This document shows, piece by piece, positions 1-64,000 of a stretch of DNA of 64,000 bases. Position 1 is the first letter of the stretch; each line of letters begins with the position of its first letter. The translations under genes were made by a program, and so were the position numbers. The notes under the pieces were generated by a model. That model saw nothing but the letters and a program-made list of their open reading frames with translations, ran no database searches and was not told the origin of the DNA. Source of the stretch: an uncultured Clostridia bacterium (GTDB lineage: Bacteria > Bacillota > Clostridia > TANB77 > CAG-508); NCBI GenBank assembly GCA_963931445.1, contig OZ007016.1:1546-65545 (forward strand). The letters are read 5' to 3'.

Positions 1-8665: not shown

Positions 8666-9301
8666 TCATCTGTACCAATTATTTCTTTTTATTAATTCTT
8701 CTACAACTTTATATGCTGCTGTATAAGGATTGCAATTTTCATTATCTAAGGCTTGTCCTAAATCTAAATGATGCTTTTCAACCTTTTTAGCATTTTTTAT
8801 AGCAACATCTGTTTTTTCTTTTAAAACAGGATAAGTATTCATACTTTTTGTATATACCTTTATTTTATCTTTTATATCATTTTGAACTTCTTCACTTGAA
8901 ATATATGTCTTTGTTGTATATCCAAAATGTAATCTATACCAATATTCAAATGTTGGAGTTGAAGTTATAAATTGGGCTCCATTATCTATAGCTAACTTCT
9001 TAGCTTTATCAATCTGACTTTGTTTATCTTGATTTACATCTGTATCTAAAACCACATAATACTTATCATCATCTTCTCTTCCAATTTCTTTGTCTATAAA
9101 ATTTAATAAATCACTGACAATTCCAACTGGATCTGTGCTATTTCCAGTAGAAAATTTTATAATACATTTTCTACTATTAAAATTTTTAAAATAAATCTCT
9201 TCTGTTTTATTATTTCCTTCACAACCTATTACAATAATAGGTCTTCTTTTTCTATTTTGCCTGTTTCTTCCTCTTTGCTTAAAACTTTCTAATCTTCCCA
9301 T
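8666..9301 (-). CDS. RloB-like (TOPRIM/OLD-family-like) protein. Probable AbiLii-like partner of the upstream ATPase.
   Basis: N-terminal IIVIGCEGNNKTEEIYF motif typical of the RloB family. Overlaps the ATPase gene by 13 bp, so the two are translationally coupled. Confidence 0.65.
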   Translation of the reverse strand: MGRLESFKQRGRNRQNRKRRPIIVIGCEGNNKTEEIYFKNFNSRKCIIKFSTGNSTDPVGIVSDLLNFIDKEIGREDDDKYYVVLDTDVNQDKQSQIDKAKKLAIDNGAQFITSTPTFEYWYRLHFGYTTKTYISSEEVQNDIKDKIKVYTKSMNTYPVLKEKTDVAIKNAKKVEKHHLDLGQALDNENCNPYTAAYKVVEELIKRNNWYR

Positions 9302-10581
9302 AAGCTATCACCTGTAGCCACAAAAGGAATCGCTCCATATCTACCATTTAAATATCCTTTTTGGATATTCTCATTTTTTCTAACTGAGAAGTCATCAAGA
9401 GGATATAAATCAGTAGCCCATTTCTTTGGATCTTTTTCTGCAAACCATATCTGGTCTCTTCTAAATATATCTAAAGATAATAAATTTGTATCATGTGTAT
9501 TAAATATCAACTGTGCATTTCCTTTATTAATTTGTGGGTTATGAAAGAATTTAATAATCATTTCTACTAAATTAGGATGCAAACTTCTTTCAATTTCATC
9601 TATTACTAATATTTTTCCATTCTCAAAAACATCTTTTAATATTGGTGCAAATGAAAATAGAATTTGTGTTCCTGAAGACTCATTATTAAAGTTTAATTCA
9701 TAGTTTTTCATATTTCCTTCATCATTAGTAACTTCATGTGTCATTCTTATTTTTACATTCCTTTGTTTTTGTGGCAATATTTGTGAAGGAATATTAAAGT
9801 TTTTTAACAGTATCATCATATTGCTATCTACATCACGTTCTTCGATTTCTACACTAAAGTCTTTTATTACAATGTCTGCTTCATTTAATAATTTTAATGC
9901 AAATTTTTTTAGTTCTTCCCCTCCATCTTTGTTGTTATATGACTCTACAACAAAATCGTTTAATAACATTCCACCAGTATATGTGTCTATATTTTTTGCA
10001 AACCACAAATATGGTTCTTTTGTCTTATCATAATTCCATGTTGTTGCCGTAGCTAAAAATAATTTATTTTCGATATTTTGAGTTTTAATCGTATTTAATT
10101 TTCCTTCATCTGCTTGTAGAAATTTATATTCATTTACATTTGTTCTTTCAAATATTCTTGTTGGTTTTGCTGTAAAATATTGATATAAATATTCTTCATA
10201 TACTCTTTGTTTATCTGCTATAAAACCATATATATATTTTATTTCTTTTATATAAAAAACAAACTCAAATTCGCAGGGTTCTAATTTAGTTTTTTCGTCA
10301 AAAGCAAATGGTTCCATTTCTATTAACTTTTCTCCAACCTGCCTATTATTTGATTTTCTTATCATTAATATTGCTGCTGTAAAGGCATTCATTAAATTTG
10401 TTTTTCCTGATGCATTTGCTCCATATATTGCTGTGCTTTTTAAAATTCTTTCATTTATATTTGGTGTACTTATAATGTTTTCTTCATTTTCTGTTCCTGT
10501 TGCTGCTTCCATACTGAAAGTTACTTTATCCTTAAATGATTTGAAATTTTTAACACTAAATTCAACTAGCATCACTTTCAC
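9289..10581 (-). CDS. AAA_21/ABC-type ATPase (AbiLi-like / RloA-like).
   Basis: Walker A YGANASGKTN and Walker B ILVIDEIERSLHP. Paired with an RloB-like gene, as in AbiL and OLD-type abortive-infection modules. Confidence 0.7.
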   Translation of the reverse strand: MKVMLVEFSVKNFKSFKDKVTFSMEAATGTENEENIISTPNINERILKSTAIYGANASGKTNLMNAFTAAILMIRKSNNRQVGEKLIEMEPFAFDEKTKLEPCEFEFVFYIKEIKYIYGFIADKQRVYEEYLYQYFTAKPTRIFERTNVNEYKFLQADEGKLNTIKTQNIENKLFLATATTWNYDKTKEPYLWFAKNIDTYTGGMLLNDFVVESYNNKDGGEELKKFALKLLNEADIVIKDFSVEIEERDVDSNMMILLKNFNIPSQILPQKQRNVKIRMTHEVTNDEGNMKNYELNFNNESSGTQILFSFAPILKDVFENGKILVIDEIERSLHPNLVEMIIKFFHNPQINKGNAQLIFNTHDTNLLSLDIFRRDQIWFAEKDPKKWATDLYPLDDFSVRKNENIQKGYLNGRYGAIPFVATGDSLWED

Positions 10582-10763
10582 CTCTCTTTATATATTATAT
10601 GCTATTTTTATAAAAAAGTAAACTAATTTCAATAATATTTTTTCTATTTATGCATTTTTTATTCATTTTTTTATTAAATATTATTCATTTGTGCTAGAAT
10701 TTTTGAGTATCTATTTTTTATAAAATATCAATTTATAAAACTATTTTAATTTTAAGTCATAAA

Positions 10764-10790
10764 AAATATCGCTTAAAAGCGACATTTTTT
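10764..10790. terminator. Hairpin tcgcttaaaagcga flanked by A- and T-runs. Probable bidirectional intrinsic terminator.
   Basis: Perfect 6-bp stem followed by TTTTTT on the + strand and preceded by AAAAAA. Confidence 0.4.
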
Positions 10791-10972
10791 ATTTAAAATT
10801 CAAACTTTCATATTTTGACTTTTAATTTTTGTGCATTTTTCAATTTTTACAAAAATAAAAATTAAAAATTTCTAATATATATTATTAGTATAAAAAACTA
10901 TCATTGTTAACAAAAAGCTTGCTATTTATGGTATATATCAATGTTTTTTTGCATAAAATACTATTAGAATTG

Positions 10973-11003
10973 TTGACAATTCTTGTTACTATATAGTATA
11001 ATA
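10973..11003 (+). promoter_or_regulatory. Near-consensus sigma-A-type promoter (TTGACA, 18-bp spacer, TATAAT) reading into the antisense of the 11060..12302 operon.
   Basis: ttgacaattcttgttactatatagtataat. No + strand ORF follows it. Confidence 0.35.
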
Positions 11004-11059
11004 ATTACAACTCAACTACCAAGATGTAGTAGGAGATCCTGGAAACGTCATTGATATTC

Positions 11060-11599
11060 TTAAGTCAATGGCGTTTTCTGCATTTTATATTTTTCATATT
11101 TCTTTATATATTTTTCCATTGCATTATCATACTCAATATAATATCCCGTTATTAGTAAATTATAATTCTGTCTTTTTTCTATTATGACCAAAAATTTTAC
11201 GTCCTTGAATAAAAAATATGCTCTAACATTCTTTTTATAATATTCTTCAAAATATAAAATTTTTTCACAGTTTTTACAACTCTCATTACATTTATAATTT
11301 TCAATGATTGCTCTATTCCACCCTATTCTTTCAGCTCTTCTTGGATCTGGTATTCTATCATTTGGATCATTAGATTTATGAAATTCATCTTTATGCGTTA
11401 AATGTATAAATGTATGTTCATATTTTCCATCCATAGGTGCTTTTCTAAAATTTACTCCTTTACCTTCAAATATTGGCTTACTATCTATAAAGTCTTTTTT
11501 AAATATAGAGTATAAAATGTCTAAATATTCATTCCAATTATTATAATCTTCGCATTCCACTATTTTAGGTAGCCATTTGCAGTTATCCAATGTTATCAC
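11060..11599 (-). CDS. Hypothetical protein (179 aa) with several Cys residues (CNESCKNCEK), overlapping partner of the DUF3800-like gene.
   Basis: ORF only. It overlaps the 3' end of the upstream ORF by 17 bp, which suggests an operon. Confidence 0.45.
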   Translation of the reverse strand: MITLDNCKWLPKIVECEDYNNWNEYLDILYSIFKKDFIDSKPIFEGKGVNFRKAPMDGKYEHTFIHLTHKDEFHKSNDPNDRIPDPRRAERIGWNRAIIENYKCNESCKNCEKILYFEEYYKKNVRAYFLFKDVKFLVIIEKRQNYNLLITGYYIEYDNAMEKYIKKYEKYKMQKTPLT

Positions 11600-12302
11600 C
11601 TGCTTTCAAATTGATGCAGAACAAGTTGAATTTTTTCTCTGATAACATTGTGTTTTTTGTTAATGAATATCCACTTTTATTGATAATATGCATCATTAGT
11701 TCTTTTTTTGCCCAACTAGAATTTTCTTCATCATAAACTTTTCTGTTCCTGTATCCAATTGCTCCAATAAATAAGTCAGCTAATTGCATTATTATACTTT
11801 CTTCCGAATTAATAGATTGTATATTTTTTATTACATTAAATTCATAATCCATTAATTTAAAACTTAAGTATTTTTTCACACCTTCTACTTTACTAGCACT
11901 CTTTGTATCTTTAATATCTAAATAAATATAATTTTCTTGTTTTGGTTCAACTAAATTAATTAATAAATAGTAATACATTTTATAATACCAATCATCATGA
12001 GTTTGGTTGAATAATTTATGATTTAATTGTGTTTTATCAATAATTATTGCTCTAAATCTTAAATTTTCGTTTTCAAAAAAATAATCTACAAGTTCTTTAT
12101 AATATGATAACTTTGAAGGCGAAACTTTATTCCATTTTATTTCAGCTCTATTTGGAACATTATATTTTCTTTTTATATTTAATATATCTCTCTTTATACA
12201 TTTTCTGCTACTTTTTTCACAGATTATTCCACCTAATACCATATATTTTTGATTGTCGTGTTCCAAATGACAACTTTCGTCACAATATATATTATACTTC
12301 AT
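11583..12302 (-). CDS. DUF3800-like protein (239 aa).
   Basis: N-terminal YNIYCDES and C-terminal IMQLADLFIGAIGY motifs are characteristic of the DUF3800 family, called here from memory of the family signature. Confidence 0.5.
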   Translation of the reverse strand: MKYNIYCDESCHLEHDNQKYMVLGGIICEKSSRKCIKRDILNIKRKYNVPNRAEIKWNKVSPSKLSYYKELVDYFFENENLRFRAIIIDKTQLNHKLFNQTHDDWYYKMYYYLLINLVEPKQENYIYLDIKDTKSASKVEGVKKYLSFKLMDYEFNVIKNIQSINSEESIIMQLADLFIGAIGYRNRKVYDEENSSWAKKELMMHIINKSGYSLTKNTMLSEKKFNLFCINLKAGDNIG

Positions 12303-12361
12303 ATAAAGTTCCTCCTTACTTTTTATATAAATAATTATTAACTAAATCACAATTTATCTGA

Positions 12362-12962
12362 CTAAATTTCTATATCATCAACGTTTATTTGTCCATTCAT
12401 TAAAAGTGGTAATATGAATTCTTTTAATGATTTTAGTTTTTGACTTTCAATTTTATTTTCTGAAATTATATCAAACATTGGCCTAACCAAAATATTAAAT
12501 TGGCTTATTTCTTCTTTTTCTGGTATATATATTTTTTCTTGTTTTAATAAATCTTTTTGCAAATGTTTTAATCCAGAACCATGAAAAAACTTTCTATCTA
12601 ACTCTCCTCTAATGGTTTTAAAGTATAAATATAAATAATCTGAAAAATCTCCATTAGTAGTAACACACCATGTATCAGTCGAATACATTGCTTTACCTAC
12701 ATAATATTTAACATCTGCATTTCCACCTGTATTAAAAAACAAATTTCTTCCTTCAACTAAATAATCATTCCACTCTAATATTGATTCTCCACTTGTAAAG
12801 AATGGATATTTTCCTTTAAGTGTTTTCGCATCACTTACCTTTATTTTTGATTTTTCATTTTCTTTTATAATGTCTCCTATTGTTCCATTCAGGATTTTTT
12901 TAGTAAACCTTTGTAAAAAGATACTATACGCTAATTCCTCTAAATTATTATTTATCTAATCT
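12362..12962 (-). pseudogene. hsdS': Silent hsdS' cassette: second target-recognition domain plus conserved C-terminal region, with no start codon of its own.
   Basis: The frame is open from the TAG at 12944-12946 (INNNLEELAYSIFLQRF...FTSGESILEWNDYLVEGRNLFFNTGG...) to 12362. Its C-terminus QKLKSLKEFILPLLMNGQINVDDIEI is identical to that of hsdS. The ~96-bp DNA repeat 12343-12438 equals 14583-14678. Confidence 0.65.
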
Positions 12963-13526
12963 TTATGCAACTTTATAATCTAAATTATTATTTATCTTAG
13001 AATTATTTTTAATTTTCTCATTTATTAAATCTAAAAATTTGGAAATTTTCCTTTGAATTTTCAACTCTGGTATCCAAGCTATGCAATCCATAATTTTCTC
13101 TGGAGAAGTGTGTCTGATTTTTGTCTGTTGTGATGATACATCTAATTGTTTTTTTATTATAGAAGATGATATGAGATAATATGCGAATCTTGAATCCAAC
13201 TCTTTCGGATTTGGAATAACAAGACCTATATCTCCACTTTGAATATATTTATTGTCTTCTGGTATTATTGCTGTTTCTCCTAATAATCCAGATACTTGTT
13301 CTGTTAATGGTGTAATAATATCTCCTTTTTTTAAGATAAACTGTGGTTTAACTTCTCCAGTAAAGTAAATGTCTGATTTGGCTGTATTTTCTTTAAACCC
13401 TCCTCCAGGATAATCAAAATTTCCTAAAGTTAATCTTATTTTATCTCCTGTGTCTGAATAATACTTTCCTGATAAGCTTGTACCTCTTTTAACTTCTAAT
13501 ATTTCTTTTAATTTAACTTCCTTCAT
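12963..13526 (-). CDS. hsdS': Type I R-M specificity subunit fragment (TRD1' of the silent hsdS' cassette).
   Basis: HsdS TRD-like sequence ending in the central conserved ...INNNLDYKVA. Its frame is offset from the downstream TRD2' cassette. Confidence 0.6.
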   Translation of the reverse strand: MKEVKLKEILEVKRGTSLSGKYYSDTGDKIRLTLGNFDYPGGGFKENTAKSDIYFTGEVKPQFILKKGDIITPLTEQVSGLLGETAIIPEDNKYIQSGDIGLVIPNPKELDSRFAYYLISSSIIKKQLDVSSQQTKIRHTSPEKIMDCIAWIPELKIQRKISKFLDLINEKIKNNSKINNNLDYKVA

Positions 13527-13532
13527 ATCTAT

Positions 13533-14528
13533 TTACCCTATATACTTTCTATGTGATATCCTCACATTATTTTGATTAACCATTGCATAGTGCATTGTTG
13601 TTTCAATTTTAACATGTCCCAATAATTTTTGCACTTGTTCTATAGGCATACCCTTATCAATTGCCATTGTGGCTAAAGTTCTTCTAAATTTATGAGGATA
13701 TGCTTTATCTATATTAATATTTTTACCAATATTTCTAATTATTAATTCTATACCAGAAATTGACAATCTTTGATGTGGTTTATTTTTAGAAACAAATAAT
13801 GCAGTTTCATTATCATTTCTATTTTCTAAATATTCTTGTAAATGTATTTTTGTTTTTGCATCAAAGTAAACCTCTCTTTGTTTATTTCCTTTTCCTAATA
13901 CAACACAAGATCTTTCTTCAAAATTTATATCTGATATGTTTAAATTGACTAATTCTCCTACCCTCATTCCCGTTGTAAGTAATAATTCTATTAAAACTAA
14001 ATTTCTAATGTCATTTTTACATAAATCCCTCATTTGTTCTATGTTTTCATCTGAAAAAGTATTCTTCATAACCTTTGCTGTTTTGACTCTATGTATTCTC
14101 CTTGCTGGACTTTTTACAATATAATTTTCATCTTCCAACCATGCAAAGAAACTAGAAAATATTCTTCTCATATTATCAATCGTTGTTAAACTGGATTTAT
14201 TTTCTTCTTTATAGTCAGATAGATATTTTCTTAGGTCTTCTGTTGTTATAGTTTTAATCAACTTTTTAATACTCATTGTCATTTTTAAAATTATATTTCT
14301 ATAGTATTCAATAGTTTTGATAGAACAACCTTCTATCTTTTTAGCTGATAGAAATTTATCTATTAACTTACTATTTTCCATGTCTTCTTGTTTTCTCTCA
14401 ACATCCTTTAGGGAAATATCATATCTGGAAAAACATTTAACTAAGGTTATCTTTAGATTTTCTGTTTGCTTTATCGTAAGTGTATCTTCTAAATCTTTAG
14501 TAATTTCAATAATTAAATTATTTTCCAT
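13533..14528 (-). CDS. Tyrosine recombinase (XerC/D-like) embedded in the hsdS locus. Likely hsdS shufflon recombinase.
   Basis: MRVGELVNL, HKFRRTLATMAI, and GHVKIETTMHY (R...H-x-x-R...Y catalytic motifs). It lies between hsdS and hsdS'. Confidence 0.8.
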   Translation of the reverse strand: MENNLIIEITKDLEDTLTIKQTENLKITLVKCFSRYDISLKDVERKQEDMENSKLIDKFLSAKKIEGCSIKTIEYYRNIILKMTMSIKKLIKTITTEDLRKYLSDYKEENKSSLTTIDNMRRIFSSFFAWLEDENYIVKSPARRIHRVKTAKVMKNTFSDENIEQMRDLCKNDIRNLVLIELLLTTGMRVGELVNLNISDINFEERSCVVLGKGNKQREVYFDAKTKIHLQEYLENRNDNETALFVSKNKPHQRLSISGIELIIRNIGKNINIDKAYPHKFRRTLATMAIDKGMPIEQVQKLLGHVKIETTMHYAMVNQNNVRISHRKYIG

Positions 14529-14601
14529 ATAATAATTACACCTCCGTATAACTATTATACAACATTAAGTAAACTAGTTCGCTAAATCACAATTTATCTG
14601 A

Positions 14602-15870
14602 CTAAATTTCTATATCATCAACGTTTATTTGTCCATTCATTAAAAGTGGTAATATGAATTCTTTTAATGATTTTAGTCTTTGATTTTCTTCTAAATTATT
14701 TATAAACGTTTCTATTAAAGCACTACATTTTTCTTCAAATTTATCAACAATTTTGATAGAATATGCAACTTTAACCTTACCTAATTCTACAGGGCTTAAA
14801 TTCTTTTGTGAAGTACCTGTAGAAACACTTTCACATTTGTTTTTTATATAATCATTTCTAAATAAAGAATATAAATAACTTAAATTATTTTTTTGCTTTA
14901 TTTTTAATAATCGTTGATTTAATAACACTTGATTTTCATATACTAAGCCCACTCTACCTACATTTCCTGTTAATGACATTATTAGATCTTTTGGTTTTAG
15001 TATACATTCATACGGTAAATTAAATGGTAATTTTTCAATCGTATTATCTACATTTGAAACTATATTTCCATCTTGGACGTTTTTTATTGTATACAACTTA
15101 TATCTTCCATCATTACAATATGTATCTGAAGTAAAAGCATACCCTGTTATAAAATCACTTATTTCATTAATATTTACGACTTTCCAATTTTCAGGGATTT
15201 TGCTTTTTAGTTCTTCATTATAAGCTAATTTACCATCATTAGATTTATATGGTTTTCCTTCTTCGTTTGGAAATTCAAATTCAATAAACCATCTTTGATA
15301 AATTGTTTTCATTAATTCCTCTAAATTATTATTTATCTGATTATTAATTAATATTTTCTTTTCTATTTTATATAGCATATCTCCTATCTTCACTTGAGTA
15401 TCATAGTCAGGAATTTGTATTTTTATGTAAGAGAAGATTTCTTCATTAAAACTAGCTCTTAAAGTCATTATTGTATTAGCATTAACTATTTTTCTGAAGT
15501 ATTTACTCCTAAAATAAAATGCCATATATTTATCATATACTTTTTTATTATCGATTGGTCTCAATCTCTTAGCAAATCCGCTAAATGTTGCATTTGGATA
15601 GTCTTTTAATGCAACACTGCTCATTGCCAATTCATCTGGAGTTTCACTTGTTCTTGTAATAAACACGTCACCCTTCTTTACTGAATATTTTATTCTATCC
15701 CTATCTGAAGTGTTCATTAGTTCTGTTAAATTTTCAGGCAAAAAAGTATTATTAAATATATCTCTAAAAGAAACAAAAGGATATCCCCTACCTGCTTGAC
15801 TCTTTGAAGAGCTTATTCCGGATGACATAACATACAATTCATTTAATTTATATTCTTTTAATTTACTCAT
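14602..15870 (-). CDS. hsdS: Type I restriction-modification specificity subunit HsdS (two TRDs).
   Basis: TRD, then central conserved region (INNQINNNLEELMKTIYQRWFIEFEFP), then TRD, then conserved C-terminus. Overlaps hsdM by 8 bp. Confidence 0.85.
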   Translation of the reverse strand: MSKLKEYKLNELYVMSSGISSSKSQAGRGYPFVSFRDIFNNTFLPENLTELMNTSDRDRIKYSVKKGDVFITRTSETPDELAMSSVALKDYPNATFSGFAKRLRPIDNKKVYDKYMAFYFRSKYFRKIVNANTIMTLRASFNEEIFSYIKIQIPDYDTQVKIGDMLYKIEKKILINNQINNNLEELMKTIYQRWFIEFEFPNEEGKPYKSNDGKLAYNEELKSKIPENWKVVNINEISDFITGYAFTSDTYCNDGRYKLYTIKNVQDGNIVSNVDNTIEKLPFNLPYECILKPKDLIMSLTGNVGRVGLVYENQVLLNQRLLKIKQKNNLSYLYSLFRNDYIKNKCESVSTGTSQKNLSPVELGKVKVAYSIKIVDKFEEKCSALIETFINNLEENQRLKSLKEFILPLLMNGQINVDDIEI

Positions 15871-17524
15871 ATTTCAATTTCTCCAAATTATCTTTTATTT
15901 CTTGTTCTAATATTTTATTTTTTTCAAATAGTTCATTTAATTCCTTTTTATAATAACTAATTTTATTTTCAAATTCCTCTTTGGTCATTTCTACATATTC
16001 TATTTTTATTTCAAAATATTGTCCTGCACTAAATGAATAATTTTTTTCTTTTATTTCATCAAATGAAACTAAAACACTAAAATCATCAATTGCTTCCTGA
16101 TTAATAAAAGTATCTTCGATTTTCTTTATTTCATCATTTGACAATACTGTTTTCTGATTTTTTCCCTCTTTAACTTTACTTCCTAAATTAGAAGCATCTA
16201 TCAATATTACTTTTTCTGATTTATTTACTTTATCAATAAATAAAACAGATACATTGGTTCCAGTATTTGCAAATATATTACTTGGCATAGAAATAACACC
16301 TTTTAGCCACTTGTTATCAATGAGTTTAGTTCTTATTGCTTTTTCTATTTTACTTTGAGCTGTTAAAAAACCTGTTGGAACAACAATTGCAGCTTTTCCA
16401 TCATCTTTCAAACTATATAAAATGTGTTGAATAAAACATAAATATATAGCCATTTTTTTCTTATCTTTATTTGGAATTTTTGGTATTCCTGCAAAAAATC
16501 TATCTGTATCGCTCCATCTTCTTTCTATTGCGTCTCTAGTTGAAGAAAAGTCTGTCTTAAAAGGTGGATTAGCAGTTATATAATCAAATTGCTTTAGTCC
16601 ACTATCTGGATTATATGGTAATTTATAATGTGATGGATTTAAAAGTGTATCTCCCTCAATTATATTATCCAAACTATTTGTTAATCCATTTAATATCATA
16701 TTAATTCTTAAAAATCTTGAAGACTTATTTGAAATATCTTGTGTATAAACTTGAGCTTTATCTCCAAATTTTCCTTTTCCAAGTTCATTTGCTAAATGTA
16801 AGACAAGTGAACCTGAACCTGCAGCTGGATCATATACCTCGTATATTTTATCTTCTACTGGAGACATATTTACTAATATTTTAGCAATTGTGCTTGAAAT
16901 GACTTGAGGTGTAAAATATTCGGCATAAACACCACTTGCAACATTGTAATCTTTTATTAGATATTCAAATATTGCACTATAAAAATCAAAGTTATTTTTA
17001 AATGCTTCTCCAAATGAAAATTTATCTTGACTTATTATCCCAAAAATATTTTTTGCAAAATTATTTTTCTTTGAAGATTCGACATTTTCTGTTATTCTTG
17101 TAAATAATGGTTTTCTTCCTCCATCTGCAGTGTCAATACTAAATTCATCATTTTCTGGATAATTAGAAATCCTTTCCAATGCATCATCAAACAATTCATA
17201 AAATTTATCATTTGTACTTTTATTAATTAAGTATTCAATTGTATCTTCATATTTAAAAGCTACATCTTGAGGATATGTATTGTAAAAGACTATCAACTCT
17301 TGATGTTCATTTTTTAGTATTGTTTCTAATAACATTCCCGTTTTTTCTGAAAAATCATTTAAATTAGCCATAAATTTATCATTTAGAAACTTATACAGAA
17401 ATACTGATGTTATAACTACTTCTTCACTAGCTTGATTTGATAGTCCATTTGTTTGGCATAGACCTTTAAGCTCATCTATCATTTCTTTTATTTTATTTTC
17501 TAATTGTGTTACTATTTGTTCCAT
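15863..17524 (-). CDS. hsdM: Type I R-M N6-adenine DNA methyltransferase HsdM.
   Basis: SAM-binding motif YDPAAGSGSL and catalytic motif ITANPPF (NPPF). Position in the hsdR-hsdM-hsdS operon. Confidence 0.9.
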   Translation of the reverse strand: MEQIVTQLENKIKEMIDELKGLCQTNGLSNQASEEVVITSVFLYKFLNDKFMANLNDFSEKTGMLLETILKNEHQELIVFYNTYPQDVAFKYEDTIEYLINKSTNDKFYELFDDALERISNYPENDEFSIDTADGGRKPLFTRITENVESSKKNNFAKNIFGIISQDKFSFGEAFKNNFDFYSAIFEYLIKDYNVASGVYAEYFTPQVISSTIAKILVNMSPVEDKIYEVYDPAAGSGSLVLHLANELGKGKFGDKAQVYTQDISNKSSRFLRINMILNGLTNSLDNIIEGDTLLNPSHYKLPYNPDSGLKQFDYITANPPFKTDFSSTRDAIERRWSDTDRFFAGIPKIPNKDKKKMAIYLCFIQHILYSLKDDGKAAIVVPTGFLTAQSKIEKAIRTKLIDNKWLKGVISMPSNIFANTGTNVSVLFIDKVNKSEKVILIDASNLGSKVKEGKNQKTVLSNDEIKKIEDTFINQEAIDDFSVLVSFDEIKEKNYSFSAGQYFEIKIEYVEMTKEEFENKISYYKKELNELFEKNKILEQEIKDNLEKLKYE

Positions 17525-17536
17525 TTACTTACTCTC

Positions 17537-20500
17537 CTATTTATATAATTGAATATTTTTATATAAATCATTTAACATTTGATCATATATGCTACTAATT
17601 TTTTCGAATAATCCTTCCTGAAATAATTTTATTGTTATCTTTTGCTTAACTGAATCTACAAAATTCTTCTTACCTTGTACTAAAAAAATATCTGTATCAT
17701 AAAAATTTGCAATTTCTTCATAGATAATTCTCAATACTCTTTTTATTATTGATTGGTCTATATCTTCATTTTCTGTTAAGTCTTGATATGTTTTAACAAA
17801 AGCAAAATTGCCACCATAGGTATTTGAAAGCTCATCATTTTTTTCATTTATCTCTTTAGCTTTTTCTAGTGCTTCCTTTAATTGTTCTGTTAGTTCATCC
17901 ATATTGTCTAAGTCTGATATATTTAATTTATTAAATACTTCTTCCAATAGTTCATTAAGCTTCCTAACTTGAATATCTTCTTTGTTTTTATTGTCTTTTA
18001 TTACTCTCTGAATCTCTGTCGCTGTATCTACAAAATCTCTTATTCTTGGATCACTCTCAATATCTAGTTTTGATAAGTCTAATATTGTTATTTTTGTTTT
18101 TATAAAATTATATAATATCTCTACTACTTCTTCATTTGAAATCACATCCATCATACCAACAGTATCGGAAGATAAATTTATAAAATCAATCCTTTCCTGA
18201 GTAGCCTTTCTTAGCGCTTTATATTTTTCTGACTCTTCTGCTGATATATATTTATCCTTTACTCTAGAAATAATAAATTCAGTTTCACAATCTCTAATTC
18301 CATTTAGTAATCTTCTAATTTTTAACAAAGCTTCTCTATTTAAATTTGTTAATTTTTTTGAAAATCTTTCAAGATTATCTATATCTTCTATAATATCTTT
18401 TAAATCTTCTAAATATTTTTGATATTTTTTATTAATATCATCTATTCCAACAACAAGTCCAGATAAAGAGCCTTCATTTTCTCCGTTATCATTTATATCA
18501 GCTTCAAGTTCTTTTATATATGCTTCTATTGTATTATTATACTCTTGCTCTATATCAACAAAATCAACTATATAACCATATCTATAAATTTTTCCATTTG
18601 GTGATTTATATGGTCTATTAACTCTTGATATTGTCTGTAAAAGATTCTGTGCATGGGATCCTCTCAATAAATACATTTTCTTTAATCTCTTTACATCATA
18701 TCCTGTAGTAAGCATTAGATTAACAACTAATAAATCAGGGAAAGTATCATTTCTGAAGTTTAACTGATTTTCTTTATTAATTTTACTTTGTGTAGGATCA
18801 GCTGTATCTGTAATAACTAATCCTGTTTTTAATTCTGAATTTTTTTCAAACCATTTATGTACTTTTCTAGCCTGTTCATTTGTTCTGCAAACAATCATTC
18901 CACCTATTGTATTATCCGTATTTTGAAATCTAAAATTTTTAAAATCTCTCTCAATAAATTTTCCTAAAGCTGATATATAAGCATCTGATTCATACACATC
19001 CTTATTTTCTAATTGGTTATCTTCAATATCAAGATTTTGTTTTATTTCTTTTTTAGCGACAGTATCTATATCTTCTTTTTTTATTCTTAGCGTATAACCA
19101 TCTGCAATAGACTTATCATAAAAGTATTTATGTATATAATCTCCAAATTTCAAATTTGAACGTTCTTTTTTTGAAAGTAATGGTGTTCCTGTTAAAGCAA
19201 TATATATACCATTTGCATCACATATCATCAAATTTTTAAAAAACTCTCCATTTTTAGAATAACTTCTATGGGCTTCATCTACAAAAAATACTCTTTGGAC
19301 ATTTGCATTATAATCATTTTTTGCATTAGGCATTTCTCCCTCAAATTTTTGTATGTTTACAACACAATATTCTCCTATAGAATCATTTAAATTTTTTGTT
19401 GAAAGTGATTTATTTAACTCATTAGAAAATTCAGCTTTATTATTACAATTAATAACACTAAATCCTCTACTTTCGAACTCCGAACTAGCTTGCCTTAATA
19501 AATCTATCCTATCAACTACAAAGAAAAATCTAGCAACAATGTTCTTCTTTGCATAGTAATCTCTTATAATTCTATTACTATATGCTGCTAATGCTGTTTT
19601 TCCACTTCCTTGAGTATGCCAAATAATTCCGCCTTTTCCTCCACTCTCAAGTCTATCTATAATTTTCCTTGTTGCAAAGAATTGAGGATATCTCATAATT
19701 TGCTTTTGTGGAACTTTTTCATTTACATATAATATTCCATAATATAAAAAATATAATATTCTTTCTTTATCAAATACTGATGTAATAAAACTATTACATG
19801 GTTTTGTATCTTTTAAATTTTCTTTAAATTCAACAGTATCACAAACTTTTTTATCATAACCTAAATCTTTAGTTATATTCTTTATTTCTTCCTCACTAAT
19901 TTCTTTATAATCATATTTCAAATTATATAATTCATCATCTTCTCTAAAAAAAGAAAAACTAGTATTATTTCCATTTGGTGTTGTATAAAATGAGCCAGCC
20001 CTAACTTCTTCTGCTTCATCTGAATCTTCATATTCCATATTATTTGAGAATGCAACAATTTGAATAAGATTAAAATATTTTTTAAATGCCCCATTTTTTA
20101 ATCTATCATTTATCATTCTTTTAAATTCTTTTTGAATACCACCTTCATTATTGGGTTTTTTAACTTCTAAAAATGCTAAAGGTATTCCATTTATTAAAAC
20201 ATTAATATCTGGTCTAAAAGATCCTACATCTGAATCTGGAGTAATACTAAATGGTAATTCATCAACTATCGCAAAATCATTATTTTCGATATTATCAAAA
20301 TCTATAAGTCTCAATTTATCTTGAGGTTTTATTAATCTATAATAAAATTCTTTTCCTAAATCATTATTTCTTATTAAATTATTTATCTCATCTAATAACT
20401 GCTTTATCTCATCATAAGATATTTCCCTGTTATTAATCTTTTCGATTGCTGGCTTAAATCTATTAATAAAAATTTTGGTATTAAAGTCTATATCAAGTTT

Positions 20501-20593
20501 ATCATCCTTTAATGATTGATAATTATATCCTATTTTTAAAAATTGGATTGTTGCTGGTATTTTAACCCTTGTATCTTCATTAAACTTTTGCAT
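17537..20593 (-). CDS. hsdR: Type I restriction enzyme HsdR (1018 aa).
   Basis: N-terminal PD-(D/E)xK motif PDINVLINGIPLAFLEVKK. Helicase motif I GIIWHTQGSGKT, and the DEAH box VFFVDEAHRS. Confidence 0.9.
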   Translation of the reverse strand: MQKFNEDTRVKIPATIQFLKIGYNYQSLKDDKLDIDFNTKIFINRFKPAIEKINNREISYDEIKQLLDEINNLIRNNDLGKEFYYRLIKPQDKLRLIDFDNIENNDFAIVDELPFSITPDSDVGSFRPDINVLINGIPLAFLEVKKPNNEGGIQKEFKRMINDRLKNGAFKKYFNLIQIVAFSNNMEYEDSDEAEEVRAGSFYTTPNGNNTSFSFFREDDELYNLKYDYKEISEEEIKNITKDLGYDKKVCDTVEFKENLKDTKPCNSFITSVFDKERILYFLYYGILYVNEKVPQKQIMRYPQFFATRKIIDRLESGGKGGIIWHTQGSGKTALAAYSNRIIRDYYAKKNIVARFFFVVDRIDLLRQASSEFESRGFSVINCNNKAEFSNELNKSLSTKNLNDSIGEYCVVNIQKFEGEMPNAKNDYNANVQRVFFVDEAHRSYSKNGEFFKNLMICDANGIYIALTGTPLLSKKERSNLKFGDYIHKYFYDKSIADGYTLRIKKEDIDTVAKKEIKQNLDIEDNQLENKDVYESDAYISALGKFIERDFKNFRFQNTDNTIGGMIVCRTNEQARKVHKWFEKNSELKTGLVITDTADPTQSKINKENQLNFRNDTFPDLLVVNLMLTTGYDVKRLKKMYLLRGSHAQNLLQTISRVNRPYKSPNGKIYRYGYIVDFVDIEQEYNNTIEAYIKELEADINDNGENEGSLSGLVVGIDDINKKYQKYLEDLKDIIEDIDNLERFSKKLTNLNREALLKIRRLLNGIRDCETEFIISRVKDKYISAEESEKYKALRKATQERIDFINLSSDTVGMMDVISNEEVVEILYNFIKTKITILDLSKLDIESDPRIRDFVDTATEIQRVIKDNKNKEDIQVRKLNELLEEVFNKLNISDLDNMDELTEQLKEALEKAKEINEKNDELSNTYGGNFAFVKTYQDLTENEDIDQSIIKRVLRIIYEEIANFYDTDIFLVQGKKNFVDSVKQKITIKLFQEGLFEKISSIYDQMLNDLYKNIQLYK

Positions 20594-20792
20594 TATTTTA
20601 CTCCCTTATTATTACATATTTTCTTTTCTAGCCTATGTTCTAACTAATATAACGTTAATCCATCATCTGTATATCATATTTTTACATATTCAGGAAATGA
20701 TGGGTTTGTAAAAATATATATTCTTTCCTACTTTTTCTTCATTTTACACAATCCTTTCTCAAATTAATACATTATAATACTACTTATTACAT

Positions 20793-20987
20793 TTTATATC
20801 ACAAAATACTTTTTTTCTCAAGGAATGAGATAAGATATTTTATATTTTTCAAAATTCATTTTATTTTTATGTAATACAAATCACATCAACTTCAGATTTC
20901 AAAAATTTTCTAACTTTTTCTAAACAAAAATTATTACATACAACTTTAAATCTAGTATTACTAAAAAGACTACTATCTACCATATAA
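20793..20987. repeat. 195-bp direct repeat (left copy) flanking the IS1634-family element. Long target-site duplication.
   Basis: Identical to 22950-23144. It contains a duplicated copy of the 3' end of the minus-strand gene 23024..23353. Confidence 0.8.
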
Positions 20988-22949
20988 CGGGAATTTGACA
21001 GTTAATTAAATAAAAAATTGATATAAGCATTGGAAATGCTTAATTTTTTTGTCAAATTTTTCTTTTTCCTCTTGCGTACTTGTCGTACTTGTGATACAAT
21101 ATGAAAAAACGGAGGAAAAAGATGAGATTAAAAATTACTAAAACTAATTCTGATACTAATTACTATGTAATTAAAGATATAAAAACACATTCTGGTAAAC
21201 GTACTACAATGATTTATGAGAAACTTGGAAATGAACAAGATTTATTAAAAAAATCGAATGGTGAAGATATTTTAGAGTGGGTTAAAAAATATATTAAAGA
21301 TTTAAATGAAAAAGAACAAGAACATAAAAATGATATTTTAATTAAAAAATCACCTTCTAAGATAATTTCAAAAGATGAACAATTTTGTTTTAATGTAGGT
21401 TATGTTTTTTTGCAAAATATTTATCATTCTTTAAGATTAAATAATATTTGTAGCGAGATTAGTGATAAATACAAATTTAATTATGATTTGGATAATATTT
21501 TATCTAGACTAGTATATAGTAGGATAATATATCCTTCTTCAAAATTGGCTACTTTTGAATTATCTAAAAAATATATTGAACAACCTAATTTTGAACTTCA
21601 TGATATTTACCGTGCTTTAGAAGTAATTGCAAAAGAAACCGATTTTATTCAATCTGAATTGTATAAAAACAGTTTAAGAGTATCTAAGCGAAATACCAAG
21701 ATTCTTTACTATGATTGTACTAATTACTTTTTTGAAATTGAACAAGAAAGTGGGTTAAGGCAATATGGTCCTTCTAAGGAACATAGACCTAATCCAATTA
21801 CTCAAATGGGTCTTTTTATGGATGGAGATGGTATTCCTTTAGCTTTTAGTATTACAGCTGGAAATACTAATGAACAAATTACTTTAACTCCATTAGAAGA
21901 AAAAATATTAGAAGATTTTAAATTATCTAAATTCATTGTTTGTACTGACGCTGGTCTTGCCTCAAACGCCAACAGAAAGTTTAATGATAAAGATGATAGA
22001 GCCTTTATCACGACTCAATCAATTAAGAAATTAAAAAAACATTTAATGGATTGGGCACTTGATCCTAATGGTTGGCATCTTTCTGGAGATAAAAAAGAGT
22101 ACAATATTAAAGAGATAGAAAATGACGAAAAAAGTTTAGAGCTTTACAAAGATAGAACATTCTTTAAAGATCGTTGGATTAAAGAAAACGGATTAGAGCA
22201 AAAACTAATTGTAACTTACTCTTTAAAATATAGAAATTACCAGAGACAAATTCGTAATTCTCAAATCGAAAGAGCCAAAGTTGCAATAGCTAACAAAAGT
22301 TTCAAACTTGATAAATGCAATCAAAATGATTTTAAAAGATTCATAAAGAAAACTAATATTACAAAAGATGGAGAAGTAGCTGAAAAGAAAGTATTATCAT
22401 TAAATACTGACACAATCCAAAAAGAAGAAAAATTCGATGGCTTTTATGGTGTTTGTACTAATCTTGATGATGATCCTGAAGAAATTATCAAAGTAAATCA
22501 AAGAAGATGGGAAATTGAAGAAAGTTTTAGAATAATGAAAAGTGAATTTAAAGCCAGACCAGTATATTTAAGTAGAGATGACAGGATTACAGCACATTTT
22601 ACTACTTGTTTCCTTTCATTAGTAATTCTTAGATTTTTAGAAAAAATGCTTGATGAAAAATATACAAGTTCAGAAATTATTGATACATTAAAAAATATGA
22701 GTATGCAAAAGAATTTTGATTGCAGTTATGAACCAATTTATACAAGAACTGATTTAACGGATGACTTACATGAAAAATTTGGTTTTAGAACTGATTATGA
22801 AATACTACAAGAAAGTAGATTAAAAAAAATCTTAACAAAAACAAAAAAATGATTTAAGTACGCATTTTTTAATTAATCTATTGAAGACTGAAAGCCTTTC
22901 ATTTCAAAGGCTATCAGTCTTTTACTCTTTTTCAACTGTCAAATTTGAG
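20988..22949 (+). mobile_element. IS1634-family (IS4 superfamily) insertion sequence, about 1.96 kb.
   Basis: Terminal inverted repeats gaatttgacagtt (20991-21003) and aactgtcaaattt (22934-22946). A single large DDE transposase ORF. A 195-bp TSD, a length typical of IS1634-like elements. Confidence 0.7.
21122..22852 (+). CDS. IS1634/IS4-family DDE transposase.
   Basis: About 577 aa, single ORF inside the IS. The ATG at 21122 is preceded by a ggagg RBS. The upstream ATG at 21101 lacks an RBS. Confidence 0.7.
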   Translation: MRLKITKTNSDTNYYVIKDIKTHSGKRTTMIYEKLGNEQDLLKKSNGEDILEWVKKYIKDLNEKEQEHKNDILIKKSPSKIISKDEQFCFNVGYVFLQNIYHSLRLNNICSEISDKYKFNYDLDNILSRLVYSRIIYPSSKLATFELSKKYIEQPNFELHDIYRALEVIAKETDFIQSELYKNSLRVSKRNTKILYYDCTNYFFEIEQESGLRQYGPSKEHRPNPITQMGLFMDGDGIPLAFSITAGNTNEQITLTPLEEKILEDFKLSKFIVCTDAGLASNANRKFNDKDDRAFITTQSIKKLKKHLMDWALDPNGWHLSGDKKEYNIKEIENDEKSLELYKDRTFFKDRWIKENGLEQKLIVTYSLKYRNYQRQIRNSQIERAKVAIANKSFKLDKCNQNDFKRFIKKTNITKDGEVAEKKVLSLNTDTIQKEEKFDGFYGVCTNLDDDPEEIIKVNQRRWEIEESFRIMKSEFKARPVYLSRDDRITAHFTTCFLSLVILRFLEKMLDEKYTSSEIIDTLKNMSMQKNFDCSYEPIYTRTDLTDDLHEKFGFRTDYEILQESRLKKILTKTKK

Positions 22950-23144
22950 TTTATATCACAAAATACTTTTTTTCTCAAGGAATGAGATAAGATATTTTAT
23001 ATTTTTCAAAATTCATTTTATTTTTATGTAATACAAATCACATCAACTTCAGATTTCAAAAATTTTCTAACTTTTTCTAAACAAAAATTATTACATACAA
23101 CTTTAAATCTAGTATTACTAAAAAGACTACTATCTACCATATAA
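22950..23144. repeat. 195-bp direct repeat (right copy). Forms part of the native gene 23024..23353.
   Basis: Identical to 20793-20987. Confidence 0.8.
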
Positions 23145-23965
23145 TTAATCCAATCCATAATACTAAAATCAGCAAAAGGCATTGGAAAAATATATGTATA
23201 TGAATCTTCACCTTTTATGCAATACGTTTCATATTTATATCCTTTTACTCTATCAATATTTTCTCCAAATATATTAATTATTCTATTTTTCATATAATCT
23301 TCATCTACAATTTTTTTGAATATATTCCATATTTCTTTTTGATATAAAATCATATAATTCTCACTAAAATTTATATTTGTAAATTTTGGATGGTTTAGGA
23401 GCCATTCATCTTCTAAAAATATAATTGCGCCTCTAAAATCATTTTTATTTCTATCTAATTCTTTATCTATGTACTTTAGTTCTCTTGGTGTAATATCTTT
23501 ATGTAGAAAATAAACTATATAAGATCTTTTGTAAAAATCCTCATCAGCTTCTTGTCACCATCTTTTTTCTCTTGACATGACGCCAATAAATCTATTGCCC
23601 CTTTTGGTATAAGTATTTACACTACACCTCCAACTTGGCTCAAAGTACCATCCAGATAATTGTACTTTACAAGAAACATCGCTAATTCTTTCCATTCTCT
23701 TTTTATAAGTTTCATTTCTATTTATATTTCTATAGCCTAATCCTATTTTATTTAAATAGCTTTTGCCTTTTCTTCCTAATACAACCTTTCCATATAATCG
23801 TTCTACAAATTCACCTTTTGCTAAACTTGCCAATCTGTTTTTGTAATAGTATTTTGAATCATAAAACAATTTAACATTTTCATTTGTGATAATTCCATAT
23901 TCAGATAAATACATTATAAAATTAAAATCTCTATTTCTTAAACATATCCTCTTTTCCTTTTCCAC
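23024..23965 (-). pseudogene. Single ~313-codon reading frame interrupted by one in-frame TGA (at 23555-23557). Hypothetical prophage protein.
   Basis: ORFs 23555..23965 and 23024..23353 are in the same frame. The 201 nt between them are open in that frame and contain no start codon. Confidence 0.5.
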
Positions 23966-24238
23966 TTAAATCACCTCCTACCATTTTTACATTTCTGCCT
24001 ATCTTCCAACTTACCTCTATGCGACAGAAAGCACAAGATTACCATCTTGTGCCTCCAGTCGCCCTTACATGTATTTATATGTTTTTTCTGTTATATAATC
24101 CCTACCTATGTACAATTTTTTAGTATTTAAAATGTCGGTTTTTCATTATTTTTAAGTAGTTCTATGTTTATTAAAAAGTGTGATTTTTTGAAAGTCCCAA
24201 AAGTGTGACTAGTTGGATATTTTAAAATTGGTTAATAA

Positions 24239-24862
24239 TCACACTTTTTCAAAATATTTTTTTGGATTTATATTACAAATATTTTGAATATTTCTTTTTT
24301 CTCCAATAAATATTTTTATATAATTTTCTCTATCATTAATTCCTTCTAACATATAGCTTACATACTTAATATTATCATCTGTAATAAGTCCACCATAAAC
24401 AAATCCATTAAAAATATATCTTAAATCTCTATTATCTATATCCCAATTATTTCTTGGCACACTTACTTGTACTCTAATAATAACTTCTTTATTAGCGAAT
24501 AACCCTTTGTACTTTTCTCCTATTGCTTGGCAAGTATTCTCTAATCTTTTATTATTATAGGGTGTTCTTACTGGTGGCAATAATTCATGTATCTTAATTT
24601 TTAAAATCCCATTTGAATATTCACTTTCATACTGACTAATGCCATCTTCTTTTCCTGGTAAGGGTTCTTCTCCTATCAATGGTCTTTTTAGCTTTATACA
24701 TTTATATATTGCATTTCTAAACAACTCTGTTTTGTATAAAACTTGATATATATTGTGTTCATTTACATCATCCTGCATATATTCATTTGCAACACTTAAA
24801 AACTCACCTAATCTTTTTCTAAAGTTATCTCTATCATATGTTGCAATTCCTCTTTCAAACAT
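24239..24862 (-). CDS. Hypothetical prophage protein (207 aa).
   Basis: ORF downstream of the dnaC-like gene on the same strand. Confidence 0.45.
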   Translation of the reverse strand: MFERGIATYDRDNFRKRLGEFLSVANEYMQDDVNEHNIYQVLYKTELFRNAIYKCIKLKRPLIGEEPLPGKEDGISQYESEYSNGILKIKIHELLPPVRTPYNNKRLENTCQAIGEKYKGLFANKEVIIRVQVSVPRNNWDIDNRDLRYIFNGFVYGGLITDDNIKYVSYMLEGINDRENYIKIFIGEKRNIQNICNINPKKYFEKV

Positions 24863-24953
24863 TTTTACCTCCTTCCTAGCTATTTTTTATATTATCCTTC
24901 CTAATTTATATTCCATCACTATAAATAGCTACATTATTTTCGAATTTTATATT

Positions 24954-25829
24954 CTATAATCTTTTCCCTTTGCATTCCACTCTATAGCACATATTAGATA
25001 ATCTTGATATTATAGAATCTGTTGTTTTACATACTTTGTTTGGTATGCTTAATCTTTGTTTTAAAGCTTCCATATCATAATTTGTTGTTATAATAAATGG
25101 TAGCTCATTTATTATTCTTTCATTTATAATTGTAAATAATTTAGATAACAACCAATCATTCATTGGTTCTACTCCTAAATCATCTATAACTAATAAATCT
25201 ACTTTTGTATATAATTTTGTTAATTCACTTTCTGTATGATTCTTGTAACATATAGCATACTTTTCCACTAATTGTGTTAATGTTCCAAATATTATTGGTA
25301 CATTATTTTTTAATAATTCATTACATATCGCCATTGAAATATGTGTTTTTCCTGTTCCATTTTTTCCTACAAATATAATACCATTCTTGAAGTTTTTGAA
25401 ATCTGATATAAATTTCTCTGCTGCTAATTTCGTTTTCGAATTTTGTTCATTTGTAATAAAATTCTCTAAAGTTTTTTGTTTAAATTGTTCTGTTATAAAA
25501 TCTGTTCCATAATATTGTTTTATTTTTTTGTTGTATTCTTTTTTTCTATAATTCTCATATTGCCTCATTAATTCTTCTTGCAGTTTTTCTTTTGCCTTAT
25601 TTCTTTCTTCTATTGCCTGTTTACAATCACATTTTTCATTTTCTATAAATACATTTATTGTTTTGCTTATTGGATTTAATACTCCTCTTGGCTTTAAAAC
25701 TTTATTACAATACTTGCATCTTGTTTCTTCAGGTATTTTTGTTTTTATAGAATATCCATTTTGCAAAATTTCATCTAGATTATATAAAATCTTTGATTTT
25801 TCCATAACTCTGCTTTGCATAAATCCCAC
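24954..25829 (-). CDS. DnaC/IstB-like AAA+ helicase loader (phage replication protein).
   Basis: Walker A GKNGTGKTH and Walker B LLVIDDLG. Confidence 0.8.
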   Translation of the reverse strand: MGFMQSRVMEKSKILYNLDEILQNGYSIKTKIPEETRCKYCNKVLKPRGVLNPISKTINVFIENEKCDCKQAIEERNKAKEKLQEELMRQYENYRKKEYNKKIKQYYGTDFITEQFKQKTLENFITNEQNSKTKLAAEKFISDFKNFKNGIIFVGKNGTGKTHISMAICNELLKNNVPIIFGTLTQLVEKYAICYKNHTESELTKLYTKVDLLVIDDLGVEPMNDWLLSKLFTIINERIINELPFIITTNYDMEALKQRLSIPNKVCKTTDSIISRLSNMCYRVECKGKRL

Positions 25830-26256
25830 CTCCTTCTGTTTCTATTTCTTTTTTTAATTCTTTTTCTCTTTCTGTATCCACATTTTTTCCTATTTTTGTG
25901 GATTCATTTTTATCCTTTATCCCTTTCTCCTGTAAGTTTTGATACTTATTCCAATTTTTAATTTTATATCCATATTTATCTTGTACTATCATGCTATATT
26001 CCTGAAAAATATCTAGTGCATTCTCGATACTTTTCTGATTTCTACCCATATGATGTGCTAATGTTTCTATGGTAAAAAACTTGTTTTCACTTATTTTTAA
26101 ATATCCTCCAGATTCGCAATTTGCTGCTATTGCTAAACAATTTATAAAAATTACAATAAGTCTATCTCCATCTTTTTTTCTTTTGATTTGCTTGATTTTT
26201 TCGTTGTCAAAAAAATTATTGTACAACTTAAACCAATATCTCTTTCCCCCTTTCAT
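25780..26256 (-). CDS. Phage replisome organiser, N-terminal domain family (DnaD-like).
   Basis: The motif RYWFKLYNNFFD...LIVIFINCLAIAAN is typical of the phage replisome-organiser N-terminal region. It overlaps the DnaC-like ORF. Confidence 0.6.
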   Translation of the reverse strand: MKGGKRYWFKLYNNFFDNEKIKQIKRKKDGDRLIVIFINCLAIAANCESGGYLKISENKFFTIETLAHHMGRNQKSIENALDIFQEYSMIVQDKYGYKIKNWNKYQNLQEKGIKDKNESTKIGKNVDTEREKELKKEIETEGGGIYAKQSYGKIKDFI

Positions 26257-26294
26257 CAGTAATCACCACCTTTTTAGTAAAATATTTTTTAATT

Positions 26295-26534
26295 TTAAAA
26301 ATCATCAAAACTATATTTTACTTTTTTCTTTGGTTCTTCTAGACTATCTTGAATGTATTTGTCTAGAATTTCTTTTGTAAATAGTGTTTTCGATTCAATT
26401 TTGTAATATGGTATTTTCTTTTCTCTAACTAATTTACGAATTAACCAATATGAAATACCCAAATATTGTGCTGCTTCTACTGAATCTAAAACTCTTTTTT
26501 CTTTTGTATCTAGGTTTAATTTCTCACTATTCAT
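26295..26534 (-). CDS. Excisionase/MerR-like HTH DNA-binding protein (79 aa).
   Basis: LDSVEAAQYLGISYWLIRKLVREKKIPY matches the HTH_17/Xis family. Confidence 0.6.
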   Translation of the reverse strand: MNSEKLNLDTKEKRVLDSVEAAQYLGISYWLIRKLVREKKIPYYKIESKTLFTKEILDKYIQDSLEEPKKKVKYSFDDF

Positions 26535-26637
26535 ACTATCGCCTCCTTTTCTTTTCTCATTATGCGTACATAATATAATATTTTTTTAATTTTGTAAATA
26601 CTTTTTTGAGATTTTTTATAAATTTTTTTATTTTTAT

Positions 26638-26668
26638 TGTTTACAAATCGTACTTTTTTGTGTATAAT
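26638..26668 (+). promoter_or_regulatory. Sigma-A-type promoter for the XRE gene (TTTACA, 17-bp spacer, TATAAT), divergent from the xis-like gene.
   Basis: tttacaaatcgtacttttttgtgtataat. Confidence 0.45.
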
Positions 26669-26699
26669 GTTTTTAGTTTGTAAGGGGGAAATTATTATA

Positions 26700-27680
26700 A
26701 TGGATGAGTTTAATTTTGGTAATCGTTTGAAAGAATTGCGTAAATCATATGATATTACACAAGCACAACTTGCTGAAAGTTTAGGCGAAAGAAGGGCTAC
26801 TTTATCAAATTACGAAAACAAAAATGTATATCCAGGATTTAATATGCTAATAAAATTAGCTGATTTTTTTCACGTTTCTGTTGATTATTTAACAGGAAGG
26901 ACTGATGATTATGAGATTAATAAAAATAATATAGAAGATACATTTTATTGGATTAAGATTTCTAATCCAATACCTTATGAAAAAAATAAACATGGAATTT
27001 ATGCATTATCAAAAGATACTGATATTGAATTTTACGATTTATCAAGTTTAAAGGAAAAATACACTCGAATTTATTTGCCTTTTCTAGGATGTGCTCCAGA
27101 TGCTAATTCTCATTTAAAAGAATGTTATGACTTTTTATCTGAATTTGGCTTTTTGGGTGCTACAGAATACAATGATAAATATGAAAATGTTTCTATGTTT
27201 AAGAAACAATGTCCTGGAATTTATAAAATAAATGGTCAATTTAATATTTCACCTATGAATTTATTAGTAGATTTAGTTATGACAAATCCTAATTTATTTA
27301 GTGCATCTGATGAAGATATATCATTCATGAAAGAAAATGCTCTTATGGGATATCGAGAAACAGTTCATGATGTTGAATACATGGCTAATGAAATGAGAAA
27401 TTTGATAACTTTATTTCTACTTTACCCTAATGTATTTTTATCAAAAGTTAATGATAAGCTTAGAGATATTAACTTTTATTATGATACTTCTTATAAAAGA
27501 AAACTAACTTTTTCTTCACTTCTTTCTTATATGTATTATGAATTGGTGGAAGATTATATTAATGGTTATTATCCTTATCAGTGTAGAAAATGTGGCAAGT
27601 ATTTTTTATCTAGAGTAAAAGATAATCCAGAATTACAACATTTCTGCGATGATTGTAGAAAACAAAAATCCTTATTATAA
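26700..27680 (+). CDS. XRE-family HTH transcriptional regulator with a C-terminal CxxC...CxxC zinc ribbon.
   Basis: HTH LKELRKSYDITQAQLAESLGERRATLSNYE. C-terminus YQCRKCGKYF...CDDCRKQK. The likely true start is the ATG at 26700, preceded by an aagggggaaatt RBS. Confidence 0.75.
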   Translation: MDEFNFGNRLKELRKSYDITQAQLAESLGERRATLSNYENKNVYPGFNMLIKLADFFHVSVDYLTGRTDDYEINKNNIEDTFYWIKISNPIPYEKNKHGIYALSKDTDIEFYDLSSLKEKYTRIYLPFLGCAPDANSHLKECYDFLSEFGFLGATEYNDKYENVSMFKKQCPGIYKINGQFNISPMNLLVDLVMTNPNLFSASDEDISFMKENALMGYRETVHDVEYMANEMRNLITLFLLYPNVFLSKVNDKLRDINFYYDTSYKRKLTFSSLLSYMYYELVEDYINGYYPYQCRKCGKYFLSRVKDNPELQHFCDDCRKQKSLL

Positions 27681-27738
27681 TGAAAATAATAAGATATAAT
27701 TTCATTTATAATGAACAAGTAATTGTAGGAGGTAACTT

Positions 27739-28623
27739 ATGATAGTAAAAAAAGCTGGAACTATCTTATTAAATTTAACATTAAAACAAATTGGCTTGGT
27801 ATATAGAAATAATAATAATGATTGTTCTTTTCCTAAAGGACACCTCGAAAATGGTGAAATACTTGAGCAATGTGCCATTAGAGAAACTGAAGAAGAAACT
27901 TTAAGAACAAATCATTTATTGATAAATAAAGAAATTTATATTTTAAAATACACTACCCCATCAGGAGAAAACGTAGAATGTTATTATTATATATCAATAG
28001 ATGATGGTGCAACATCAAAAAATATAGATTTAAAAGATCAAGAAACTTTAAAATGGACTTGTCCTAGCGATGTAGAAAATGCATTGTCTTATGATAATTT
28101 AAAAGTACTATGGAAAAAAATAAAAAATCCAATTATCAGTATATTGGAGAATGAAGGTACTATATCTCCTGCTATTCTGACAGATTTAGGAATATGCCCT
28201 ACATGTTATGATAAAGAAAATAATAATTGTTTGTATGGAGATATTTCTGATAAACTTCTTTTTGAAAATGATAAATTCGAAATTTTTTTAGTAAGTAATC
28301 CAAGAGCAGCTGGTCATACAATAGTTTCGACAAAAAGACATTATAAAAATATGATGGACATTCCTGATGATTTATGTAGTAAAATATTTATTTTTTCCAA
28401 GAAAGTAATGAACATTTTACAAAATGTTTATAACGCAGAAAGTATATATCTTTGTACTATGTGTGATGGTCCAATGAATCATTTCCATATACAGCTTATA
28501 CCTAGATATGCTTTTGAAAAAAGAGGTTCTAAAAATTTTGTTAAACCAAGAAAAGACTATATAACAGATAAGGATAAAATTGAAAAAATTAGAAATCTTC
28601 TAAAACTGGAGGCCATATGCTAA
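27739..28623 (+). CDS. NUDIX hydrolase fused to a HIT-like (HxHxQ) domain.
   Basis: Nudix box GHLENGEILEQCAIRETEEETL. C-terminal MNHFHIQLIPR histidine-triad-like motif. Confidence 0.7.
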   Translation: MIVKKAGTILLNLTLKQIGLVYRNNNNDCSFPKGHLENGEILEQCAIRETEEETLRTNHLLINKEIYILKYTTPSGENVECYYYISIDDGATSKNIDLKDQETLKWTCPSDVENALSYDNLKVLWKKIKNPIISILENEGTISPAILTDLGICPTCYDKENNNCLYGDISDKLLFENDKFEIFLVSNPRAAGHTIVSTKRHYKNMMDIPDDLCSKIFIFSKKVMNILQNVYNAESIYLCTMCDGPMNHFHIQLIPRYAFEKRGSKNFVKPRKDYITDKDKIEKIRNLLKLEAIC

Positions 28624-29087
28624 AAATTTATAATATAAAAGAAAAGCAAGAATTTTTAAGAGAAGTTGCTACACTTACTCAAAAAGAATGGGGTAAAAAA
28701 ACTAATTCAGAAGAAGAATTTGAGGCAAAGATAAATAAAAAAACATCTAAAATTATTAATAACTTTGACAATCCTTTATATTGTAAATTAATTTTATTGG
28801 ATGATGATATTTTAATAGGCTTTATATCTATATTTCCAACTGATGGAGATGAAAGGAAAGATTTATCACCATGGTATGCCACTATGTATGTAAAAGAAGA
28901 ATTTAGAGGAAAAGGATATTCTAAAATACTTAATAATGCAATTCTAGAAGAAGCTAAAAATCGAGGATTTAAGAAATTATATCTAAAAACAGACTTAATT
29001 AATTATTACGAAAAATTTGGTGCTACATTTTTGGACACTTTAAGTAACGGAGAAAAATTATATTATTTTGATTTAGAGGAGGTTTAA
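28617..29087 (+). CDS. GNAT-family N-acetyltransferase (copy 1).
   Basis: YVKEEFRGKGYSKILNNAILEEAKNRGFKKLYL, the acetyl-CoA binding motif A region. Confidence 0.7.
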   Translation: MLKIYNIKEKQEFLREVATLTQKEWGKKTNSEEEFEAKINKKTSKIINNFDNPLYCKLILLDDDILIGFISIFPTDGDERKDLSPWYATMYVKEEFRGKGYSKILNNAILEEAKNRGFKKLYLKTDLINYYEKFGATFLDTLSNGEKLYYFDLEEV

Positions 29088-29091
29088 CCAT

Positions 29092-29514
29092 ATGGACAAA
29101 TTTAAAGAAATAAGACCAATAGCTTTAGGTCTTGCTATCAAAAACAATAAGCTACTAGTTTCAGAGGGTTTTGACAAGGTAAAAAACGAAACATTTTACA
29201 GATGTTTAGGTGGTGGTATTGAATTTCTAGAAAAGAGTGAAGAAGCTTTAAAACGTGAGTTTTTGGAAGAAATCAATGTTGATATTACAGTTAAAGATTT
29301 TTTAGGAATATCAGAAAATATCTTTACATATCAAGGAAAAAAAGCTCATGAATTAATTTTATTTTACTCAATTGAAATATCTGATGAAAATTATCAAGAA
29401 GAGTATAAAGTAATAGATGATCATGGTGAAACTATTGCTAAATGGATAGATATTAATGAATTTAAGAGTAAGAACAAAATACTTTATCCTGAAGAAGTAT
29501 TTAAATATATTTAA
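29092..29514 (+). CDS. NUDIX hydrolase (140 aa, copy 1).
   Basis: Nudix box GGGIEFLEKSEEALKREFLEEINV. Confidence 0.75.
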   Translation: MDKFKEIRPIALGLAIKNNKLLVSEGFDKVKNETFYRCLGGGIEFLEKSEEALKREFLEEINVDITVKDFLGISENIFTYQGKKAHELILFYSIEISDENYQEEYKVIDDHGETIAKWIDINEFKSKNKILYPEEVFKYI

Positions 29515-29557
29515 TTTATATCTATTCCCCTACCACATGAAAGGAGGTGATGAAGGT

Positions 29558-30066
29558 GTGGTAGGAAATATCGAAAAGCGTGGAGAGAATTCATATAGAT
29601 TAAGAGTTTCTGCTGGCTATACTGATGACGGAAAAAGAATTATGTACAAAAAAACTGTTCAAGCTAGAAATAAAAGTGAGGCTAGAAAAGAATTAGCTCT
29701 TTTTATATCCGAAATAGAAACTGGACAAGCACTGTCTGCTAAAAAGATGCGTTTTAGAGATTTTGCTGATTTTTGGATTAACAATTATGCTATTCCAAAT
29801 TTATCTCCAAAAACCTATGAAAGATATAAAAGTATGTTAAGATCAAGGATTCTCCCCTATCTCGGCAACATGTATTTGGACAAAATACAACCAATGCAAT
29901 TAATGTTCTTGTACCAGGAATTAAGTGAAGCAACATATACTAGAAAAAATGTTGAACATAAATTATCTCCCAAAACTGTATTAGAGCATCATAGGTTGTT
30001 ACATTCAATGTTACAACAAGCAGTATATTGGCAAATGATTCCATATAATCCAGCATCAAGAGTTAT
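29558..30066 (+). pseudogene. Truncated integrase paralog. Only the N-terminal ~170 aa are present.
   Basis: VVGNIEKRGENSYRLRV...LEHHRLLHSMLQQAVYWQMIPYNPASRV parallels the N-terminus of the integrase at 4825..6021 (SIEKRGKDSYRLVV...LEHHRLLHAMLTKAVYWQMIVTNPADRV). Similarity ends where the convergent gene 30063..30326 begins. The ORF tail after that is low-complexity nonsense. Confidence 0.7.
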
Positions 30067-30326
30067 GAGTTTTTTTCTATATTTTCTATTATTTTCTTTG
30101 CATAAGAACATTCAGCAATTATCCCTCTATTTTGTATTATTGCATTTTCTATTATTTTTTCTACTAATCTTCTTGCAATTCCTTTTCCTTGATATAAAGT
30201 ACTTACTTCTGTATGAACTATATTCCAACATCCTTCATTTTCTATATATACACATTCTCCTACTTTAATATTATCATCATATGCTACTGATTTCTTATTT
30301 TCTTCTTCAAATTTTACTTTAATCAT
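30063..30326 (-). CDS. Small GNAT-like acetyltransferase (87 aa).
   Basis: QGKGIARRLVEKIIENA motif A-like region. Size is typical of the minimal GNAT family. Confidence 0.5.
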   Translation of the reverse strand: MIKVKFEEENKKSVAYDDNIKVGECVYIENEGCWNIVHTEVSTLYQGKGIARRLVEKIIENAIIQNRGIIAECSYAKKIIENIEKNS

Positions 30327-30649
30327 AATACTTCCTCTTATTTTAACTTATATGAAATTATGTATTATATTATATCACTGATTTTATAATAAGTACATAA
30401 TTTTAAATATTCCTAGTGTATTAATTTATATATTAATTTCATATACAGTCAAATATATAAATTCTAATGTCAAATTTAATTAATTATTTTGAATTAGTCA
30501 CCAAATAGTTAAAATAAGCTAAAATCACTAGTATTTTACACAAAAACATTATATAATATAATCAAATTTTTTCTGGTTTTATAAATATTTAATTATTATC
30601 AATTATAATAGTAAAATAGAAAACTGTATGTTTCCAATTTTACTAAAAA

Positions 30650-31123
30650 AATTAGAGAATGAAGGTACTATACTATTCTGACAGATTTAGGAATATGCCC
30701 TACATGTTATGATAAAGAAAATAATAATTGTTTGTATGGAGATATTTCTGATAAACTTCTTTTTGAAAATGATAAATTTGAATGTTTTTTAGTAAGTAAT
30801 CCAAGAGCAGCTGGTCATACAATAGTTTTAACAAAAAACATTATAAAAATATGATGGACATTCCTGATGATTTATGTAGTGAAATATTCACTTTTTCCAA
30901 GAAAGTAATGAACATTTTACAAAATGTTTACTGCTCAGAAAGTATATATCTTTGCACTATGTGTGATGGTCCAATGAATCATTTTCATATCCAACTTATA
31001 CCTCGTTATGCTTTTGAAAAAAGAGGTTCTAAAAATTTTATTAAGCCAAGAAAAGACTATATAGAAGATATGGATAAAATTGAAAAAATTAGAAATATTC
31101 TAAAACAGGAGGCAATATGCTAA
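30650..31123 (+). pseudogene. Degraded duplicate of the HIT-like half of 27739..28623.
   Basis: The DNA is colinear with 28141-28623 but has a 7-bp and a 1-bp deletion, so only the last 90 codons remain as an ORF. The NUDIX half is absent. Confidence 0.7.
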
Positions 31124-31614
31124 AAATATATAATATAAAAGAGAAACAAGAATTCTTACGAGAAGTTGCTATACTTACTCAAAAAGAATGGGGCAGTAAA
31201 ACAGATTCAGAAGAAGAATTTGAGGCAAAGATAAATAAAAAAACATCTAAAATTATTAATAACTTTGACAATCCTTTATATTGTAAATTAATTTTATTGG
31301 ATGATAATATTTTAATAGGCTTTATATCTATATTTCCAACTGATGGAGATGAAAGGAATGATTTATCTCCATGGTATGCCACTATGTATGTAAAAGAAGA
31401 ATTTAGAGGAAATGGATATTCTAAAATACTTAATAATGCAATTCTAGAAGAAGCTAAAAATCGAGGATTTAAGAAATTATATCTCAAAACAGACTTAATT
31501 AATTATTACGAAAAATTTGGTGCTACATTTTTAGAAAATTTAAGTAGTGGAGAAAAATTATATTATTTTTCAATCTTAAACTTAAAATTGGAGGATATTT
31601 ATGTATATAAATAA
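31117..31614 (+). CDS. GNAT-family N-acetyltransferase (copy 2, near-identical to 28617..29087 with a divergent C-terminus).
   Basis: Protein near-identical over ~150 aa. Confidence 0.7.
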   Translation: MLKIYNIKEKQEFLREVAILTQKEWGSKTDSEEEFEAKINKKTSKIINNFDNPLYCKLILLDDNILIGFISIFPTDGDERNDLSPWYATMYVKEEFRGNGYSKILNNAILEEAKNRGFKKLYLKTDLINYYEKFGATFLENLSSGEKLYYFSILNLKLEDIYVYK

Positions 31615-31763
31615 AGGAAAACATGATATTTTAATTTTTCCAAAGTTTAAAATTTAGATTCATTTGAGCATGATTTTAAAACAATAGTTGATGAAGTTTC
31701 AATTGAATTAATCGGAGAACATGAAGAATCAATTATAATAAAAAATATAAAATTAGGAGGTTA

Positions 31764-32528
31764 TTGATGAATAATATAGAATATTTAGATAAAATTGTAG
31801 AAGTAAAAATTGATAGACCTATAGGAAGTTGTCATCCAAATTATCCAGATCATATTTATCTAGTAAATTATGGATATGTTCCAAGTACAATAAGTGGAGA
31901 TGGTGAAGAATTAGATTGTTATGTATTAGGAGAATATAAACCATTGAAAGAGTATAAAGGGAAGTGTCTTGCAGTAATACATAGATTAGATGACAACGAT
32001 GATAAATTAATTATAGCTCCAGAAAATAAAACTTTTACTAATAACGAAATAAAATTACTAACAGATTTTCAAGAAAAATTTTATACAAGTGAAATAATTA
32101 GAAGTTCAAATTATTTAGAATTTAATAAAAACATACCTGAATTATCTGTCACTAATTTAGAAAATAGTTTAAAATTTTATAAAACTGCTGGATTTAAACT
32201 TGAATATGATAGACCAGAAAACAAATTTGCATTTATAAGTTTAGGTGAAATTCAATTTATGCTACAGGAATTTTCTATTACTGATAAATGGAATATTGCC
32301 CCTATTACCTATCCTTTTGGTAATGGAATAAACTTTCAGTTAGAGGTGAATAATATAGGAGACATATATAGTAATTTAAAAAATGCAAATTATGAAATAA
32401 CATTTGATATTGAAGAAAATTGGTATAGACAAGATAATAAATTATTAGGTAATAAAGAATTTTTAGTACAAGATCCTGATGGATATTTATTAAGATTTTC
32501 AGAAGATTTAGGAGAAAGGAAAATTTAA
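31764..32528 (+). CDS. Fusion protein: N-terminal inorganic-pyrophosphatase-like domain and C-terminal glyoxalase/VOC-like domain.
   Basis: NYGYVPSTISGDGEELDCYVLG resembles the family I PPase motif NYGFIPxTxxxDGDPLDVLV. The C-terminal part has a glyoxalase-like pattern (FYKTAGFKLEY...LVQDPDGYLLRF). Confidence 0.5.
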   Translation: MMNNIEYLDKIVEVKIDRPIGSCHPNYPDHIYLVNYGYVPSTISGDGEELDCYVLGEYKPLKEYKGKCLAVIHRLDDNDDKLIIAPENKTFTNNEIKLLTDFQEKFYTSEIIRSSNYLEFNKNIPELSVTNLENSLKFYKTAGFKLEYDRPENKFAFISLGEIQFMLQEFSITDKWNIAPITYPFGNGINFQLEVNNIGDIYSNLKNANYEITFDIEENWYRQDNKLLGNKEFLVQDPDGYLLRFSEDLGERKI

Positions 32529-32530
32529 TT

Positions 32531-33295
32531 ATGCAAGATTTAGAATATAAAAGGTATGAAGAAATTGGGAATTGGGATTTTTCAGATATAGAATATACTG
32601 TAGAACAAGATAGCGATTGGAATTTTTATAAAGAAATATCCCAATACTCTAAATCTAATTCTCTAATACTAGATTTAGGGACAGGCGGTGGAGAAAAAGC
32701 TTTAGCACAAATGCCAGATGTTGGAATGATAATTGCAACTGATTTTTCTCCTAAAATGATTGAAACAGCTAATATAAATAAGAAAAATTATCCTGATAAA
32801 AAAATTAAATTTGTAACAATGGATAATCTTAATATGAAATTCCCTAATAATTTATTTGATATTATAACAGCAAGACATACTATCATTGATGCTAAACAAA
32901 TATATAATTGTTTATCTAATAATGGAATGTTGATTATTGAAGGAGTCGATAAATATGATTGTTGGGAACTTAAAAAACTTTTCAATAGAGGTCAATCATT
33001 TAATGATGATATTTCAATCAGACAAAAAGATTACAATGATTTAAAAAGAGCTGGATTTTCTGAAATAAATCTACAAGAAATAGTACAATATGAATATTAT
33101 AAAACTGCAAATGACTTATTTGCTTTACTTCTTAAAACTCCTATTTTAAATAACTTTTCAGAATTAGATACTTCAAATAATACTCATAAAAATCAAATTG
33201 AATCCGATTTATTTAACCAATATATTTCTCAACATACTACAGATAAAGGGATAGAATTAAAAAGAGTTTTATATGGAATAGTTGCTAAGAAATAA
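32531..33295 (+). CDS. Class I SAM-dependent methyltransferase.
   Basis: Motif I LDLGTGGGEKAL, with an acidic residue at the end of beta-2 (IATDFS). Confidence 0.65.
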   Translation: MQDLEYKRYEEIGNWDFSDIEYTVEQDSDWNFYKEISQYSKSNSLILDLGTGGGEKALAQMPDVGMIIATDFSPKMIETANINKKNYPDKKIKFVTMDNLNMKFPNNLFDIITARHTIIDAKQIYNCLSNNGMLIIEGVDKYDCWELKKLFNRGQSFNDDISIRQKDYNDLKRAGFSEINLQEIVQYEYYKTANDLFALLLKTPILNNFSELDTSNNTHKNQIESDLFNQYISQHTTDKGIELKRVLYGIVAKK

Positions 33296-33323
33296 CTAAT
33301 TATTAATAAATAAGGAGGTCCTT

Positions 33324-33746
33324 ATGGACAAATTTAAAGAAATAAGACCAATAGCCTTAGGTCTTGCTATCAAAAACAATAAGCTACTAGTTTCAGAAGG
33401 TTTTGACAAAGTAAAAAACGAAACATTTTACAGATGTTTAGGTGGAGGTATCGAGTTTTTAGAAAAAGGTGAAGAAGCTTTAAAACGTGAGTTTTTGGAA
33501 GAAATCAATATTGATATTACAGTTAAAGATTTTTTAGGAATATCTGAAAATATCTTTACATATCAAGGAAAAAATGCTCATGAATTAATTTTATTTTATT
33601 CAATTGATATATCTGATGATAATTATCAAGAAGAATATAAAGTAATAGATGATCATGGCGAAACTCTTGCAAAATGGTTAGATATTGAAGAATTTAAAAA
33701 GAAAAATAAAATTTTATATCCTGCAGAAGTGTTTAAGTATCTTTAA
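33324..33746 (+). CDS. NUDIX hydrolase (140 aa, copy 2).
   Basis: Near-identical to 29092..29514. Confidence 0.75.
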   Translation: MDKFKEIRPIALGLAIKNNKLLVSEGFDKVKNETFYRCLGGGIEFLEKGEEALKREFLEEINIDITVKDFLGISENIFTYQGKNAHELILFYSIDISDDNYQEEYKVIDDHGETLAKWLDIEEFKKKNKILYPAEVFKYL

Positions 33747-33874
33747 TTAAATCTATATAAAAATATTGCCATACTTATATTTATAAAAGATTAATATCAT
33801 AAAATGTACAGAACCCAAAGACTTTTCAATTTCTTGGTTTCTGTACATTTTAGTACTATATTTATTTTTTATCT

Positions 33875-34141
33875 TCATATATTCGATAATATAATCATTA
33901 ATGCTAAACTCATGTATATAAATGCAAATATTGCAAAACCTATTATTCCTAATATAAATCCTGCTTTTCCTAATCCGCTTCCCACTTTTTTTATTGATTT
34001 TGATCCAAACACTATTGCTAATATTGAACTTGGTATATTTATGTACCAAAATAATGCACTACATATTGATATTATTCCTAAAACTAATGATGCTATCCCT
34101 AAAGATGATTTTTGCTTACTCTCCATTTCCATATTATTCAT
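33875..34141 (-). CDS. Small 2-TM membrane protein (88 aa).
   Basis: Two hydrophobic helices. It is the only sensible ORF among several overlapping short ORFs here. Confidence 0.45.
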   Translation of the reverse strand: MNNMEMESKQKSSLGIASLVLGIISICSALFWYINIPSSILAIVFGSKSIKKVGSGLGKAGFILGIIGFAIFAFIYMSLALMIILSNI

Positions 34142-36128
34142 CCCCCTTTATATTTAATTCACTTAATAATTTTAATGTATCTAAATCATTTACTTTTATT
34201 TTATCTTCTGAAACAGTATATAAATTATTATCAATATATACACCTCTTAATAATTTGCTAAAACTTTTTGTTGAATAATAATATGCTGGATAATTTTCAT
34301 TTTCGTGTGTAATTACACCTTTTTTATTAAATCCATCTTCTAAATTAATATTAAATACAATATACCCTTCTGAAACATAATTTTTTTGCCTTGCAGTATA
34401 TGAACTTATAAGAGATGAATATGTAGTAAAATTGTCAGTTATTTCAAAATCTTGTGCTAAATTATTTACTGGAATTGCAATTAATTCTTTTTCTTTTGAA
34501 AATAACAAAGCTTTTGGATTTGTTAATATTGCTGATGTTGTCCTAGAATCTCCTATTACTGTACTTGATAATTGAATAGGATTATTTACATTTGATACAT
34601 CAAATAGGGCCATTTTCATACCCACTATTTTAGAAGTTGTTGAAATAACCCTTCCATTTATATCTCTATATACTTGTTCTTTAGTTTCCATTCCTATACC
34701 TATAATATGATTTTCATCATAAGGATGAAGATATGTGCTATAACCTGGTATTTTTAATTCTCCTAATACTTGTGGCTTAGAAGGATCTGATAAATCTATA
34801 ACAAATAACGGATCTATAGTTTTGTATGTTACTAAATAAGCCTTATTGCCAATAAATCTAGATGAATACATTGTTTCTCCTTTAGCTAGATTTGAAGTTT
34901 TTCCTATTTCATTTAATTTTTCATCAAAAACCACTACTCTAGAACCGTCACTATCATAAACAGCTAACCTTAATGTATTATTATATTCATCAACTGAATA
35001 TTGATTTATGGTTTTTCCTTTAACTTTATTTTTACAACTATATTCTATTGTTCCATTATCTTTAAAATCAAATTTATATATTTGTGTATAATAACCACTT
35101 TCTTCTTCATCTTCATATATAAATGGACCTATTGCTCCTGCTAATCCAAATAATGATTTTATTGGTGGCACTCCATAACTTCCTTCATATTTTTGGTTTA
35201 ATAAATATATACTATTTTCTGAAACATATGCATTTGATACATCTATTAAATATGAGTTTACATTTGCATCATTTTCTATATTATTTAAATCTACCATAGC
35301 AATTATTGTTTGCGTGTTTGTTTCTATTTCTTTAAATCGTTTTATATTGTCTAATCCAATTTCTTTTTGGTTCCAATTTTCTTCATATGTAGTAATAATG
35401 TCATCGTCTTCTTCCCTTAATTTTCCATTAGAAATTATGTATAACTTATTATCTATACATCTTGATGTATAATAACCTTCATAAAGTTTAATTTTCTTTA
35501 CTTGTACGGGTTGTTCTTTATTTGTAGTATCATATATATTTATAATCGTATTATTTTTGTTATAAATATAAAGAATTCCTCCTGTTTTAACTTCCTCTGA
35601 TATTATTATTAATTTATTATCATAAATTAATAAATCTTCTGGTATTCCACCATCATCTAATTCTATTGTAGAACTAATTTTAATTTCATTTGGATTTACT
35701 ACATTTGTTATTACCACTTTAGTTCCAGATATTGAATAAATATAGTTTCCATCTGTTTTTATTATATCTGCTTCATCTACATTTTCTACTTGTATGTTTG
35801 TAGTAGAATAATCTTTTGAACCTGATGTAGTTGATTCACTTGCAGATATTAAACCATCAACTGTATCGAAACTATTAGTAATTTTACTTGCATCCATAAT
35901 ACTATTATAAGTATTATTTGCAAAAAAGCTAAAAGGCATTGTTAAAACATTAATAAAAATATTTTTTGTTCCATCAATTTTACCTTCATAAATATTTTTT
36001 AATTCCTTTTCCGACTTAATAGATACAAGTTCTGATTTACTATTATTTAAATAATAAATCACGCCAGTAATAATAGCTAGTATTATAAGTAAACAAATAA
36101 TAATTTTTGCTAATTTACTTTTTTTCAT
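34134..36128 (-). CDS. Secreted or membrane-anchored beta-propeller domain protein (664 aa).
   Basis: N-terminal signal/anchor KIIICLLIILAIITGVIYYL. Repeated beta-strand-rich motifs of the Firmicute 'beta-propeller domain' family. Confidence 0.55.
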   Translation of the reverse strand: MKKSKLAKIIICLLIILAIITGVIYYLNNSKSELVSIKSEKELKNIYEGKIDGTKNIFINVLTMPFSFFANNTYNSIMDASKITNSFDTVDGLISASESTTSGSKDYSTTNIQVENVDEADIIKTDGNYIYSISGTKVVITNVVNPNEIKISSTIELDDGGIPEDLLIYDNKLIIISEEVKTGGILYIYNKNNTIINIYDTTNKEQPVQVKKIKLYEGYYTSRCIDNKLYIISNGKLREEDDDIITTYEENWNQKEIGLDNIKRFKEIETNTQTIIAMVDLNNIENDANVNSYLIDVSNAYVSENSIYLLNQKYEGSYGVPPIKSLFGLAGAIGPFIYEDEEESGYYTQIYKFDFKDNGTIEYSCKNKVKGKTINQYSVDEYNNTLRLAVYDSDGSRVVVFDEKLNEIGKTSNLAKGETMYSSRFIGNKAYLVTYKTIDPLFVIDLSDPSKPQVLGELKIPGYSTYLHPYDENHIIGIGMETKEQVYRDINGRVISTTSKIVGMKMALFDVSNVNNPIQLSSTVIGDSRTTSAILTNPKALLFSKEKELIAIPVNNLAQDFEITDNFTTYSSLISSYTARQKNYVSEGYIVFNINLEDGFNKKGVITHENENYPAYYYSTKSFSKLLRGVYIDNNLYTVSEDKIKVNDLDTLKLLSELNIKGDE

Positions 36129-36275
36129 TTAACTCCCCTCCTATAATTTGAATATAGCATATAACTGAAAAAAAGTAAATAATAAAACAGCTTAAATAAA
36201 AAGAAACAATATTTTCAAATATTGCTTCTAAATTTGTTTTAAAATAAAAATATATCTTCTATTTTTTTAATTAAT

Positions 36276-37478
36276 TTATTTACTAAATCTAGTTGTATGT
36301 TTCAATAAATATTGTTGCATGTTTGAATTAAAATCAAAATCATTAATTTTAAACCCTAAAAAATTTTCACCTTTTGGTATTTTTTCATCATTAAAAAAGT
36401 ATCCTTGTGTAATTGAATTTTTTATGTATTCAATTTGATTTTTATTTAATGTATCTGAAGCATATAAATATCTTTCTTTAAAATAAATTAATAAATAATC
36501 AAATAATAAGTGGTGATTTGCACATAACCAAATTCCATTGTCTGCATCAACAATCTGATTTGTCTTTTCTTCTTCACTAACTGAAGAATGTAATATATCT
36601 GTTGAGCTATAAATATGTGCTCCTTGTATAACTTTTTCAATATCACATCCACATAAATAACATTTCTTTTCCTTATATTTTTGCAATAAATTATAATGAA
36701 ACAACCTTGTATTTCTTTTAGCAATAACTCTTTCATCATTACTTTCAAAATCCATTCTGTCATCATTTAGTTCAACACCAATATTTTCTAAAATATATCT
36801 GTTTGCAGGATCAATATCTGCTAAATGATTTTTATCTGTTTCATTAACATTATATAACTTTATATTTTTACCTGGTACTAATCTAGATAACGCTAGGCAA
36901 ATTGCTGTAGTTTCTCTTCCATTTGCTCCATAACTTTTACCATATACAGAAATTTCATCATCATTTTCTTCAAATGTTGTTGAATTATTACTCGAATTTC
37001 GTTTGCTTAAACTTAGTCTATATGTACGCATTTGTTTATAATCGTTAAAAGGAGTAGTATAGTCAAATAATATAGCTTTTTCTGAAACTTTTACCTTATC
37101 TAAATTTAAAATTTTTATTCCTCCTGTTAGTAATAATTTATATGAAAAAATAGCAAATGGAGGATGTGAAGTAGAAAAATCTCTAATGTAATATTCAAAT
37201 GTTTTTTTAGGATTTTTCTCTTCTAAATAATGCTGATATGCTGAAGGAAAGTTTTGAAGAATAAAAGCATTTCTACTTTCACTTGCAATTTTTCTACTTA
37301 GGCAAATATATTTTATTGTATCAGCTATCTTTAGTTTTATGTATTGTCCTGAATTATGCCCTCTAAAATCCTCTTTAACTATAAAATCCACATTTCCTAT
37401 TGATCTATTTACTATATCTTTATATTCATCTTTAGATATGTCTCCTAATAAATGTGTAGGAACAAATAGTTCGACCAT
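36276..37478 (-). CDS. Putative restriction endonuclease with a C-terminal HNH motif.
   Basis: CYLCGCDIEKVIQGAHIY...DNGIWLCANHHLLFD (C-x2-C...H...N...H-H). Immediately downstream of the methyltransferase gene, with a 1-bp gap. Confidence 0.55.
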   Translation of the reverse strand: MVELFVPTHLLGDISKDEYKDIVNRSIGNVDFIVKEDFRGHNSGQYIKLKIADTIKYICLSRKIASESRNAFILQNFPSAYQHYLEEKNPKKTFEYYIRDFSTSHPPFAIFSYKLLLTGGIKILNLDKVKVSEKAILFDYTTPFNDYKQMRTYRLSLSKRNSSNNSTTFEENDDEISVYGKSYGANGRETTAICLALSRLVPGKNIKLYNVNETDKNHLADIDPANRYILENIGVELNDDRMDFESNDERVIAKRNTRLFHYNLLQKYKEKKCYLCGCDIEKVIQGAHIYSSTDILHSSVSEEEKTNQIVDADNGIWLCANHHLLFDYLLIYFKERYLYASDTLNKNQIEYIKNSITQGYFFNDEKIPKGENFLGFKINDFDFNSNMQQYLLKHTTRFSK

Positions 37479-37479
37479 T

Positions 37480-39336
37480 TTATTTCACCTCATAATTAAT
37501 AACTATTATCTCATTTCTATTTTTTCTTGCTTTTCCTTGGTATTCTATAATTTTATATTTGTTTTCTTGTATCCATTTTTTCAAAATATTATTACTTTTT
37601 CCTTTAAACTCTAAAATATTAGACAACATAAATTTTACAGATTTATCATCAAGTTTCTTTAAAAAATTAAGTAACCTAATTTCATCACTTTCGTTCCAAC
37701 CATTAAATCCTCTTTTACCATCATTATAACTACCTAATGTAATTAAATATGGTGGATCGCAATATACAAATGTATCTTTATTTATGTATTCTTCTACTTT
37801 TTCAAAATCTTTTGAAAGAAAAATAACATTTTTTTCTTTTAATCTTCTACAAAAAGAAATTATTTTTTCTAAAATACAATCATTATACCCTGCCTGACCA
37901 ACTGGATTATTATATCCATATGAGGAATTAAATCTAATTTGTTGTTGATAACCAAATAATATTAGTAAATATAATAATTTTGGATCTCGATTATCTATTG
38001 GCATATTATTATACAATTCTCTTATTTTTAAATATTGTTCTTTAGCTCCTTTTTCAAGCTTATATTTCTTTATCATTTTTTCAATATATTTATATAGTTC
38101 AATGGTGTCAATATCTCTAAACATTTCTAAAAGTTCTCTAACCTTAAAGTTACAATCATTGTATACAGTTTGTTCAGCATTAAAATTTATACCTACATTA
38201 AAACCTCCGCCAAATAAATCAATCATTCTCTTATAATTTTTTGGTGAATTATCTTTTAAGAACTGAACCATATCTGCTTTTCCTCCAATAAAATTTAATG
38301 GAGATGCATAATTAATATACTGTTTTTCTTTTTTTTCTACATAAAATAAATATTCATAATGTTCTCCTTCTTTTTCTGCTTTTGAATTTAAATATTTTCT
38401 ATATTTAATTTTAATAAATTTTAATGTTTCTGGTTTTCCATGTCTTTTAAGAACACTTTCAATATATTCTTTAGACATAATTCCATCAGAACTATAACTT
38501 AATATAATATGCTTAAAATCAGCTCTTGCTATAATTTTTTCAAATTCAATTTCAGCATTTCCTTTTTTAGAAAAATCTGAAGTTTTATTTGACATATCTC
38601 TAGCACCAGTAACTCCTTTTATCTCAGGATTATCATACAATGCAATTGTTTCTAATAAATGATATTGAACTGAATATTGATTTTTGGTATATGGCGGATC
38701 AATATATAATATATCTCCACTTATATCATTTATTAACTTTTCAGCTTCTTTATTATAAACTTCATTTTCGAATTTACTGCTTTCTTTTTCCATTTCAATA
38801 GGAATAAATTTCATGGGTTTTACTGCTCTTGGATCCCATTTTTTTAAATATGCTCCATAAACACCGGCGACATTTGCAACTTTTGAAACAGATTCTAATA
38901 ATGAAGCTATAAGATAATAATATTCATCATCATTTATCTTATCTTCTAAATGCCATTTTTCAATTTTATTTCTTATAAAATCAATTCTCTGTGCATTTTC
39001 TTCGCTAAAATACATCCTTTCGCTATTTCCAGTTGAATAGTTTTCATATATAAAACCCTTTAATAAATTTGTTTTATCATTAAATATTTCAAAAGGATCT
39101 TTCTCTAATTTTTCAAATTTTAAATTTGGAGTACAGAGTTTTGCTCTTGAAATAACATATGACATATATAAATTATCATTTGATATTATTCTGTATTTAT
39201 CTTTAAAATAATTTCCAACTGTTGCTGTTCCACTAAATAAATCACAGAATGTATAGTTTTCATTATTTAATCTTAAAGATTCTATTAAATTTTCAATTTC
39301 GTTTAGTATCTTTTGTTTATTACCAATATATCTCAT
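37480..39336 (-). CDS. Tandem double N6-adenine DNA methyltransferase (two T4-Dam/D12-class domains, FokI-methylase-like).
   Basis: First domain: RYIGNKQKIL, DLFSGTATVG, DPPYTKNQY. Second domain: NFIGGKADMV, IDLFGGGFNVG, DPPYLITLGSYNDG. Each parallels T4 Dam YTGNKQSLL / DLFCGG / DPPY. Confidence 0.8.
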   Translation of the reverse strand: MRYIGNKQKILNEIENLIESLRLNNENYTFCDLFSGTATVGNYFKDKYRIISNDNLYMSYVISRAKLCTPNLKFEKLEKDPFEIFNDKTNLLKGFIYENYSTGNSERMYFSEENAQRIDFIRNKIEKWHLEDKINDDEYYYLIASLLESVSKVANVAGVYGAYLKKWDPRAVKPMKFIPIEMEKESSKFENEVYNKEAEKLINDISGDILYIDPPYTKNQYSVQYHLLETIALYDNPEIKGVTGARDMSNKTSDFSKKGNAEIEFEKIIARADFKHIILSYSSDGIMSKEYIESVLKRHGKPETLKFIKIKYRKYLNSKAEKEGEHYEYLFYVEKKEKQYINYASPLNFIGGKADMVQFLKDNSPKNYKRMIDLFGGGFNVGINFNAEQTVYNDCNFKVRELLEMFRDIDTIELYKYIEKMIKKYKLEKGAKEQYLKIRELYNNMPIDNRDPKLLYLLILFGYQQQIRFNSSYGYNNPVGQAGYNDCILEKIISFCRRLKEKNVIFLSKDFEKVEEYINKDTFVYCDPPYLITLGSYNDGKRGFNGWNESDEIRLLNFLKKLDDKSVKFMLSNILEFKGKSNNILKKWIQENKYKIIEYQGKARKNRNEIIVINYEVK

Positions 39337-39451
39337 TTATTACACCTTTTCTTAAAATTCATTATAATATATTTCTGTATTTGTTATATCATATATTACA
39401 TTTTTTCTCAACTAAAACAGCCTAAATATTACTTAAGCTGTTTTACACTTT

Positions 39452-40426
39452 TTAATTTAAATTATTTATACTTTGTTGCACTGGTAATTCATATATTTCT
39501 AATTCATCTGAATTCATATTTTTTTCATTAAATGATACTGCATTTATTTGGTTATTATAATATGTTTTAAAATAATATATTCCCTTAGTTGAATTAATGC
39601 ATGAAGAATATGTTGTCATATCTAATTTATTTTCTTTTGTAACTACTGTTCCTTTTATCATTGATACTGAATCTAGAATATGAAAAAACTGTGATATTGT
39701 TTCTTCTTCACTAACACATTCTACTGAATTTAGCTTATTAAATACTGCTCTTACAAATCTGGATGGTGGAGTTACATCTCCAGGTAGTCCTACCATACTT
39801 ATTCCTTGTCCATATACATTTAATTTAATTTTGTCTGAAAATCTATTTGCAGGGAAATCTGATGAAATATTCATATAATTACTAACATTAAGTTCATGAT
39901 AATAAAATGGTGGATTATTTGTTAATACCCCATATGGGTTATCATATATTTTTAATCCTTCTTCCATTTGCTCTAATACAATACAGTCATTTTTATCACT
40001 AATCATCCAATGTAATTGTGCTGATGGCATTTTTTCATTAAATTTTTCGTCAGTTATATTTAGTTTATTTAACTCTTTTTTTAGTTCAGAAACTTTTGAA
40101 AAGTTACCTAAAATCCATGGTATTAATTCAAATGATGCTATATTTGTATAGTTTTCTTTTTCTTTTTTATATACTGCATTATCTGGAAAATATAATCCTG
40201 CTATACATAATCCTTTTTCATTTGTAGCATCTGCATATAATGGGTAATTGTCTACTACTGTTGCCATTCCAATAATAGCATATTTTAAATTAAAAATTGT
40301 ATTGTTTTTTAATTTAAATTCATAATTTCTTGGAGTTACTATTACTTTTTCTCCAAAATTATATTCTAAATCTAAGTTTCTTCCAAAATAAAAATCTTTA
40401 CTTTTAAATTCAATACAAGTGCACAT
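39452..40426 (-). CDS. cbh: Choloylglycine (bile-salt) hydrolase, Ntn-hydrolase family.
   Basis: The MCT start gives the Cys2 nucleophile. Strong colinear similarity to Clostridium perfringens CBAH (for example GLPGD.TP.SRF.R, HWMISD, YTSC...KGIYY). Confidence 0.85.
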   Translation of the reverse strand: MCTCIEFKSKDFYFGRNLDLEYNFGEKVIVTPRNYEFKLKNNTIFNLKYAIIGMATVVDNYPLYADATNEKGLCIAGLYFPDNAVYKKEKENYTNIASFELIPWILGNFSKVSELKKELNKLNITDEKFNEKMPSAQLHWMISDKNDCIVLEQMEEGLKIYDNPYGVLTNNPPFYYHELNVSNYMNISSDFPANRFSDKIKLNVYGQGISMVGLPGDVTPPSRFVRAVFNKLNSVECVSEEETISQFFHILDSVSMIKGTVVTKENKLDMTTYSSCINSTKGIYYFKTYYNNQINAVSFNEKNMNSDELEIYELPVQQSINNLN

Positions 40427-40475
40427 ATTTTTATTCTCCTTTATTATTTATATTTTTATAAGCTATACCATAAAC

Positions 40476-41243
40476 TTATATATCTATATCTAAACCAACT
40501 GGACAGTGATCACTTCCCATAATTTCTGAAAAAATATAACTTTCATTTATTTTATCTTTTATTCTATCAGATACTATAAAATAATCTATTCTCCACCCTG
40601 CATTTTTCTCTCTTGCTTTAAACATATATGACCACCAAGTATATTTATCTGCTTTATCTGGATATAAATATCTAAAACTATCAACAAAACCTGAATTTAA
40701 TAATTCTGTCATTTTTTCTCTTTCTTCATCTGTAAAACCTGCATTTCTTCTATTTGTTTTAGGATTTTTTAAATCTATTTCTTTGTGTGCTACATTTAAA
40801 TCTCCGCAAAGAATTACTGGTTTTTTCTTATTTAATTCTAAAAGATAATTTCTAAAATCCTCTTCCCAAATCATTCTATAATCTAATCTCTCTAACTCTC
40901 TTTTAGAGTTTGGCGTATAACAATTTACCATATAAAACTTCTCAAACTCTAATGTTATAACTCTTCCTTCTTTATCATGTTCTTCTATTCCTATTCCATA
41001 TTTAATATTTACCGGTTCCTTTTTTGAAAAAATTGCCGTTCCTGAGTACCCTTTTTTTTCTGCACTATTCCAATACATTTTGTAACCATCAAAAATAGTA
41101 TTTATTTTTTCTTCTAGTTGTTCTTCTTGCATCTTAGTTTCTTGAATACAAAAAATATCCGCATTTATTCCTTTAAAAAATTCTTCAAAACCTTTATTTA
41201 TTATTGCTCTTAGTCCATTTACATTCCATGATATTAATTTCAT
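40476..41243 (-). CDS. xth: Exodeoxyribonuclease III (AP endonuclease).
   Basis: MKLISWNVNGLRA N-terminus, and a C-terminal SDHCPV motif. Confidence 0.85.
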   Translation of the reverse strand: MKLISWNVNGLRAIINKGFEEFFKGINADIFCIQETKMQEEQLEEKINTIFDGYKMYWNSAEKKGYSGTAIFSKKEPVNIKYGIGIEEHDKEGRVITLEFEKFYMVNCYTPNSKRELERLDYRMIWEEDFRNYLLELNKKKPVILCGDLNVAHKEIDLKNPKTNRRNAGFTDEEREKMTELLNSGFVDSFRYLYPDKADKYTWWSYMFKAREKNAGWRIDYFIVSDRIKDKINESYIFSEIMGSDHCPVGLDIDI

Positions 41244-41257
41244 CTTTCCCTCCTAAA

Positions 41258-41300
41258 ACAAAAAGGAGATAGTTTCCCATCTCCTCCATTTTATTTTGCT
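41258..41300 (-). terminator. Intrinsic terminator downstream of the cell-wall hydrolase gene.
   Basis: Minus strand ggagatgggaaactatctcc followed by tttttgtttt. Confidence 0.55.
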
Positions 41301-41318
41301 TTTATATTATTTTTTATC

Positions 41319-42320
41319 TTATAATGAGTTGAAATATACATTTCCACCTATCATTTCTCCTGAGGCATAACCTGCTGCTCTAAATGATAAATATGTGTGA
41401 TTTCTTTTTCCATTTAAAGCATCTAAAACTGCTTGTTTTACATATGATGGATAGTTTCCATTTAATCTTCTTTGCCAATAATTATCTATAGAATAACAGA
41501 ATTGACTTGGTGCCATATATTGGCTTAATGGATCTGACCCATAACTTTTCCAACTACTACTTACAGTTCTATTACAAGCTGTTGTAATAACTGCTAAAGC
41601 TCCTGTATAACTTGAACTACATTCTTGTGCTGTTATAGCACATAATAAATCTAATTCACTTTCTGAATATGTCCATTTACCACCATTATAAGTAGTTCTT
41701 GAACCACCTCTAGTAGTAATTTGTCTTGTTCTGATTTCTACAATTTTATCAACTGGTTCTTTAATAACTTTTGATGAAATTTTAGTTTTTTCTATTTCTT
41801 TTTTATTTTGATATTTTACTTTATATGTTACTTCTCTTATTCCATTTTCGCCTTCTTGAATAACACTGTCTTGTTTTGTTCCACTTCCTGTTGTAACATC
41901 TTTAGTTATTGTTTCATAAGGAATTTTTTCCTTTTCTACTACTATTTTTTCTACAATTTTAGAATAATTATCTAAGATATCTTCTGTAGATACATCAGAT
42001 GATTTTTCTACTTTTTCAAAAACCTCAATTTCTTCTGTTTCTTTTGATATTGTTATTGTGTTATTATCAGATAATTCTTCACTTGTATCTGGTAATACTT
42101 TCTCATCTTCTAATAATATAATATGATTTTCATTTAAAATATCTTTGACACTTGTCTTAGTTGTTAAAACATCCATCTCGTAACCACTAGATAAAATTAT
42201 TTTAACATTTCTTACTTTGACATTACCTGCCATTACGCCAACACTTAATAGAAAAATAAGTATTATACTAATACATACTATTTTTTTAAGCGATATTGAC
42301 GCTTTACTATCATTTTTCAT
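41319..42320 (-). CDS. Membrane-anchored G5-domain protein with a C-terminal SleB-like cell-wall hydrolase domain.
   Basis: N-terminal TM anchor. The C-terminal motif ...ITTACNRT...YMAPSQF...GYASGEMIGGNVYFNS is typical of Hydrolase_2/SleB. Confidence 0.6.
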   Translation of the reverse strand: MKNDSKASISLKKIVCISIILIFLLSVGVMAGNVKVRNVKIILSSGYEMDVLTTKTSVKDILNENHIILLEDEKVLPDTSEELSDNNTITISKETEEIEVFEKVEKSSDVSTEDILDNYSKIVEKIVVEKEKIPYETITKDVTTGSGTKQDSVIQEGENGIREVTYKVKYQNKKEIEKTKISSKVIKEPVDKIVEIRTRQITTRGGSRTTYNGGKWTYSESELDLLCAITAQECSSSYTGALAVITTACNRTVSSSWKSYGSDPLSQYMAPSQFCYSIDNYWQRRLNGNYPSYVKQAVLDALNGKRNHTYLSFRAAGYASGEMIGGNVYFNSL

Positions 42321-42613
42321 ATGATATTTGTTCCCTCCTTTAAAAGCAACACATATATTATAGCATGATTATTACAATATGTCAAATTTTAAGCTAAGTG
42401 AGATAATATGCTTATATTACCATTATATGAGGCTTGTACCAAAAATATTACTATTTTATTAAAAAATTAATAACTCCTTTAATATAAAATATATATGTTA
42501 CACTGAACAGTAAGAAAAATTCACAATATTTTCACATATATTTCTTATAATAGTTGTATAATATGTATTATTATGTTATTATATCAATATATTGTTAATA
42601 AGGAGGAAATTTT

Positions 42614-43168
42614 ATGTGGTGGATTTTACTTATAATAATAGTTGCAATTATAATTGCAATTATTGCAATTTATAATAGTCTAGTAACATTAAGACAAAGA
42701 GTAAAAAATGCTTGGAGCCAAATTGATGTACAACTTCAAAGAAGATTTGATTTAATTCCAAATTTAATTGAAACAGTAAAAGGCTATATGGAACATGAAT
42801 CTGATGTTTTAACTAAGGTTACAGAATTGCGTTCATCTTGGGCAAATGCAAAAACAGTTGATGAAAAAGCAAAACTTGATAACCAATTATCAGAATCTTT
42901 AAAAACAATTATGGCTGTAGCAGAAGGTTATCCTGATTTAAAAGCAAATCAAAACTTTAGTGAATTACAAACAGAATTAACAAATACTGAAAATAAAATA
43001 TCTTATTCAAGACAATTTTATAATGATACAGTAACCAGATATAACACTAAACTAGAGCTTTTTCCTTCAAATATAATTGCATCAATGTTTAATTTTAAAG
43101 TAGAAGATTTATTTGAAGTAGATAACCAAGATGCTAGAAAAAATGTAAAAGTTGATTTTAGCAAATAA
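42614..43168 (+). CDS. lemA: LemA family protein.
   Basis: N-terminal TM, then the [31 protein letters not shown] signature. Confidence 0.8.
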
Positions 43169-43243
43169 TTTATTGTCAATTAGCCACAATATTATTGAGT
43201 AATTTTATTTCAATAATATGTGGCTACATAATTTTATAAAGGA

Positions 43244-44155
43244 ATGGTAAATATGTACAGTGATATAAAAAGTAATAAAATAAAAACTGGATTTATAGTA
43301 TCTTTATTTATAATAGTAATAGCTTTAATTGTATATTATGTATCCATGGCATTTGATTTAGGATATATGTCAATTGTTATAGCAATGATATTTTCAATAG
43401 GTTCTGCTTGGGCTTCATATTATTATAGTGATAAAATTGTTCTGTCTATAAATAGAGCCAGACCAGCAACTCAAGAACAATATCAAAAATTAAATAATAT
43501 TTTAGATGGATTAATGATATCTTCTGGTTTAAAAAATAGACCCAGATTATATGTTGTTGATGACCCTCAACCCAATGCTTTTGCTACTGGTAGAAATCCT
43601 CAAAATTCTGTTATTTGTGTTACAACCGGATTATTAGAAAAATTAGACTATTATGAACTTGAGGGAGTTGTAGCTCATGAGTTATCACATATTAAAAATT
43701 ATGATATAAGACTTTCAGCTGTAGTTAGTGTAATGGTGGGTTTTATGGTAATACTAACAGATTGGGTTAGTCGTGCTTTATTCTGGGGAAGAGGAAGAGA
43801 TAATGATGATAATAATAGTGGTAATCCAATATTAATGATTATTGGATTAATATGCTTATTATTAGCACCTATATTTGGTCAATTAATGCAACTTGCACTT
43901 TCAAGGCGTAGAGAATATTTAGCTGATGCAAGTGCTGTTGAACTTACTAGAAATCCAGATGGAATGATTTCAGCACTTCAAAAACTTGATTCTGACCCTA
44001 ATGAACTAAAAACAGCTAACAATTCTACAGCCCATATGTATATTGTAAGTCCTTTTAAATCAAATCTTAAAAATGGTGGAAAGAAAAAAACTAGTTTATT
44101 TTCTACTCATCCATCAATAGATGATAGAATTGAAGCAATTAGAAATTTGAAATAG
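43244..44155 (+). CDS. htpX: HtpX-like M48 zinc metalloprotease.
   Basis: HELSHIKNYD (HExxH), multiple TM helices, and the conserved lemA-htpX pairing. Confidence 0.85.
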   Translation: MVNMYSDIKSNKIKTGFIVSLFIIVIALIVYYVSMAFDLGYMSIVIAMIFSIGSAWASYYYSDKIVLSINRARPATQEQYQKLNNILDGLMISSGLKNRPRLYVVDDPQPNAFATGRNPQNSVICVTTGLLEKLDYYELEGVVAHELSHIKNYDIRLSAVVSVMVGFMVILTDWVSRALFWGRGRDNDDNNSGNPILMIIGLICLLLAPIFGQLMQLALSRRREYLADASAVELTRNPDGMISALQKLDSDPNELKTANNSTAHMYIVSPFKSNLKNGGKKKTSLFSTHPSIDDRIEAIRNLK

Positions 44156-44353
44156 AAATAACATTTTTATCTTACTTTTATTATGAATATTATTCTATAT
44201 ATTAGTAAAATAAAAGTTAAATTATATGTAAATTTAATTTTATTTTACTAATATAATTGTTATTTTTATTATATAATATGAAAAACTTGGTAGAGCTTTA
44301 AATATTTTTAAGTTCTATCAAGTTTTTTAACATAAAACTAAGTTTTAAATAAA

Positions 44354-45148
44354 CTATATAATATTAAAAATTTTACAAGTATTTTCATAAGTTATTTTTG
44401 CAATTTCTTCTAATGATTTTTTTCTTATATCTGCTATTTTTTGTGCCATATATATAACATTTCTAGAATCATTTCTTTTTCCTCTGTTAGGCTCTGGAGA
44501 TAAGTAAGGACTATCTGTTTCAATAAGCATTCTATCTAACGGTACTAAATTTATTACATCTTCTGCATTTTTAGAATTTTTAAATGTAATTGGACCTGCA
44601 AATGAAATATAATAACCTAATTTAAGAGCTTCTTTTATTAATTCTATATTTAATGGGCAACAGTGAAATACACCTTTTTTTATAACTTCATTATTTTTTA
44701 ATATTTCTAATGTATCCATAACTGCTTCTCTTGTATGTATTACAATTGGTAAATTAAAATTATTAGCTATTTCTATTTGTTTTATAAAAGCTATTTTTTG
44801 TAATTTTCTTTTATTAATATCTTTTTCCCAATAATAATCTAATCCAATTTCACCTATTGCTAATATTTTTTTACTATGTTTTTCTTCATTTATAAAATCT
44901 TCTAATTGTTTTAATTCTTTAATCAATTCTTTTTCATTATTACTTATATCGTTTGGAGATATACCTGATATTGTATACATCCATTCATATTCTTTGGCTA
45001 TTTCTAAGGCATATTTAGAAGATTCTAAACTATACCCTGCATTAATTATTTTACTCACTCCTGATTTATATATTTGCTTTATTATTTCTTCTCTATCATC
45101 ATTAAATTTTTCATCATTATAATGAGCATGTGAATCAAATAATTCCAT
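44354..45148 (-). CDS. tatD: TatD-family metal-dependent DNase/hydrolase.
   Basis: N-terminal MELFDSHAHYNDEKF (the HxH motif). Confidence 0.85.
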   Translation of the reverse strand: MELFDSHAHYNDEKFNDDREEIIKQIYKSGVSKIINAGYSLESSKYALEIAKEYEWMYTISGISPNDISNNEKELIKELKQLEDFINEEKHSKKILAIGEIGLDYYWEKDINKRKLQKIAFIKQIEIANNFNLPIVIHTREAVMDTLEILKNNEVIKKGVFHCCPLNIELIKEALKLGYYISFAGPITFKNSKNAEDVINLVPLDRMLIETDSPYLSPEPNRGKRNDSRNVIYMAQKIADIRKKSLEEIAKITYENTCKIFNII

Positions 45149-45188
45149 TTTTCCTCCATTTTAACAAATATTAATCCATTTAAATTAA

Positions 45189-45587
45189 TTACTCAAATAC
45201 TGCAACTGCACTTGCTACAGCATAGTCTTTAATATGAGAAATACTAATATCTATGTCTTTAAGTTGTAACACATTTGCAGTTTTCCTTATATTTTCTTTT
45301 AACTTTTCCACATTTATTACAGGTTTTCCACTTTCTATATTTATAACCTCTATATCTTTCCATAGTGTATCTTCTCTTCCTGTTATAAATTGTGAAATTG
45401 CTTTAAATACAGCTTCTTTTACAGCAAACCTTGCTGCAAAATGTTGATATTTTATAGCTCCAGATTTATTGCAATATTCGATTTCATTTTCTGTATAAAT
45501 CCTATTTAAAAAATCATTTCCTAATTCTTCAATTGATTTTTGTATTCTGTTTACTTCTATTATATCTATTCCTGTTGTAACTTTCAT
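45189..45587 (-). CDS. acpS: Holo-[acyl-carrier-protein] synthase (4'-phosphopantetheinyl transferase).
   Basis: GIDIIEVNRI N-terminal motif, and size 132 aa. Confidence 0.75.
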   Translation of the reverse strand: MKVTTGIDIIEVNRIQKSIEELGNDFLNRIYTENEIEYCNKSGAIKYQHFAARFAVKEAVFKAISQFITGREDTLWKDIEVINIESGKPVINVEKLKENIRKTANVLQLKDIDISISHIKDYAVASAVAVFE

Positions 45588-45602
45588 AATATCTCCTACT
45601 AT

Positions 45603-45625
45603 TTATAAAACCCCATATGGGGTTT
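45603..45625 (-). terminator. Intrinsic terminator (ccccatatgggg stem plus T-run).
   Basis: aaaaccccatatggggtttt palindrome directly downstream of the 45629..46864 gene. Confidence 0.6.
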
Positions 45626-45628
45626 TAC

Positions 45629-46864
45629 TTATTTCAGACTTGCATATATTATTGTAAGAATATTTATTATTAGTATAGTAATTACAACTACTCTTGTTAT
45701 TTTATTATTTTTATTTAATTCTTCAACATTATGTTTTTTATATGCAATGTCATATTGATTTTTTATTTTGCTAAATACTAAATTAATATCTAAATTATTA
45801 ATCCAATATTCTTCTAATCTTTTTCCAAATTCATCATTTGTTATATCTTGTATCCATAAATTTTTTGAAAAATTTATTAATCCATCTTCTGCTTTTTTTA
45901 AGTTATTTTTAAATTCATAATTTAATTTATTTAAAAATATTTTTTTATATAAAGTTAATATGTATGTATAAAAATACTCACTCTCATATTTTTGTGGTAC
46001 AATTGTAAAATTAGCCGTATTTATATTTGATGTAAGCAATACTGTACTAGTTGATGTGAATCCATATTTTATATACTGATTTTTATACATATTTTTATTA
46101 TTATTTTGAGTGTATTTATCATTTATTATTTGTGAACTTTGTGGTAATATTGAACTATATTTTTCAAATATTGTATCTAATTCATCTTCACTTGTATTTT
46201 CATTCCAATCTTTTTGATCTAGACAAACATATGAATAAACAAAGAATTTGTCATTTCCAATATTGGCCCTTTTTGTTATATCTGTATTACCAGCTATTTC
46301 TTTAATAAGTTCTGTTATATCTTTTACATTTTTAAAAGAACTCGATTGAATTTTTATATTTTCATATTCCTTTAAACTATATGCTATTGAGTTTATTTCT
46401 CTAAATTTATAATTAAAATTTAGTACATCAGAAAAATTTTTTGTGTTTTCTAAATTAGTTTTAAATACTAAAAAACATACTCCTGTTTTATAACAAATTA
46501 TTTTTATTTCTGATATTTCAAAAAATATACCACTATCAACATCTACTTTCCCCTGTAAATTTTCTTTAATTTCATAATTAAAAATATTACAATCATGTTC
46601 TGCAAGTAGTGTTGACTTTACTGTTGAATCTAATTTATTAAAATTCTTTAAACCTATATTACTAGTCTCAAAAGACCAAAACATATAATCTCTAATATTC
46701 GGTAAAAAGTATGTATATAAATGTATATCTTTTTGCTTATCAAAAATTCTTAATTTACATTTTTTATTTCTTAATAAGTCTTGCAAATATTTTTTATATT
46801 GTTTTTCATCTATTATATATGGATATATAAAATATGTATATTGATATTTTGTCATAAGTTCCAT
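45629..46864 (-). CDS. Hypothetical protein with a C-terminal TM anchor (411 aa).
   Basis: ORF with a C-terminal hydrophobic helix ITRVVVITILIINILTIIYASL. Confidence 0.5.
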   Translation of the reverse strand: MELMTKYQYTYFIYPYIIDEKQYKKYLQDLLRNKKCKLRIFDKQKDIHLYTYFLPNIRDYMFWSFETSNIGLKNFNKLDSTVKSTLLAEHDCNIFNYEIKENLQGKVDVDSGIFFEISEIKIICYKTGVCFLVFKTNLENTKNFSDVLNFNYKFREINSIAYSLKEYENIKIQSSSFKNVKDITELIKEIAGNTDITKRANIGNDKFFVYSYVCLDQKDWNENTSEDELDTIFEKYSSILPQSSQIINDKYTQNNNKNMYKNQYIKYGFTSTSTVLLTSNINTANFTIVPQKYESEYFYTYILTLYKKIFLNKLNYEFKNNLKKAEDGLINFSKNLWIQDITNDEFGKRLEEYWINNLDINLVFSKIKNQYDIAYKKHNVEELNKNNKITRVVVITILIINILTIIYASLK

Positions 46865-46882
46865 TATTTATTCCTCCTCTTA

Positions 46883-48421
46883 CTATTTATCAGTAAAATA
46901 GTATAAGTTTAAATCTTCTCCTAAGTGCCATTTTCCAATAAATTCTACTAAAATATTATTATCTAAATTATATGAAGGTGATACTGCTATTTGTCCTTTT
47001 GAATCTACCGCTCCCCATAGTCCATCTTTTTTTATACTAGCATATCCATAATCATTTTGTTCTCTTACTTCATCATATATATAATTTACTACAACATTTC
47101 CATTTTTATCAACAAATCCATATTTTCCTTCTTCATTTTTGCTTGCAAAAATGGTATTTCCTGTTAAAATTTCAGTAGTTTTCTTTTCTTCAAATTTAAA
47201 ATTATAGTATTTATATTCTTCATTCTCTCTTACTTTAATATACCCACCTTGTTCATTTACTTCAGATACTATAACATTTGATAATTTTAAGTTTAAATCT
47301 GAATCAAATAAATCAGATGTATAATTTTTATTAATTCCTTCGTAAAAATTAGCTGTGTTTCTATATACAATATTTGAATATTTAAGTTCTACTACAGCAT
47401 TTCCATTTGTATTTATTATTCCATATTTAGAATTATTTTTAACTATATAATTATTACCCAAACTATATTCTAAACTGTCATATTTTATATCTATCAAAGT
47501 TTTATTATCTGCTACTGAAACCACTCCATACTTGTCATTCTTTTCTACAACTGCATTTTCACCATTTACTGATATAATATTATCATAATTTTCTAAATAC
47601 TTCTTTCCTGTAGTATCAATTACTTTCCATTTATTATTTTCTTTTACAATATAATATTTTCCACCACAATATATATTTTTTATATCTTGATATTTTTCTT
47701 CAACAGCTACTGTTTTAGTATAATTAATTACTCCATATTTTCCATCTTCATTTTTTACTATATAGCCTTCTTCATATTTATTTGAAATTGGTTTTATTTC
47801 TTTGTATTTATTTTCTATAATAACAGAACCTATATTATCAATTATTCCATATTTACCATTTTCTTTTGTTAACAAACTATTTTCTACACCTTTTAAAGCT
47901 GTAATTGAATCATATTTACAATCAGAAATTTTGTTTCCGTTTATGTCAATTATTCCATATTTGTTATCTTTTGAAACTTTTAATAAATTATTTTCATACC
48001 ATAAATTATTACTACTATCATAATTTTCTATTGCTTCTACTAAATCATATTCTGTAAATATTTCTTCATTTTTTTCATTTAAAACTTTAGTATCATAAGT
48101 ATCTTTACTATAATTAACATCTGTAGTACATATAAAAACAGGTTTTGAGTTATCTGGTATTACAATATATTCTTCATATATTGGTTCAATTATTACATTT
48201 CCTTTAGAATCTATAACTCCCCATTTTTGATTTGTATATACTGGAAAATATTTTAATGCAACTGCTTTTTGTGGAATACTACCTTCTTTATCAAATAATT
48301 TTTGTATTCCTAATACAAACATTATTATTACTAAAATTGCAATTAAAACAGCAAAAACTTTTTTTATATTTAGTTTTTGTTCTCCATCATATCTTTTTCC
48401 TCTACTCATAATGACCTCCAA
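46883..48421 (-). CDS. WG-repeat (KWG) containing protein, membrane-anchored.
   Basis: At least 8 repeats of the KYG(V/I)ID..G..(V/I)I...Y pattern. N-terminal TM. Confidence 0.7.
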   Translation of the reverse strand: MEVIMSRGKRYDGEQKLNIKKVFAVLIAILVIIMFVLGIQKLFDKEGSIPQKAVALKYFPVYTNQKWGVIDSKGNVIIEPIYEEYIVIPDNSKPVFICTTDVNYSKDTYDTKVLNEKNEEIFTEYDLVEAIENYDSSNNLWYENNLLKVSKDNKYGIIDINGNKISDCKYDSITALKGVENSLLTKENGKYGIIDNIGSVIIENKYKEIKPISNKYEEGYIVKNEDGKYGVINYTKTVAVEEKYQDIKNIYCGGKYYIVKENNKWKVIDTTGKKYLENYDNIISVNGENAVVEKNDKYGVVSVADNKTLIDIKYDSLEYSLGNNYIVKNNSKYGIINTNGNAVVELKYSNIVYRNTANFYEGINKNYTSDLFDSDLNLKLSNVIVSEVNEQGGYIKVRENEEYKYYNFKFEEKKTTEILTGNTIFASKNEEGKYGFVDKNGNVVVNYIYDEVREQNDYGYASIKKDGLWGAVDSKGQIAVSPSYNLDNNILVEFIGKWHLGEDLNLYYFTDK

Positions 48422-48623
48422 AAACAGATATTTTTTTACATATATACTATATCATATTTAATAGGCTAATTACAACATTATTATACATTTTTTGCAAAAA
48501 GATAAAACACGCTGTTACTGTTCAGTGTAACAGCACTTTTAACTTTGCTGTATAGAAAAAAGAATTTTGAAATATTAAAAATATTTCAAAATTCTCTTTA
48601 TCATTAAACTATACATTTTTAAT

Positions 48624-51120
48624 TTATTTCTTACTTATTTTAGCTACTATAACGCTCATGTCATCTTTTTGTTTTCCAAAATCATTATCTATTGCTTCTT
48701 TAATTATAATATCTGCAATTTTTTGTGCATCATCAGTTTCTAAATCTTCTATTAAATATCTAAGCCATAATTGTTTATTCAAATATTCTTTATTAGAATC
48801 TATTACTCCATCAGTACACATTACAAGTATGTCCCCATCTTGTAAATCATAATCATATACTACTAAATCTAATTCATTTAGTATTCCAGTTGGAAGTGAA
48901 ACTGATTTTAGTAATTGTACATTTCTTCCTCTTTTTATATATGTTGGACAAGCACCATTTTTTATAAATTCCATGTTTCCATTATATAAATCTAAAATTT
49001 CAATATCTAATGTTGCATACATATCATCTTTGCTATTTGCAGATAATGTTGAGTTTATTAATTTTAAAGATACATCTTTTTCAAAACCTGCAGTTAATAA
49101 TCTTTCTAGCATCTTTGTTGCAATTTTACTACTTTTCATAGCTTCAGGGCCAGAGCCCATACCATCACTTAATGCTAATAAATATTTTCCATCTTGTAAT
49201 TTTATTTGTAAACTACTATCTCCTGAAACTGGCGAACCACATTTAGTAGATTTTGCAGTTCCTATTTGTATGTAATATTTATCATCAGAAATATATGTAA
49301 ATTTGCATATATCTCTTTCTAATCTTAATCCACACTCTTGGTTTTGTATAGTCAAGTCTTGTTTTAATACTTTATTTATTATTTTATTTATTTTCTTTAT
49401 ATCACATTCTGTACCATCTGTATTATTACAAGTATCAGTATAAACATCTACTAAATATCTACCAGAACTTTTTTTCTTTATTTCTATATTTTTTACTTCT
49501 ATTTCTTTTTGTTCTAATAATTTAAATATTTCTTTTTTCTCCGTAGCAAATTCATCTTCTTCTTTGCTTATATCTTCCGCCATTTTAGAAATAACTTCTG
49601 ATACTCCTTTTAACTGTTCAGATATATTTTTTTTGCTCTCATCAAATTTCTTTTTCCATATAAAGTTTATTTTGCTTACTCTATATGAGTAATTTATTGC
49701 TTTAACAATTTTGTTTATGTCTTCATTTGCTTTACTTTTTGTATTGTCAAATCCTACAATATAGTTATTATTTTTTTCTAATATTTTAATTAATTCTTTT
49801 TCTGTTATTACATCATTTTTTAATAAATGTTCAAATATATCTGTTATTATTTCTTCTGTAGGATAATATATTTCATCATATAACATATTATCTTCTAATT
49901 GTTCTATATTTTTTTGTAATTCTTCTAAAAATATATCTATATTATTTTTTTCTTGTTCTTTTAGTTCCTTTTCATCTAAAATTGTTGCTGCCGCTTCACT
50001 ATAACTTTCTGCCATATCAAATATAGTATCTGAAATACTATTTAGTTTATATATTGTATCTTTGTTTTCTTCTAAATTTCTTTCTGTTGTTTCAGGCAAC
50101 ATTTTAGTATTTCCCATTAAATCTTCTATATTTATTTCTATATTTTTAGGAATTGCTAGCAAACCTAATGATGCAATTAATATTTCCTGAAATATTATAA
50201 TTTCTGATGTATTTCCATTTGTTACATAAGCTAAAATTACATTTCCTAATATAAAGCCTACTATAACTCCTATTCTTCCTAATTTATTTAACAATCCTGC
50301 TATTAGCCCGTGAAATTGCATATGCTGTAATCATTATTGGCTCTGTACCAGTTATAACTCCAAGTACTACTCCTATTGTTATTCCTCCAGTTGCTCCTAC
50401 TAGCATTCCATTTTTCCAACCCAATACTAATACAATTAAAATACTTAAAATATTTTTAATAGAAAAAGCAAAAATATTAAAATTATCAAATACTGTTACT
50501 GTTATTGCAAGTAATAAGCTTGTCCCTATTACTTCTTCAATTGTAAATGCTCTTTTTGTTCTAAAATCTATAATCATTGTTATAGAATTAGTAAAAATTT
50601 TATAGAAAATATATGTAGTCATGCTAAGCATTATACTAGTTAGTAAATCAAAAACATAAAATGTTTTAAAAAACATTGGAACTAATTGTACCAATAATGT
50701 AGCAAAAAATAAGTGCAACCCTATTTTCATTTTTTCATTTATATTTTCTTGAATTACAGGTCTTATAACTAAAATTAATGAAAAGAATACTAATGAAGTT
50801 ATAAAATATATTAATAAATTATTTAATCCAAATTTAATAAATGTTCCTACTAGTGTTAAAACATATATTATTCCTATTGGCCTATTATTACTTAGTGCAC
50901 TAGCCACAATTGCTAATGCAAATGGTGTTATTGAAAACATAAAATTGTTTTTATCAAAACTAACCATCGATATTAAAAATGATACTATATATAAAATTAT
51001 ATTTTCTTTTGCAAATAATTTTTTTAACACATCCTTTGTATTAACTTTTTTATTTTCTTCAACATATTCATTTTGATTTTTTAATGATTCCCCACTTATA
51101 TTTTGGAACATAGTAACCAC
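48624..51120 (-). pseudogene. spoIIE: Stage II sporulation protein E (SpoIIE PP2C phosphatase) split by an apparent frameshift at about 50284-50321.
   Basis: ORF 50284..51120 encodes the multi-TM N-terminal region. ORF 48624..50321 encodes the remaining TMs plus the PP2C domain (ALSDGMGSGPEAMKSS, GTAKSTKCGSPVSGD, VMCTDGVIDS). The two ORFs overlap by 38 nt in different frames. Confidence 0.65.
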
Positions 51121-51458
51121 CTCTACTTTTTTATTTATGCATTAATGTTTTATTTTAAGTCTTCTTTTGTATTAATAGCATTTCTTAATGCTATTTTATT
51201 ATAGCTTTTAAAAAAATATTTTTTTGTCACATTTAATCCATAATATAAAAAAGTTTTTTACAAAATGTGATGTGCTTTCCATATTTTCAATATTTTATGC
51301 CTATTATTTTATATCAAAATAACTTTTTTTTCAATATTTTATTGAATTATAGTAAAAAATAGCAAAAATTAGTGTTACTGTTAAGTGTATTAAATATCTG
51401 GAATATCTATTCAAAAATAGGAAGCAACTAAATTAGCTACTTCCTATTTTTTTAAATA

Positions 51459-54400
51459 TTATTTTTTAGTTTTTAATACTTTTGTTTTTATTATTATTAT
51501 TCCTGCTATAAGTACAATTAGAACAATTATTGCTGAAATAATATAAATAATTGTATTATCACCAAATGGAGTAAGTATTATAATTCTTTCTGCTCTAGAA
51601 CTATCAACTTCTGCTGGTTCTTTTGTTGGATCTTGATTTCCTACTATTGAGAATGCCATTCTTCTTCCTACTGTGTTACTTGTTTTAACTATTTCTACTA
51701 TATTTTTATAAGTTAATTCATCTTCTGAATTATCTCTTGTAATTACTTCACTTAAAGTTAATTTTTGTGAATCTGTTTCTTCCCCTGGGGTTAATGCTGT
51801 TCCTAATTTATTAGTTGTAATTATATAATTAAATTTATTTACACTTTCTGTTAAATTTGTATTTACTAAATTTCCTAATAAAGATGTTTTATCTATATTG
51901 CTCCAGTCTGTATTGTCTGTATTATTTTTATCAAATTTAAAGTTATTTGATATATAATCTATTACTTGATCTGCACTTGTTGTTACTATATCAGTTCCTT
52001 TTGTTCCTATATAATAGAAATTTTTGTTATTATAGTCTTTTTCTCCAACATTTTTAACTTTAACTGCATAAGTTGTTTCTATTGTTGCACCATGCATTAA
52101 TTCTTCATCCATTGTTAATTGTATTAGTCCATGGTCATTATTGTTTACAATATTATCTACTTCTTCTCTATATGAATACCTATTTTTATTTTCTTCTCCA
52201 TAATAGTCTTCATATTTTTTAGTTTCTTCTAATTTTTTATAACCTAAAAGTGATTTCTCTGCTTTTTCATCTAAGTTATATTGTTCATGTTTTCTCCATA
52301 AAACATTATTTGCTTTATCTTCTACATCAAATAATATTGTTCCATTTGCTAAAGTTACTTTAATATGTGTTACTTTTTTGTCTATTTCTAATTGTGCTTT
52401 TGGTCTTTCCTCTAGACCTAAATCTATTCCATCTAAACTATATGCAGGATTTCCACTACCTATTGTAGTTTGTGTATTTTTTTCTACTTCTACAACAATA
52501 ACACCTGTTTCAGCTACCATATATGTATTTTTAGCAAGTTCTTGTTGTAAATCTTTATTTCCAGTATATGGTGATGCTAATATTTCTGCTTTATTGTTAG
52601 TTACTTCACTGTTACTGTAATTAATTACAGTTTCTCTTCTCTTCCATATATCTTTTGCATCTGATACATTTTTTCCTTCTGAAGCAGCTATATCATACCC
52701 ATAACTTTCTGATTCATTTTGATTTTCTATGTCTTTATATCCATCATATTTTCCATCAATGTCCGTATGTTCTTTTTGTTCTATTCCTGCTTGATATGTA
52801 GTAGATTTAAAGTCTTGTCCATTATATATGTCTCCTGCATTATTTCCATAGGTAAATCTTACTATATAATCTCCTGGTATATAACCACTAAATTCATAAT
52901 TTCCATTATCTTTTGTTGCTTGTGCTTCTTGCCATTTAATGTAGTTTCCTTTGGCAGTTTTTATTAATAGTTCAACTGTAATTCCTCCTACACCTTTTTC
53001 TTTATCTTCTCTTAATCCATTACCTATAATTGCTCCATCTAAATCTTGTGTTTTAGTTCTTTCATCTTCCCAAACATTTCCGTTTATTTTTCTTGATTCT
53101 TGTAATAAATTAACATTTAAAGCTGGTGCTTTGTCTTCATCATCTTCTTGTGGCCCTTGTTCTTTATTATAATTGTTTGGTATAGAATCCTTATCTACTC
53201 TTCCTGCTATTACATCATTTGATGTTATCTCATAATTATTTTCTCCATAATGTGGTAATATTGTTCCTTGTTTATAATATGTTTTAAATGCTCCTATTTC
53301 TACTGCATTTTCTTTTTCGCCTAATTCTATTTTACCTTCATTATTAGAATTTAGTTTAAATGTTAGATATAAATATACTGTTTCTCCTGTAGCTTGTTTT
53401 TTACCAACATCAATTTCCAATTTATTATCCTTATTACTTAATACATTAATCTTTTCTAAGTTTTCATCTAAAAGTTTACCCTGTGCCATAGCATCTTGTA
53501 ATTTATTTAATGTTTCTTCATCTGTTTTATAGTTTGTATTACTTTGCCATGATAAACCTTCTTCAAATGTAAATGTATTATCATAATAGTCATATAGTTT
53601 TGTTACATGTCCTAACATAGATTGTGATTGATTTCTTACTGCTATTTTATATGTAACATATACTTCTAGTAATTGGTTACTTACTTCTTCTTTATTATAA
53701 TTTTGCCCTGTGTAGTTATAATCTGATGGATCTAGCCCTCTTTCATAACCTCCTACAATATTAATGTTCCAAGTATCTCCTGTTTCCCCATCATTGTTTC
53801 CTATATTTCTTTGGTCATAACCATATACTTGTGTTTTTCCATTTATTTTAACTGTTGCTATATATAAGTCTTTCTTTAATGCCATATCAAATTCTATTCT
53901 TCTTGTAATACCAAAGTCTATTTCTTTTTGACTATCTCCTTCTTTATATATAGCATGATATGTTACTCCATTAAATTCAACATCTTCTTCTCCTATAACA
54001 AATGTATCATATTTTGGGTATGTTTGTAATCCGTTTAAACCATCTGAACCAGTATATGCTGATATTCCAAATAATTCATTTGGCATATATCTTTGTTCTG
54101 ATTCCCAATTTAAATCTTCTAAAGTATATCCTTCATCACCATCTATTTCTTCGAATTTTTTGTTAAATTCATCTCTATCTTTCATAGATTCTGTTGCATT
54201 TGAATATCCACCTGCTAAATTATTATTATATATTGTATTTTGATATTGTTGGCCATTATATTCGAACTGTACATAGTATTTATCTAAAACATATAAATCA
54301 GTAAATTTATATTCTCCTGAAGTATCTGTTGTTGTTTGTGCAACTACTGTTCCATCTTCTTTATATAATGTAACAGGTATTCCTACTACAGGTGGCTCTC

Positions 54401-55637
54401 CTTCATCTTGTATACCATTAAGTTCATTTTCCTTACCTGCTCTTACATCTTCCCAAACATTTCCACCTAATTCCATTATAATTTCTGTTGGTTCAAATTC
54501 TATTTCTTCTTCATATATTGTTCTTACAGCATCCATACATCTAACTGGTTGTGGGCTTCCTACTTGTTCTAAATCAAAGTCTACTCTACAACTATGCAAG
54601 CTTCCTGAATCACAACAAGAATATTCGTCATTATTATAATCATCATATTCAGATATTGAAACTACATATTGATGTCCAACAAAATCTGCATATACTCCTG
54701 ATGCTAACATATATTCAAATTTAACTTTTATTGATACAGATTTTATTTCTGAATCTTCCGGAACAGTAAATACAACTTGAAATTCTTCTCCTGGTTCTGG
54801 ATATGTTTGCTCTGCTCTATCTACTTTATTACCATCTGGCGTAAAATAGTGAATATTACTTACTAGTTCATCACCTATTATTAATCCTGAAATAGGTATT
54901 TCTGTTCCATTATCTGCAACAACTAATATTTCTGATATTCCTCCAAAAGTTATATCTCCATAATTTCCATTATCATAATTTATTGAATATGGTCCTAATA
55001 TAATTTGTTTTGAAGAACTATTTACTTTCGCTATAGCATCTCCACTACCAGATGGATTTAATCCATCTTTTGCTTGTGCAGCATAGGCTGCATATTTTTC
55101 TGCTTCTGCAATTAGTGCTTTACCTGCATCTCCCATTCCATCATGGTCATGTGCTCCTGCACCTCCCCATATAGCATGTTGTTTAACTTCTGACCATCCA
55201 CTACCATCATGAGAAACAATGTATGCATCTTTATCTGAAAGAGTTCCTTCTCCTGATTTTTTGTATAGTGGATTTGTTAATTTTCCATTTAAACTCCAAT
55301 CAAATGGAACTGATGCATGAGCATGACTACCATAATATGTACCAACATATTTTTCGGCTTCATAATATGATATATCTCCCATTTTGGTATCTACCCCAGC
55401 TCCTACACAGAAGAATGGATAACCTCCATATAATGGTATATGGTGCTCACTTTCTATTCCTGTTGGTTCAAATTCTGAACCTGTAAAAATATTATATTTT
55501 ATACCATCACCAGAGTTTAATTTTTTAGATGGAATTATTGAGTTTATTGATTCTTGCTTAAAATTAAGTATTACAAATATGGTACTAATTGCTAATAAAA
55601 TTAATACAAGTATAATACTTAAGTATTTTTTCTTCAT
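51459..55637 (-). CDS. Giant surface protein (1392 aa) with Cna-B/SdrD-B-like domains and a C-terminal membrane anchor.
   Basis: N-terminal signal peptide. GGNVWEDVRAGKEN and NGNVWEDERTK repeats with YIPGDYIVRFTYGN (Cna-B type). C-terminal hydrophobic helix plus a KTKK tail. Confidence 0.7.
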   Translation of the reverse strand: MKKKYLSIILVLILLAISTIFVILNFKQESINSIIPSKKLNSGDGIKYNIFTGSEFEPTGIESEHHIPLYGGYPFFCVGAGVDTKMGDISYYEAEKYVGTYYGSHAHASVPFDWSLNGKLTNPLYKKSGEGTLSDKDAYIVSHDGSGWSEVKQHAIWGGAGAHDHDGMGDAGKALIAEAEKYAAYAAQAKDGLNPSGSGDAIAKVNSSSKQIILGPYSINYDNGNYGDITFGGISEILVVADNGTEIPISGLIIGDELVSNIHYFTPDGNKVDRAEQTYPEPGEEFQVVFTVPEDSEIKSVSIKVKFEYMLASGVYADFVGHQYVVSISEYDDYNNDEYSCCDSGSLHSCRVDFDLEQVGSPQPVRCMDAVRTIYEEEIEFEPTEIIMELGGNVWEDVRAGKENELNGIQDEGEPPVVGIPVTLYKEDGTVVAQTTTDTSGEYKFTDLYVLDKYYVQFEYNGQQYQNTIYNNNLAGGYSNATESMKDRDEFNKKFEEIDGDEGYTLEDLNWESEQRYMPNELFGISAYTGSDGLNGLQTYPKYDTFVIGEEDVEFNGVTYHAIYKEGDSQKEIDFGITRRIEFDMALKKDLYIATVKINGKTQVYGYDQRNIGNNDGETGDTWNINIVGGYERGLDPSDYNYTGQNYNKEEVSNQLLEVYVTYKIAVRNQSQSMLGHVTKLYDYYDNTFTFEEGLSWQSNTNYKTDEETLNKLQDAMAQGKLLDENLEKINVLSNKDNKLEIDVGKKQATGETVYLYLTFKLNSNNEGKIELGEKENAVEIGAFKTYYKQGTILPHYGENNYEITSNDVIAGRVDKDSIPNNYNKEQGPQEDDEDKAPALNVNLLQESRKINGNVWEDERTKTQDLDGAIIGNGLREDKEKGVGGITVELLIKTAKGNYIKWQEAQATKDNGNYEFSGYIPGDYIVRFTYGNNAGDIYNGQDFKSTTYQAGIEQKEHTDIDGKYDGYKDIENQNESESYGYDIAASEGKNVSDAKDIWKRRETVINYSNSEVTNNKAEILASPYTGNKDLQQELAKNTYMVAETGVIVVEVEKNTQTTIGSGNPAYSLDGIDLGLEERPKAQLEIDKKVTHIKVTLANGTILFDVEDKANNVLWRKHEQYNLDEKAEKSLLGYKKLEETKKYEDYYGEENKNRYSYREEVDNIVNNNDHGLIQLTMDEELMHGATIETTYAVKVKNVGEKDYNNKNFYYIGTKGTDIVTTSADQVIDYISNNFKFDKNNTDNTDWSNIDKTSLLGNLVNTNLTESVNKFNYIITTNKLGTALTPGEETDSQKLTLSEVITRDNSEDELTYKNIVEIVKTSNTVGRRMAFSIVGNQDPTKEPAEVDSSRAERIIILTPFGDNTIIYIISAIIVLIVLIAGIIIIKTKVLKTKK

Positions 55638-55649
55638 AACTCATCCTCC

Positions 55650-58600
55650 TTATATTTTTCCTCTTCTAATTAAACTATTACTTTTTGTTAATATTTTTTT
55701 CTTTATTCCATATATACCTAATCCTATTATAGTAGCAATACCAATAATTATTGTTATATAAAATATTGGTCCACCTGTTACAATTCCTACTAAAATTTCT
55801 ACTTTAGATATATCATCTTCTGTTTCTTGTTTATTTCCTGGAGTTGAATCTATATCATCCACTCCAATAGGATTATATGCTTCATATATTTCTGCATTAT
55901 TTTCTAAAATTCCTAAAGTATCTTCTGTTATTTTCATGCTAACAATTAAATTTACTTCTTTTTCTTCTCCTGGATTAATAATTTCATTTTCTAAACTTGT
56001 ATTATATATTTCTCCTGTATTAGATAAATACCAATCTGTATTTAAATCTGTTGAAAATTTTACATCTTCTGGTAAATAATCCACTATTTTTTTAGCATAT
56101 CCACTAATTTCTCCTTCGTTTTTTATAACAATTCTGTATTCAATTACAATGTCACTATTTCCAACATTTCTTTCTAGTACATCTATTTTAGTTAATTGTT
56201 CTTTATTATATGAATATGTTTTAGTACCTATTGTTGGAGTTGTTAATGTAATTTTATTTACATACTTAGCTAATGATAAGTCAAATTTTTGTGATACATA
56301 TAATCCAATATCTATATCTCTAACATTAGAATTTGTTATTTTAATCTCATCTGATATAGCAACTAATCTTCTTTCTCCTGTAATTTCAGAATTCATAACA
56401 ATTACATCTGAATTTAAAGAATCGCTAACACCCTTTGCTTTATAATCTGTTACTGAGTATTTAGATGAATCATATAAAAATACTACTATGTATTCTCCTT
56501 TTTCAAGATTTTGGAACTCATATTTACCTTCATTATTAGTAGTTGTTCTTTTTTCTTCATTTGTTTCTTTATCTTTAACTATTTCATTATTACTATTTAA
56601 TAATATTACTGAAATATTTGATAATAATTCTTCTCCATCTTCTCTTTTGCCATTTTTATTTGCATCAACCCAAGCTGTACCAGATATTTTAAATCTTTGG
56701 TCTGGATTTGTTGGATTCTCTGAATCTGGGTTTTCTGGATCTGGATTTTCTTCTCCTCCATCTCCTGTAGTTTGATGTTTGTCTGGATCATACTCAACTA
56801 TATTTGTAACTACATTACTTTTAATTTCGGAAATATTTTCTGCATAAATACTTACATCATTTTTTATTTCTTTATCATCTTTACTATTTAATAAATTAGC
56901 TTTTACTATAATTGTAACTTCTGAAGATTCTTCAGATTCTAAGTATGGTATTAATATATTTATTTTTCCTTCTGATAAATTCGTAATTAATACTTCTGTA
57001 TTGTTTTTTCCATATGTATATATAGCTTTTTCAAATTCTAATCCTTCTGGTACTTGGCTTACTATATTTACATTTTGTGCTGTAGCTAAACCTTTATTTT
57101 TTATATTAATTTTATAAGTTATTAATTCTCCTTCTTTTACATATTTAGGAGTTGATGTTAATTCAGAAACTTCTAATTCTGCTTTTGCTACTTTGTGTTC
57201 TGATATGTTTGAATATGTAATTTCATTTCCATTTATGTTTGCATCTGCAATAATAGAAATTTCATCCATATCCTCATTAATTTTTGTATTTACTGTTATA
57301 TATTTAAACTTATCTATTTTATCTATTTGTATTAAAACATTATTTGTGTTTTCATCATATACTATGCCTTCGGTTGTTTCTTCTCCTGTTCTTCCATCTT
57401 CAATAGTTGCACTTTCACAAATTAGACCTTTAGGTAATGGGAGATTTACATTTACTGAATCTATACTTGGATTTTCAGAAATATTTTTTAATATAATTTT
57501 ATATTGTATAGTATCATTTTTAGTTAAAATATTTGTTTCTGGAACATTTGATATTAATTTAAGTGCTATATTTCCCTCATTAATTTGTGTATCAAATGTG
57601 CTTGTTATTTCTGTATTTTCTAATTCATCAGATTTTAATTTTGTCTCTATTTTTGCATTTACTGGATATTTATCACTTGAAAGCATTCCATATTGTACAT
57701 AAAACTCAATTTCTTTTGTTTCATTTAAATCTAATTTTCCTACTTCTAATGTTTTAGAATTTATGCTTTCATCATAAAATCCATTTCCTGGTGCATATTC
57801 TGTAAAAGTTGCTCCTTCTGGTAAATTAATAGTTATATTAGTATTATTTGAAATAACACTTCCTATATTTTTTATTATTGCATTATATTTTACAATTTGT
57901 CCTTCTCTTACTTCATTTACAGTTGATTTAAGTTCAACTGATAAATCTGGTCCAACACCTGTTGTTAATTTTAATAATGCTGATTCTTTTTCTTCTATTT
58001 TACTTCCAACAATTGAATCATTAATATAATAAGTTTTAAACATTTGTGATGTATTTTGTGAATATTTTAAGTTATTTGGTATTTCAATTTTATAAGTGAA
58101 ATCTATATTTTCACCTTGTTTTAATGTATAATCATTAAATACAATTAAATATGCTTTAGTATTGTTAGTTATATTTTCAGTCCATTTGTTGTTTTCATTT
58201 GTTAAATCCTTTGTTGCTGATGAATTTTCTGTATAATATACTTTATAATTTTTTACATCTATATTATCTAATTTTAGTTCTTCAACAACTTTAGCTGTAA
58301 ATGTTGCTTCTAATTTTTCATTACTATCTATTTCATTATTATTAGTTGTTGGGAATTTACCTAATACTGAAATATTACTAATATCATTAGAATAATTATT
58401 TATAATTTTCCCTTTTACTGTTGCTGTTCTACTATTTGAATATGCTTCAATTTCTATTTCTTTATTTTCTCCAGATAATGCTAATACTTCATTTTTATTT
58501 TCCATATAATTTGAAATACTATTTGCAAGTATTATTCCACTAGGAGATACTATTTTTACATCTGTGCTAACTTTACCTGTGTTATTTTGTGCTAGAGCAT

Positions 58601-60170
58601 TTTTATTTGTGTATTCTAATGTAATTTTGTCTGTCATACTAGGTGCTAAATTATATACTGTAATATCTGTATTTAGTATAATTGTTGTTCCTTTATATTG
58701 ATTATTTATTGTATAATCTTTTTGTATTCCTTCTAATGTAATATATATATTGTTATTTTCTCCTTCTTTTTTTACTTCTGATTTTTTAATTTTTAGACCA
58801 TTGTCCATTAATATATTTGTATTTTTTATACTTAATTCTGATATACTTTCTGGTAATTGTATTTTTAAAGTAGGGTTATCAAATAATGCATTACTTGTAG
58901 TAGATGTATCTAATATTACTCTAATTTCCACATTTTCATTTTTTATTACAGAAGATAAATTTTTTCTATCTATTTCAATACTTGCAACTGTTTCTTGTTC
59001 TTTTAATAAAATATTCTTTGTTAAACTTAGTTCATCTTGTGTTATTATTTTTGAATTAATTTGTAATTGTTTTATTTGTTTAATTTCATTTAAAGATATA
59101 TTTGAATTATTTTTTAATTCTTTTTCTATTTCTATTTCATAATTACCAATATTTTGTATTGTACTTGTTTCAATTTTTATATTTTTATCAAATGAGCTAA
59201 TGTCTAATACATAATTGTTGTTATCATCTTTATTAGTGTTTTTATCTATTCTAGCTAATTCTTCATCTTCTTTATTTTTTATTAAAATTATTCCATCTTC
59301 TCCTAGCATTTTTTCAAAATCACTAGATAGTATTTTTAAATTTTTATTAGATAATAAATTATTTAGTTTAATTTCTTCATTATTTTCATCTAAAAATTTC
59401 TCATCTTCTTCAATTATTTCTATTTTATTCATTATGTCTTTGTCAATAATATTTATTGAATACTTTGCTGAAAAATTAGTACTAAAATCTTTTTGTTGTA
59501 ATATATTAGCATATAAGTTTCCTTTTGAAATCTCGTTTTCCACATTTAATTGTGCATCTGTTAATATATTTCTAAATTCACTAATTTCTATAGTATTTTC
59601 AATATTTTTTTCTATAATTTGATTACTATTTTCAAGTTCATTTGCAATTATTTTAGAATTAATATTTGAATTAATTTCATTTATAGAATATATTTCTTCT
59701 CCTTCATAAAAGAAATTTAAAATATATTCGCTTTTTAAAGTGTTTTCTTCTGAATTCTTTTCTCCTATTAACTTTAATTCAATAGTATCTTGCTCTGTAC
59801 TATATAAATTATTATTTTCTTGCTCTAAACTATTTTTTTCAAAAACAGTTAAATAATTAGGACTAATTTCACCTAATTTTGGAACTTTAATATTTAGTTT
59901 AATATTATCATCAAAATTACTTATATTATTTATATCTATTAAAATATTAGTTTGTAAAACAATACCATATTTTTCTACAATATGATATTTTGTAGCTTTT
60001 GATGATCCATAACTTATATTTATATCATCTTCATAAGCTTTTTTTACTTCTTCTATTTCATTATCTATTGCATAAGATATTGTAAAATTGCCCATTAATG
60101 TTATTAAATTAATTCCTATTATACATAATATTAATAAGATTGAAATTATTTTATTAGATTTATTTGACAT
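55650..60170 (-). CDS. Giant surface adhesin (1506 aa) with DUF11-type repeats and one Cna-B domain.
   Basis: Signal peptide. Repeated ~100-aa beta-sandwich repeats. ISGTAWVDANKNGKREDGE...EGKYEFQNLEKGEYIVVF (Cna-B). C-terminal TM plus a basic tail. Confidence 0.7.
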   Translation of the reverse strand: MSNKSNKIISILLILCIIGINLITLMGNFTISYAIDNEIEEVKKAYEDDINISYGSSKATKYHIVEKYGIVLQTNILIDINNISNFDDNIKLNIKVPKLGEISPNYLTVFEKNSLEQENNNLYSTEQDTIELKLIGEKNSEENTLKSEYILNFFYEGEEIYSINEINSNINSKIIANELENSNQIIEKNIENTIEISEFRNILTDAQLNVENEISKGNLYANILQQKDFSTNFSAKYSINIIDKDIMNKIEIIEEDEKFLDENNEEIKLNNLLSNKNLKILSSDFEKMLGEDGIILIKNKEDEELARIDKNTNKDDNNNYVLDISSFDKNIKIETSTIQNIGNYEIEIEKELKNNSNISLNEIKQIKQLQINSKIITQDELSLTKNILLKEQETVASIEIDRKNLSSVIKNENVEIRVILDTSTTSNALFDNPTLKIQLPESISELSIKNTNILMDNGLKIKKSEVKKEGENNNIYITLEGIQKDYTINNQYKGTTIILNTDITVYNLAPSMTDKITLEYTNKNALAQNNTGKVSTDVKIVSPSGIILANSISNYMENKNEVLALSGENKEIEIEAYSNSRTATVKGKIINNYSNDISNISVLGKFPTTNNNEIDSNEKLEATFTAKVVEELKLDNIDVKNYKVYYTENSSATKDLTNENNKWTENITNNTKAYLIVFNDYTLKQGENIDFTYKIEIPNNLKYSQNTSQMFKTYYINDSIVGSKIEEKESALLKLTTGVGPDLSVELKSTVNEVREGQIVKYNAIIKNIGSVISNNTNITINLPEGATFTEYAPGNGFYDESINSKTLEVGKLDLNETKEIEFYVQYGMLSSDKYPVNAKIETKLKSDELENTEITSTFDTQINEGNIALKLISNVPETNILTKNDTIQYKIILKNISENPSIDSVNVNLPLPKGLICESATIEDGRTGEETTEGIVYDENTNNVLIQIDKIDKFKYITVNTKINEDMDEISIIADANINGNEITYSNISEHKVAKAELEVSELTSTPKYVKEGELITYKINIKNKGLATAQNVNIVSQVPEGLEFEKAIYTYGKNNTEVLITNLSEGKINILIPYLESEESSEVTIIVKANLLNSKDDKEIKNDVSIYAENISEIKSNVVTNIVEYDPDKHQTTGDGGEENPDPENPDSENPTNPDQRFKISGTAWVDANKNGKREDGEELLSNISVILLNSNNEIVKDKETNEEKRTTTNNEGKYEFQNLEKGEYIVVFLYDSSKYSVTDYKAKGVSDSLNSDVIVMNSEITGERRLVAISDEIKITNSNVRDIDIGLYVSQKFDLSLAKYVNKITLTTPTIGTKTYSYNKEQLTKIDVLERNVGNSDIVIEYRIVIKNEGEISGYAKKIVDYLPEDVKFSTDLNTDWYLSNTGEIYNTSLENEIINPGEEKEVNLIVSMKITEDTLGILENNAEIYEAYNPIGVDDIDSTPGNKQETEDDISKVEILVGIVTGGPIFYITIIIGIATIIGLGIYGIKKKILTKSNSLIRRGKI

Positions 60171-60438
60171 AATTTTCCTCCTAAAAAGAACTTTACTATT
60201 ATATTATACGACATTTTTCCAGTATTTTCAAGACTTTTTGGAATTATTGTCAATAATTGATAATTTTTGATGTAAATTAAATTTTAAATCTATTTCAAAG
60301 CTATATAATGTATATTTTTTTAGTAATTTCTAAAAAAATTTACATTATATAGCTTTATAGATTTTAAAAATATTATTAATGAAATCAATGCAATAAAGGA
60401 TGACTTTACGCCATCCTTTATTCTATGTAATGCTTAAA

Positions 60439-63400
60439 TTATTTTTCTTCTTTTTTAATCATTACTTTTTTTATAATTAATGCTATACCTATTACTAATG
60501 TTAATCCAATAACAATTGCTAATCCATAATAGAATTTAACTTTACCAAATGGAGTAAGTATTATAATTCTTTCTGCTCTAGCACTATCAACTTCTGTTGG
60601 TTCTCTTGTTGGATCTTGGTTTCCTACTATTGAAAATGCCATTCTTCTTCCTACAGTATTGCTTATTTTAACTATTTCCACAATATTTCTATAAGTTAAA
60701 TCATCTTCTGAATTATCTCCTGTAATTAACTGAGTTAATACTAATTCTTTTGGAGTTGTTTCTTCTCCTGGTTTTAACTCTTGTTTTAAATCTTCTGTCT
60801 TAATTATATAATTATATTTGTCTACAGAGTCTTTTAGTTTGTAATTTACAAGTGTATCTTGTGGACTAGCTTCATTTATTAATTGATTCTTTTCAATTAA
60901 GTCCCATCCTTCATTTTTTGTTTTACTAAATTTAAAGTTATTTGCCACATAATCTACAATCATATCTGCACTTGTTGTTACAACAGTCTCTTCATTTCCA
61001 GATTTTCCTAAATAGTAGAATCCTTTATTATTATAATCATATTCTCCAACATTTTTTACTTTAACTTCATAAGTTGCTTCTATTGTTGCACCATGCATTA
61101 GCTCTTCATCCATTGTTATTTGTATTAGCCCATGGTCATTATTTTTAACAATTTTGTCTATTTCATCTCTACATGAATTATGTTTTTTATATAATCCATT
61201 TTCATCTTTTTCACTCTCTATATTATATTCTTGATGTTTTAACCACATAACATTATTGGCTTTATCTTTTACATCAACTAATATTGTTCCATTTGCTAAT
61301 GTAACTTTAACATTAGTTACTTTTTTGTCTATTTCTAATTGTGCTTTTGGTCTTTCTTCTAATCCAAAATCTATTCCTTCTAATGTATATGATGGTAATC
61401 CATTACCTTCTGTAGATTGAGTATTTTTTTCAACTTCTGCAACAATAACACCTGTTTCTGCTATCATATATGTATTATCATTAAATTTAGTATATAATTC
61501 ATTAATTTCATCTTGTGTATATGGTTCATTATACTCAGTTATATAATATGGTGATGCTAATATTTCTGCTTTATTGTTAGTTACTCCTTCTTTACTGTAA
61601 TTAATTACCTTTTCTCTACTCCATATCTCATCTTTTTTACTCCATATATCTTTTGCATCTGATACATTTTTTCCTTCTGAAGCAGCTATATCGTATCCAT
61701 AAGTTGCAGTCTCATTTTGATTTTCTGTATCTGTATATGGTATATAATGATTATCTAAATCTGTAAAACCACTTTCTCCAATTCCTTTAGTTTCTACTCC
61801 AACTTGATATGTAGTAGATTTAAAATCTTGTCCATTGTATGAGGTTTTACTTGCATTTGTTTCTGTAACATTATTTCCATAAGTGAATCTTACTATATAG
61901 TCTCCTGGTATATAACCACTAAATTCATAATTCCCATTAGCATCTGTTTGTGTTGTTTGCCATTTATAGTATTCTTCTCCTACAGTTTTTTCCACAAGTT
62001 CAACTGTAATTCCTTCTATTCCTTTTTCATCTTCTTCTCTTAATCCATTACCTATAATTGCACCATCTAAATCCTCTGTTTTAGTTCTTTCATCTTCCCA
62101 AACATTTCCATTTATTTTTCTTTCATCATCTGTTAATTTAATAACATTTAATATTGGTGCCTCATCTTCATCATCTTCTTGTGGTCCTTGTTCTTTACTA
62201 TAATTACTTGGTATAGAGTCTTTGTCTATTCTTCCTGCTATTACTGTATCATTTCCTATTTTACAATTATTTACCCCATAATGTGGTAATATTGTTCCTT
62301 CTTTATAATATGTTTTAAATGCTCCTATTTCTACTGCATTTTCTTTTTCACCTAACTCTAATTTTCCTTCACTATTAGAATTTAATTTAAATGTTAAATA
62401 TAAATATACTGTTTCTCCTGATGCTTGTTTTTCGTCAACATCAATTTCTAATTTATTTTTTAAGCCATTTGAGCTAGATGTACTACTATCGTTTGATACT
62501 TTTGCCTTTACTCTTTTTCCATCTTCAATTTTTCCAGTTGCAAATTTATTTTGTAAATCATCTAAAGTAGACTTTGATTTAGTATAATTTGTACCACTTT
62601 TCCAAGATAAATCTTCTATGTATTCAAATGTTTCATCATAATAATCATATAGTTTTGTTACTTCTCCTAACATAGATTGTGATTGATTTCTTACTGCTAT
62701 TTTATATGTAACATATACTTCTAATACCTGAGTAAAATTTCCGTTCTCTCCACTGAAATTATAGTCTGCTTTATCTAATCCTCTTTCATATCCGCCTACT
62801 ACATTAATTTCCCATGTGTCTCCTGTTTCTCCTGCGTTGTTTCCTATATTCTTTTCATCATAGCCATATACTTGTGTTTTTCCATTTATTTTAACTGTTG
62901 CTATATATAAGTCTTTCTTTAATGCCATATCAAATTCAATTCTTTCTGTTATACCAAAATCTATATTTAGTAAATCTTCTGAATTATCTTCTTCTCCATA
63001 TATTCTATCATATTTGGTATCACCAATATATGTTTTGTCTGTTTCTATAGGATTTCCATCTTCATCAGTTGGATTGTAATTCTCATTGTCAACTACTGTT
63101 ATAGTAAATTTTTCTGTACTTGGATATAATCTTTTTTGATTTAAACCATCTGCTCCTGTATATGCAGATATTTTAAATTTATCATTTATAGGAATATATG
63201 TATCCTGATTTTCTAGATATGATTTGTCATATCCATCATCTATTCCGTCCAGCTCTTCAAATCTTGAATTAAATTCATCTCTATCATTGGTTGATTCTGT
63301 TGCATTTGAATAACCACCTGATAAATTATCTTCATATATAGTGTTTTCATAATGTTGTCCATTATATTGAAATTCCACATAATATTGAAGCATTGGGTTT

Positions 63401-64000
63401 AATTTTTCAAACAAATAATTTCCTTCAGCATCTGTTGTTGTTATTGTTTGTTTATCATATTTATCTTGTGCAATATTTCCATTTGATTCATGAAGTATTA
63501 CAGTTATTCCTTCAACTGGTAATTCATTCTCATCAAATTTACCATTTACAACATTTTCTTTTCCTGCTTTTAAATCTTCCCAAACATTTCCACCTATCTC
63601 TATAGTTGGATCATACCCTTTTTCTTCTTCCACAGGAATTCTTATTTGATATTGTGCTACTCTATGTATTACAAATGGGTATACACCTATTAATGGTTGT
63701 TCCTCAATTGTTTCCTTTGGATAACAACTAGTATCTGCCTTAACCCAACAAGTTTCAGATTTACGTTTTTCTCTTTCAGCCCTTTCATAATGTTCTAGAA
63801 AATCACATCCATCTCCAATATCACAGTCTACATCGGTCTTATGTCTGAAATAATATTCTTTTTCATACCAAACATGCTCATGTGATGGATAATCCCCTAC
63901 ATATAATTTTTGTGAATAGCTCTCTCCTTTATAATGAAATACTTGTGCATAATATTCGTCCCATTCATATGTTACAGTTATTGTTATATAATCACTTTTA
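60439..64000 (-). CDS. Paralog of 51459..55637 (giant surface protein). The 5' end lies beyond the window.
   Basis: The frame is open to position 64000 upstream of the annotated M. Long blocks are near-identical to the first paralog (for example IAVRNQSQSMLG.VTKLYDYYD, ERPKAQLEIDKKVT, RAERIIILTPFG). Confidence 0.7.
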   Translation of the reverse strand, partial: KSDYITITVTYEWDEYYAQVFHYKGESYSQKLYVGDYPSHEHVWYEKEYYFRHKTDVDCDIGDGCDFLEHYERAEREKRKSETCWVKADTSCYPKETIEEQPLIGVYPFVIHRVAQYQIRIPVEEEKGYDPTIEIGGNVWEDLKAGKENVVNGKFDENELPVEGITVILHESNGNIAQDKYDKQTITTTDAEGNYLFEKLNPMLQYYVEFQYNGQHYENTIYEDNLSGGYSNATESTNDRDEFNSRFEELDGIDDGYDKSYLENQDTYIPINDKFKISAYTGADGLNQKRLYPSTEKFTITVVDNENYNPTDEDGNPIETDKTYIGDTKYDRIYGEEDNSEDLLNIDFGITERIEFDMALKKDLYIATVKINGKTQVYGYDEKNIGNNAGETGDTWEINVVGGYERGLDKADYNFSGENGNFTQVLEVYVTYKIAVRNQSQSMLGEVTKLYDYYDETFEYIEDLSWKSGTNYTKSKSTLDDLQNKFATGKIEDGKRVKAKVSNDSSTSSSNGLKNKLEIDVDEKQASGETVYLYLTFKLNSNSEGKLELGEKENAVEIGAFKTYYKEGTILPHYGVNNCKIGNDTVIAGRIDKDSIPSNYSKEQGPQEDDEDEAPILNVIKLTDDERKINGNVWEDERTKTEDLDGAIIGNGLREEDEKGIEGITVELVEKTVGEEYYKWQTTQTDANGNYEFSGYIPGDYIVRFTYGNNVTETNASKTSYNGQDFKSTTYQVGVETKGIGESGFTDLDNHYIPYTDTENQNETATYGYDIAASEGKNVSDAKDIWSKKDEIWSREKVINYSKEGVTNNKAEILASPYYITEYNEPYTQDEINELYTKFNDNTYMIAETGVIVAEVEKNTQSTEGNGLPSYTLEGIDFGLEERPKAQLEIDKKVTNVKVTLANGTILVDVKDKANNVMWLKHQEYNIESEKDENGLYKKHNSCRDEIDKIVKNNDHGLIQITMDEELMHGATIEATYEVKVKNVGEYDYNNKGFYYLGKSGNEETVVTTSADMIVDYVANNFKFSKTKNEGWDLIEKNQLINEASPQDTLVNYKLKDSVDKYNYIIKTEDLKQELKPGEETTPKELVLTQLITGDNSEDDLTYRNIVEIVKISNTVGRRMAFSIVGNQDPTREPTEVDSARAERIIILTPFGKVKFYYGLAIVIGLTLVIGIALIIKKVMIKKEEK

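Follow-up and report, generated by a model that had tools for sequence, protein, structure and literature searches.

How could a type I restriction-modification (R-M) locus with a recombinase gene between two copies of hsdS vary its specificity when these copies are linked by direct repeats alone? Such a locus lies in the window (the whole 64-kb stretch of DNA analyzed here) of an uncultured gut bacterium. Through phase-variable type I systems, a clonal population changes its phage defence as well as its methylation pattern across the genome. To our knowledge, nearly all surveys seek inverted repeats only, and direct-repeat loci have been overlooked for this reason. We put the probability at about 0.7 that the locus is a phase-variable type I R-M system whose specificity is changed by TRD cassettes moving between two tandem hsdS loci of the same direction, here named locus E (the hsdS upstream of the recombinase gene) and locus S (the hsdS' downstream of it).

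All features of the locus lie on the minus strand. According to Pfam, the type I R-M cluster is complete, with hsdR (17537..20593, 1018 aa; HSDR_N, SWI2_SNF2, ResIII, and T1R_D3-like), hsdM (15863..17524, 553 aa; N6_Mtase, 6e-69), and a two-TRD hsdS standing together. The hsdS of locus E (14602..15870), whose start shares an 8-nt overlap with hsdM, encodes a full-length HsdS of 422 aa with two Methylase_S stretches, for which an exact look-up gave no match; by cassette typing, it is a fusion of TRD1 (type T1#3) with TRD2 (type T2#5). Downstream of it are the gene of an XerA-type tyrosine recombinase (13533..14528, 331 aa; Phage_integrase, 4e-38, and SAM_4), a TRD1' open reading frame (ORF) of type T1#0 (12963..13526, 187 aa; Methylase_S), which has its own ATG 7 nt past the recombinase stop codon, and a TRD2' cassette of type T2#1 (12362..12931; Methylase_S), which lacks a start codon at its head and whose reading frame (12362..12955) differs from that of TRD1'. 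The gene order and orientation given in the earlier note agree with both the ORFs and Pfam. The recombinase gene has a good Shine-Dalgarno sequence (GGAGGTG). An AT-only inverted repeat (hairpin) around this ribosome binding site is conserved but invariant, without covariation. In the gap between hsdS and the recombinase gene, no ORF and no terminator-like hairpin were predicted, and neither tvrAT homologues nor an attenuator adjoin the recombinase gene. Promoter and terminator scans of the locus gave hits no more frequent than those in shuffled sequence.

The hsdS copies share two kinds of exact repeats. The central one had been reported as a 25-nt repeat at 12939-12963 and 15309-15333; the repeat exists, but these two intervals are nonidentical and misregistered by 11 nt. 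The true repeat is 26 nt and is located, on the minus strand, at 15313..15338 in locus E, where it specifies the residues INNNLEE in the central helix, and at 12932..12957 in locus S, at the head of TRD2'. The 3' repeat has the reported length of 96 nt and runs 20 nt beyond the TAG stop, as reported, while its coordinates were off by one and should read 14582..14677 (locus E) and 12342..12437 (locus S), both minus strand. The locus E copy spans the HsdS C terminus, the TAG stop, and the tail site; when extended, the repeat covers 107 nt at 98% identity. The central site, [c], has the core GATAAAT-AATA-ATTTAG. The tail site, [t], is GATAAAT-TGTG-ATTTAG and lies just past the stop codon in two copies (14582-14598 and 12342-12358). 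The 19-nt central site, AGATAAATAATAATTTAGA, recurs a third time at 12979-12997, which is 40 nt upstream of its copy at 12939-12957, and all three [c] copies fall in the region encoding the central helix. The two classes have common, palindromic arms (GATAAAT...ATTTAG), and only their central 4 nt are unlike (AATA versus TGTG). The pattern GATAAATNNNNATTTAG occurs five times in the 64-kb window (0.07 expected), always at this locus and on one strand. No inverted repeats joining hsdS and hsdS' were found above chance, and the only long repeats are direct, as had been claimed.

TRD1' and TRD2' are indeed in different frames, and TRD1' ends where it does, because of a 40-nt duplication (12958..12997, minus strand), which we call the stop module. 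It consists of the extra [c] copy (12979-12997) and a 21-nt spacer, TTATAAAGTTGCATAAAGATT (12958-12978), that encodes a stop codon; the C terminus of TRD1' (...INNNLDYKVA-stop) lies inside it. The module is movable. In other contigs, it is found behind T1#3, T1#6, or T1#7, and two contigs (L113 and L114) carry it behind the window's own TRD1. In two more (L103 and L105), it stands behind another TRD1, and TRD1' runs in frame into a TRD2, giving a 404-aa HsdS. Random decay as the cause of the frame break was ruled out, since every contig shows one and the same discrete module, with analogues in distant relatives. Elsewhere, TRD1' is read in frame and is conserved at 97%. The view of hsdS' as a silent cassette is thus too simple, because TRD1' is fused in frame to a TRD2 in other arrangements. 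A protein-search census for in-frame TRD1' fusions returned mostly split forms of 184 to 200 aa, and the 404-aa fusion of L103 was absent from the list.

It is unlikely that the split products are themselves active, the 187-aa product (TRD1' plus helix) serving as a half-size specificity subunit, either by dimerizing or by pairing with a TRD2 half translated on its own, so that more than one specificity would be present at once. Truncated HsdS halves form active methyltransferases in the EcoDXXI and EcoR124I families, and TRD1', besides having its own start codon right after the recombinase gene, retains most of the central helix. Its homologues (522 proteins at E<=1e-40) are overwhelmingly intact ORFs of 184 to 200 aa. 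Likewise, GAGGA-N4-ATG directly follows [c] in TRD2 types #5, #2, and #4, and gene callers begin ORFs of 232 to 236 aa at this ATG. However, TRD2' (#1) has no start codon, and the distal portion of the central conserved region is missing from the TRD1' product. Activity of half-subunits would be compatible with cassette exchange and would not replace it as the explanation of the locus.

The recombinase, which would carry out the cassette exchange, scores 240 bits against NCBIfam NF040815 (cut-off, 220). Its best PDB matches are the XerA chains 4a8e and 5hxy, with the contexts of the R-K-H-R-H-Y motif aligned; its GMRVGEL, GKGNKQR, PHKFRRT, LGHVKI, and MHYAMV align with XerA 4a8e motifs, and the catalytic residues are invariant across the recombinase alignment (A1). 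From one scan of species-representative genomes, the 80 best-matching loci were considered, and the window's own species was not among them. The best relatives belong to uncultured Bacilli, Tenericutes, and Clostridia metagenome-assembled genomes, with recombinase identities of 64 to 68% or below, and roughly half of the classifiable loci among the best 80 are all-direct. In relatives with a 65 to 68% identical recombinase, an intact hsdS is paired with one that, in either position, is split by [c]-spacer("VA-stop")-[c]; analogous "VA-stop" modules occur in L014, L015, L019, and L020. The arms of the sites differ in these relatives (CAAAT...ATTTG), yet they are common to [c] and [t], and again only the central 4 nt are unlike. 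The close relatives L014 to L023 have the gene order of the pneumococcal tvr locus. Homologues of 55 to 60% identity occur in convergent/inverted hsdS loci of Bacteroides, Prevotella, Methanobrevibacter, and Streptococcus porci, and in those inverting loci, too, a quasi-palindromic TAAAT-N4-ATTTA flanks the cassettes.

Other arrangements of the locus exist in natural populations. All of them were taken from assemblies, not reads, mostly of short-read metagenomes (some at 2-5x coverage), in which mixed populations can yield chimeric paths through shared cassettes. Same-strain contigs have flanks identical or nearly identical to the window (L007, 100% over 9.2 kb; L008, 100%; L003, 99.9%). A TRD1-TRD2' fusion in L001, L002, L007, and L008 encodes a 375-aa HsdS. 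In L003 and L006, the recombinase gene is followed by TRD1'-[c]-spacer-[c]-TRD2, and L003 additionally has TRD2'-[t]-recombinase; together, these junctions indicate a reciprocal swap of TRD2 and TRD2'. Short TRD1'-TRD2 junction contigs could stem from an excised circle and not from the chromosome; a 23-kb contig, L112, carries the swapped arrangement continuously to the downstream DUF3800 gene. In a sister lineage, L093 and L094 have 100% and 99.8% identical flanks and exchanged TRD2 cassettes. Repeat polymorphisms move with the cassette, and crossovers are limited to the 26-nt [c] repeat, where the 5' crossover of every observed TRD2 swap falls, and to the last 63 nt, including [t]. Two contigs assembled at k=31 end at the 3' edge of the [c] repeat (L009, at 15313) or inside it, seven nt short of the edge (L010, at 15320).

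L119 (TRD1-[c]-TRD2'-[t]-DUF3800) lacks the recombinase gene and is a candidate excision product. Nonreciprocal states with the same TRD2 twice (L007/L008, L097, and L098) also occur, as do arrangements with two stop modules (L104 and L110). Chimeric assembly may account for L119 and the duplicate-cassette contigs. L007, a long-read contig, has a degraded TRD2' copy; a k-mer test did not support the explanation that this copy is a consensus of mixed TRD2 and TRD2' reads. The earlier note had anticipated excision, deletion, or gene conversion instead of inversion, and the reciprocal swaps, the candidate deletion product, and the nonreciprocal duplicates support this. The public assemblies, from this strain and its sister strains, likewise support the view that only some recombinants yield a full-length HsdS, and in related strains the stop module is found behind either TRD1.

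We propose that the embedded recombinase acts on the two classes of short sites and that each class would pair only with its own, as their arms are common but their 4-nt centres are unlike. (i) Recombination between two direct copies of the same class would excise a circle bearing the recombinase gene. (ii) Reintegration via the other class, or via another copy, would swap TRD2 and TRD2' or, alternatively, transfer the stop module from its place after TRD1' to one after TRD1. Four arrangements with exactly one full-length HsdS each (T1-T2, T1-T2', T1'-T2', and T1'-T2) would make up the closed set, and loss of the circle would lock the locus. Our enumeration of excision and reintegration events gave exactly four one-HsdS arrangements; the same TRD2 twice and two stop modules are not generated by this intramolecular model. 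The exchanges are probably catalysed by the recombinase with the circle as the intermediate, and switching presumably takes place within clones. Locus S may be expressed when intact, although this is uncertain, since the upstream hsdS alone is active in the 2+2 loci of tvr (PMC6265443).

These arrangements are quite unlikely to stem from general homologous recombination or from gene conversion at the repeats, with the recombinase uninvolved or serving another function. A repeat of 96 to 107 nt is long enough for RecA-dependent exchange, and the same TRD2 at both positions resembles gene conversion. At tvr, loss of TvrR does not abolish excision at the long repeats (PMC6265443), and recombinase-independent recombination is described for spnIII (PMC6620402). 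However, the 5' crossover always falls within a mere 26 nt of identity. Moreover, the 17-nt site persists beyond the stop codon, free of protein constraint, with arms common to both classes and a centre specific to each; it covaries between lineages, and the recombinase gene is intact and in an equivalent position across phyla. A fixed locus, with hsdS' as a duplicate in decay and with apparent variants that stem from differences between strains or from artefacts of assembly, is very hard to credit: hsdS' is frame-broken with a start-less TRD2', the variants come solely from assemblies of partly low coverage, and the TRD2' copy of L007 is degraded, but the 26-nt repeat is shorter than the k of the assemblers (87 to 141), so that the junctions require supporting reads, the same swap recurs with identical flanks across independent samples, assemblers, and lineages, the conserved TRD1' is read in frame elsewhere, and the frame break is each time the same discrete module and not scattered damage.

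Under cassette exchange between loci E and S, the locus supplies a testable rule of site choice (same arms, different 4-nt centre) and a compact means of ensuring a single active specificity gene at a time. The site rule and the stop module could help to predict methylome heterogeneity of gut bacteria from sequence and could serve as natural parts for cassette exchange. More tentatively, the locus might represent a widespread type I subclass in which natural cassette exchange at heterospecific sites and a conserved, movable stop module of ~40 nt let exactly one of two tandem hsdS genes be read, with both TRD1s and both TRD2s in use (four specificities) and, unlike in tvr, a downstream copy that is expressed when intact. 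The circle might also spread TRDs between strains, which would explain the pool of four TRD2 types and five TRD1 types shared within one species, and all-direct loci, far from being a rare exception, might roughly equal the inverting ones in number within this recombinase clade.

In engineered recombinase-mediated cassette exchange, heterospecific lox or FRT sites with common binding arms and incompatible centres pair with their own kind, and cassettes are exchanged in register. The present locus appears to be a natural counterpart, as its cassette is bounded by two sites with shared arms and differing centres; here, however, the exchange would be intramolecular, the excised circle would bear the recombinase gene, and the rule of the central region is deduced from sequence. 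Inverting shufflons, such as ivr/SpnIII of S. pneumoniae and those of Mycoplasma pulmonis and Bacteroides fragilis ("epigenetic invertons," PMC7672463), serve the same end, apparently through recombinases of the same family, but there inverted repeats flip segments. A classical inversion shufflon was ruled out for the present locus, which has no such repeats and all cassettes on one strand; each switch would take two recombination events. The contrast with inverting shufflons drawn in the earlier note therefore stands, but the locus is not without precedent: besides tvr/SpnIV (PMC6265443), Huang et al. (2020) described one further direct-repeat locus (PMC7672463). In Mycoplasma faucium, tandem hsdS pseudogenes of the same orientation share direct repeats, and recombination was proposed (PMC11062135), although that paper describes no recombinase gene there and no variants were observed.

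The closest precedent is tvr/SpnIV of Streptococcus pneumoniae, where hsdS cassettes are shuffled by recombinase-mediated excision and reintegration at two kinds of direct repeats, with circles and recombinase dependence demonstrated (Kwun 2018, PMC6265443). The make-up of the locus, its conserved site pattern, and the arrangements observed fit this experimentally established mode. In both type I systems, TRD cassettes of a single orientation flank the tyrosine recombinase gene on both sides, beside hsdM and hsdR; a short midpoint repeat (~18 bp in tvr, 26 nt here) and a long tail-end repeat (~70 bp and 96 nt) have a common short core; and cassette positions alternate in otherwise identical backgrounds (here, in assemblies). 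Exchange via a recombinase-bearing circle that reintegrates at a different repeat, a set of four arrangements for each locus, and deletion products upon circle loss (here, the candidate L119) would be further likenesses. In contrast to tvr, the locus lacks tvrA/tvrT (phd-doc-like), and its order is hsdR-hsdM-hsdS-rec-hsdS' instead of hsdM-...-hsdR. The tvr locus lets its second 5' cassette shift upstream (3+1) and never exchanges the first, whereas here TRD1' has no upstream site and the stop module moves, so that both TRD1s are usable in principle. The exchange mechanism is thus known from one pneumococcal locus; what is new is a conserved, movable stop module at a locus without a toxin-antitoxin module, in an uncultured gut bacterium.

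The window derives from an uncultured, gut-associated bacterium and has a G+C content of about 25%. Its hsd locus lies entirely on the minus strand, with the order from hsdS onward as described in the earlier note: hsdR (20593..17537), hsdM (17524..15863), a full-length hsdS encoding 422 amino acids (15870..14602; locus E), a gene for a 331-aa tyrosine recombinase (14528..13533), and a downstream hsdS' (locus S). The latter consists of a 187-aa TRD1' ORF with one Methylase_S domain (13526..12963) and a start-less TRD2' cassette, also Methylase_S (12955..12362), in different frames, as had been claimed. The repeats common to hsdS and hsdS' are indeed all direct. The central repeat, described as 25 nt long, exists, but its coordinates were misregistered by 11 nt (correctly 12932-12957 = 15313-15338; 26 nt); the 3' repeat has the reported 96 nt and extends 20 nt past the stop codon, but was misplaced by 1 nt (correctly 12342-12437 = 14582-14677). 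It is exact over 96 nt and 98% identical over 107 nt.

Absent from that account was a 19-nt sequence, AGATAAATAATAATTTAGA, of which hsdS has one copy (15320-15338) and hsdS' two (12979-12997 and 12939-12957), the latter two being separated by a 21-nt spacer, TTATAAAGTTGCATAAAGATT. The resulting 40-nt unit (stop module) terminates TRD1' as ...INNNLDYKVA-stop and changes the frame, so that without it TRD1'-TRD2' would be a single ORF. Directly after the stop codon, the 96-nt repeat holds a tail site (t; GATAAAT-TGTG-ATTTAG) related to the central site (c; GATAAAT-AATA-ATTTAG). A degenerate pattern, GATAAATNNNNATTTAG, has five matches in the window (0.07 expected), all in the hsd locus and on a single strand.

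In the proposed mechanism, a circle excised between direct sites of one class would reintegrate, again by pairing of like sites, through the other class or another copy, thereby exchanging cassettes. When such excisions are enumerated together with every possible like-with-like reintegration, the set closes at exactly four arrangements, each a single round away from the state in the window and each with one full-length HsdS (TRD1-TRD2, TRD1-TRD2', TRD1'-TRD2', or TRD1'-TRD2). Two of the four, TRD1-TRD2 and TRD1-TRD2', are present in the window's own strain. A stop module in locus E is found only in related lineages, with other cassette combinations; locus S is intact in two of their contigs (L103 and L105). 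States with a duplicated TRD2 or two stop modules were not generated by the intramolecular enumeration; they would need intermolecular events or conversion, or are assembly chimeras.

Exact-protein look-ups traced the same strain to several assemblies within a single metagenome project. A 764-kb long-read contig (L007) is 100% identical to the window over 9.2 kb, from upstream of hsdR (including an insertion sequence) through hsdR, hsdM, and TRD1; the other same-strain contigs are 99.9 to 100% identical and differ in cassette placement only. L003 reads c-TRD2'-t-recombinase-TRD1'-c-spacer-c-TRD2, L006 reads recombinase-TRD1'-c-spacer-c-TRD2-t, and in a 23-kb contig of a related strain (L112), TRD2-t runs on into the DUF3800 gene. 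Read together, these assembled contigs show that TRD2 and TRD2' are reciprocally exchanged. In L007 and L008, TRD1 is joined to TRD2' in an HsdS of 375 aa, and another TRD2' lies downstream. In L007 (11445-11937), substitutions and indels abound in this downstream copy but are strictly confined to the stretch from the central site to the 96-nt repeat; the flanks are a perfect match to the window. No sign of TRD2 admixture emerged from a k-mer test of this copy. Of two k=31 contigs, one (L009) stops at the 3' edge of the central repeat (15313) and the other (L010) inside it, seven nucleotides short of that edge (15320).

Sister lineages, whose recombinases are 98% identical, were compared by typing every cassette between sites. 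Cassette positions differ between related strains: the two TRD2 cassettes are exchanged in L094, L095, and L100 relative to L093, L096, L099, and L101, and L093 and L094 are otherwise 100% identical upstream and 99.8% identical downstream. The 5' crossover falls within the 26-nt central repeat. Tail-repeat polymorphisms move together with the cassette, which places the 3' crossover in the last 63 nt, including the tail site. In L113 and L114, it is the window's own TRD1 that is followed by the stop module, and in L102, L103, L105, and L108, the module follows other TRD1 types; in L103 and L105, the reading frame continues from a TRD1' with 97% identity to that of the window to give a 404-aa HsdS. 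One contig, L119, lacks the recombinase and reads TRD1-c-TRD2'-t-DUF3800. It is a candidate for the predicted excision product after circle loss, although it could instead represent a chimeric assembly path.

The recombinase is XerA-type with intact catalytic motifs and is a member of a very large family that spans phyla (at least 8,000 homologues at E<=1e-20), with 55 to 68% identity to homologues in Bacteroides, Prevotella, Methanobrevibacter, and Clostridia and Bacilli MAGs. In the four closest window-like loci, one hsdS is intact and one is split (locus S in L014; locus E in L015, L019, and L020), always by a c-spacer-c module whose spacer ends in VA-stop. Their arms (CAAAT...ATTTG) are unlike the window's; central and tail sites again share arms and differ in the central 4 nt only (AATA versus TGTT; GATA versus TACT in L020), and the tail site always directly follows the stop codon. 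Arms covarying by lineage and class-specific centers are what we would expect of a tyrosine recombinase core site with heterospecific overlap regions. In inverted and direct loci alike, TRD cassettes from Bacteroidota, Bacillota, and methanogens are bordered by a quasi-palindrome of 14 nt, TAAAT-N4-ATTTA, frequently in the form TAAATGATAATTTA or the reverse complement of this (L024-L091; e.g., L025 at 6269, 6929, 8609, and 9302 and L037 at 8686, 9213, 9965, and 10513). It is a candidate common core site of the family. Besides the central and tail sites, L082 has a third class, CAAAT-TCAG-ATTTG, at the 5' ends of both hsdS copies (5729 and 7970; also 6310, 8492, and 9044), so that TRD1 cassettes could also be exchanged there.

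An inverted repeat, GTATAATA ... TATTATAT(G), surrounds the Shine-Dalgarno sequence and start codon of the recombinase gene (14529-14581). It also lies upstream of the recombinase start in L013-L015, L019, L020, L093, and L102, even where the species' recombinase is only 65% identical. No compensatory change occurs in the eight pairs of the weak, AT-only stem, all of which are (nearly) invariant. The inverted repeat could represent a -10 box, a ribosome binding site-occluding hairpin analogous to the tvr attenuator of Streptococcus pneumoniae, or both.

Typical defense island content lies downstream of the hsd locus: a DUF3800 gene, one for an unknown protein of 179 aa, an AAA_21/RloB pair, and a gene for a SWIM protein. 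The island is variable (window 4825-12302; L112 4249-8329) and also carries a second tyrosine integrase; in L112, part of it is replaced by Fic, AbiJ-kinase, and an endonuclease. On the other side, an insertion of about 1.95 kb with a 583-aa DDE_Tnp_1 transposase ORF (21101..22852, plus strand; region 20786-23144) is bounded by a direct repeat of 195 to 202 nt (20786-20987 = 22943-23144). The related contig L113 lacks the insertion and has one copy of the repeat, which thus resembles a target duplication of unusual length, reminiscent of IS1634-type elements.

TRD1' homologues are overwhelmingly intact ORFs of 184 to 200 amino acids (522 proteins at E<=1e-40; P0196-P0315), which makes the split single-TRD form the usual one in databases; half-size specificity subunits might thus be functional.

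Direct-repeat loci are viewed in the literature as a rare exception. Of the recombinase-associated loci sampled by Huang et al. 2020 (PMC7672463), 46 in number, one had direct repeats, and the authors inferred this mode of action for a small proportion. Our literature search found no wider survey of such loci. We consider their wider prevalence the most useful by-product of this analysis. Six-frame ORFs of the best 80 species-representative loci (L013-L092) were scored with a custom TRD profile. In about half of the loci that could be classified, all TRD cassettes had one orientation, either as hsdS-recombinase-hsdS' loci or, in Prevotella and Bacteroidales, as hsdM-recombinase-(TRD)2-7-hsdR arrays. 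Among these 80, roughly 10 to 12 were window-like (hsdM-hsdS-recombinase-hsdS'-hsdR), about 22 were all-direct arrays, and about 31 had mixed orientation.

In the pneumococcal tvr (SpnIV) system, TRD cassettes have been shown experimentally to be shuffled by excision-reintegration mediated by the recombinase TvrR, with circular intermediates and direct repeats of about 18 bp (midpoint) and 70 bp (tail end) that have a core of about 11 bp in common (PMC6265443). The window's locus probably works like tvr. However, it lacks the toxin-antitoxin genes of tvr and has a different gene order, and it has a movable stop module, whereas tvr moves a second 5' cassette. Its arrangement would also imply expression of the downstream copy, which is inactive in tvr; this copy is the sole intact hsdS in three species genomes.

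Follow-up and report, generated by a model that had tools for sequence, protein, structure and literature searches.

The 64,000-nucleotide stretch of Clostridia DNA analysed here (hereafter the window) carries two neighbouring sets of small-enzyme genes, cassette A (27739-29514) and cassette B (30651-33758), with 91-97% DNA identity between them. We regard it as rather probable that they are two diverged paralogues of one accessory array, the element-borne A standing beside the resident B, and that they serve as housecleaning or detoxification cargo. B would be a resident array of chromosomal type, in which a small GNAT gene is followed by HIT, GNAT, 2H, PPase/VOC, MTase and NUDIX genes, and A would be a compact NUDIX-HIT, GNAT, NUDIX version, flanked by the XRE regulator and the tyrosine integrase of an element. 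The two would lie side by side because a small phage-like element with one copy, crippled today, landed beside a resident copy.

Gene content of the two cassettes

On the forward strand, cassette A comprises a NUDIX-HIT fusion of 294 aa (27739-28623; PF00293 and PF01230), a GNAT acetyltransferase of 156 aa (28617-29087; Pfam Acetyltransf_1, 1.7e-13) whose start overlaps the stop of the fusion gene by 7 nt, and a stand-alone NUDIX hydrolase of 140 aa (29092-29514; Pfam); open reading frames and Pfam domains agree with the three genes that the first-pass annotation had named. The fusion gene is intact, and its product carries a Nudix box, CPTC, NPRxxGH and MNHFHIQLIPRY (HxHxQ; HFHIQ), with a pLDDT of 88.9 for the AF2 model. 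GNAT-A reaches only 25.7 bits against PF13302 and is not clearly RimL/MccE-like. The stand-alone NUDIX is the commonest recurring partner of NUDIX-HIT in other genomes.

Alignment bore out the earlier observation that cassette B repeats cassette A, since positions 28143-29069 are 94% identical to 30651-31569, and 29077-29525 are 91% identical to 33313-33756. The decay reported for B is likewise apparent: HIT-B (30628-31123, forward strand) is a pseudogene in which both deletions described previously, of 7 bp and 1 bp, are visible against A. Its NUDIX half had been called missing, which holds as a description because HIT-B repaired in silico is a 167-aa open reading frame with its own ATG at 30628. 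GNAT-B (31117-31614, forward strand; 165 aa; Pfam) is intact save for a replaced and extended C-terminal tail in the alignment. This divergent C-terminus, already recorded in the first pass, is real and is explained by read-through into an overlooked remnant of a 2H/LigT-type phosphoesterase (31602-31764, forward strand). The remnant is a pseudogene with a start changed from ATG to ATA and an internal deletion of ~380 bp that joins codons ~1-17 to the last ~37; at the nucleotide level it is 92-95% identical to both ends of an intact 165-aa gene of another species (locus L016, 3340-3837), a type of protein that matches Pfam 2_5_RNA_ligase2. The presence of a PPase-VOC fusion (31764-32528; PF00719 and PF00903) and of a class I SAM-dependent methyltransferase of 254 aa (32531-33295), both on the forward strand, was confirmed with Pfam. 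The PPase-like domain is truncated, and the VOC half, of glyoxalase/bleomycin-resistance fold, matches the PDB sequences 2rk9 and 6p29. The last gene encodes an intact NUDIX hydrolase of 140 aa (33324-33746, forward strand; Pfam).

The integrative element carrying cassette A

Cassette A lies downstream of, and on the same strand as, an XRE-family HTH regulator with a DUF6076 C-terminal region (26700-27680, forward strand; Pfam HTH_3 and DUF6076), and upstream of a tyrosine integrase fragment (29537-30064, forward strand), in agreement with its location on a mobile phage-like element. The earlier placement of both cassettes between a regulatory module and an integrase stands for A and fails for B, because the integrase fragment separates the two. 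The regulator is divergent from the HTH_17 and replication genes, has PHROG matches to repressors, and is 99.2-99.4% identical at the nucleotide level to its counterparts in L006 and L007, loci from two further Clostridia MAG species that carry this element; it is probably the repressor of the element. Cassette A itself is 95-99% identical to the copies that these two carry.

The element backbone (23024-26534, reverse strand; Pfam), with 85-96% nucleotide identity to L006 and L007, encodes on that strand an HTH_17 protein (26295-26534; Pfam), a Phage_rep_org_N replisome organiser (25780-26256; Pfam), a DnaC/IstB-like helicase loader (24954-25829; Pfam) with ~30% identity to loaders of temperate Firmicutes phages, the product of a 207-aa gene (24239-24862), and a 313-aa-type gene that an in-frame stop interrupts (23030-23965; internal stop within a single-frame tblastn match). 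Overall, window positions 22950-30063 correspond to L007 5144-12324 with 95.6% identity (96.4% for L006), the flanks differ, and the block common to all three is about 7-9 kb. Pfam annotation revealed no structural or lysis genes in the window. Given this absence and the short shared block, the term prophage used earlier gives way to that of a small phage-like integrative element, which lacks virion genes and seems to have moved recently between species. Its right end is ambiguous: the Nud-to-c24 interval also varies, a search for att repeats of the element found none, and no empty site came to light. On the left flank are AbiL, a Type I R-M system and an IS, together with a short replication module.

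Three lesions, read from the sequence, indicate that the element is now immobilised after coming to adjoin array B. The integrase is cut at codon 176: the fragment keeps its Arm-DNA-binding and SAM-like domains (Pfam) and shares 97.7% amino-acid identity with residues 1-176 of the L007 integrase, which is full-length at 402 aa; the catalytic domain has been lost together with the att-like region downstream, and homology to L007 stops at 30063. The 313-aa gene bears its nonsense codon. Moreover, the left end of the element (20793-23144; self-blast and comparison with L007) is split by an IS of 1,962 bp (20988-22949) with a DDE_Tnp_1 transposase gene (21101-22852; Pfam), 12-nt terminal inverted repeats AATTTGACAGTT, and a perfect direct target duplication of 195 bp (20793-20987 and 22950-23144; 100% in self-blast). 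Both 195-bp copies match L007 5144-5327, where the sequence is single-copy and free of the IS. We take this IS to be a putative relative of the IS1634 group (IS4 family), with which it shares a DDE_Tnp_1 transposase, here of 583 aa, short terminal inverted repeats and the long target duplication. Members of this group generate long target duplications.

Chromosomal arrays related to cassette B

Cassette B is organised like the chromosomal small-enzyme arrays of related species. At its GNAT-2H-PPaseVOC junctions, identity to the chromosomal array of L016, where these genes follow in the same order, is 92-95%, which leaves the insertion proposed earlier without support. Orthologues of the PPase-VOC fusion (72% aa identity) and of the methyltransferase (79-80%) occur in the arrays of L016, and of L018 and L068, respectively. 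The small GNAT gene that separates the integrase fragment from cassette B (30063-30326, reverse strand; Acetyltransf_CG, 87 aa; Pfam, 1e-15) is assigned to the resident array; a relative with 72.5% nucleotide identity adjoins a stand-alone HIT gene in L041.

Such arrays seem to be widespread among uncultured gut Clostridia, as part of their chromosomes. NUDIX-HIT orthologues at 58-78% identity are chromosomal and lie in small-enzyme arrays beside yraN, comM and dprA (L008, L016-L020, L068 and L082), with CPT-like and AAA_18 kinases, HD, GNAT, VOC and MTase enzymes as neighbours. Within array B, the lesions show decay of the HIT and 2H genes, the former now made redundant by cassette A.

Predicted activities

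The closest Foldseek matches of the Nudix half are the MutT1/Rv2985 diadenosine polyphosphatase, the Ap6A hydrolase Ndx1, Ap4A hydrolases and RppH, and those of the HIT half are Hint-type proteins. The HIT motif is fixed as HxHxQ and the N-terminal GH is kept. Every curated-library match of the cassette enzymes lies far under its family cut-off (e.g., 33 bits for NUDIX-HIT against NCBIfam MutT1, with a cut-off of 475). Independent fusions of NUDIX/HIT with three GNAT lineages (P0039, P0107 and P0102) suggest a common nucleotide-linked substrate for these enzymes.

The cassette enzymes would act on nucleotide-linked small molecules. The Nudix domains would cleave pyrophosphate bonds of the NDP-X or dinucleoside-polyphosphate type, the Hint-like HIT domain, with its nucleophile His kept and its third His replaced by Gln, would remove NMP from nucleotidyl adducts, and the GNAT would acetylate an amine on the same or a related substrate. 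In sum, this would be a housecleaning or detoxifying function, with aminoacyl-nucleotide-type antimetabolites or ApnN as examples of its targets. As accessory genes, they would hitch-hike on a mobile element, and housecleaning that benefits the host cell would therefore benefit its resident element too. In microcin C systems, the GNAT MccE and the HIT protein MccH each detoxify the processed antibiotic (PMC7157772). A nucleotide-antibiotic role, which the first-pass annotation had listed as an alternative, fits the evidence better than the anti-defence role that it preferred.

Alternative explanations

An in-situ segmental duplication had been proposed for the two cassettes. A recent tandem duplication, with one copy decaying and the PPase-VOC and methyltransferase genes inserted later, would agree with direct, same-strand repeats ~2.5-4.2 kb apart and with pseudogenes in one copy, yet it is scarcely credible, given that NUDIX-HIT A is far closer to its L006/L007 copies (99.3% nucleotide identity) than to B (~93%). 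The dS between A and B is 0.15-0.31 (0.17 for GNAT; 0.31 for NUDIX, at 92% nucleotide identity), and in the HIT half it exceeds the dS separating A from the element copies of other species by a factor of 5-15. The accompanying dN/dS of 0.14-0.30 (0.26 for HIT, 0.30 for GNAT and 0.14 for NUDIX) suggests that A and B diverged under purifying selection. Moreover, B shares its internal organisation with L016, and an integrase fragment and an unrelated GNAT stand between the copies. The genes might also be selectively neutral hitch-hikers, fluid arrays recombining into nearby mobile DNA with no role for the element or the niche. We consider this unlikely: array gene order and content are indeed extremely fluid between species, and several array genes are pseudogenes here, in L016 and in L068, but the genes of cassette A are intact and, with dN/dS of 0.12-0.46 (from few substitutions), appear to be under purifying selection. 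In addition, the catalytic motifs are invariant in the 37 aligned members of the NUDIX-HIT family, and the same three-gene cassette is kept on the element in three MAGs.

The anti-defence proposal, in which the NUDIX-HIT, GNAT and NUDIX enzymes of an element or phage would destroy CBASS, Thoeris or Pycsar signals or NAD-derived products during infection, is unsupported and, in our judgement, very improbable. It could draw on the phage-like element carrying cassette A, on a host island rich in defence systems, and on the 2H phosphoesterase of related arrays, whose fold is that of the anti-CBASS enzyme Acb1. However, among 2.9 M IMG/VR contigs the NUDIX-HIT family is represented only by one stand-alone HIT, which lies in host DNA flanking a prophage, 50,697 phage records gave only four distant HIT-only matches, PHROG matches are generic, and no library search places any cassette enzyme in a known defence or anti-defence family. 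The chromosomal orthologues beside core genes come close to the core setting with metabolic neighbours that the first-pass annotation had named as telling against its proposal, and the Nudix half is nearest to ApnA hydrolases rather than ADPR enzymes (Foldseek). In temperate phages, genes downstream of and co-oriented with the repressor are expressed in the integrated state; this position of cassette A implies such expression and not an early lytic one. Phage Nudix proteins are predicted to degrade ADPr-derived signals, but phage Nudix genes are found mostly in myoviruses of medium and jumbo size (0.25% of small phages) and fall into the NudE and NadM clades, which counts against this view of the element cargo (PMC9503650). 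A conflict module of another kind, namely a defence system, an off-switch of nucleotide-signalling immunity or an element-immunity factor like Pif, a NUDIX protein of integrative elements in actinomycetes, is quite unlikely. The close NUDIX-HIT clade (75-99% identity) recurs in defence-island-like surroundings (AbiL, R-M I and R-M II in the window; Kiwa, AbiE and R-M I in L001; R-M I, HEPN and JAB/E1 in L007), which are also compatible with a conflict-related role, as is the lysogeny-expressed position beside the repressor. Precedents are ThsC, a HIT protein of Thoeris type II that has been hypothesised to switch the signal off (PMC8565338), and the AICE NUDIX 'for prevention of redundant transfer' (PMC11706625). 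Nevertheless, the weak PADLOC matches (PDC-S07, 5e-9; ThsC, 5e-4) are no stronger than generic Pfam NUDIX/HIT ones, only 6-7 of 136 immediate neighbours across ~80 species match defence-candidate models (RhuM-type) with no fixed partner, more distant orthologues sit by yraN-comM-dprA in housekeeping-type arrays, and no sensor or effector architecture is present.

Comparison with known systems

Housecleaning cargo on a small element, the reading we prefer, recalls temperate-phage morons and PICI-like satellites in the same-strand position of cassette A between XRE regulator and tyrosine integrase, the divergent HTH switch, the phage-type replication module, and the size of ~7-9 kb without virion genes. 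In contrast to these, the analysis identified neither a helper phage nor packaging genes, interference genes or att sites, the cargo belongs to a family otherwise found in chromosomes and not in viruses, and the element is defective. The AICE NUDIX Pif is likewise a standing gene of a small integrative element, and XRE regulator, tyrosine integrase and replication initiator are common to both elements (PMC11706625); the phylum differs, the present element has no FtsK/Spd transfer module, and the likeness is at superfamily level.

Among enzymes, the ApnA/MutT1-type Nudix proteins (M. smegmatis MutT1, M. tuberculosis Rv2985 and T. thermophilus Ndx1) are the best structural match for residues 1-140, at an identity of only ~25%, and the catalytic Glu/Arg of the Nudix box are invariant in the fusion family. 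MutT1 is also a two-domain protein, in which a histidine phosphatase, a second phosphohydrolase domain, takes the place of the HIT domain found here. The HIT half resembles the Hint branch in its fold and nucleophile His, with HxHxQ instead of the HxHxH of Hint or the HxHxK of MccH, and it keeps the N-terminal GH that MccH has lost. No mcc-like biosynthetic genes were found near the cassettes; as with MccH and the MccE C-terminal domain, however, HIT and GNAT occur here in one cluster, and are even fused in relatives, and inactivation of aminoacyl-adenylate antibiotics is known for each of the two classes (PMC7157772).

Anatomy of the two cassettes

The ORFs and domains of the cassettes were identified from an ORF listing and Pfam scans, and homology between cassettes A and B was assessed by repeat finding, pairwise alignment and self-BLAST. 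Cassette A encodes a NUDIX-HIT fusion with the motif HFHIQ (27739-28623), a GNAT (28617-29087) whose start overlaps the stop of the fusion gene, and a 140-aa NUDIX protein (29092-29514), all three assigned by Pfam. An XRE regulator (26700-27680) precedes it, and an integrase fragment limited to the Arm and SAM-like domains (29537-30064) follows, with a small minus-strand GNAT (30063-30326) directly after. Two blocks relate the cassettes: 28143-29069 of A is 94% identical to 30651-31569 of B, and 29077-29525 of A is 91% identical to 33313-33756 of B, homology ending 10-12 nt past the stop codon of the 140-aa NUDIX gene. In B, the interval between the two blocks contains genes that Pfam assigned to a PPase-like/VOC fusion (31764-32528) and, after it, to a SAM methyltransferase (32531-33295).

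The HIT gene of cassette B (HIT-B) is broken by 7-bp and 1-bp deletions, seen in the alignment; after repair in silico it gives a 167-aa ORF with an ATG at 30628. We considered whether HIT-B could be a native stand-alone HIT, which its size and ATG would fit, yet it shares 93-97% nucleotide identity with the HIT half of the fusion. Because true stand-alone HITs show 60-73% amino acid identity, and because HIT-B is without a Shine-Dalgarno sequence, truncation or gene conversion is favoured. Moreover, comparison with the chromosomal array of another genome (L016) and Pfam revealed a 2H/LigT phosphoesterase pseudogene in cassette B (31602-31764), with its start changed from ATG to ATA and ~380 bp of its middle deleted; each of the two remaining ends matches the intact 165-aa gene of L016 at 92-95% identity.

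The features described in the first-pass annotation (ORFs, domains, the two homology blocks and the HIT-B deletions) are thus real and far beyond chance. The divergent C-terminus that it noted in the GNAT of cassette B is also genuine, but its source, read-through into the 2H/LigT pseudogene, had been overlooked, and the integrase remnant is present but falls between the cassettes. In the window, which belongs to a 764-kb long-read metagenome contig of an uncultured Clostridia bacterium and has a G+C content of ~25%, a promoter scan did no better than chance (65 hits against 64.9 expected) and terminators were not detected; operon boundaries in the region are those that we infer.

Origin of cassettes A and B

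Cassette B had been taken for a segmental duplicate of cassette A. Nei-Gojobori estimates between A and B gave dS values of 0.154 for the HIT half, 0.174 for the GNAT and 0.307 for the 140-aa NUDIX, with dN/dS ratios of 0.26, 0.30 and 0.14, respectively. On these substitution patterns, the genes of A and B were functional while they diverged. Among species-representative genomes, a scan picked out two MAGs (L006 and L007) carrying copies of cassette A, to which A is 99.3% identical in the fusion gene, 99.2-99.4% in the XRE gene and 95-99% in the GNAT and 140-aa NUDIX genes. The HIT half of A shares 99.2% nucleotide identity with these copies but 92.7% with B, and the GNAT and 140-aa NUDIX genes behave likewise. 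A and B are therefore not each other's closest relatives, which contradicts a duplication in situ.

Genes orthologous to NUDIX-HIT (58-78% amino acid identity) recur in arrays that also encode the 140-aa NUDIX protein, GNATs, HD proteins and kinases of the AAA_33 and AAA_18 families, and that in some cases include genes for the PPase-VOC protein, the methyltransferase and the 2H enzyme. The arrays directly adjoin yraN (UPF0102), comM (Mg-chelatase-like) and dprA. In L016, the order is NUDIX-HIT, internally deleted GNAT, 2H, kinase, PPase-VOC, kinase, yraN, comM, dprA, and the GNAT/2H junction has the same layout as in cassette B. Since B shares the organisation and this junction with a chromosomal array that has a PPase-VOC gene, the earlier view that the PPase-VOC and methyltransferase genes had been inserted into a duplicate before the second NUDIX does not hold. 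To judge from gene order, cassette B would represent the older, chromosomal organisation and cassette A a compact variant. Decay was also observed elsewhere, namely in the GNAT of L016 (3200-3340, between the NUDIX-HIT and 2H genes) and in another locus, L068 (7325-7828), where the NUDIX-HIT is truncated to 167 aa.

The compact version of the array rides on a small phage-like integrative element. We propose that this element landed beside the resident array, its arrival juxtaposing cassettes A and B, and that redundancy between the copies then permitted gene decay. The HIT-B frameshifts, recent relative to the A/B divergence, fit loss through redundancy. Campbell-type homologous integration through the cassette was also considered and rejected, since the order backbone, A, truncated integrase, small GNAT, B does not match a single crossover.

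"Duplication in a prophage" is thus wrong in both mechanism and context, while the description of the sequence was largely right. The locus is an ordinary, if well resolved, instance of accessory genes on the move, and brings to light an uncharacterised NUDIX-HIT (HxHxQ) family. It illustrates in detail how the accessory arrays of small enzymes in gut Clostridia move, and shows that repeats on the same strand, even next to phage-like genes, are not necessarily morons or products of duplication.

A defective, satellite-sized element carries cassette A

The stretch from 22950 to 30063 is common to L006 and L007, with 95.6-96.4% nucleotide identity, the same gene order and unrelated flanks. On the left of the cassettes, the window encodes, in order, an integrase and its small partner, AbiL, a Type I R-M system that includes a recombinase, an IS, and a short module made up of a replisome organiser, a DnaC-like loader, an HTH_17 protein and an XRE-DUF6076 protein. 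On their right are a DUF4190 protein, a beta-propeller protein and an HNH/D12 R-M pair, along with ordinary chromosomal genes. Neither virion genes nor lysis genes nor tRNAs occur in the window, and L007 carries the same small element, likewise without virion genes.

The copy of the element in the window has four defects. Its integrase is cut at codon 176, while that of L007 is full length (402 aa) with its catalytic domain. The spacer downstream of the integrase has been lost with its doubled motif GTSCCCAATTWGTSCCCAA, which accompanies pairs of an integrase and a small ORF (c24) in L007 and at the second integrase of the window. The left end, at 20793, is interrupted by a 1,962-bp IS (20793-23144 with its duplicated target) with 12-nt inverted ends and a DDE_Tnp_1 transposase. 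Finally, a 313-aa gene (23030-23965), intact in L007, aligns in a single frame but is divided by an in-frame stop into 109-aa and 136-aa ORFs. The IS is flanked by a perfect direct target duplication of 195 bp, unusually long for such a duplication and reminiscent of IS1634-type elements.

The element is phage-like and satellite-sized. Its integrase, divergent regulators, replication module and lack of virion genes correspond to a phage satellite or PICI-like layout (size range taken as ~8-15 kb), and its DnaC-like loader is ~30% identical to loaders of temperate Firmicutes phages. When patterns built from the DnaC-like and XRE proteins were run against IMG/VR, no close relatives emerged, single-protein patterns reaching close relatives only, and neither Pfam nor PHROG had a match for the 207-aa and 313-aa proteins. 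No convincing att direct repeats turned up at the ends of the element in L007, and look-ups of an empty site with the PPase-VOC protein gave only contigs organised like the window or short ones that break off within the repeat.

Across 24902-30063, identity to L006 and L007 is uneven, at 99.2-99.8% for the XRE and NUDIX-HIT genes and 95-99% for the GNAT and NUDIX genes, while the replication genes are just 85-95% identical at the protein level among the three genomes, which implies recombination within the element. The L007 element abuts, on its left, a Type I R-M operon (hsdM, a HEPN protein and hsdS; 1844-5108) that is not homologous at the DNA level to that of the window, and, on its right, a JAB and ThiF/E1-like pair (18214-20128), another defence-island-like setting.

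Variable intervals and neighbouring genes

At 4810-6832, the window has a second, full-length tyrosine integrase, which shares 51% amino acid identity with the L007 integrase, followed by a small c24-like ORF; the spacer holds GTSCCCAATTWGTSCCCAA twice (0.03 expected by chance). The same layout occurs in L007 (11798-13920), and another locus, L001, has one copy between its 140-aa NUDIX gene and c24. This spacer is possibly an att/arm-site or operator region. The interval from the 140-aa NUDIX gene to c24 is a variable hotspot: it is empty in L001 (8891-9985, ~380 bp), holds the integrase in L007 (11354-13920), and in L012, from another genome, contains a 3' half-NUDIX remnant and four unrelated minus-strand genes (10909-15044). 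No core repeat was found at the 3' end of the NUDIX gene as a candidate attachment site of the integrase-c24 island.

Other genes of the window include an AbiLi/AbiLii abortive-infection pair (6965-10581; PADLOC 1e-98 and 5e-22), adjoined by a SWIM-domain protein with a weak PDC-S62 match. Within 12342-20593, the Type I R-M operon (hsdR, hsdM, hsdS) is accompanied by a tyrosine recombinase gene (13533-14528), by additional partial hsdS-like ORFs and by a 107-bp repeat (12342-12448 and 14582-14688, 98%), which suggests phase-variable specificity. A double D12 adenine methyltransferase of 618 aa has an HNH_2 endonuclease as its partner (36276-39336); contigs from other samples (L087 and L088) have the methyltransferase called as two genes (174 and 435 aa), which reflects either a frameshift or a polymorphism between strains. 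Two very large ORFs on the minus strand (51561-54512 and 60544-63630; 1392 and 1064 aa) share ~3 kb at 73% nucleotide identity and encode paralogous giant proteins.

Absence of a prophage and possible roles in conflict

The enzymes had been proposed to be anti-defence morons of a prophage. The window has no structural or lysis genes, the flanks consist of AbiL, R-M, IS and chromosomal genes, and the locus is not a prophage. The moron-like position, in the sense of compact cargo between repressor and integrase that the element's own cycle does not require, stands for cassette A but not for cassette B, which lies outside the element. Genes co-oriented with and downstream of a repressor are, in temperate-phage organisation, those expressed in the integrated state; this placement would suit cargo benefiting the host, not early lytic counter-defence.

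A scan of 2.9 M IMG/VR contigs with the invariant family motifs gave a single true relative, a stand-alone HIT sitting outside its prophage, left of the integrase, with genes for mini-RNase III and an RbgA-type GTPase next to it. In INPHARED (50,697 phage records), tblastn found four distant HIT-only matches; megablast of the region against phage records found nothing. A census of 136 immediate neighbours in ~80 species counted 136 different Pfam families, led by AAA_18, RhuM, NUDIX, PS_pyruv_trans and GNAT, then HD, with no phage structural genes among the 25 commonest. Homology to Acb1, Apyc1, Tad1/2 or NARP-type anti-defence proteins had no specific assignment in PHROG, Pfam or NCBIfam. Given this near-absence from viral collections, the generic library matches and the varied neighbours, a true anti-defence role is unsupported and very improbable.

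A role in defence, as an off-switch or in element immunity is somewhat less remote, though still unlikely. In the window, L001/L002 and L007, members of the close clade lie in regions resembling defence islands; actinomycete integrative elements keep a NUDIX immunity factor (PMC11706625), and a HIT protein accompanies some Thoeris systems (PMC8565338). PADLOC matches to the cassette proteins (PDC-S07 at 5e-9 and 2.5e-5, ThsC at 5e-4) were weak, no better than generic domain matches, and came with no ThsA or ThsB partners, so that the cassette is not assigned to a known defence system; among neighbours, PADLOC listed just 6-7 RhuM-type candidates. It is likewise doubtful that the satellite-like element captured NUDIX-HIT, GNAT and NUDIX genes from chromosomal arrays for conflict, for instance to degrade a nucleotide immune signal or a toxin, or for element immunity or exclusion in the manner of Pif, a NUDIX protein of AICEs. 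If this were so, HxHxQ NUDIX-HIT enzymes would form a new class whose substrate is related to conflict.

Predicted chemistry of the NUDIX-HIT family

Membership of the Nudix superfamily was judged by the box GX5EX7REUXEEXGU, with its catalytic Glu and Arg, and by the Nudix fold. The fusion and both 140-aa proteins match PF00293. In 37 diverse family members, G34, E37, R48, E49, T50, E52 and T54 of the box are invariant and E40, E51 and E53 are conserved in at least 90%; the CPTC, NPRxxGH and MNHFHxQLIPRY signatures are also invariant. The AF2 model of the fusion is confident (pLDDT 88.9), and its N-terminal half resembles ApnA-type structures (MutT1, Rv2985 diadenosine polyphosphatase, Ndx1, Ap4A hydrolases and RppH), with Nudix matches to E 5e-10.

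The C-terminal half is Hint-type in its fold and in its best structural and sequence matches, but the HxHxHxx triad of the Hint branch is replaced by an invariant H248-F-H250-x-Q252, with Gln instead of the third His. This HxHxQ motif fits the GalT/Ap4A-phosphorylase branch; no GalT-type structure was among the top 50 Foldseek matches, and the NCBIfam ATP adenylyltransferase model scored 19.9 bits against a cut-off of 290. The PHROGs, PADLOC and NCBIfam libraries gave only generic superfamily matches for the cassette proteins.

NUDIX and/or HIT domains have been fused independently to GNATs of three different lineages, and this recurrence argues for action on a common substrate class. We consider, with moderate confidence, that the enzymes act in housecleaning or detoxification of nucleotide-linked small molecules, the identity of the substrate being a prediction. 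Being abundant (>1,700 relatives) and uncharacterised, with recurrent GNAT fusions, the family is a sensible choice for biochemical work; knowledge of its substrate would provide an annotation for a gene widespread in gut bacteria and decide between housecleaning, nucleotide-antibiotic resistance and immune-signal turnover.

A GNAT, MccE, and a HIT enzyme, MccH, are each known to detoxify the aminoacyl-adenylate warhead of microcin C (PMC7157772). The window has no mcc genes, and the NUDIX-HIT protein is not an MccH-type enzyme, since its HIT motif is neither HxHxH nor HxHxK. MccH, found in the setting of an mcc cluster, combines HxHxK with a compensating Glu and has lost the conserved N-terminal His (PMC7157772), whereas the NUDIX-HIT protein has Gln in place of Lys and, unlike MccH, keeps an invariant N-terminal G192-H193.
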